From the NCBI GenBank assembly GCA_003990765.1, contig RBNJ01000231.1, positions 1-35,973 on the forward strand: a stretch of 35,973 nt of DNA, in the 5' to 3' direction. Numbering within the stretch: position 1 is the first letter of the stretch; every line of letters begins with the position of its first letter. The notes under the pieces are model-generated. The model did not search any database. It saw nothing but the letters and a program-made list of their open reading frames with translations, and had not been told where the DNA came from. Origin of the DNA: Jimgerdemannia flammicorona. Taxonomy: Eukaryota. Made by a program: the position numbers and the translations under genes. Below are positions 1-35,973 of the stretch, piece after piece.

Positions 1-193
1 ACAGATGACCTGTGGAGTTTTCATACTGATGTAAAACCTAAATATCTTTTCAACTATCAATATAATTAATTGATGGCTGGAAAGATATTTAAGTAATATA
101 TATCTATATAGATAATAGAATATATTATAACATATGGTATGAAATAGAAACAGAAAATAGTGGTACCTGAATCCTTACAAATAGCAGTCATAT

Positions 194-278
194 TTTCACA
201 AATATAGAAACTTTACAAATGTAGAAATTCTACAGATATAGAAACTTTACAAATGTAGAGATTTTACAAATGTAGAGG
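194..278. repeat. Tandem repeat, 5 x 17 bp (approx. CTTTACAAATGTAGAAA)
   Basis: Units at 194, 211, 228, 245 and 262 differ almost only by transitions; there are no spacers. Confidence 0.85.
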
Positions 279-287
279 ATCTATATT

Positions 288-751
288 TGTAATAATTTCA
301 TAGTCATATTTAGTCTTAGTATATTTTTACATCTTTTAGTTAGTCTTTTCTTGTCATTTTTTGAATATTCTACTATATTCTGTCATCTTTTACTTGTTTA
401 GAAACCTTCTCTCAGTGCCCAGACACTACTAGAATACTCTTATCTTTCCTTAGTACTAAGTATCTTATCTTAGCTAATCATAGAACCTTTTGGAACATTA
501 TAGAACTATATTAGTCATCTTTGCTAAGAATCTATTTCTTGGTATTTCTCTTTCTTTCCAAGATCCTTCTGGATCTTTCTTTCAGATCTTGTATAAATAT
601 CCTTATTCTTTACCTAAATAAAGCTTAGAATATTTTCTCTCAGAAATTCTTCAAGAATACTTAAACCTTTAAATATCTCTTCGAGCTACTTTAGACCAAT
701 TAGAACTCTCAGATTTAGCCACTTCTTCTTAAAGAAACTAGAACTATTATA
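288..751 (+). repeat. 5' LTR of A1 (464 bp)
   Basis: Starts TGTAATAATTTCA and ends ...CTATTATA (CA>TA). Contains TATAAAT and AATAAA. Followed by a degenerate PBS, TGATAGTAGTAG (754-765). Confidence 0.9.
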
Positions 752-765
752 CTTGATAGTAGTAG

Positions 766-1229
766 TATAATAATTTTACAGTTATATTTAGTCTTAGTAT
801 ATTTTCACATCTTTTAGTTAGTCTTTTCTTATCATTTCTTAAATATTCTACTATATTCTATTATCTTCTACTTGCTTAAAAACCTTCTCTCAGTACCTAG
901 ACACTACTAGAACATTCTTATCTTTCCTTGGTATCAAGCATCTTGTCTTAGCTAGTTATAGAATCTTTTGGAATATTGTAGAATAGTATTAGTCAGCTTT
1001 ACCAAGAACCTATTTCTTGACATTTCTCTTTCTTTTCAAGATCCTTCTAGATCTTTCTTTCAGATCATGTATAAATATTCTTATTCTCTGCCTGAATAAA
1101 GCTCAGAATATTTTCTTCTAGAAATCCTTTAAAAATACTTAAACCTTTAAGTATCTCTTTAAGCTACTTTAGGCCAACTAGAACTTCCAGATTTAGCTGC
1201 TTTCTCTTAAAGAAACTAGAACTGTTACA
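766..1229 (+). repeat. 5' LTR of A2
   Basis: Copy of 288-751; ends CTGTTACA. Confidence 0.92.
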
Positions 1230-1231
1230 CT

Positions 1232-1243
1232 TGGTAGCAGTAG
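1232..1243 (+). promoter_or_regulatory. Primer-binding site, probably initiator tRNA-Met
   Basis: TGGTAGCAGTAG lies 2 nt after the LTR. TGGTAGC is complementary to the 3' end of fungal/animal tRNAiMet. B2 and C carry the same motif. Confidence 0.75.
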
Positions 1244-2297
1244 TATCATTACACCTTGCCTTATTAAGAAACCTCACATGAATTCGGAAACCAGTCACAA
1301 ATAGTCACATGAACCCAAAATTAGCTATGAAGAGTTAGTTTATTAGTCAAACTCCTCTACTACAGAAGAAGCAGGAGGATCACAGCTCAATATAGAAGAT
1401 ATGATCAATGCCATGGTCCATCAAATTTAAAAACTTCAAGTACAACTAGAATACCAGAAAATACAAACTATGAAAACATCATATCTTACTATAGTACTAG
1501 TCAGTTTCAAGCTACTCAAGCCAGACACCTTTGACAGCCATTGAGGAGGACTATCTACAGATGCATGGACCTTCTAATTAGACCAATACTTTGAACTCAC
1601 AAGAATGGAAGATAACATATAAGTCCAATTTGCCACCACACTTCTCTAAGGAAATGTAGCTATCTGATGATATAATCATATCATGGTTACATCTATATAC
1701 TCATATGCATGAATCAGAGATTAGAAAGCTTTCAAGAGAGCCCTTCATAAGTAGTTCAAGCCTGCTAATGCCACCAAGCTAGCCAGGGATAAGCTAGCAA
1801 ACATTAAGTAACTCAAGTCTATACAAAGCTACAATGTACAATTCTTGTCAATCCTACTTAAGCTATCAGTAGTATCTGAGGATGAAAAGATAGATCACTA
1901 TATCTGAGGTTTGAAGGGAAACACACAAGTCAAGGTTGAGCTAGAAGAGCCCAAAACTCTTGATGAAGCTATGAGAATTGCTGATAGATTTGATGTCATC
2001 ATCTTTGGCAACTACTTCAAACCAGAATGCTACAAGAAGAATTACTTTGAGAACTGCCATAGAAACTAACCAAGGACAGTTGGCCTGGCACCAATAGACT
2101 TAGACACTATGAACAAAAAGAACACCAAGCTCACCCCTGAAGAAAAGGACTGCCTGAAGAAATCTGGAGCCTGTTTCTTCTATCACCAAATAGGACACAT
2201 TGCAACCAAATATCCTAGGAAGACTAGCAAACCCCCAAGACCAATCACCATATTGTCCAAGGATACACCTGTTAACCCCACCACCAGTCAACTTAAG

Positions 2298-2705
2298 CTC
2301 AAGGTTAAGAAGCTTTATCTAAAGACCCAGGTCCCTCAATATCAAACAAAAGGAGTCATTGGTCTTGACCTATACTCAGTCAAACAAGTCACTATTCTGA
2401 CCAAGGGCCACACTCTGGTACCTACTGGAATTGCAGTTCAATATCCTAAAGGATATTATACTAGAATTGCACCATGATCAGGACTTAGTGTCAAACATCA
2501 TTTAGATGTAGGTGCTGGTGTCATTGACCCAGACTTTCAAGGACAAGTTCAAGTCTTGCTTATCAACCAGAAGGATCAAGACTATATAGTTAAAGAAGGA
2601 GACTGAGTCATACAAATGATCCTGGAAAAAGCCAGTCAACTTAAGATTACAGAAGTCCAAGAACTCCTTGAAACTAAATAAGATCAAAAGGGTTTTGATA
2701 GTACT
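2298..2705 (+). pseudogene. dut: dUTPase domain of A2
   Basis: GLDLYS, VPTGIAVQYPKGYYTRIAP(R)[16 protein letters not shown] and C-terminal (R)DQKGFDST correspond to the trimeric dUTPase motifs. Confidence 0.88.
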
Positions 2706-4143
2706 GATCAAGCAGCAAGTCTTAGTGAAAATTGAGCCCAAGTTATACTCATTTTCAAAGGCCTAGTCAAAGGAAGAGAAGTTCAAGTACTCATAGACAG
2801 TGGAGCTGCAGAGAACTTCATTAATCAGAATCTCATCAAAAGCCTCAAGATCCTCACCAAGCCTATATCCAAGAACAATAGTATAGTTACTGCAGACAGT
2901 ACTCTGCACCCCATCAAGTCAATCACTGCCAAACTGCTCATCAAAATTCAGAAATATTGGGAATGAGTAGACTTTGAGATTACACTATTAGGAGATCATG
3001 ACCTGATCTTAGGAAAACCTTGGCTTATGAAACACAACCCAGACATTGATTGGTATAAGAATGAAGTTACCTTACTTCAAGATGGAGCCAACATTATGAT
3101 CAAGATAGACAAGACTATGAGCAAGACCCAGATTGTAATATTGTCAGCTATACAGTACAAGAAAGCACTCAAGAAGGCAATATATGCCTTTATTGTAATG
3201 ATCCACTCCAAGAAACAAGACAAGAGACTATCAGTCAATAAAAGTATCAAGCTACTGCTAGAAGAATTCAAGGATGTCTTTCCAGACAAGTTATCTGGTC
3301 TACCATCTACACAAGAAGTTGATCATGAAATATAACTGACCCCAGGAGCTGTACTACCCAAGAAACATATATACTACATATCACCACTCAAAATTGAAGC
3401 AATCAAGAAGAAACTAGAAGAACTACTTGCATGAGGAGCCATCTAGCCAAGCAAATCCCCTTATGGCTCACCAGTCTTATTTGTCAAGAAGAAAGATAGT
3501 ACCCTACAAATGTGCATAGACTATTGTACACTCAACAAACTCACTGTCAAGAACTGCTATCCACTACTCTTGATTGACCAAATCTTTGATACTCTCAAGA
3601 ATGCCAAGTACTTCACTAAGTTAGACCTTATGTCAGGATACCACCAGATTCAAATCAAGCCAGAAGACATTCCCAAGACTGCATTCATGACCCTCTTTGG
3701 ACTCTACAAATTTCTGGTCTTAGCATTTAGTCTCACCAATACACCCACCATATTCCAGACCCTGATGAACAAGATATTCAAGGACCAACTATTTATTTTC
3801 CTATTGATATATCTTGATGACATCCTGATCTTTAGTACAACTAAAGAAGAATACCTCAAATACATTTGAATAGTTCTGGAGATCCTGTGAAAATACAAGT
3901 TTTATACCAAGCTCAAGAAGTGTGAATTCTTCAAGGATCGAGTCGAATACCTTGGCCACATTATCTCTACACAAGAAATTCAAGTAGACCCACACAAGAT
4001 AGAAGCAATTGAAGAATAGTCCATTCTGTCAAACTTCATAGAACTCTGATCCTTCCTTGGTCTAGCTGACTATTACTGCTGCTTTGTCAGAAACTTCTCT
4101 GGTATTGCTGAGCCACTGACTAACCTTATGAGGAAGGCCCCAC

Positions 4144-4501
4144 ACTCAGACCACTATATACCCTATATCTGGGACCTCTTCTATTAACAAACCTTTTAAG
4201 AACTCAAGAACTGCCTGACCCATGCTCCAGTCCTACATAATGCAGATCAAGACCTAAAATCCATGGTCACTACTGATGTATCAAATTTTGCCATTAGAGT
4301 AGTCCTATCACAAGATGATGGTACTCAGACTACTATATACCCTATATCTGGGACCTCTTCTATTAACAAACCTTTTAAGAACTCAAGAACTGCCTGACCC
4401 ATGCTCCAGTCCTACATAATGCAGATCAAGACCTAAAATCCATAGTCACTACTGATGTATCAAATTTTGCCATTAGAGTAGTCCTATCACAAGATGATGG
4501 T
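4144..4501 (+). repeat. 179-bp tandem duplication in the A2 RT/RNase H linker
   Basis: 4144-4322 and 4323-4501 are near-identical. The A1 counterpart (~32410-32590) has one copy. Confidence 0.92.
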
Positions 4502-6420
4502 AAAGAATATCACCCTATTGCTTTTTAAGTCTTGTAAGCTAGCCTCAGCTGAACAAAAGCTAGCTACTTATGAGAAGGAACTACTAGCAATAATACATAT
4601 ACTAGACCACTGGTGATACTATCTAGAAGGTATTGAGTTTGATATCATTACTGATCATCAATCCCTCAAATACATCAACACCCAATCTACTCTGTCATGT
4701 CTACAAGCTAAGTGGAGTCTCAAGCTTCAAACCTTCAATCTGATGATCATCTATAAGCCTAGCAAGACACTTGTAGTACCAGATGCCTTATCAAGATACT
4801 CAGACCTCACCACAATCATGTAAGTCACCTTGGCATTAGAATTCCTAGACCAAATCAGGCAAGCTTACAAAGAAGACACAGTTGCTACTAGAGTTTTCTC
4901 GAATAAACTCAAGGATATATATACTGTTGAGAACAACCTGATCTATCATCAAGATCAAGTCTACCTATCTGAAAACATGAACCTATACTACAAGGTTTTG
5001 CAAGAACACTATGACTCTCTCCTGGTCAGTTACCTGGAAATTGAGAAGACTGTCAAGAACATCCAACATCACTACTATTGGCCAAACATAGTCAAAGAAA
5101 TCAAGAACTATATTGCTAGCTGTGATCTATATCAGTGCAATAAGTCTACTAACTAAGTGTCTGCTGGTTTGCTACAGCTACTGCCAATTCCTACCAAGAA
5201 GTTCAAGCAAGTCACTATGGACTTTGTAACTCAACTACTATGAACTCAATCTGATGCTGAGGCTATTGTTGTATTCATTGACTACCTGACTAAGACTATG
5301 GTTGCTAAACCAACTACTATCAATGCTACCACACCCAAGATTACAAGAATCTTCTTCAAGTCCATCTTCTGTCACTATGGTCTACCATGAGTAATTATTA
5401 GTAATCAAGACCCCAAGTTTACCAGTCACTTTTGGCAAACCCTCTTCAAGACTCTGGGAACCCAATTGGCTATGTTTACTGCCTTTTACCTATAAACTGA
5501 TGGACAAACTGAGTGCATGAACAGAACTCTAGAACAAATGCTTAGAAACTATGTTTCTTATAAGTAAGATGATTGAGACATCTATCTGACTTATGTAGAG
5601 TTTGCATACAACAATGCTGTCCAATCATCTACTGGTCTTTTCCCTTTTCAGTTATTCCACAGTCAAGATCCCAAGACCCCTGCAAGTCTATTCCCTTTCA
5701 AGAAAACCAGTCAAATATAAGTTCCAACTGCCAAGAACCTTATAGACAAAATGGATAAACTACTCAAGATTACTATCATGAATCTTCAGAAGGCTCAACA
5801 GCATCAAGCCAAGTATGCTGATAAGAAATGCCATAATGTCACTTACACTATTAGAGATCAAGTCCTACTATCTACCAAGAACCTCAAGATATAATCTCAA
5901 GTCAACTGCTCTTTGAACAAGTTCCAACCCAAGTATATTAAACCTTTTGAGATCACTGAACAAGTCTCTGTATCCTCCTACTACCTCAAGCTACCTGAAA
6001 CCATGAGAGTACACCCAGTCTTTCATGTGTCACACCTTAAGACCTGGAACCAGTTACCACTCTACTCTGGTCGAATTTCTAAGCCTTCTGTCTCTGTGAT
6101 TATTAAAGACCATATCAAGTATGAAGCTGAGAAAATCCTTGACAAATGAATCTGCTACTGCTATCTTAAATATCTAGTCAAGTAGATGAGTTATCCTGAA
6201 TATGATGCTACCTGGGAACCACTGATCAACCTCAAGAACTCTTAAGATTTAGTTCAAGACTTTGAGGCAAAATACATTGCCCAATCCCTATAGTGACTTT
6301 CTTGGATTGTTGATGACCTATAACAATGACCAGTGCCTTATACATCAGAAGTTTACTTTGGGACCCCAGAACCAGCAGAACATTTAATAAACAAGAAGTC
6401 TACCAAAATGAAGCTATTAG

Positions 6421-6505
6421 CTGGATTCGAATCCCTCTCAGTTGGTTAGTCTGGTAATAGGCCCTCTGCCCTATATGAGAATGGCTAATTCCCACTAATA
6501 TACTG
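6421..6505 (+). ncRNA. Candidate conserved structured cis-element in the A2 3' UTR
   Basis: GGATTCGAATCCC...AATAGGCCCTCTGCCCTATATGAGAATGGCTAATTCCCACTAATATACT aligns with 24823-24898, 29187-29262 (-) and 34508-34592. Confidence 0.5.
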
Positions 6506-6581
6506 ATTCAAGTTTGAGAAATTTTGGTTAAGTATATCTAGTCTTGTGTTATCTAAGAACTTAATGAGGACATTGATTCTT

Positions 6582-6594
6582 AAGGAGGGAGGGA
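6582..6594 (+). promoter_or_regulatory. Polypurine tract of A2
   Basis: AAGGAGGGAGGGA lies immediately before the 3' LTR. Confidence 0.9.
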
Positions 6595-7058
6595 TATAAT
6601 AATTTCACAGTTATATTTAGTCTTAGTACATTTTTGTATCTTTTAGTTAGTCTTTTCTTGTCATTTCTTGAATATTCTACTATGTTCTATTATCTTCTAC
6701 TTGCTTAGAAACCTTCTCTCAGTGCCCAGACACTACTAGAACATTTTTGTCTTTCCTTAGTGTCAAGTATCTTGTCTTAGCTAGTTATGGAACCTTTTGG
6801 AACATTGTAGAATAGTATTAGTTAGCTTTGCCAAGAACTTATTTCTTAGCATTTCTCTTTCTTTCCAAGATCCTTCTGGATCTTTCTTTCAGATTATGTA
6901 TAAATATTCTTGTTCTCTACCTGAATAAAGCTCAGAATATTTTCTTCTAGAAATTCTTCAAGAATACTTAAACTTTTAAGTATCTCTTCAAGCTACTTTA
7001 GGTCAACTAGAACTTCCAGATTTAGCTGCTTTCTCTTAAAGAAACTAGAACCATTATA
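6595..7058 (+). repeat. 3' LTR of A2
   Basis: Copy of 766-1229; both termini are mutated (TG>TA, CA>TA). Confidence 0.92.
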
Positions 7059-7097
7059 AGTAGTGTCATTATATCTTACCTTATTAAGAAATCTCAT

Positions 7098-8465
7098 ATG
7101 AATTCAGAAACCAGTCACAACTAGTTATATGAATCTGAAATGAGCTATGAAGAGTCAGCCTATTAGTCAGATCTCTCTGCTACAGAAGAAGCAAAAGGAC
7201 TACAGCTCAATATAAAGGATATATAAGATTAATACTATAGCTCACCAAATTCAAGAACTTCAAATAGTAGAAAACAAAAGCTATAAGTATATTATATTTT
7301 GTTATAGTACTAGTCAGTTTCAAGCCACTTAAGTCAGATACCTTTGATAGTCATTGAGGAGGACTATCTACAGATGTATAGACCTTCTAGTTGAATCAAT
7401 ACTTTGAGCTTACAAGAATGGAAGAAGACATGCAAGTCCAATTTACTACTACACTTCTCTGAGGCTGCACTCAACTGGAACCGGGAGCTGACACGGCAAC
7501 GTGATCGAGGCCCGCAGGCTTGAGTAGTGGGGTATTGGGGGTTTCCTCCTGCCTCACGTGTAAGTCCTTTACTCACCTTGACTGGGAGAACCAGGCCCTA
7601 CCCACCGTGTTGTGCTTTGATGAGGGTTTTTCTTTGCCTGTCATTCTCTTTGGGGTGGCAGGAACTATTCTATTCGGCTCGGGCGTGGCCTTGTACATAC
7701 GTTGGGTTCTCGGGCATGCGCTTTCAGTCGTTAGTGTATGGCTGCGTTTCCCCTGGTGGTAGGGAGAGCATGGTGCGCAGAACGAGGTGCGGGCCACTAT
7801 AGGCCCTGCTGCGCCTGGCATGGTCGAGCTACTGGACAATAGCTAGCCTAGGTTAATGGGGGGGCAGTGCTTGATGGGTGGTGGGGGAGGGTTTTGGCCT
7901 ATATAGTCTAGGTTCCCTTCCAATAAAATTCTGCAGGACATAGAGTCCATTAAACAAAAACTACACTTCTCTGAGAAAATACAGTTATCTAGTGACACAA
8001 TCATATCATAGTTACATCCATACACTCATATGCATGAATTAGAGACTGAGAAGCTTTCAAGAGAACCCTTCACAAGCAGTTCAAGCCTGCTAATACTACT
8101 AAGCTAGCCAGAGACAAGCTAGTAAATATCAAGCAACTCAAGTCTATACAAAGCTATAATACACAATTTTTATCAATCCTACTTGAGCTATCAGCAATAT
8201 TTAAGGATGAAAAGATAGATCACTATGTCCAAGATCTGAAGGTAAACACACAAGTCAAGGTTGAGCTAGAAGAGCCCAAAAACCTTAATAAAGCTATGAG
8301 AATCACTAATAGATTTGATATTATCATCTTTGGTAACTACTTTGAACCAGAATACTATAAGAAGAACTACTTCAAGAACTGCTACAAGAACTAACCAAGA
8401 ATAGTTGGCCCAGTACCAATAGACTTAAATACCATGAACAAAAAGAATACTAAGCTTATCTCTGA
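7098..8465 (+). pseudogene. A1 gag, N-terminal part, interrupted by the 7464-7959 insertion
   Basis: Colinear with A2 1278-2140; resumes at 29809. Confidence 0.88.
7464..7959 (+). mobile_element. 5'-truncated non-LTR retrotransposon (LINE 3' end or SINE-like)
   Basis: 16-bp TSD ACTACACTTCTCTGAG (7448-7463 / 7960-7975), A-rich 3' end TAAACAAAA(A) and AATAAA at 7922. GC- and CpG-rich, unlike its flanks. A short frame ALNWNRELTRQRDRGPQA* at the 5' end may be an ORF2 C-terminus. Confidence 0.8.
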
Positions 8466-8550
8466 TATAAGAGGGTTACTTATTAGAATAACTGTTATAT
8501 AGTTCTGGAAGAGTTTTCTGGAGGTTCTAGATATTCTAGAAGACTGTTTT

Positions 8551-10628
8551 TGTCAGAGGATTACTTGTTAGAGTAACTGTTACATAGTTCTGGAAGAGTT
8601 TTCTAGAAGTTCTGGATATTCTGGAAGACTATTTTCTTAAGGTCAAGATCAATTTTATATGGAGTATATCCTCTATGCATATTGATTTCAAGATTAGGTT
8701 AATGTCTCAACCAAAGTCCTTTTTTGGACTAGTTCTGGATGTTTAGGATTTTCTGTATTTCAGGAAGTTCAAGAAACTAAGACCAGCTTAGTTGGATTGG
8801 CATATTGCTGCAGACAATACCCAATTAGGAAATTTCGTGATGGAGTTAGGAGTGGGACCTAATGGAGAGCAGATTTACTTAAGAGTGGTTTATGGGTTAT
8901 TAAATAGGTTTATTCACTATTCATGATATTGCTATATTAGGAGTAGTTGTGTGAAGGGATATTGTGGAGAAGTGCTCAGGAGTTGTGTTCAGATTGTTCA
9001 AGTCTTTTTGTCTAAGATTCTGAGGTCTGGGAGAGGGGGTATTTATACTAGTGAGGGGCTATCTGGACTATACTAAATATGGATGTAGCACTTAGTACTT
9101 TGCTGAGTCATAATACAGTCACATAGTACAAGTGTGATCTGATATATCAAGAGATCATCTGACTGCTGAGTTAGTTCACAGTTATGTCATACAAGGCTAA
9201 TCTAACTATACTATGACTGCTAAGCTATCTATAGATTTAGATACTGTCTGAATAGTCTTTGATGACATTACTATCAATGACATCATCTTTGATAAAGTAG
9301 TTGTCTAGGAAGAGCTATTTGTAGATTAATTCTCCCTATTCACTGAGGTAGTAATATATTGAGACTTCATCACTATTCTATAGAATAGCATCATCTGTCT
9401 CATATACTGGGTATGGAGTTGGTGGGCGAAGGAGTGGTGCATTGTCTTTGCTTTCATTGAATTTGCTGTCTGCATATCTTCTATAGGTTACAGCACTATG
9501 AGTCATAGGGTTGTAGTAAGCTGGCAGCTGTGGTTCATGTCACTTATACTTAGGTGGTGGAGTGGTTGGTTTGATCTTGAGGGTTGTCTGGAGGTACAGG
9601 TTGTGTTCTCTAGTCTCTTTATTATAGTTGAAGTAGTCAGAAGTAAATGTGGGTTGGTACTTATACCAATGGTCATTATCTCAATAAGTCTCATAGGTGG
9701 TTATGAACTGTTATAAGTTCATTGGCAAAGTTGATGAAGTGATCAGGCTTGGCAAAGATCTTTGGCTTGAGATTATATTGGTGTCAGAGGGGTCATTGTC
9801 TTCTACTTTATCTTCATCAAATTAAATTATATCATAGATATCCTTTATAGCATATCCAACTTAAGGCATTTGTAGGATATGGTCATCAGGGTATGGGAAG
9901 GTTCTGTCTATAGTCTGAACATATTCGAGATACTTGTGGTTGAGTTCTTATATTATGTTATTGATTTGGCCATAGGACAGAGTAGCAACCATTTTGGTAG
10001 TAGTAACTCAGAGGTGGGGAATAAAGGTCCTATACTTGTAGAAGAGTTCTCAATGTTTGTAGGCAATGAGTTTCTGGTGTTGAGACATCTGAGTAATATC
10101 TGTATCATAGTAGTGTTCAACTATATCTTCTAGGAGGTGGTCAATCTGATAGTAGCTTGAGATTTGTCCAATTTGGTAGGCTTCACTAAGCATGTTCAGA
10201 GCATTCCATCAGATTTCCATGAAGTAGAGTGATGCTAAGCTATGGATATTCATGAGGGGCAGAGGGGATGTAGCTCAGTTGATAATAGCATTCCAAATAT
10301 CAGCACAGATGTGGTTATAGATCTTGGTGGTCATGTTTGTATATGTTCAGAAGTTGTAGTTGTTGTTTGTTTTAGTTCTCTATTTTGATGCATCTCAGTA
10401 CTTGGTATATGTATATGTATTTGGTCCTGATTAGTAAGATTCTGTTTATGTAAATCTTGTATTCCGTGACTTTGTGTTGACTCAGCTTTGTGCACTGTGA
10501 CTTCAGTTTGACTCAGCTTCATAATTGAGCAAGTGATTTTCAGATTTGTTCAGCTGTTGTGTGTGATTTCAGTGGCTTGTTCAGAGGGTAATATGTGATT
10601 TCAGTGGCTTAGAGGTTGTGCACTTACA
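8551..10628 (-). repeat. 3' LTR of B2 (2078 bp)
   Basis: TG...CA termini. Minus-strand TATAAAT at 9041-9047 and AATAAA at 8909-8914. Adjacent to the PPT. Confidence 0.92.
9237..10334 (-). pseudogene. LTR(U3)-encoded accessory ORF of B2, ~365 codons, unknown function
   Basis: One frame of 1098 nt from ATG 10334 to TAA 9237. All internal stops revert by C>T or G>A. Translation MTTKIYNHICADIWNAII...EAYQIGQISSYYQIDHLL...IAYKH(R)ELFYKYRTFIPHL...LSYGQINNII, then an acidic/Pro/Tyr-rich tail. Aligns by eye with the C ORF at 25153-25980. Confidence 0.75.
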
Positions 10629-10642
10629 ACTCTCCCCTTCTT
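10629..10642 (-). promoter_or_regulatory. Polypurine tract of B2
   Basis: AAGAAGGGGAGAGT on the minus strand, before TGTAAGTG. Confidence 0.88.
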
Positions 10643-11057
10643 AGCTTTTGACATCCTCATTGAGACCTTCTAATTTTGTTCTAGTATTGTTACACTGTTT
10701 AGGAGGTCAAAAGTCTGGTAAAGTCCATTTTTTCAGAAAGTAGCATGCTCATAGTACAGTTGCCTAACATATTGGATTCATACATTAAAGGGTCATGTAT
10801 TCAATGCCATATACCAGAAGTGATTCTGATATCATTCACTACTGGAGAATTTTCTCTAAGGAATCTTCTTAAATGTCTATGCCTTATTTTCCACCAGTGG
10901 TATAGGGAGAATAGACTTGCTTTCAGTTTTGCTATTTTTTTCCAGAGAGTCAGTATTTTTTTTCTTGTCTTATTGAGTTCTTGATTTTGTTCATGATAAT
11001 TATAATATTCAGAGGGGTAATACATAGTATGTACTGATAGGTGTAGAGTATTCAGTT

Positions 11058-14000
11058 TTAGTTATTCAAGGAATCATATTCCTGAACTAAGTCAGTTGCA
11101 TTCTGGAGATTGGTCTTGAGTTTCCATGTTGTATCATGGATTGGGTAACCTTTCTATTTGACAAGGTACTTAGAGTGGTTCTTGTGGCCATGTTTGTTGA
11201 GGATTTGTTCAACTTCATATTCTTCTTAGTTATTAAAATGACAGGTATAGGTAGTTCCATAGTTCAGTTTGAGAATAGCTCATCATTATTTTCATTATAT
11301 CACTTGAGACATTGGATATTAAAGACTGAGTGGACCTTAATAGTGTCTGGTAGTACCAATTTGTAGGAGATTGGAGAGACTTGTGCAATAACTTCAAATG
11401 GTCCAATAAACTTGCTATTCAGCTTTATAGATAGTCTGTACTTGAGGTTGTCAACTCAGTATCCTTAGATGTCTAGTAGAACTTTTTCTCTAATATTAAA
11501 GGTTTCTTCTCAGTAGTATTGATTAATATACTGTGACTGTTGTTCTTGAGCTCATGATAAATTCTTGATTATGATTTGGCTTAGATTACACATTTAGAGC
11601 AGGAATTCTTCAACAGCTTCAACTGTGGAGAGTTCATCAGTAGTTCGGATAAGTGTCAGAGGGGTGTTTGGATTTTGTTCTACATATATTAGCAAAGAAT
11701 AGGGTCATTCCAAGAGAGGCTTGTTTGCTGTTGTTGTAGGTAAACTTGACTGTAGTGAGGTGTTCATGCCAATCATCTTGTCTGTAGGAAATATAGTTCC
11801 TTAGCATTTATTCCAGAGTTTGGTTCATTCTTTTAGTTTGGCCATCAGTTTCGAGGTGAAATACTATAGATAGTGCAAGTTTTGTTCCAAGGTGTACATG
11901 GAGAGCTTTCCAAAAATAGCTAGTGAATTTCAGATCTCAGTCACTAACAATGATCTTAGGAAGACCATGATAGCAGAAGATGTTGTCAAACAAGAGTATG
12001 GCTATGTCTGGTGCTGTTGCAGTAGTAGTCATTGATACAAAGTGGGCTTGTTTGCTGAGATAGTCTACAAAGACAATAATTATATCTTTCTCATTCTTGG
12101 TCCAGGGTAGTTGTACAATAAAGTCTATAGAGATTTGTTTCCAATTAGCTGATGGTACTAGGATAGGGTGGAGTAGGTCAGGTTTTGCTAGTGTTGAGGA
12201 CTTGTTGTATTGACAGGCATCACAGAAAGTAATATAGGTCTTGAGCTGATCTGCCATGCAGGGCCAATAGAAGTTTCAGGAGATAACTTCATAGCATTTT
12301 TCAAATCCTAAATATCTAGCAGTAGGGATATCATGACATTTGAATAGAATAGTCCTTCAGAGGTCTCGGTTATTTGGAACATACAATCTGTCCTTATAGT
12401 AGATAGTATTGTCCTTGAGTTGGTATTGGTTGTACTGGGTATGCTTGTTAGCATTATCACTGTTCAGAACTTCTCAGAGTGCTTGAGCTTCCTTATCATC
12501 AGCACATGCTGCAATAATTTGTTCCATGATAGTGTTGGTAACCAAGGTGAGAGTTTGGATAACTTCTTCAATTGGTGGTCTGGAGATTGCATTAGCAACA
12601 ATATTTTCCTTACCAGGCTGGTACTTGATTTCATAGTCAAAGTTGGTAAGAACTTTCATCCATCTGGCTTACTTTTGAGAAAGGGTAGCCTGGGTCTTGA
12701 TATTGACTAATGACTTGTAGTCAGTCAATATGGTGAAGTGTGCTCCTTCTAGGTATGGTTACCATTTAATCAGAGTGTCTACAATAGCTAGTATTTTCTT
12801 CTTGTGGGTTGTATAGTTAATTTTAGCATCATTGAACTTGTAAGAATGATAGGCCACAGGGTGTCCTTCTTGTATGAGTACTACTCCAAGGGCTAGGTCA
12901 GAGGCATCAGTAGTAACTTCATATAGTAGGGCAGAGTTTGCTGCTTGAAGTACTGGAGTAGTTATCAATGCATCTTTTAGTACTTAAAAGGCTATATCTT
13001 GTTCGGGTCCCCAATTTGCAAGATTGTTGAAGTCTTTCTCTTATTTCATGGTTCAGAGCTGTTCTTCTTTCTTGCTATGCTTGATCATTTGGGTAAGGGC
13101 AGTAGCAATCTTGGAAAAGTTGGCAACAAATCATCTGTAATAGTTTGCTAATCCCAGGAATAACTGTAGGTCTTTCAGCTTCTTTAGTCTAGGCCAATTC
13201 TTAATTGCAGAGATTTTGCTGGGCTCTACCTTGATTCCATTCAGCATGATAATATATCTAAGAAATTGAATTTCTTTCAAGAGAAATTTGCATTTGCTAA
13301 GTTTTGTGAAGAGTTAGTTTTCTCAGAGTTTCAGTAGTACTAGTTCAAGATATTGAAGATGTTCCTCCAGGGTTTTGCTGAAGACTAGGATGTTGTCAAT
13401 GTAGACAATAATAAATTTGTCTAGATATGAGTGCAGGATGGTGTTCATCAGTATCTAAAAGGTTGTAGGAGCATTAGTTAAGCCAAAAGGCATAACTAGG
13501 AACTCAAAGTGTCCATAGTAAGTTTGGAAGGCTGTTTTGTAGATGTCTTCTTCTTTCATGGCAATTTGCCAATAGCCATTTCACAGATCAAAAGAGCTCA
13601 TAAATTGTGGGTTGGTAAGTCTGTCAAATATTTCATCGATTCTGGGCAGTGGGCAATAGTTCTTGATGGTCTGTTCATTGAGGTCACAGTAATTAATACA
13701 CATTCATAGGTCTTCTCCTTTCTTGATAACAAAGAGGACTAGTGTACTATAGGGTGATACACTGGGTCTAATGAATCCTTATTCTAGGAGTTTATTGATT
13801 TTTTTCTTGAGTGCATCAATTTCTCTCAGAGATATGTGGTAGATTTACTTGAAGGCTGGCTTGGCATCTGGAATAGTCTTGATTGCATGGTCTACTGCTC
13901 ATTTAGGAGGTAGGCCCTTTGGGAGTTTCTTTAGAAATATGTCTCAGAATTTCTAGAGTAGGGGTCTAATATAGCTGTCAACTTTAGAAAAGTCTTCCTC

Positions 14001-16194
14001 AGAGTTCTCGAGTTCTCCTTTGGATGAGTGGATGGATATGGCAAAAAGAGAGCATTTCTTGGCCAATTTCTTGAGCTGTAGCTTGTTGATGTGGGTGATC
14101 TTTGGTCTAGGGTCACTAGAGCTGAGTGGGTCTCTTTTGCCTTACAGTTTGAAGTTGTGGCATTCTTTCTTGATGGTTAGAGAATAGTTTACCCAATCGA
14201 TTATGGGGTTCTCTTATTTCAACCATAGGGTTCTAAGAATGATCTCATTATCAGGAAGTGGTACAATCTGGAGAGTAATATATACTCAGTAGTTATCAAT
14301 TCAGAAGGGCAGGTTGTGGACTTCCTTGCTAATAACATGTGAGGTTCCATCAGCTATAGTAACTGCTTGAGTTTTTTATACCAGAGAGGTAAAGACCTTG
14401 AGTCTGTTGGCTGTTTCTTCATTGATGAAGTTGCCTGAGGCACTATTGTCTATCATAATCTTGATAGGTGCTCAATTGACAAAAGTTTGAAGTGTAAGCA
14501 GTTTATCTGATCCAATGGTGGTGATTTCAGTTATAGGAGCTTTCTTCTATTGGTTCTTCTTTGTGCCAGTTCATTAACACAAGAGAAGCAATTATCAATC
14601 ATTCAGGAAGAGTACATTTCAATGCCATGGGGACATCAGCCACTTGGTATAAATCCATCTTCAATTTTCTTATAGAATTGTTCTTCTTTGTTCATGGTAG
14701 GTTAGGCTGGGGCCTTGTTTGATGAGCCAAATCCTTTAGATCCTCAGATGGTGAGCAGTAGTTCAGGGACTTCCTTGACTATCAGGGTTGACTCAATTTT
14801 TTCAAATAGAAACTGCACAATACAGAAACCAGTAGGGATCTTGAAGAGTATTCAACTATGGTTTCAGATGAGGACAATAATTTCATCTGTATAATCTTCA
14901 TCAATGACTCCTCCTTCTGCTGAGAGTCTTTTCAATACTAGGCTGCTGCGACAGCATATTCTTCCAATATGTTCTTTAGGGATTTAGATGCTGATTCCTG
15001 TATAGACTTGCTTAACTTCTCAGTTAGAAACTATAGCTTCTTTAGCTACATATAGGTCATATCTAGCTGCCTTTTGACTTCCTTTGGTTAGGGCCTTGGC
15101 AGTTTGCCTTAACTTGACAAAGTCCAGTATTCTGATAGTCAGATTATTGAGGTGGTGCAGAGTAGTAACAGTTACTTATATGTATTGCTATTCAGGGTTT
15201 TCAGTTAGAGCAGACACTGGCCATATCCTGTCTTTCAGCAATAGAAGCATACTCCACTTCTTCAAAGTTCATTCCTTTCTCCTTCAGTGAGCTTCTTGAA
15301 GGTACTTGGCTGGGTGGGTTCATGATTTCTGGGTATCCATGAGATAGATGTGGAGGGAGCTCAGAATGCTTTATACTTGGGTTCTTCTTTCTTGGTCCAA
15401 GTTTTTTCCTTGTTGTTAAATTGTCTTCAAGGCAGAATTGGTCTAGCTGTTAGGATTTGCTTAACCATAGTCTTGATTCTTGCCAGATACCATTGTTGGT
15501 AGTCGCAACTAACTGGGCAGTCTTGTTCTCAGATTTTTCTAATAAGCCATTCAGACAGTACATCAAATAAATGGTCTGCTCTTGTATCATTTCATGCTTC
15601 ATCATTGGCAATATATCCTAGGCCAATAGTATTCAGGAGTGACTCAAGTTTTGTACAGAAGGTTTCAAATTCTTTCTTACCATATACATCAAATTTGAGA
15701 TTGCAGAGTTTTACTTGAGATTCAGCAATCATAGTTTCACTACAGTATTGAGCAATCATGAGTTGTTTCAGTCCAGGGGCTACAGGATGGGCTCCATATC
15801 CTGGGGTATTGTTTACTGCATTCTAGGCAACTACTGCAGGTCAGGTGTCCCATGTGAGGGGTTTTTCAGGAAGGGTTTATCACTATTCTTCAGTGGGTCC
15901 TCAGAAGAATGTAACAACTTGGTGGACATAGGCTATAGTAGTAGCAAAGAGTTGTTCTAGAGTATGGTCTTGATTGTTAATCAGAATGTAGTCAGCAACT
16001 TGCTCATTGGTCCATTGATTGGCTTTAAAGTTAGTGTCAACTATACTAATGAAGTTTTGAACTTCTTGTGTAGTACTATTGAAGGTAGGTAGGCTCAGAT
16101 TTTTGATAGGTCAGATCTGTTCAGCTAAGGTAGTAATGATTGCTGCCATTATGGCTACCTGGGCTGTAAGATCTAGAATTTGTTGGTTTGCCAT
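11058..16194 (-). pseudogene. B2 gag-pol: gag, knuckle, dUTPase, Cys/His module, protease, RT, RNase H, integrase, chromodomain
   Basis: Minus-strand motifs: MANQQILDLTAQVAI..PIKNLSLPTF, IDNSASGNFI, YIDNILVFS, TTDASDLALG, CDACQ, SIDFIVQLP, VHSVFNIQ, YEVEQIL..GYPIHDTTW. Many stops and a few frameshifts. Confidence 0.92.
14720..15126 (-). pseudogene. dut: dUTPase domain of B2
   Basis: AARYDLY, TGISI, GRICCRSSL, GGVIDEDYT, (R)GSKGFGSS. Confidence 0.88.
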
Positions 16195-17140
16195 ATTGTT
16201 TACTGGAGGTAGTTGGACTACTGGTAGTGGTGTTACTGGTACTACTTGAGATACTGATGTAGAGTGTGATAGAGTTCTTTGGGTCTGTATAAGTTGTTGG
16301 AGTAATAGTTGTAGGTCTGAAGTGAGAGCTCAATAGATAGCTATCTATTACTATATAGATGTATTCTGTCCTGATGGAGGTGTGTCTCCTTTGGTGGTGT
16401 ATTTGAGATTGAATTCACTGAGATACTCCTCCTCTTCTTCAGTTTGGTCCCTGTGTAATTGAGTTTGCTTGGTATCAAAGTAGACAGAATCAGTTGTATA
16501 TCTGATTTCAGAAGGACTTAATTCAAAGTCAAGTTCTGGTTTGATATTGGTTTCAGGTTCAGATAGGGCCATAGCTAGACCTGCTTCTGGTTCAGGGTCA
16601 GATTGTTGATGAAGAGTTTCTCTTACTTCTTCCTTAAGAATATAGCAGGCCTTGCTGTTCTGGAAATATTAGTATAATGTGGTCTTGGTCCTGATATAGT
16701 GAAAGTCAGTAGAGTTGAGCTACTTGGCTATAGAGGTTTAGACTTCATGAGGGACTAAGGCTAGAAAGACTACTAATGGTTGTCCTAGGTTGCTCAGATT
16801 TGTAGAGCTGACAAAACTCTTGTTGAGAAGAGTAAAGAAGGCTTCTATAAGACCTTCTTCATCTTGACTTGCTGGGTGTAGTGCAAGGAGTTCAGTGTAT
16901 AGAGTTTCACCTATCTGCTGATTTAACTGAAGTATTTCTTTCTTTGAATGAAGTTTATTCCACTTGTTATAGGTGTGGAGGTCAAATTGTCCTTATATGT
17001 CAGGTTCAATTCTCTCCAGATTGTCAGATAGTTCAGAATAAATTCTAGTTCAGAAGTTGGGCTTTATACCAACTTGTAGGAATTTGTAAAGGGGTTTATA
17101 GCAGGGTGAGGAAGCATCTTGAAGCAGAATTAGATTATAA
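16195..17140 (-). pseudogene. In-frame N-terminal extension upstream of B2 gag
   Basis: Same frame as the gag ATG at 16194. FLALVPHEV(Q)TSIAK(W)LNSTDFHYIRTKTTLY matches C FLDYITPPAAREAAAEWITSDRYHHTPTKTSLY. Followed by an acidic linker. Confidence 0.6.
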
Positions 17141-17141
17141 A

Positions 17142-17153
17142 CTACTGCTACTA
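17142..17153 (-). promoter_or_regulatory. PBS of B2
   Basis: TAGTAGCAGTAG (TGG>TAG) 3 nt from the 5' LTR end. Confidence 0.7.
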
Positions 17154-17626
17154 AGTTATTAGAGGGTTACTTGTTAGGGTAACTATTACATAGTTCTGGA
17201 AGGGTTTTCTGGAAGTTCTGGATATTCTGGAAGACCATTTTCTTAAGGTCAAGATCAATTTCATATGGAGTACATCCTCTATGCTTATTGATTTCAAGAT
17301 TGGATTAACATCTCAATCAAAGTCCTTTTTTGGACTAGTTCTGGATGTTCAGGATTTTCCATATTTCAGGAAGTTTAAGAAACTAAGACTAGCTTAGTTG
17401 GATTGGTGTATCGCTGCAGACAATACCCAATTAGAAAATTTCATAACAGGGTTAGGAGTGGGACCTAATGGAGAGTAGATTTACTTAAGAGTAGTTTGTA
17501 GGTTATTAAATAGGTTTATTCGCTATTTATGATATTACTATACTAGGAGTAGTTATATGAAGGAATATTGTGAGGAAGTGCTCAGGAGTTGTGTTTGGAT
17601 TGTTCAAGTCTTTTTGTCTAAGATTC

Positions 17627-18428
17627 TGTAATAGAATAAACAAACGAGGTGCAATGAACAACGAGCGATCATGTGACCTGGCGAACGATGACATCATCAT
17701 ACGATCGAGTGTGGCATATAAATAATGAATGATGTGAAATGACGCAGAAAACGATATCCAGCTTATCCCCAATAATCGGCGCCGCAGCAACAGTTGCCAC
17801 AGCTGCTGATCATTGCCTAGTAATTGAGGTCCTGATCACAAAAATATTCTTTACCAAAAACCACCTGACAAAGGTTGTGATCACAAACCTCATTATAGTT
17901 ACCAAATTAGTCACTCATACTTAGTCAGAAATCATGGACCAACTTGTATAAATACCCCTCAGTTTCCATCTGAAATAAAGCAGTTTTAGTTCAGTTCTTG
18001 ATATAAGAATCAAGTCCCCCCCCACACACACACATTTCCCTGAGTCTTAGTAATGACATCTAAGTAACTCTAGTGTTTCTGACTAAACTCCAGAAGCCTA
18101 GCTAACTTCTGCCAGAACTGAGACCGGTATATAAATCCCCAAAGACTTAAGTAAACCCATTGAACCTGAATTCCAAGATGAATTCAGTCTGTACACAGTA
18201 AAGAACAAGACTCTCGAAATAGGGCACAAGAGAAAGACCTTTAAAACAGAAGGCAAACTAGAGAAAGACCTTTGAAAGATAAGGTACTGCCGCTACAACT
18301 ACTTATAAGCAAGCACTTCCTCAAACTGAAGGCTTCTTGGTATACATTATATACTAAGTTTCTAAGTAATAGTCCACTTCCCTAATTATCCTAAGGATAA
18401 GAGAGGGATAGAAGTGAGAGTTATTACA
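17627..18428 (+). repeat. 5' LTR of C
   Basis: TGTAATA...TATTACA termini, TATAAATACCCC and AATAAA. Confidence 0.95.
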
Positions 18429-18437
18429 ACTTAGTAG

Positions 18438-19319
18438 CAGCAGTTTACCAGTCAAGAAGGCACCAAAGAACACACTCCTGAAAGTTGGAACAAGACCAAC
18501 CTTGGACAGGAGTAACCCCCAGAACCAACTGTGGATCCTCAAACCAGAGCCAGAGAAGCCCTTGCCATTAGGACCAGGTGGTACCAGGAAACCACAGACA
18601 CAGAGACCTGCCAGCTTGTAATTGACCAGGCCTACAGGGATCTATACCAGGCCTTTAGGATATACCACCCAGGACTTAGGAATATTGTTAGCCACTATAG
18701 GTTCTATGAACTCCTCTGAGGACACATTGGAACCACTAGGACCCCAGAATCTACTGCTGCAGCCACCCAGGATTTTCTAGATTATATCACACCTCCTGCT
18801 GCAAGAGAAGCAGCTGCTGAGTGGATTACCTCTGACAGATATCATCATACCCCAACCAAGACCTCCCTCTACTACAGGCTAGTTGTATACTATGCCTCTG
18901 CCATAACTAGGTACGAGAACGAGCAAGCAGGCCAACCATCCCCTACTACTGAACAAGAAGCAGATCCATCTACTCAGCCAGAGACTGATATTCTCTTTGA
19001 AGGACCTAGTCAGTATGAGGATGCACTATCTCATCAGGGAAGGGAGTCAGACGAAGACTCTACAGATTACCAGTCTGATGATAGCCAATGAGGAACAGCA
19101 GGCCTAGAAATTTACCAAGGAACCACAGGTCAAGAAGATCAGACCCCAGAACCAACCCAGCCATCTATACAGAGGTTTGGTTTACCCTCTCTCACAGGAC
19201 TCTTTGATCTGATATCCGGGAATCAAGTAACTCCAAGTCATACAGTACCACAACCCCACTAAGCAGAACAATCTTCAGGAGAATCTACCCCAACAGGCCC
19301 ACCACCAATAGTCAATACA
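18438..19319 (+). pseudogene. In-frame, AUG-less N-terminal extension upstream of C gag
   Basis: Same frame as the gag ATG at 19320, with only transition-type stops. Contains a block homologous to B2 16195-17140. Confidence 0.6.
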
Positions 19320-22300
19320 ATGGTAGATGCCAACATTACAGCACTGACTACCCAGCTAGCAGTACTAGCAGGGATAGTAGGACAGATTGCTGAACAGAAC
19401 AAACCAATCAAGACCTTGCGAATCCCAACATTCAGTGAAAAAAACAGCAATATTGAAAACTTCATCAATGCAGTTGATACAGGCTACCGAGTAAACCAAT
19501 GGAATGACAATCGAGTACCTATAGGAATGCTCACCAACAACCAGAACAGCACTCTCCAGCAACTGTTTGCTACATCAGCAGCACAAGTGGAAACAGTAGC
19601 CATATTCTTTACTAGAACAGCAGCCAAATTCTGGCAAACTCTGGAACAATACCCAGTAACCTGGGAAGCCTGCCCTCAAGTCAATGGACAAGTACCTGGC
19701 AACAATAGACCAGGTTGGGATGACTATGAAGCAGGCCCAGGACTCAAGGCCTTGCTACTGACCAAATTCCAAAATGCGGCCTACATATAAGAAACTTGGA
19801 ACAAACTATCCCAGATGAAGTTCCACAAGAATGGCGAAGAAGATCTAGAGACCTTTGCCACCAGAATGGATACCTATCTCAAAACTATTGGACTTACCTA
19901 TCAGGAGAACAATTTGACCATTAATGGCACCAGAGCCAACCATCTCTTTGCAGCCCTACCAGACTGGCTCATCCAGAAGATCAAGGAACAAGGTCTTCCC
20001 CAAGGATGTCCCCACTACTCATGGTGCTTTGCCCAAGTACAAAGAAGAGCCCACGAAATTCTTGCTGCACAAGTCCCATGAAATCAAGAACACAAGAAGG
20101 ATAACCAAGATAGGAGAAACCCTACCAGGAGAAATGACCAAAGATATGACCAAAGATATGATCAAAGGAACCAGCAAAACCCCAGAGGACCTAGACCCCC
20201 CACCAAGGATGAAAAGAAGCAGCTCTGTGAAAAGGGATTGTGCTTCATCTGCAAGAAGGCAGGACATATCTCAGTCAAATGCCCTGAAAAGAGAAACAGA
20301 TCAGGCAAGCCCAGTAATCAGAACATTACTGTCATTGGAGAAGGTCCAGGAAAGAAGAACTCCGAGAATGTCATCAAAGTACAGAAGATATGGTACAAGG
20401 CTACCATCCCCACTAAGACCCACCCAACTGATGCTGGATATGACCTCTACAGTAGCCAAGACCTCACCATCCCACCAAGTACCAATGCTACAGTACAAAC
20501 AGGAATTGCAATGCAAGCTCCCAGAGGTACATACATCCACCTTGCTGAGCGAAGTAGCCTAGCCAAAGAGTTCAACATTGGGCTAGGAGGAGGAGTAGTT
20601 GACCAAGGATTTACTGGTGAAATCCATGTCATCTTGCGAAATTTTGGAGACATATCATTTGAAGTCAAAACAGGCCAAAGGATTGCCCAAGCAATCATTG
20701 AAGAAATCTGTCAAGATCTCACCATTGAAGAAGTCCCCGAACTCTCCCAAACAGACCGTGGCAAAAAAGGGTTTGGATCTACCAACAAACCTCCCAGTCA
20801 AAAGGTCACTACCATGAAGGAAGATGATGAAAACTGGTACAAGAGAATTGCAGATGGTTATACACTATGTGGATAATGCCCTCATTCTATTCAAATGTAC
20901 TGCATGGAACATGTTAGTGAATGCTATGCATGCCTCTCCAAAGTTTTCAAAATTCAATCTGAGAAACGCCAAGCTCAACAGACTGAGGAACCCAATCAAG
21001 ACAACCCTCCTTGTGAAGGATGGGGAGAGACTGACTTCGAGGAGACTGACAGCAATTGGGACAACAATGAGGATGAAGAGCTCAATACCATCAAGAAGGA
21101 GGACAGTTGCATCAAGTTCACAGGCCAAGTCCACAGACAAAATGTCAATGTCTTGCTTGATAGTAGTACTACCGGAAACTACATCAGCACCAAGACTGCC
21201 AAGAGGATCGGAGCCCAAAGCAGACCCACTGCTGAGAAAAGAAATGTTACCTTTGGTGATGGAAAGACTGCACCATTGACCAAGATCTATGAAGACCTTT
21301 TGCTCAAGATTGGCAAATATCAAGAGAAATTGAACTTCAGCATTGTAGATCTCCCAGGACAAGATATTATCTTAGGAAAAGCCTGGTTGACCCAGCACAA
21401 CCCAGACATCAACTGGAGAACCAATGAGGTTAACCTGACCCACAAAGGCAGAAAGATCACTCTGACACCCCAGGAAGGTACCAACTACCAAGGAATCGAA
21501 ATCATCTCTGCCATTCAAATGAAGAGACTCTCTCAAAAAAAGGGAAACACCTACTTCATCTGTACAGTACAAGAAGTTACTGAAGCTACAAGCAGCACAA
21601 TTCCAACAGAAGCTCAAGAACTGTTTGAAGAATTCCAAGATGTATTCCAAGATCCTCAAGGACTCCCACCCAAGCACCAAATCCAACATGGAATTGATCT
21701 TATTCCAGGATCTGAACCTCCATATAAGAGTATCTACCAACTGGCCCAACCTGAGCTCAAGACCCTCAAGGATGAGTTGACCAAACTACTGGCCCAAGGA
21801 TACATTGAACCCAGCCACTCTCCATTTGGAGCCCCCATTCTATTTGTCAAGAAGAAGGATGGCTCTCTGCGAATGTGTATTAACTACAGAGCCCTCAACA
21901 AGATCACCATCAAGAACCGATATGCCTTGCCCAGAATTGATGAGTTGCTACACCAAATCTTCAAGGCCAAGACCTTTTCTCTACTGGATTTGTGAAATAG
22001 CTACCACCAGATTCTCATTGATGAGAAAGCCATTGAGAAGACAGCTTTCCGAACACAGTTTGGATACTACCAGTTCCGAGTCATGCCTTTTGGATTGACC
22101 AATGCACCAGCAACATTCCAGTATCTGATGAATGACATCTTTGGACCACTCCTCAATATCTGTGTCCTTGTGTATATTGACGATATACTAATCTACAGTG
22201 AGACAGTAGAGCTACACTACACCCACCTTAAACAAGTACTGACCCTCCTGCAAGAACACTAGCTCTATGCTAAGATGAGCAAGTGTAAGTTCTATCAAGA

Positions 22301-24504
22301 CCAGATCGAGTACTTAGGACACATCATCTCTGCTGAAGGTATCAATGTGGACCCCCGAAAAGTATCAGCCCTTAAGGATATCCCTATCCCTACTACCCTT
22401 AAGCTACTACAGCACTTTCTGGGTATTACTGGTTATTACTGAAGGTTTATCCAAGGATATTCTGCTATTGCAGCCCCATTGACCAGCTTGGCCCATAAAG
22501 GAGTGAACATCAAAGCTGAATAGACCCCCAAATGCACTCTGGCTATGGACCATCTCAAGCGACTCCTTACTGAGGCCCCAGTACTAATTGCACCTAACTC
22601 TACCAGACCATTCACTCTGACCACAGATGCCTCTGACATTGCTATTGGAGCAGTGCTCAGCCAAGAAGACTGCCCAGTGGCCTACCTTTCCCAGAAACTC
22701 AAGCCAGCTGAGACCCGATATACCACCCATGAGAAGGAACTCCTGGCTATTGTCACTGCACTCCAGAAATGGTGCCACTTCCTCCTAGGACAGCCATTTG
22801 TGGCCTACACTGATCACCATGCACTGTGGTATATTCACATACAGCCTATGCTGACCCACAGACAAGCCTGCTGGATGGAAATCATTGCCAACTTTGATAT
22901 GAAAATCAAGTACATATATCCCAGGCAAAACCAACTGTGTGGCTGATGGTTTCTCCAGGTATATGGAAGACGAACTTGTCTTCCTAGTCGAAGTAATTGG
23001 AGACCTTACCCAAATGATCAAGGATGGCTACCAGCAAGACAGCCCTCTGATGAATTTCCTTCAATTCTGCCAAGACCCAGAGGCTGAGGTTCCAGAACCC
23101 ATGAGGCAAATGACCAAGAGATTCACCTACCATGATGGACTTATCTACAGAGACCATGACAGAGTAGTTGTACCCAACAATGATACTCTGCAACTCAAGA
23201 TCATGCAGGAACTCCATGATACTTCTGCAGCAGGACACTTTGGTTTCGAAAAGACCTACAACCTCCTCTCAAGAGAGTTCTACTGGCCAAAGATGACCAA
23301 GGATATCAAAGATTTTGTGGCCTCATGTGAGATATGCTAAAGGTTCAAAAGTAGTAACAAGCTACCAGCAGGACTTCTGCAACCCTTGCCTATCTCGAGT
23401 TACAACTGGGACCAGATTGCGATGGACTTCATTGTCCAACTCCCCAAGACCAAGGCAGGATGGGATGCCATCATGGTATTCATGGACCGCCTAAGTAAAC
23501 AAGCCCATTTTGCACCCACCAAGACCACTGCTACAGCACCAGAGATTGTCAAGATTTTTCTCAACCAAGTATTCAGGCTACATGGCATACCTAGCACCAT
23601 TGTATCTGACCGAGATGTCAAGTTCACAAGCAATTTCTGGAAGGCATTTTTCTCCCTCCATGGAACCAAGCTGAAGTTCTCTACTGCCTACCACCCTCAG
23701 ACTGATGGTCAAACTGAGCGAACCAACAGGACTCTCAAACAGATGCTTAGTATCTTCTGCTGTTACAAGCAAAATGATTGGGACAAGTACCTAGCCCATA
23801 CTGAGTTTGTCTACAATAACAGTCAGCAAACCTCTACAAAGAAGACTCCATTCTTCCTGAACCATGGTCAACACCCAAGGACCCTAAGTACTACTGCAAA
23901 ATCAGCAGTTCCAGCAGCCCAAGATTTGGCCAAGACCATTTCTGACCTTATGCAAATGATAAGAGATGCTCTCATAGAAGTACAAGACTATCAGACCAAG
24001 TACGCGAACTTGAAGCGAAGAGAAGCCTCCTACAATATTGGTGACATTGTCATGCTTAGAACAGACCACCTCCACCCAGACACTCTGGCACAACAACCAG
24101 CCAAGAAACTCCATACTAGAAGAATTGGACTATACAAGATCATGGAAAAAATCAGTGAAGTCAACTACAAGTTGCAACTTCCCCACAATATCCAAGTACA
24201 CCCAGTATTCCATATCAGCCAATTGGTGGACTACCATGAGAACCTATTCCCTGAGCATACAGTTCCACCACCACCCCCAATTAGGATCAATGATTATGAG
24301 GAATTCGAAATTGAGGAAGTACTTGACCACAAGGTCTGCAAATATCCTAAAACAGTCAAGTGCTTTTTCCTGATCAAATGGAAGGGTTACCCCACCCATG
24401 ATGCCACCTGGGAAAAAGAAGAAGCCCTGAAGAATACATGTGAAGCCCTCCAGGACTACATGGAAACACTCACCCCCCAGCAAAGGAAGGAACTACAGCT
24501 CTAA
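19320..24504 (+). pseudogene. C single-frame gag-pol: gag, CCHC knuckle, dUTPase, Cys/His module, protease, RT, RNase H, integrase, chromodomain
   Basis: [98 protein letters not shown] pieces 19320, 19815, 20238, 20895 and 22545 share a frame; there is one frameshift near 22915. Confidence 0.95.
20364..20783 (+). CDS. dut: dUTPase domain of C (uninterrupted)
   Basis: DAGYDLY, TGIA, ERSSLA, GGVVDQGFTGEI, GQRIAQ, RGKKGFGST: all five trimeric dUTPase motifs. Confidence 0.93.
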
Positions 24505-24822
24505 GTATAGGAGCATACAGCAAGCAGAAGGGTACCACATATTCTTATCTGGAAATATATAATACCAAACATTGTGAGGAAAAAAGAACACTATGGATAA
24601 TCAATAAGAAGATACCCGAGCAAAAAGAACAATCTAGTACAGTACAGCAAAATGCATTTGAACAACTCCATTTCATACCATCTGTGTCATCTCCACTAGA
24701 TGATGATGGACACTTCATGTGAAACTTAGGAAAGCCGACAATGTCGAAACCAGTCTAAGTCCATCCACGTGACAGATATTGTTACTAGGAATTGCCTCGG
24801 ATTACAAGAAAAGTCTATTTCT

Positions 24823-24898
24823 GAGAGATTCAAACTCCCAGCCGTGATAATGGGAGCCCTTGCCCTAGACAAGGATGGCCAGTCCTCGCAAATGCGCC
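24823..24898 (+). ncRNA. Candidate conserved structured cis-element in the C post-pol region
   Basis: GAGAGATTCAAACTCCC...ATAATGGGAGCCCTTGCCCTAGACAAGGATGGCCAGTCCTCGCAAATGCGCC; homologues in A1, A2 and B1. Confidence 0.55.
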
Positions 24899-25080
24899 AA
24901 CCAGACAAAAAAAAAGTGGACCAAGACCTGTTAACCCTGTGTAACCACAACTATGAGTGATAAGATCTTCGAAATCAGAATTTTCTCATGTGACCAGCAC
25001 ATGCTCTGCTTATAGCACAGGTTATGTATTTTTGCCAGAAAGTGTGACCAAAGGAAGGTCACATCAGATGGGTGAATAAG

Positions 25081-25091
25081 TATAAATACCC
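25081..25091 (+). promoter_or_regulatory. Putative internal TATA box for the C accessory gene
   Basis: TATAAATACCC matches the LTR TATA context of C and B and lies 72 bp upstream of ATG 25153. Confidence 0.55.
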
Positions 25092-25152
25092 AAGGCAAGA
25101 ATACCCCGCAACTCTCATCCCCCTCTCCTCACAAAGAAAAGACAAGACAAGA

Positions 25153-25980
25153 ATGCCTGCCACCCGCCACCAAACTGCCTACAGTAGCCAACCCCTCCCA
25201 AGCCAGGTTGACCACCTCTTTGGACACATCCGGGTTGCTATCCAAGGAAGGAACCACCGCTCAGAGGCCCTTAACCTCTCTAGCCCAGACCTAGGACAGT
25301 ATGTTCTTGACTGCCATGAACTTATCGAAAGGGCCTACCTTGCTACCAGCTGCCTAGAAATCTGGCACAAATATGAAATCGGTCACCAGCTTCTCCAACA
25401 TACAAATGACCTACCCACAGACCAGGTCTCTGACTGGACTCACCTAGATAGACATGAGCAAAGACTTGCCAAGAAGGTCCATCAAATCATGTACCATGCA
25501 TCCTTCGCGATCCCCAACCTCAACTACATACAACTGAAGGACTTCCAGAACCTCTCCTTCCCTGAGGTCGATGCCCTAGAAGTCAAGGTCGCCCAAGAAG
25601 CCAACTCCTGGATTGCTCTCAAGTCTACTGATATCGAGCCCCGCTGGAGCCCCCTCCTGAATGATAACCCTGACCAATGGCTCCAAGGCCTCTCTGACCT
25701 CTTTGAAGGACCGCCTATCTGAATAGATATTCCCAGACATGAAGACCAAGAACCCTACTTGGATGGCCCCAACCACATCAGATGGAGAACCCCTACACCA
25801 GCACTTATCCCAATGTAAGAACTATTTGCAGACCTCATTGACTTCTCCATCCTGAACAGCAAGCCACCAGTAACCACCCCCCCTGCCCCTGAAGAAGATG
25901 GTAACAACCCTGAGGAGGATTCCCCACCCTTCTCTCCCCTGGTTCTCAATTTCTCAATCAATGAGGATGTTGATTTCTAA
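25153..25980 (+). pseudogene. Accessory ORF of C (275 codons, two transition-type stops), unknown function, not env-like
   Basis: MPATRHQTAY...ELIERAY...YEIGHQLL...LAKKVHQIMYHASFAIPNL...LSFPEVDAL. The frame continues past TGA 25720 and TAA 25816 to NEDVDF*, which abuts the PPT. No visible signal peptide or TM segment. Confidence 0.75.
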
Positions 25981-25991
25981 GGAGGGAAGGA

Positions 25992-26793
25992 TGTAATAGA
26001 ATGAACGAATGAGGTGCGATGAATGACGAGCGATCATATGACCCGGTGAATGATGACGTCATCATATGATCGAGTGCGGTATATGAATAATGAATAATGC
26101 GAAACGACGCGGAAAATGATATCCAGCTTATCCCCAATAATTGGCGCCACAGCAACAGTTGCCATAGCTGCTGATCATTGCCTAGTAATTGAGGTCCTGA
26201 TCACAAAGATATTCTTTACCAAAAACCACCTGACAAAGGTCACAATCACAAACCTCATTATAGTTACCAAATTAGTCACTCATACTTAGTCAGAAATCGC
26301 GAACCAACTTGTATAAATACCCCCCAGTCTCTATCCGAAATAAAGCAGTTTTAGTTCAGTCCTTGATACAAGAATCAAGTCCTCCCCCATACACACACAT
26401 TTCCCTGAGTCTTAGTAATGACATCTAAGTGACTCTAGTGTTTCTGACTAAACTCCAGAAGCCTAGCTAACTTCTGCCAGAACTGAGACCAGTATATAAA
26501 TCCCCAAAGACTTAAGTAAACCCATTGAACCTGAATTCCAAGGCGAATTCAGTCTGTGCACAGTAAAGAACAAGACCCTTGAAATAGGGCACAAGAGAAA
26601 GACCTTTGAAACAGAAGGCAAACCAGAGAAAGACCTTTGAAAGATAAGGCACTGCTACTACAACTACTTATAAGCAAGCACTTCCTCAAACTAAAGGCTT
26701 CTTAGTACACATTGTATACTAAGTCCCTAAGTAATAGTCCACTTCCCTAATTATCCTAAGGATAAGAGAGGAATAGAAGTGAGAGTTATTACA
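25992..26793 (+). repeat. 3' LTR of C
   Basis: Copy of 17627-18428, differing essentially by transitions. TGACGTCA at 26054-26061. Confidence 0.95.
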
Positions 26794-27014
26794 GATTCTG
26801 AGGTCTGGGGGAGGGGGTATTTATACTAGTAAGGGGCTATCTGGACTATGCTGAATATAGATGTAGCACTTAGTGCTTTGCTGAGTCAGAATGCAGTCAT
26901 ATAGTACAAGTGTGATCTGATATGTCAAGAGATTGTCTGACTGTTGAGTCAGTTCACAGTCATGTCATATAAGGCTAATCTAACTATACTATGACTGCTA
27001 AGCTATCTATAGAT

Positions 27015-28111
27015 TTAGACACTATCTGGGTAGTCTTCAATGATATCACCATTGATGACATCATCTCTGATAAAGTAGTTATCTAGGAAGAGTTGTTTAC
27101 AGATTAATTCTCTCTATTCACTAAGGTAGTAATACATTGGGACTTCATCACTGTCCTACAGGATAGCATCATCTGTCTCATATACTGGGTATAGAGTTAG
27201 TGGGTGAAGGAGTAGTACATTATCTTCACTTTCATTGGATTCACTATCTGCATACCTTCTATAGATTAAAGTACTATGAGTCACAGAGTTGTAGTAAGTT
27301 GGCAACTGTAGTTCATATTGCTCATACTCAGGTGGTGGAGTGGTTGGTTTGATCTCGAGAGTTGTCTGGAGATACAGGTTGTATTCTCCAGTCTCTTCAT
27401 TGTAGTTGAAGTAGTCAGGGGTGAGTGCGAGTTAGTACTCATACCAATGGTCATTATCCCAATAAGTCTCATAGGTGGTTATAAACTATTACAAGTTCAT
27501 TGGCAAGATTGGTGGAGTGATCAGACTTGGCAGGGATCTTTGGCTTAAGGTATGTTGGTATCAGAGGGGTCATTGTCTTCTACTTCATCTTCATCAAATC
27601 GAATTATATCATAGACATCCTTCATGGCATATCCAACTTGAGGCATTTGCAGGATATGGTTGTCAGAGTGTAAGAAGGTTCTGTCTGTGGTCTGAATGTA
27701 TTTGAGGTACTTATGGTTGAGTTCTTGTATCATATTATTGATTTGGCCATAAGATAAGATAGCAACCATTTCAGTGATAGTAACTCAGAGGCAGGGAATA
27801 AAGATGCTATACTTGTAGAAGAGTTCTCAATATTTGTAAGCAATGAGTTTCTGGTGTTGAGACATCTGGGTAATATCTGTGTCATAGTAATGTTCAACCA
27901 TGTCTTCTAGGAGGTGGCCAATCTGGTAGTAGCTTGAGATTTGTCTGATTTGGTGGGCTTCACTAAGCATGTTCAGAGTATTCCATCAGGCTTCTACAAA
28001 GTAGAGTGATGCTAAGCTATGGATATTCATGAGGGGCAGAGGGGGTATGGCTTAGTTGATAATGGTATTCCAAATATCAGCATAGATGTGATTGTAGATC
28101 TCAGTGGTTAT
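27015..28111 (-). pseudogene. Second copy of the B2 LTR accessory ORF, in the 5' LTR
   Basis: ATG>ATA at 28111 and a 1-bp deletion near 27550. Retains YYQIGHLL (~27908-27931). TATATATACC lies ~79 bp upstream (28181-28190). Confidence 0.72.
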
Positions 28112-29186
28112 GTTTATATATGTTCAGAAGTTGTAGTTGTTATTTGTTTTGGTTCTCTATTTCAATGTATCTTGGTACTTGGTATATATAGATTTGGTCC
28201 TGATTGGTAAGATTCTGTTTATGTAAATCTTATATTCTGTGACTTTATATTAACTCAGCTTTGTGCACTGTGACTTTGGTTTGACTCAGCTTCATGATTG
28301 AGCAGGTGATTTTCAGATTTGTTCAGCTATTATATGTGATTTCAGTAGCTTGTTCAGAGGGTGACATATGATTTCAGTGGCTTAGAGGTAGTGCACTTAT
28401 AGTTTTCTTAAGGTCAAGATCAATTTCATATGGAGTATGTCCTCTATGCTTATTGATTTCAAGATCAGGTTAATATCTCAACTAAAGTCCTTTCTTGGAC
28501 TAGTTCTAGATGTCCAGAATTTTAAAGTTCAAGAAACTAAGACCAGCTTAGTTGAATCAGCATATTGCTGCAGACAATACCCAATTAGGAAATTTCATAA
28601 TAGGGTTAGGAGTGGGACCTAACAGGGAGCAGATTTACTTAAGAGTGATTTGTGGATTATTAAATAGATTTATTTGCTATTTATGATATTGCTATACTAG
28701 AAGTAGTTGTATGAGAGAATATTGTAGAGAAATATTCAGAAGTTGTGTTCAGATTGTTCAAGTCTGAGATTCTGAGGTCTGGAGAGGGGGTATTTATACT
28801 AGTGAGGGACTATCTGGACTATACTGAATATGGATATAGTACTTAGTATCTTGCTGAGTCAGAATACAGTTATATAGTACAAGTGTGATCTGATATATCA
28901 AGAGATTATCTGACCACTGAGTCAGTTCACAGTTACATCATATAAGGCTAATCTAACTATACTATAACTGCTAAGCTATTTATAGATTTAGATACTGTCT
29001 AGTTAGTCTTGATGATATCACTATTGATGACATCATCTCTGGCAAAGTCTGAGCAGTTTTCTGACTTCTGATATTATCAGTTTCAAAGGTATCATTATCT
29101 CTATCTCTTGCAAAATTAAGGCTGTCCTCAGTGGTGGTAGTTGTACAAGAATAACAGGTCTTGGTTCTTTTTTTTTTTGAGCTACT

Positions 29187-29262
29187 GGTACATTTGTAAG
29201 GACTAGCCATCCTTGTCTAGAGTGAGGGCTCTCAATATCATGGCTGGGGGTTCAAACCTCTT
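29187..29262 (-). ncRNA. Candidate conserved structured cis-element within the B1 LTR U3
   Basis: Minus strand AGAGGTTTGAACCCCCAGCCATGATATTGAGAGCCCTCACTCTAGACAAGGATGGCTAGTCCTTACAAATGTACC; part of a ~300-bp similarity to C 24645-24940. Confidence 0.55.
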
Positions 29263-29808
29263 GGAAATGATATTTTCTATAATCTGAGGTAATTTCTAGT
29301 AGTAATATCTATCATGTGGATGGGCTTGAGATTGGTTTTGACAATGTTGGCTTTCTTGAGTTTAGATGAAGCATCTGTCATTCTCCATTAGAGGTGATAT
29401 AGATAGAGTGAATAGGGTTATTCAAATGTATTTTACTTCTACTAAGTAATGAGGTCTTTGTATAGTTGTAGTATATCTTGGTCTTGAGTTGATAAGTATA
29501 ATTCATAAACCTTTAATAGATGAGATAGGGTTCTTCTTGTCTCAGTTTGAGTTTGGTACTTCAGTTTCCTTTTGTAATAGTATAGTATACCAAAACTAGT
29601 TGTAGAGATATAGGGTCAGTCTTATGATTATAGTACTTCTTCTGATATTCTTATATCTTGGCAGTAGGTTCTTGTGTTTGCTGGTATATTTTGTGTAACC
29701 AGGTGATCTCTTCAGTAACTTGTTTTGTAGTCTCACATATAGTTTCCAAATTAGTTCTGAGGATAACATGTGATTTTAGTGACTTGGAGATTGTGTACTT
29801 ATATCTGA

Positions 29809-32800
29809 AGAAAAGGACCACCTAAAGAAATCTGAAGCCTGTTTCTTCTGTTGCTAAACAGGATATATTGCAACCAAATGTCCTAAGAAGACTAGTGAAC
29901 TCTCAAAACCAGTTACTGTGTTATCCAAAGATACATCTGTCAACCCCACTACCAGTCAATTCAAGCTCAAGATCAAGAAGCTTCACCTGAAGACCCAGGT
30001 CTCTCAATATCAAATAGAAGGAGTCATTGATCTTGACTAGTGCTCCTAACAAGTCAATTTAATCTGGATTGGATTCAGATTGATTCAGATTGAATCTCAT
30101 CTAGATAGATTCAAACCAATCATTGTTTTGATTTCCAAATTAGACAATTAAATATTTATATTAATAACTTATTGAATAATCATCCAAATTTGATGATCTT
30201 ATTTGAAAGCCCTTAATAAGGCCTATCTAATGATATTAAGAACATTGAAATCAGATCATGTATTGCTGAGTTATGAAGAAACCCATCTAAATCACCAATT
30301 TTGAAAAATTTTTGATTTGCTAATTTTGGAAATTTCATCAAATAGAATGTTTTCTTTAATATTTTGGTAATGCATAATCCAATTTTAATGTACTTGGTAT
30401 CATTAGAAAGGCCTTATTAAGGGCTTTCAAATGACATCAAGATCATCAAATTTAAATTATTATTCATCAAGTTATTGATGTAAACATTTAATTGTCTAAT
30501 TTGGAAATCAAAACAATAGTTGATTTGAATCTATTCAGATGGGATTCAAATCCCATCTGAGTTGATCTGAATGAAATTTGAATCCCATCTGAATTCCATC
30601 TGGATTGACTCATTCAGAGCACTAGTCTTGACCTACACTCAGTCAAATAAGTTACCATTCCAGCCAAGGGCCAAACTCTGGTGCCTACTAGAATTGCAGT
30701 TCAATGTCCTGAAGAACATTATACTAGAATTGTACTACAATCAGGACTCAGTGTCAAACATCATTTAGATGTATATAGGTGCTAGTATTATTGACCCAGA
30801 CTTTTGAGGACAAGTTTAAGTTCTGCTTATCAACTAGAAGGATTAAGACTACACAGTCAAAGAAGGAGACTAAGTCATGCAAATGATCCTGGAAAAAGCC
30901 AGTCAACTCAAAATTACAGAAGTCCAAGAACTCTCTGAAACCAAATGAGACCAAAAAGGTTTTGGTAGTACCAATCAAGCAGCAAGTCTTAGTGAAAATT
31001 GAGCTCAAGCTATACTTATTTTCAAAGGCCTAGTCAAAGGAAAAGATGTTCAAGTACTTATAGACAGCAGAGCTACAGGGAACTTCATCAATCAGAACCT
31101 CATTAAAAGCTTCAAGATCCTTATCAAGCCCATACTCAAGAACAATAGTATAGTCACTGCAGATGATACTCTATACCCCATTTAGTCAATTACTACCAAA
31201 CTATCCATCAAGATCCAGAAATATTGAGAATGAGTAGACTTTGAGGTTATACTACTAAGAGATCATAATCTGATTCTAGGAAAACTCTGACTTATGAAAT
31301 ACAACCTAGATATTGATTGGTATAAGAATGAAGTCACCTTACTTCAAGATGGAGCTGATATCACTATTAAGACAGACAAGACTATGAACAAGACCCAGAT
31401 TGTAACACTGTCAGCTATACAGTATAAGAGAGTACTTAAGAAGATAATGCATGCCTTTATTATAATAGTCTGCTCCAAGAAACAAGACAAGAGACTATCA
31501 GTTAATAAAAGCATCAAGTTACTACTAGAAGAATTCAAGGATGTCTTTCTAGATAAACTACCTAGCCTACTGCCTATATGAGAAGTTGATCATAAAATCA
31601 AACTGACCCCAAAAGCTATACCACCCAAGAAATATATATATCACATATCACTACTTGAAATTGAAGTAGTCAAGAAGAAACTAGAAGAACTACTTATATG
31701 AGGAGCTATTTAGCTAAGCAAATCTCCTTATGGCTTACCAGTCCTATTTGTCAAGAAGAAGGATGGTACCCTGTGAATGTATATAGACTATTGTATACTC
31801 AACAAACTCACTGTCAAGAACTGCTATCTGCTACTCTTGATTGATCAAATCTTTGATACTCTTAAGAATACTAAGTACTTCACCAAGTTAGACCTTATGT
31901 CAGGATACCACCAGATTTGAATCAAGCTAGAAGATATTTCCAAAACTGTGTTTATGATCTTCTTTGGACTTTATGAATTCTTGGTCTTAGTATTTGATCT
32001 CACCAATACACCTGCCATATTCTAGACCCTGATGAATAAGATATTCAAAGACCAACTATTTATTTTTCTATTAATATATCTTGATGACATTCTGATCTTT
32101 AGCACAACTAAAGAAGAATACCTCAAATACATTTGAATAGTTCTAGAGATCCTGTGAAAACATAAGCTTTATACTAAGCTCAAGAAGTGTGAATTCTTTA
32201 AGAAATAAGTCAAATATCTTGGCCACATTGTCTCTGTATAAGAAATTCAAGTAGACTCATATAAAATAAAAGTAATTGAAGAATGGTCCATTCTATCAAA
32301 CCTTACAGAACTCTGATCCTTCCTTAGTCTAGCTGGCTACTACTACTATTTTGTTAAAAACTTCTCTGGCATTACCAAGCTACTAACTAATCTCATAAGA
32401 AAGGCCCTATACTTAGACTACTATATACTCTACACTTGAGATCTCTTCTGTCAATAAGCTTTTTAAGAACTCAAGAACTGTCTGACCTATGCTCCAGTTC
32501 TGCATAATGCAGATTAAGGCCTAAAATTCATAGTTACTACTAATGTATCAAATTTTGCCATTAGAGCAGTCCTGTTATAAGATGATAGCAAAGAACATCA
32601 TTCTATTGTTTTTGAGTCCTGCAAGTTGGCCTCAGCTAAACAAAAGCTAGCCATTTATGAGAAGAAACTACTGGTAATAATATATATACTAGACTACTGA
32701 CAATGCTATCTAGAAGGTGTTGAGTTTGATGTCATTACTGACTATTAATTCCTCAAGTACATTAACACCTAATCTACTCTATTATATCTACAAGTCAAGT

Positions 32801-34380
32801 AGAGTCTCAAGCTTCAAACCTTCAACCTGATGATCATCTATAAGCCTGGCAAGACACTTGTAGTACCAGATGCCTTATCAAGATATCCAGACCTCACCAC
32901 AATCATACAGGTTACCTTGGCATTAGAATTCCTAGACCAAATCAGATAAGCTTACAAAGAAGATATAGTTGCCACTAAAGTTTTCTCAAATGAGCTCAAG
33001 GATATATATACTGTTGAGAACAACCTGATCTATCATCAAGACCAAGTCTATCTACCTGAAAACATAAACCTACACTATAAGATTTTACAAGAACACTATG
33101 ACTCCTCTCTTGCCAGTTACCTGAGAATTAAGAAAACTATCAAGAACACTCAATGCCACTACTATTGACCAAGCATGGTCAAGGAAATTAAGAACTATGT
33201 TACCAGCTGTGATCTATGCCAGTGCAACAAGTCTATTAATCAAGTACTAGCTGGTTTGCTATAACCACTGCTAATTTCTACCAAGAAATTTGAGCAAGTT
33301 ACTATGGACTTTGTAACTCAACTACTATGAACTCAATCTAGTGCTGATACTATTATTATATTCATTGATCATCTGATCAAGACTATGGTTACTGAACCAA
33401 CTACTACCAATGCTACTACACTCAAGATTGCAAGAATCTTCTTCAAGTCTATCTTCTATCACTATGGCCTACTATGAGTAATTGTCAGTGATTATAACCT
33501 CAAGTTTATCAGTCACTTTTAGCAAACTCTCTTCAAGACCCTGGAAACCCAACTGGCTATATCTACTATCTTTTATCTACAAACTGATGGACAAACTGAG
33601 TACATAAACAGAACTCTAAAACAAATGCTTAGAAACTATGTTTCTTATAAGTAAGATGATTGGGACCACTATCTGACTTATGTAGAGTTTGTATACAACA
33701 ATGTCATCCAATCATCTACTGGTCTTTCTTCTTTCCAATTACTCTATGGTCAAGATTCTGAGACCTCTGTAAGTTTATTCTCTTTTAAGAAAAACAGTTA
33801 AATACAAGTTCCTACTACCAAGAGCTTTACAGACAAAATGAATGAACTACTCAAGATTGCTACTGCGAATCTTCAGAAGGCTCAACAGCATCAAGCCAAG
33901 TATACTGACAAGAAATACTATGATGTCACTTATATTATTGGAGATCAAGTCCTACTGTCTACTGAGAACCTTAAGATACAATCTCAAGTCAACTGCTCTT
34001 CAAACAAGTTCCAACCTAAGTATATTGGATCTTTTGAGATCACTGAACAAGTCTCTGCATCCTCCTACTGTCTCAAGCTATCTGAAACCATGAGAGTACA
34101 CCCAGTCTTTCATGTATCACACCTTAAGACCTAGAATCAGTCACTGTCCTATCCTGGTCAAATTCCTAAGTCATCTACTCCTGTGATTATTGAAGACCAT
34201 ATTGAGTATGAAGCTGAGAAAATCCTTAACAAATGAATCCACTACCACCATTCTGAATATCTAGTCAAGTAGATGGACTATCCTGAATATGATACTATCT
34301 GAGAACTACTGATCAATCTCAAAAACTCTCAAGATCTAGTCTAAGACTTTAAGGAAAAATACATTGCCCAATCCCTGTAG
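29809..34380 (+). pseudogene. A1 gag C-terminus, dUTPase (split by the MITE), PR, RT, RH, IN, chromodomain
   Basis: Colinear with A2 2141-6293, with a dense transition-derived stop load. Confidence 0.92.
30038..30624. mobile_element. Non-autonomous hAT-type DNA transposon / foldback MITE (587 bp)
   Basis: 8-bp TSD ATCTTGAC (30030-30037) / GTCTTGAC (30625-30632). TIRs TAGTGCTC..AA..AGTCAAT, subterminal GATTCAGA/ATCCCATCTG repeats and long internal inverted arms. No coding capacity. Confidence 0.85.
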
Positions 34381-34507
34381 TGACTTCCTTAGATTGTTGA
34401 TGACCTATAGTAATGACCAATACCTTATATATCAGAAGTTTACTTTGGGACCCCAGAACTAGCAGAACATTTAATAAACAAAAAGTCTACCAAAATGAAG
34501 CTACTAG

Positions 34508-34592
34508 CTGGGTTCAAATCCCTCCTAGTTAGTTAGTCTGATAATAGGCTCTCTGCTCTATATGAGAATAGTCAATCTCTACTAATGCACTA
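34508..34592 (+). ncRNA. Candidate conserved structured cis-element in the A1 3' UTR
   Basis: Counterpart of 6421-6505 with complementary mutations, which allows a consensus to be reconstructed. Confidence 0.45.
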
Positions 34593-34681
34593 ATACAAGT
34601 TTGAGAAATTTTGGTTAAGTATATCTAGTCTTGTATTATCTAAGAACTTAATGAGGATATTAGTTCTTAAGGAGGGAGGGA

Positions 34682-35145
34682 TGTAACAATTTCACAGTCA
34701 TATTTAGTCATAGTATATTTTTGCATCTTTTAGTTAGTCTTTTCTTATCATTTCTTAAATATTCTACTATATTCTGCTACCTTCTACTTGCTTAAAAATC
34801 TTCTCTCAGCACCCAGACACTACTAGAATACTCTTGTCTTTCCTTGGTACCAAGCATCTTATCTTAGCTAGTCATAGAACCTTTTGGAATATTGTAGAAC
34901 CATATTAGTCATCTTTGCTAAGAACCTATTTCTTGGTATTTCTCTTTCTTTCCAAGATCCTTCCAGATCTTTCTTTCAGATTCTATATAAATATTCTTAT
35001 TCTCTATCTGAATAAAGCTCAGAATATTTTCTCTCAGAAATCTTTTGAAAATACTTGAACCTTTAAGTATCTCTTTGAGCTACTTTAGACTAACTAGAAC
35101 TCCCAGATTTGGCCACTTTCTCTTAAAGAAACTAGAATCATTATA
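34682..35145 (+). repeat. 3' LTR of A1
   Basis: Follows the PPT AAGGAGGGAGGGA (34669-34681) and starts TGTAACAATTTCAC. Confidence 0.92.
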
Positions 35146-35150
35146 ATACT

Positions 35151-35378
35151 TATAAAAAGTAACTTATAGAAAATGTAGTCATAACTTAGCCACCTTATAG
35201 TTAGCAAACTTATATAAATATCTCAGTATCTAGAGTAAATAAACCTCAGATCAAAAGAGTTTGAGCCTCACTCTGATAGTCTGATGAGATTAGACAGATA
35301 TCACTTGTAACTCTGAGAAGTCAAGAAGAGTTATAGAAATCTGCTATATTTCCCTAGTTATGTGCCTACTATATTACA
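35151..35378 (+). repeat. Possible 3' half of an older LTR into which A1 inserted
   Basis: TATATAAATA, AATAAA ~20 bp later, a ...ATTACA end and then ACTTAGTGCC (PBS-like if TGG>TAG), the same layout as the A and C LTRs. No second copy is available to confirm it. Confidence 0.35.
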
Positions 35379-35493
35379 ACTTAGTGCCTATTGGCTGGTG
35401 ATTCAAGATGAATCCCTTACTTTCAAGCTAAACAACAAACAACTACCACTATCTAAACAACTATACAAATTGAACTAAGACATCCAGACAACC

Positions 35494-35973
35494 TAGGGGG
35501 ACCTCCTGTCTCCAATTCTATATACTCTGTCCTTGGAGCCATTGATGGATAGGATTTGGTAGAAGATAGTGGGGCTCTCCATTTTTGGCATTGTTTAGAA
35601 GGTTGGAGTCTTTGCAGATAATATGGTAATTAGTCTGGGGTCGATTGCTGATGTTGAAGAACTCTGAAAAACAGTAGAGTGGTATGAGGTATACTCTAGG
35701 GCTAAACTTAACTGATATAAGTATAAAAAAATAGCATTAGGTAATGGTCTGGTGGGAGGGGATGTCATTGGAACAATTGTTCCTGCTGAAGAGGCTGTGA
35801 GATACTTGAGTATCTATCTCTCTATATATGGGTCCATTCTGACATATACTTAGTGGAAGTAGCAAGTGACCATCTGGAGGGAGGTTCTGAGGGGTTAGGA
35901 AGGCTACCATATGTCTTTGGCAGGGTATGTTGCAATTTTGAATGTTTACTAGTTACTAAAGTTGTGATATTTG
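35494..35973 (+). pseudogene. Degenerate non-LTR retrotransposon RT (L1/Tx1-like ORF2), apparently 5'-truncated, running off the window
   Basis: Manual translation (Q)GDLLSPILYTLSLEPL...VFADNM...YSRAKLN..K...VRYLSI...SLAGYVAILNVY.LLKL(W)Y matches the QGDPLSP, FADD, SGAKLN, YLG and SL.GR..L.N...KLWY motifs. Confidence 0.85.

Follow-up and report, generated by a model that had tools for sequence, protein, structure and literature searches.

Can the long terminal repeat (LTR) of a retrotransposon hold a complete protein-coding gene? This question is raised by the window (the whole 35,973-nt stretch of DNA analyzed here), in which an initial annotation had placed a frame of about 365 codons at 9237–10334, inside an LTR of 2.08 kb. 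This frame is best explained as a real accessory gene, lineage-restricted and encoding an orphan protein, that belonged to a Ty3/gypsy chromovirus. We consider it probable that the accessory gene was a real one, that it lies entirely within a true LTR, and that it is dead in the window.

The window is a nest of Ty3/gypsy elements, in which no host genes and no Rfam families were found. Family A lies on the plus strand as an LTR-internal-LTR-internal-LTR array with LTRs of ~465 bp. The order of insertion was B0 into A (target duplication TCTGA), B1 (8551–28401, minus strand) into B0 (GTTTT) and element C into the 5' LTR of B1 (GATTC), ~20 nt downstream of the TATA box of that LTR. The features that delimit the B1 LTRs and their surroundings are as follows.

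8551..10628, minus strand: B1 3' LTR (2078 bp); the minus strand reads TGTAAGTGCAC...CCTCTGACA
26799..28401, minus strand: upstream part of the B1 5' LTR (LTR positions 1 to ~1606), split off by the insertion of element C
17157..17626, minus strand: downstream part of the B1 5' LTR (R/U5 side)
10629..10642, minus strand: polypurine tract AAGAAGGGGAGAGT, adjoining the 3' LTR and read directly from the sequence
17138..17156, minus strand: primer-binding-site-like sequence ACTTAGTAGCAGTAGTTTA, 19 nt, adjoining the B1 5' LTR
8546..8550 and 28402..28406, no strand assigned: B1 target-site duplication GTTTT, with B0 otherwise continuous across the insertion
28407..29803 together with 8466-8545, minus strand: solo LTR B0, of the same LTR family as B1 but without the ORF; insertion site of B1
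8461-8465 and 29804-29808: B0 target duplication TCTGA
17627..26793, plus strand: element C, a younger dUTPase-bearing chromovirus with LTRs of 802 bp and the target duplication GATTC

The B1 LTR measures 2078 bp, its 3' copy has the ends TGTAAG...CTGACA (TG..CA), and the two copies (8551–10628 versus 17157–17626 plus 26799–28401) are 88.6% identical. Between these LTRs, tblastx revealed colinearity of B1 with element C that extends from gag through the end of integrase, and among the B1 fragments Pfam recognized RNase H as well as the zinc domain of integrase. A chromodomain was detected by Pfam in element C (Chromo) and is represented in B1 by one 31-residue tblastx match at 45% identity and nothing more; B1 is probably a Ty3/gypsy chromovirus of a fungus. 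Directly after the 5' LTR of element C, ACTTAGTAGCAGTAGTTTA recurs one transition apart; a self-priming reading of this putative primer site was dropped after inspection by eye. Because the TG..CA ends, the GTTTT duplication, the polypurine tract, the primer-site-like 19-mer and the direct copies around gag-to-integrase are all in place, the LTR borders are firm, and with the ORF at LTR positions 295–1392 it follows that the ORF lies entirely inside the LTR, where it had been placed by the initial annotation. One could suppose instead that the LTR was misdelimited and that the ORF is an internal gene duplicated by rearrangement, as the nest is complicated and includes a third, partial LTR copy. 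This is scarcely credible, however, since the third copy is the solo LTR B0, which has its own TCTGA duplication and is the host of B1 (GTTTT), and since the inner LTR borders are marked exactly by the polypurine tract and by the primer-site-like sequence; as far as present data go, the misdelimitation of the LTR is already refuted.

Two copies of the ORF are present in the window, one in each B1 LTR.

9237..10334, minus strand: LTR-borne ORF, 3' LTR copy; 13 internal stops, ATG retained; matches the database proteins P0003 and P0002
27018..28111, minus strand: LTR-borne ORF, 5' LTR copy; 9 internal stops, a 1-nt deletion and an ATA start

Read on the minus strand from 10334 to 9237, the frame comprises 366 codons with ATG first and TAA last, i.e., 365 codons plus a stop, in agreement with the length first reported. 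The 13 internal stops of the 3' copy are TGA at codons 20, 42, 95, 109, 218 and 265, TAA at 129, 158, 171 and 208, and TAG at 319, 333 and 340. Seven of these (20, 42, 95, 109, 208, 319 and 333) recur in the 5' copy (28111 to 27018), which is sense at the remaining six (129, 158, 171, 218, 265 and 340) and has private lesions in the form of stops at codons 209 and 227, a 1-nt deletion near codon 188 and a start codon changed from ATG to ATA. The two copies thus have partly different lesions, as had been noticed earlier, and both are dead. Among the two window copies, P0002 and P0003, no single copy is open across all 365 codons.

By itself, the number of stops is weak, marginal support for the ORF. 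Over the same 9237..10334 span, the remaining minus-strand frames contain 19 and 42 stops and the plus-strand frames 14, 31 and 35, so that stop count does not even single out the strand of the ORF, as one plus frame also has 14 stops; the strand asymmetry of the ORF span agrees with the gag-pol sense strand. Compared with 5000 shuffles (mean 21.8 stops, sd 4.4), the count gave P(<=14) = 0.044, and 14 or fewer stops were found in 12.7% of all 1098-nt minus-strand frames across the internal region and 3' LTR (8551–17156). The initial annotation had also noted that the frame was interrupted by "only revertible stops", an observation that carries no information because a single transition can turn any stop codon into a sense codon. 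Taken by themselves, the marginal P value, the share of frames that equal the count and the plus frame with as few stops would be compatible with the ORF being no gene at all, i.e., a chance semi-open frame in AT-rich, hypermutated DNA.

Hypermutation is evident from the LTR pair, in which 2066 sites could be aligned and 235 of them differ (229 transitions, 6 transversions). C/T mismatches (n = 147) were followed by A in 74 cases and by an A/G mismatch in 22, the latter representing CpG dinucleotides that decayed on different strands in the two copies, and 42 of the 82 G/A mismatches were preceded by T. Observed/expected CpG ratios were 0.03–0.06 in the older elements (A, B1 and B0) and 0.21 in the younger C. 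The mutation process in both LTR copies is RIP-like or methylation-linked C->T/G->A hypermutation. It follows that LTR divergence cannot serve as a clock for the age of B1 and that stops common to both copies are to be expected from parallel hits at hypermutable sites; given that 7 of 13 stops are common, it is also possible that B1 was already defective at insertion. In elements A and C, a dUTPase lies between gag and protease (Pfam), a position reported for the dUTPase of fungal chromoviruses in the available text of PMC2864245. Together, the hypermutation signature and the dUTPase point to a fungal host for these elements.

What decides between a gene and a chance frame is the comparison with database proteins. 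A word-based search of 5.8 billion proteins reduced 367 candidates to a single match, P0002, and a second word-based search of shorter proteins reduced 21 candidates to a single match, P0003. These same two proteins were the only matches of a HMMER profile search against 1,835,955,588 representative proteins (P0002, E 2.9e-141; P0003, E 5.6e-62). P0003 (128 aa) aligned without gaps to codons 1–128 with 96 of 128 residues identical and the Met start in common (MTTEIYN...), and P0002 (247 aa) aligned to codons 115–365 with 146 of 251 residues identical, 193 of 251 similar and the same last residue; the only two gaps in the latter alignment are of 2 residues each and in frame. In tblastn searches with P0002, matches were confined to the minus strand. 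Each protein is the sole member of its cluster and comes from one ~1 kb contig, and both may themselves be fragments cut by stops.

The differences from these relatives follow the pattern of decay. At all ten Arg positions of P0003, both window copies have CAC, TGT, TAT, TGA, TAA, CAA, TAC or TGC, which are CGN codons after CpG decay and include the TGA stops at codons 20, 42, 95 and 109 that are common to both LTRs. C->T/G->A decay could explain 27 of the 32 amino-acid differences from P0003 in the 3' copy and 27 of the 31 in the 5' copy, compared with a mean of 8.9–9.2 and a maximum of 17 in a permutation null of 2000 runs. For P0002, 42 of 101 differences were explicable in this way (null 13.9) and 59 of 101 were not, which means that the frame remained open during real divergence. 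Two database proteins that are open in exactly this frame, with matching start and end, raise the ORF above chance, and the decay test (27 of 32 versus a null of 8.9) speaks against a chance frame as well; a semi-open frame that arose by accident is accordingly very improbable and, as far as present data go, already refuted. We conclude that the frame is genuinely coding in family members with less decay. The earlier proposal that the active element had an intact ORF can be upheld in part: relatives are open over codons 1–128 and 115–365, although a single full-length open copy was not found. An intact ORF in the active ancestor would fit the open frame in less decayed relatives.

The place of the gene within the LTR was assessed from the control motifs listed here.

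9040..9047, minus strand: canonical TATAAATA at LTR position 1582, taken to be the main promoter of the LTR; also present in the 5' LTR (26818-26825) and in B0
8909..8914, minus strand: AATAAA at LTR position 1715, taken to be the poly(A) signal where R meets U5; also present in the 5' LTR (17515-17520)
10404..10417, minus strand: TATA-like run of the 3' copy, CATATACATATACC, 70-83 nt before the ATG
28183-28190, minus strand: TATA-like run of the 5' copy, TATATATA, 79 nt before the start position
10457..10518, minus strand: 31-nt tandem duplication with TGACTCA in each unit, 120-185 nt before the ORF ATG
10562..10610, minus strand: two copies of an exact 17-nt repeat, 32 nt apart and close to the 5' end of U3

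Along the 2078 positions of the LTR, the ORF (295–1392) is followed by TATAAATA (1582) and AATAAA (1715), with TATAAATA 190 nt past the ORF stop and 133 nt before AATAAA. Because TATAAATA stands between them, AATAAA is the ordinary poly(A) signal of the LTR and the ORF is located in the apparent U3; borders placed by these motifs would run to ~1610 for U3, to ~1735 for R and to 2078 for U5. With the whole ORF in U3, it would be the 3'-terminal gene after pol in the genomic RNA. Since the ORF is downstream of the polypurine tract, reverse transcription would copy it to both ends of each new insertion.

The TATA-like box of the 5' copy (79 nt upstream) and the AATAAA (8909–8914) were both located where the initial annotation had reported them; the TATA-like run is not alike in the two LTR copies. 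The ATG of the ORF has an A at position -3. TGASTCA is found also ~57 nt before the main TATA box, giving 4 sites per LTR; over the whole window the motif was not enriched (14 occurrences versus 9.95 expected, with 14 reached in 12 of 100 shuffles). Two short tandem duplications, two TGACTCA sites and the TATA-like run, all before the ATG, suggest that the ORF may have a promoter of its own. On this reading, a small promoter located in LTR positions 1–294 would drive the ORF, and the transcript would end at the ordinary poly(A) signal of the LTR to give an mRNA of ~1.5 kb. We tentatively favor this combination of own promoter and LTR poly(A) end as the expression route, with confidence somewhat short of even.

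Alternatively, the same real gene might be used only in the full element, as a 3'-terminal gene in the manner of mouse mammary tumor virus sag and lentivirus nef. Its subgenomic RNA would be spliced or internally started and would terminate within the 3' LTR, in which case the ORF copies in the 5' LTR and in solo LTRs would be silent. The location of the ORF after pol and the polypurine tract and before the canonical TATA box would suit such an RNA, as would the fact that the case for an own promoter consists of motifs; moreover, an extra ORF also follows pol in the related element C, though there it is internal. Conversely, no acceptor-like signal was attributable to the ATG, and the sole strong splice-like motif is GTAAGT at LTR positions 2–7, which is donor-like and of no help to a splice reading at the start of the LTR. 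The TGACTCA tandem duplications, too, lie shortly before the ORF, at a distance of over 1 kb from the main TATA box. On balance, we would rank the own promoter first and a spliced or internally started subgenomic RNA, which is possible but less likely, second.

The solo LTR B0 provides a view of the same LTR family without the gene. B0 matches the B1 LTR at positions 3–50 and 1331–2074; positions 51–1330 (1280 bp, with ORF codons 1–345) are replaced by 705 unrelated bp, and the longest sense ORF in B0 has 78 codons. The initial annotation had held that every LTR, including solo LTRs, is a self-contained expression cassette and that this explains the unusual length of the LTR. The first claim, as stated, fails on B0, the one example of a solo LTR that this family has in the window. 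As to length, the ORF does make up 1098 of 2078 bp and thus most of the extra length.

Part of the replacement segment in B0 is similar to the internal region that follows pol in element C (77% over 288 nt), a likeness that is probably at the level of DNA and not protein, as it extends over several frames. The extra ORF of element C (25048–25719, 224 codons) has no Pfam match and one open relative, P0004, at 64% identity; because it is located upstream of the C polypurine tract, it is internal. No match at E<=1 was obtained by tblastn of the B1 ORF against either the post-pol region of C or B0, indicating that the extra ORFs of B1 and C are unrelated. Comparison of B1, B0 and C shows the post-pol/U3 segment behaving as a module that related elements exchange. 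The side of the polypurine tract on which a cassette lies decides between an internal and an LTR-borne position, and module exchange would be a simple route for an internal extra ORF into the LTR.

Such a modular U3, with 705 unrelated bp that partly resemble the post-pol region of C in place of 1280 bp, could also have received a passenger, i.e., a fragment of some host gene or other mobile element that was recombined into U3 and has no role for the element. We regard this as improbable, because no host-like parent is apparent: no cellular homologue outside mobile elements was found among the 1,835,955,588 representatives (1.84 billion), where both matches are short pieces of the same LTR ORF. 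Furthermore, even a relative with just 58% identity has the frame open. An accessory gene of the element itself is the reading retained here.

Neither the ORF translation (P0001, with X at stops) nor P0002 matched any Pfam family even at E<=10, and a sequence search of the PDB gave no match to solved structures (best E 0.29). AlphaFold models built on shallow alignments presented five helices in the N-terminal ~120 residues at a low pLDDT of 52.6 and no confident fold in the C-terminal 247 residues (pLDDT 30.7). A Foldseek search of the N-terminal model against the PDB returned a meaningless best E of 0.97. The protein atlas entry for P0002 has a pLDDT of 0.39 (on a 0–1 scale) and no feature matches, and for P0003 the atlas offered just unrelated leads under the recognition level. 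With a pI of 4.05, 46 Asp+Glu versus 10 Lys+Arg, 23 Tyr and 24 Pro, P0002 reveals a C-terminal part that is strongly acidic, rich in Tyr and Pro and devoid of Cys; this acidic tail is probably disordered. No membrane segment was found, as hydropathy remained below 1.0 in every 19-residue window, which excludes both an envelope protein and a membrane protein of the Sag type. An env-like third ORF was rejected as a candidate in view of the missing hydrophobic segment and the position of the ORF inside the LTR, downstream of the polypurine tract. Our guess is that the product is intracellular, with a regulatory or adaptor role; it would act on the life cycle of the element itself, for example on transcription or against silencing.

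Known systems place this arrangement in context. The sag gene of mouse mammary tumor virus (MMTV) has ~320–365 codons, and Sag is a type II membrane glycoprotein. Described as the "LTR ORF" in the available text of PMC2118998, sag is the closest known arrangement. Both are full genes in U3, after pol and the polypurine tract and thus in both LTRs, and the B1 ORF has a sag-type placement in that it lies whole in the LTR before the TATA box and poly(A) signal, the limits of U3, R and U5 being placed by motifs. Unlike Sag, to which it bears no resemblance in sequence (Pfam, nothing at E<=10), the product of the B1 ORF is without a membrane segment, and MMTV is a vertebrate retrovirus whereas B1 is an env-less Ty3/gypsy retrotransposon, probably fungal. 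Lentivirus nef and foamy virus bet/bel2 are 3' accessory genes that run into the U3 of the 3' LTR. Their overlap with U3 is partial, while the B1 gene is inside the LTR from start to stop, and we know of no homology of the B1 ORF with either.

Among fungal elements, Ty3/gypsy retrotransposons with extra ORFs of unknown function are already known from the available portion of PMC2864245, and BcGypsy1/Boty of Botrytis carries the extra gene brtn (bioRxiv 10.1101/2021.04.13.439636). The extra ORF of element C is of this kind. 

By the descriptions in these parts of the two sources, the fungal extra ORFs (brtn and those of PMC2864245) are internal, whereas the B1 ORF is in the LTR. In a review (PMC6431247), captured ORFs are located after pol and the expression "long noncoding terminal repeats" is used. 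Cassandra TRIM elements, as far as the accessible part of bioRxiv 10.1101/2023.07.14.548913 describes them, are similar to B1 in having a gene-like unit with its own promoter in both LTRs; they differ in that this unit is a Pol III 5S rRNA-like gene in non-autonomous plant elements, in contrast to a protein gene in an autonomous element. The fungal Ty3/gypsy element crapaud of Podospora has LTR subfamilies that differ mainly in the 5' half and is affected by RIP, according to the available text of PMC10787394, and this variation and RIP match the B0/B1 difference and the hypermutation seen here. That same text describes gag and pol ORFs alone for crapaud, which sets it apart from B1. In the open-access literature searched, mouse mammary tumor virus alone was found to have LTR-borne protein ORFs, and no report was found there of a U3 gene in an env-less retrotransposon of a fungus-like genome.

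LTRs are regarded as non-coding control regions and are masked ahead of gene calling. A gene located there is thus easily missed, which fits the finding of two fragmentary relatives among billions of predicted proteins. A gene in U3 would be doubled in each insertion and able to persist in solo LTRs. It is even conceivable, though rather unlikely in our estimation, that the LTR is the mobile gene itself, composed of a small promoter, a 365-codon gene and a poly(A) signal, with a trans-acting product that serves the whole family. If so, both LTRs and the solo LTRs of the B1 variant would express the protein, which might be an activator, with its helical N-terminal part and acidic tail, on TGASTCA-bearing LTR promoters, or else a factor against silencing. 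Solo LTRs would then be coding helpers and not dead remnants.

Element C, the younger plus-strand chromovirus of the nest, carries an intact open reading frame of 224 codons between its chromodomain and its polypurine tract, which found no match in Pfam and has one open relative, the database protein P0004 (64% identical). The window thus holds two orphan accessory ORFs, since this frame bears no relation to the one carried in the LTRs of B1, the minus-strand full element. In both element C and the plus-strand family A, Pfam also detected a dUTPase domain, which lies between gag and protease, an arrangement reported for some fungal chromoviruses (PMC2864245).

Features of elements A, B1 and C.
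25048-25719, plus strand: intact 224-codon ORF of C
2070-2474: dUTPase domain of A (Pfam E 3.9e-07)
20082-20873: dUTPase domain of C (Pfam E 8.8e-33)
17622-17626 / 26794-26798: insertion site of C in the 5' LTR of B1
17138-17156, minus strand: primer-site-like sequence of B1
18429-18447, plus strand: primer-site-like sequence of C

The insertion of element C falls on the predicted transcription start of the B1 5' LTR. The two elements share a primer-site-like sequence 3' of the 5' LTR, which does not start with TGG, and therefore pairing with a tRNA 3' CCA end is not expected. The insertion point of C was located ~20 nt downstream of TATAAATA in the same B1 LTR.

Family A forms a tandem array, in which an extra LTR is followed by two internal regions flanked by LTRs and sharing the central one, the layout that unequal recombination between elements would be expected to produce.

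Units of the family A array.
288-751: extra LTR
768-7058: first unit
6597-8456 and 29809-35145: second unit, enclosing the B0/B1/C nest

A 179-bp unit was tandemly duplicated in the first unit (4144-4501, copies 99% identical) and present as one copy only in the second (32411-32589). Two stretches of the second unit had no counterpart in the first, namely 7465-7959, where GC content was higher (~44%), and 30038-30624.

Transitions outnumbered transversions 229:6 between the B1 LTRs, an extreme bias, and CpG observed/expected ratios of 0.03-0.06 in the older elements reflected near-total loss of this dinucleotide; the ratio for element C was 0.21, at 45% GC. Together, the transition bias and CpG loss across the window are RIP-like hypermutation, and LTR divergence is therefore unusable as a clock here.

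Finally, part of the U3 (29152-29434, minus strand) of B0, the minus-strand solo LTR, resembled internal sequence downstream of pol in element C (24649-24933, plus strand), with 77% identity over 288 nt. Both represent one module, which lies inside the LTR in one family and internally in the other.

Follow-up and report, generated by a model that had tools for sequence, protein, structure and literature searches.

Element C, a complete chromovirus in the window (the whole stretch of 35,973 nucleotides analyzed here), carries between pol and its polypurine tract a gene for an accessory protein that is previously undescribed and without known relatives as far as the searched literature and databases go; a gene very likely homologous to it is located inside the long terminal repeats (LTRs) of the second element, B2. 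The best explanation, which as a whole we consider to have about an even chance of being right, is that the two families share the accessory gene by descent, that it possesses a TATA promoter of its own, and that its product would be a regulator acting in trans. The best reading of the sequence data on the gene itself is that of a separately transcribed accessory protein. With this additional gene, C and B2 come closer to viruses in their gene content than is usual.

Self-comparison and reading of the junctions resolved the window into nested LTR retrotransposons. Element C (17627-26793, plus strand) is a complete dUTPase-bearing chromovirus that is bordered by a 5-bp target-site duplication, GATTC (17622..17626 on the 5' side, second copy at 26794-26798). 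Its 5' LTR (17627..18428, plus strand, 802 bp, TG..CA ends, LTR TATA at 17947-17956) is followed on the same strand by the PBS-like acTTAGTAGCAGCAG; the PBS-like TTAGTAGCAGCAG was scored among the features that identify C as a chromovirus. The Pfam-recognized series gag (CCHC)-dUTPase-protease-RT-RNase H-integrase-chromodomain occupies 19200..24504 on the plus strand, with the pol stop at 24504 (E-values: dUTPase 9.1e-32, RVT_1 3.9e-37, Integrase_H2C2 3.4e-23, Chromo 4.9e-11); gag-pol exhibits a reading-frame change near 22300-22500 and a few in-frame stops. The polypurine tract of C, aaggagggaagga (25979..25991, plus strand), overlaps the stop codon of the accessory gene, and the 3' LTR (25992..26793, plus strand) starts with TGTAATAG at 25992 and has its LTR TATA at 26312-26321.

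Element C sits inside the 5' LTR of the minus-strand element B2 and splits this LTR in two (larger part 26794..28401, remainder 17156-17626). The B2 3' LTR (8466..10628, minus strand, ~2.1 kb) has an 85-bp tandem repeat at its low end, the position of which (8466) is approximate. Its start, TGTAAGTG at 10628, is preceded by the polypurine tract aagaaggggagag; this tract, the LTR start and a PBS-like sequence are the features found that assign B2 to its group. A third, partial B-type LTR, B3 (28403..29806, minus strand), abuts B2 and is B-like both at its start and in its 3' part; it carries a segment resembling that upstream of the C gene, and the accessory frame is missing. Pfam scans of gag-pol, run with stops read as X, revealed the same order RVT_1, RT_RNaseH, Integrase_H2C2, rve, SH3_Tf2-1, Chromo in C and B2; in both elements, gag with CCHC comes first and the dUTPase precedes the protease, and their pol DNA is ~65% identical according to the self-comparison. 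The two elements are therefore classified as sister chromoviruses (Ty3/gypsy) that both bear a dUTPase. No Rfam family was detected in the window.

The accessory gene of C (25153..25980, plus strand; 275 codons and stop, ATG at 25153, TAA at 25978-25980) is positioned between the pol stop at 24504 and the polypurine tract. The original prediction of a 275-codon frame at this place, 72 bp after a TATA box, was reproduced in its coordinates, but the present copy is broken by an in-frame TGA (25720-25722) and an in-frame TAA (25816-25818), so that the uninterrupted part of the frame comprises 189 codons. A word-indexed protein search yielded P0005, which is 64% identical to the C protein over the full 189 residues (one match among 37 candidates) and has an arginine at the position of the window's TGA; such searches, which covered forms of comparable length, returned one match each among 37, 215 and 10 candidates, and pol-fused forms may exist besides. 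In a profile search of 1.84 billion representatives, seven proteins were found at E <= 1e-3: five of them (P0005-P0009, all at E <= 1e-10) are true relatives of the C family. The other two, P0010 and P0011, were set aside as spurious, since both are long proteins made of repeats, with 12 and 5 matching stretches, respectively. The C-family relatives keep motifs along their whole length, including the region beyond the two stops of the window (WHEYEIGH, AKKxHQ, NPxLQDNPDQWLQ, FEGPPI, DLIxF, PxVLNF).

An intact relative of 291 codons was present on a JGI metagenome contig, L001 (the one relative among 155 pattern-matching stretches). Its frame ends with TAAGGAGGGAGGA followed by TGTAATAAG, so that polypurine tract and LTR start agree with those of C; in both, the tract overlaps with the stop codon of the gene. 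Between the C copy and L001, dN/dS was 0.22 (NG86, all 261 aligned codons) and 0.15-0.18 for codons 1-189, with dS near saturation; the differences were distributed over third (118), first (75) and second (50) codon positions. The DNA 5' of the ATG was unalignable between the two save for one stretch of 45 nt. Upstream of the C gene, a conserved non-coding segment (24601..24957, plus strand) matches 29127-29487 (minus strand) of the B-type LTR fragment with 73-75% identity, and its core, ~24856-24899, is kept in L001 too. Relatives were found in soil-metagenome runs, and short contigs of other samples tile the transitions from pol end to spacer, from spacer to frame and from frame to LTR; among the viral contigs of IMG/VR, there was no relative of the C or B2 protein family. 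One contig of run X9, guessed to be RNA, extends from 25130 through the frame to 26009 and was not taken as evidence of a transcript start.

Purifying selection, intact relatives and tiling contigs together indicate that the accessory gene is real, selected and a regular part of the C family; the claim of a genuine protein-coding gene has thereby held up, with a dN/dS ratio (~0.2, C versus L001) that is not near 1. The frame could otherwise be regarded as a decaying fragment of a captured host gene, or as a non-functional frame kept for a cis-acting overlap near the polypurine tract. All copies in the window are broken, as such decay would predict, and a few codons before the polypurine tract are kept in B2 too, outside any long frame: B2 retains AATGAGGATGT...TAAGnAGGG, corresponding to the last C-frame codons plus polypurine tract, directly before its own polypurine tract. 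We consider this explanation very improbable and already largely refuted by the dN/dS of ~0.2 over 261 codons, by the intact frames elsewhere (L001, P0005-P0009 and the B2-type proteins P0012 and P0014) and by the lack of a cellular homologue among the 1.84 billion representatives, Pfam and the PDB sequences.

In B2, the accessory frame is found in both LTRs. The copy of the 3' LTR, B2a (9237..10334, minus strand), comprises 366 codons with 13 internal stops; that of the 5' LTR, B2b (27018..28111, minus strand), has its start mutated to ATA and contains stops and a frameshift near 27540-27563. Two intact outside homologues match this frame: P0014 (128 residues) has the same starting Met as the B2 frame and is 75-76% identical, P0012 (247 residues) spans its C-terminal part with 58% identity. 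At 10 of the 13 internal stops of B2a, these homologues have R (4), Q (4) or W (2), with TGA at the four R sites and TAA at the four Q sites, a pattern that C>T and G>A changes would produce. The predicted frame of ~365 codons in both LTRs, interrupted by transition-derived stops, was thus recovered. The frame starts ~290 nt into the LTR and ends ~190 nt before the LTR's own TATAAATACC (9038..9047, minus strand). Being upstream of the LTR TATA, it would belong to the presumed U3, and each element has two copies of it; since the B2 polypurine tract is upstream of the gene, the unit as a whole enters both LTRs together with this presumed U3. A relic polypurine tract 3' of the B2 frame was looked for, and none was seen.

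The accessory proteins of C and B2 are probably homologous over ~110 N-terminal residues, as judged from sequence comparison, and their homology as such is held with high confidence. The N-terminal parts had originally been aligned by eye. BLASTP reproduced this alignment: C and B2 matched at E-values of 6e-4 and 5e-5, and the intact proteins P0013 and P0014 at E 0.001 without gaps over 48 residues; P0007 matched P0014 at E 0.007 in a segment neighboring the latter match. The comparison of the C and B2 profiles by hhalign was significant, with E 8.7e-4 and a probability of 23% for thin alignments, and E 1.9e-4 and a probability of 47% over 106 columns for better ones. In MAFFT alignments, the two families were colinear from near the N-terminus. 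Identity between the C and B2 proteins is only 18-26%.

Identities this low and hhalign probabilities of 23-47% would also be compatible with two unrelated additional ORFs that resemble each other by chance or by shared helical composition; HMMER E-values of 0.01-0.07 and the non-significant match of P0009, the most divergent C-family member, to P0014 (E 3.1) point in the same direction. Several observations make this explanation quite unlikely. The hhalign score of 33.9 was reached by none of 300 column shuffles (12.3 +/- 2.4, maximum 23.7) and compares with 12.0 for the reversed control, and with the outside, unmutated sequences alone the score of 30.5 was reached by none of 200 shuffles (12.9 +/- 2.8, maximum 24.8), the significance of both shuffle controls being possibly overstated because column shuffles break helical periodicity. 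The signal rose as sequences were added, and the match is colinear from near both N-termini. The support from HMMER was weaker: a profile built from the outside C-family members alone retrieved the B2 copies at E 0.04-0.07, and among the six frames of the 36-kb window the best non-self match of each family was the other family (E 0.009-0.025). Furthermore, the two frames occupy equivalent positions in the sister elements, whose domain order is identical, and the B3 LTR contains a 360-nt segment 73% identical to the post-pol spacer of C (24601-24957), just where the frame could be expected to come next. The claim that one gene is common to two gypsy families is in consequence supported by hhalign, by the shuffles and by the reciprocal HMM matches.

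The putative core promoter of the C gene, TATAAATACC (25081..25090, plus strand), is located 72 nt before the ATG and is followed by a C/T-rich tract. A 12-mer, GTATAAATACCC, is common to this internal site and both C LTRs (TATA at 17947 and 26312). The more general motif TATAWATACC was found 7 times in the window versus 0.18 expected, and 0 of 100 shuffles reached 7; the sites belong to the two C LTRs, the C internal position, three B-type LTRs and the B2b internal position, with B2 copies and LTR pairs representing non-independent instances. The internal site of B2b, TATATATACC (28181-28190, minus strand), is positioned 5' of the B2b frame at a distance of 79 nt between TATA box and start codon. 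In L001, TATAAAAG is found 80 nt before the ATG in otherwise unalignable DNA, and its TATA context differs from that of C. The B2a frame is preceded by a degenerate TATA-like stretch, atatacatatacc (10404..10416, minus strand), and, further upstream, by two GCTGAGTCA sites at 10478 and 10509. All six exact GCTGAGTCA sites of the window fall within B-type LTRs, where they precede either the TATA-like stretch of the frame or, in inverted orientation, the TATA of the LTR. Each internal box has 2-3 copies of GTCAC/GTGAC in the 150 nt upstream of it, compared with 0.2 per 150 nt window-wide. When the flanks of internal and LTR TATA boxes were aligned, no homology was seen beyond the box itself. Of the originally predicted TATA-like box belonging to the gene, the identity in context with the LTR promoter and the position 72-80 nt upstream therefore stand; in B2a, the box is degenerate only.

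According to these motifs, the gene is predicted to be driven by a separate TATA-box promoter of the type also present in the LTR, from which a short mRNA would extend to the poly(A) site in the LTR behind the gene. On balance, we lean slightly towards such a promoter and such an mRNA. Every B2 LTR, solo LTRs included, would then constitute a complete expression unit.

The accessory gene could also be real and shared, and yet be expressed in an env-like manner from a spliced sub-genomic RNA that begins at the 5' LTR, the TATA box being incidental or an LTR leftover; this is regarded as unlikely. In its favor, a C-rich pyrimidine tract and an AG immediately precede the ATG in C and L001 and might represent a 3' splice site or an initiator region, and the internal TATA 12-mer is identical to that of the LTR, as expected if it was copied from there. 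However, C, L001 and B2b have all kept a TATA-like box at 72-80 nt from the start codon despite unalignable flanks, there is no pyrimidine tract before the B2 ATG, and the B2 frame of the 5' LTR is located in the presumed U3, upstream of the LTR TATA (9047): an RNA started in the LTR would hold the 3' copy alone.

With its N-terminal ~170-190 residues, the accessory protein itself probably forms a helical domain; the tail behind it is strongly acidic, dotted with hydrophobic residues and probably disordered. The tails have a pI of ~4.05 and a net charge of -12 to -36, with hydrophobic residues among the acidic ones, in agreement with the acidic tails noted at the outset. The highest Kyte-Doolittle mean over 19 residues was 1.05 in six proteins, which indicates that there is no membrane segment; these six proteins were not env-like with respect to a signal peptide and/or transmembrane anchor, and no Pfam env family was matched, as the absence of a visible TM segment had led to expect. 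In a comparison of A9 with the C gag-dUTPase region (19200-20600), hhalign gave a probability of 0.2% (E 0.31) and thus no gag-like relationship. By its sequence features, the accessory protein is neither Env nor Gag.

Of nine proteins compared with Pfam, eight matched no family at E <= 1, and a search of the PDB sequences gave nothing at E <= 10. P0004 met DNA_pol_A_exo1 at E 0.053 (13.8 bits, below the cut-off of 23.6), and this candidate was rejected. In the ESM Atlas, unnamed clusters alone were obtained (0.89-0.92), at a recognition below the reliable level; a Mucoromycota cluster at 0.89 serves as a lead only, and for the integrase the Atlas pointed to Basidiomycota, likewise as no more than a lead. 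The mean pLDDT of AlphaFold2 models was 47.6 with 7 sequences and 53.1 with 11; the model revealed a helical core (~residues 57-160 at pLDDT 66-91) and a disordered tail. With this poor model (mean pLDDT 53.1), the Foldseek search against the PDB gave nothing at E <= 0.001 (best E 0.48), and the wide VIA-align comparison reached a best Z of 4.2, by which no fold was identified. Helix-turn-helix matches in VIA-align formed many weak rows at Z ~3, the noise level, and were dismissed. The statement that the domain is not recognizable from gypsy elements was borne out in that no described family was matched in the databases and literature covered.

The arrangement resembles that of two groups of retroviruses. 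In foamy viruses (spumaretroviruses), an internal promoter drives tas/bet. The elements investigated here are alike in having an accessory gene at the 3' end behind its own TATA-type, here putative, promoter besides that of the LTR, in an mRNA that would be 3'-co-terminal with the genomic RNA, and in the acidic C-terminal part of the product; they differ in the lack of env, in the probable fungal host and in the absence of any likeness of sequence or fold. With regard to Tas/Bel, the Pfam scans (no family at E <= 1 for 8 of 9 proteins) and the PDB sequences (no match at E <= 10) gave no indication of family membership. In MMTV, sag is an ORF in the U3 of the LTR that encodes a type II membrane glycoprotein, and in betaretroviruses the dUTPase is located just before the protease. 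Likewise, the B2 frame is situated as a whole inside the LTR, upstream of the LTR TATA and twice per element, and the dUTPase of C and B2 is found just before the protease. In contrast to Sag, the accessory protein contains no hydrophobic segment and exhibits no sequence likeness to it, and the sister family C has the same gene outside the LTR.

LTR retrotransposons are frequently reported to carry additional ORFs, and these are almost never explained. In the available excerpts of the respective papers, ORF3s shared between families are described for LTR retrotransposons of bdelloid rotifers (PMC5408684), an ORF0 upstream of gag-pol for rice Retrosat2 (PMC3485330), an antisense brtn for Boty/BcGypsy1 (PMC8365987, citing Zhao et al. 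2011), and both a dUTPase in fungal gypsy elements and fungal chromoviruses drawn with an "add. ORF" of unknown function (PMC2864245). As far as these excerpts go, the present gene is comparable in being of unknown function, located beside gag-pol, common to distinct families and faster-evolving than pol; unlike the antisense brtn and the ORF0 5' of gag-pol, it is sense-oriented and positioned 3' of pol. It further differs from these additional ORFs in its own TATA box and in its placement, which is outside the LTR in one sister family and inside it in the other. The same protein family may be represented by the "add. ORF" of PMC2864245. In the literature covered, which included only a minority of subscription journals, neither this protein family nor a sense-oriented ORF within the LTR of a fungal gypsy element was described. 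Here, the additional ORF represents a conserved, selected gene family that is common to two element families and has a candidate promoter of its own 5' of the gene. Its position before the polypurine tract in C and inside the LTR in B2 offers a natural experiment on shifts of the LTR boundary. If the gene is expressed, solo B2-type LTRs would be protein-coding units, which would change the annotation of "dead" remnants in repeat-rich genomes.

The weakest step of the proposed mechanism is the role of the product, which would regulate in trans how the element that encodes it is expressed or silenced, using the acidic tail as activation or recruitment module. The architecture and the acidic, hydrophobic tail suggest such a regulation of element transcription or silencing through the tail, and we put it forward tentatively, as rather doubtful; if correct, a retrovirus-like regulatory circuit would exist outside animals. 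In its most far-reaching form, C and B2 would be "complex" retrotransposons that encode a transactivator or anti-silencing factor under an internal promoter sharing core and upstream motifs with the LTR, with a foamy-virus-like feedback in a probably fungal Ty3/gypsy element; in B2, the unit of promoter, gene and LTR poly(A) site would have moved into the LTR, so that solo LTRs could supply the factor in trans. This far-reaching form is considered improbable. If it were true, each solo B2 LTR left by recombination would stay an autonomous gene that provides the factor in trans to the family.

A realistic, though not a probable, possibility is that the protein acts otherwise, either as an accessory factor of the particle or of nuclear import, or as an antagonist of host defence (RNA silencing, methylation, repeat-induced mutation). 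A protein of this kind would share every shown step with the best explanation and differ in the last, inferred step alone. It would be in accordance with the Pfam scans, in which no DNA-binding domain was recognized, and with the acidic tails, whose DLIxF and P-x-V/I-LNF motifs also fit short linear motifs for host binding. The copies in the window are, moreover, heavily transition-mutated, which shows that the host does attack these elements. A transition bias at CpA/CpG is the signature of repeat-induced or methylation-driven mutation known from fungi. The two C LTRs differ at 58 positions, all by transitions, and in the aligned parts of the B2 LTRs 187 of 192 differences are of this type; in both elements, the changes are found mostly at CpA and CpG.

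B3, the third, partial B-type LTR (28403-29806, minus strand) adjoining B2, the minus-strand sister of the dUTPase-bearing Ty3/gypsy element C, was found by sequence comparison with B2 and C to be of mixed composition: its LTR start and 3' part were as in B2 and its upstream segment as in C, and the accessory frame (positioned between pol and the polypurine tract in C, and inside both LTRs in B2) was absent except for its last few codons (DDVINSDIIK-like). With B2-like ends, a C-like upstream segment and the frame missing, the make-up of B3 shows that the accessory module has been gained, lost or exchanged between families.

Sequence comparison also revealed a conserved non-coding segment in C (24601-24957, plus strand), B3 (29127-29487, minus strand) and L001 (positions 1-130), a JGI metagenome contig with an intact relative of the accessory gene of C. 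C and the LTR fragment B3 shared 73-75% identity over the segment, and its core GCCCTnGCCCTAnAnnAGGATGGCCA...CAAATGC was retained even in the distant L001. Located 180-550 nt 5' of the TATA of the accessory gene and without a match in Rfam, it may act as an upstream regulatory element. Immediately 5' of its polypurine tract, B2 has kept the sequence AATGAGGATGT...TAAGnAGGG (10629-10665, minus strand), the counterpart of which in C (25958-25991) codes for the final residues of the accessory protein (NEDV..stop); it is either a relic of a C-type arrangement in an ancestor of B2 or belongs to a longer cis-acting region that serves the priming of the plus strand.

The B-type LTRs (those of B2 and B3) contained the 9-mer GCTGAGTCA at 9102, 9165, 10478 and 10509, and again at homologous positions of the remaining B-type LTRs; all six exact matches in the whole window fell within these LTRs. 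The enclosed TGAGTCA has the sequence of an AP-1/Gcn4-type bZIP site. The motif was paired 5' of the TATA-like stretch of the B2 frame, and an inverted pair preceded the B2 LTR TATA.

Pfam recognised a dUTPase domain in both C (20400-20780, plus strand; E 9.1e-32) and B2 (about 14700-15100, minus strand; E 3.7e-24). It follows the gag zinc knuckle and precedes the protease, the place at which betaretroviruses also carry theirs. For fungal gypsy elements, PMC2864245 describes dUTPase at other positions.

Differences between repeat copies were nearly exclusively transitions, 58 of 58 between the C LTRs (17627-18428 versus 25992-26793), 187 of 192 between the B2 LTR parts (9015-10626 versus 26793-28399) and 269 of 276 in the third repeat family (2362-4319 versus 30625-32586), which looks like repeat-induced or methylation-linked mutation. 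CpA/TpG contexts were preferred in B2 and the third family; in C, CpG was about as frequent as CpA.

Self-comparison delimited two copies of this third family (288-7059 and 29805-35146; about 85-86% identity), which gave no significant E-value with either accessory-gene profile in the six-frame window translation, as well as a 179-bp tandem duplication (4144-4501). It also showed that the B2 LTRs carry an 85-bp unit at their end, in two copies in the 3' LTR (8466-8635) and a single copy in the 5' LTR (17157-17241).
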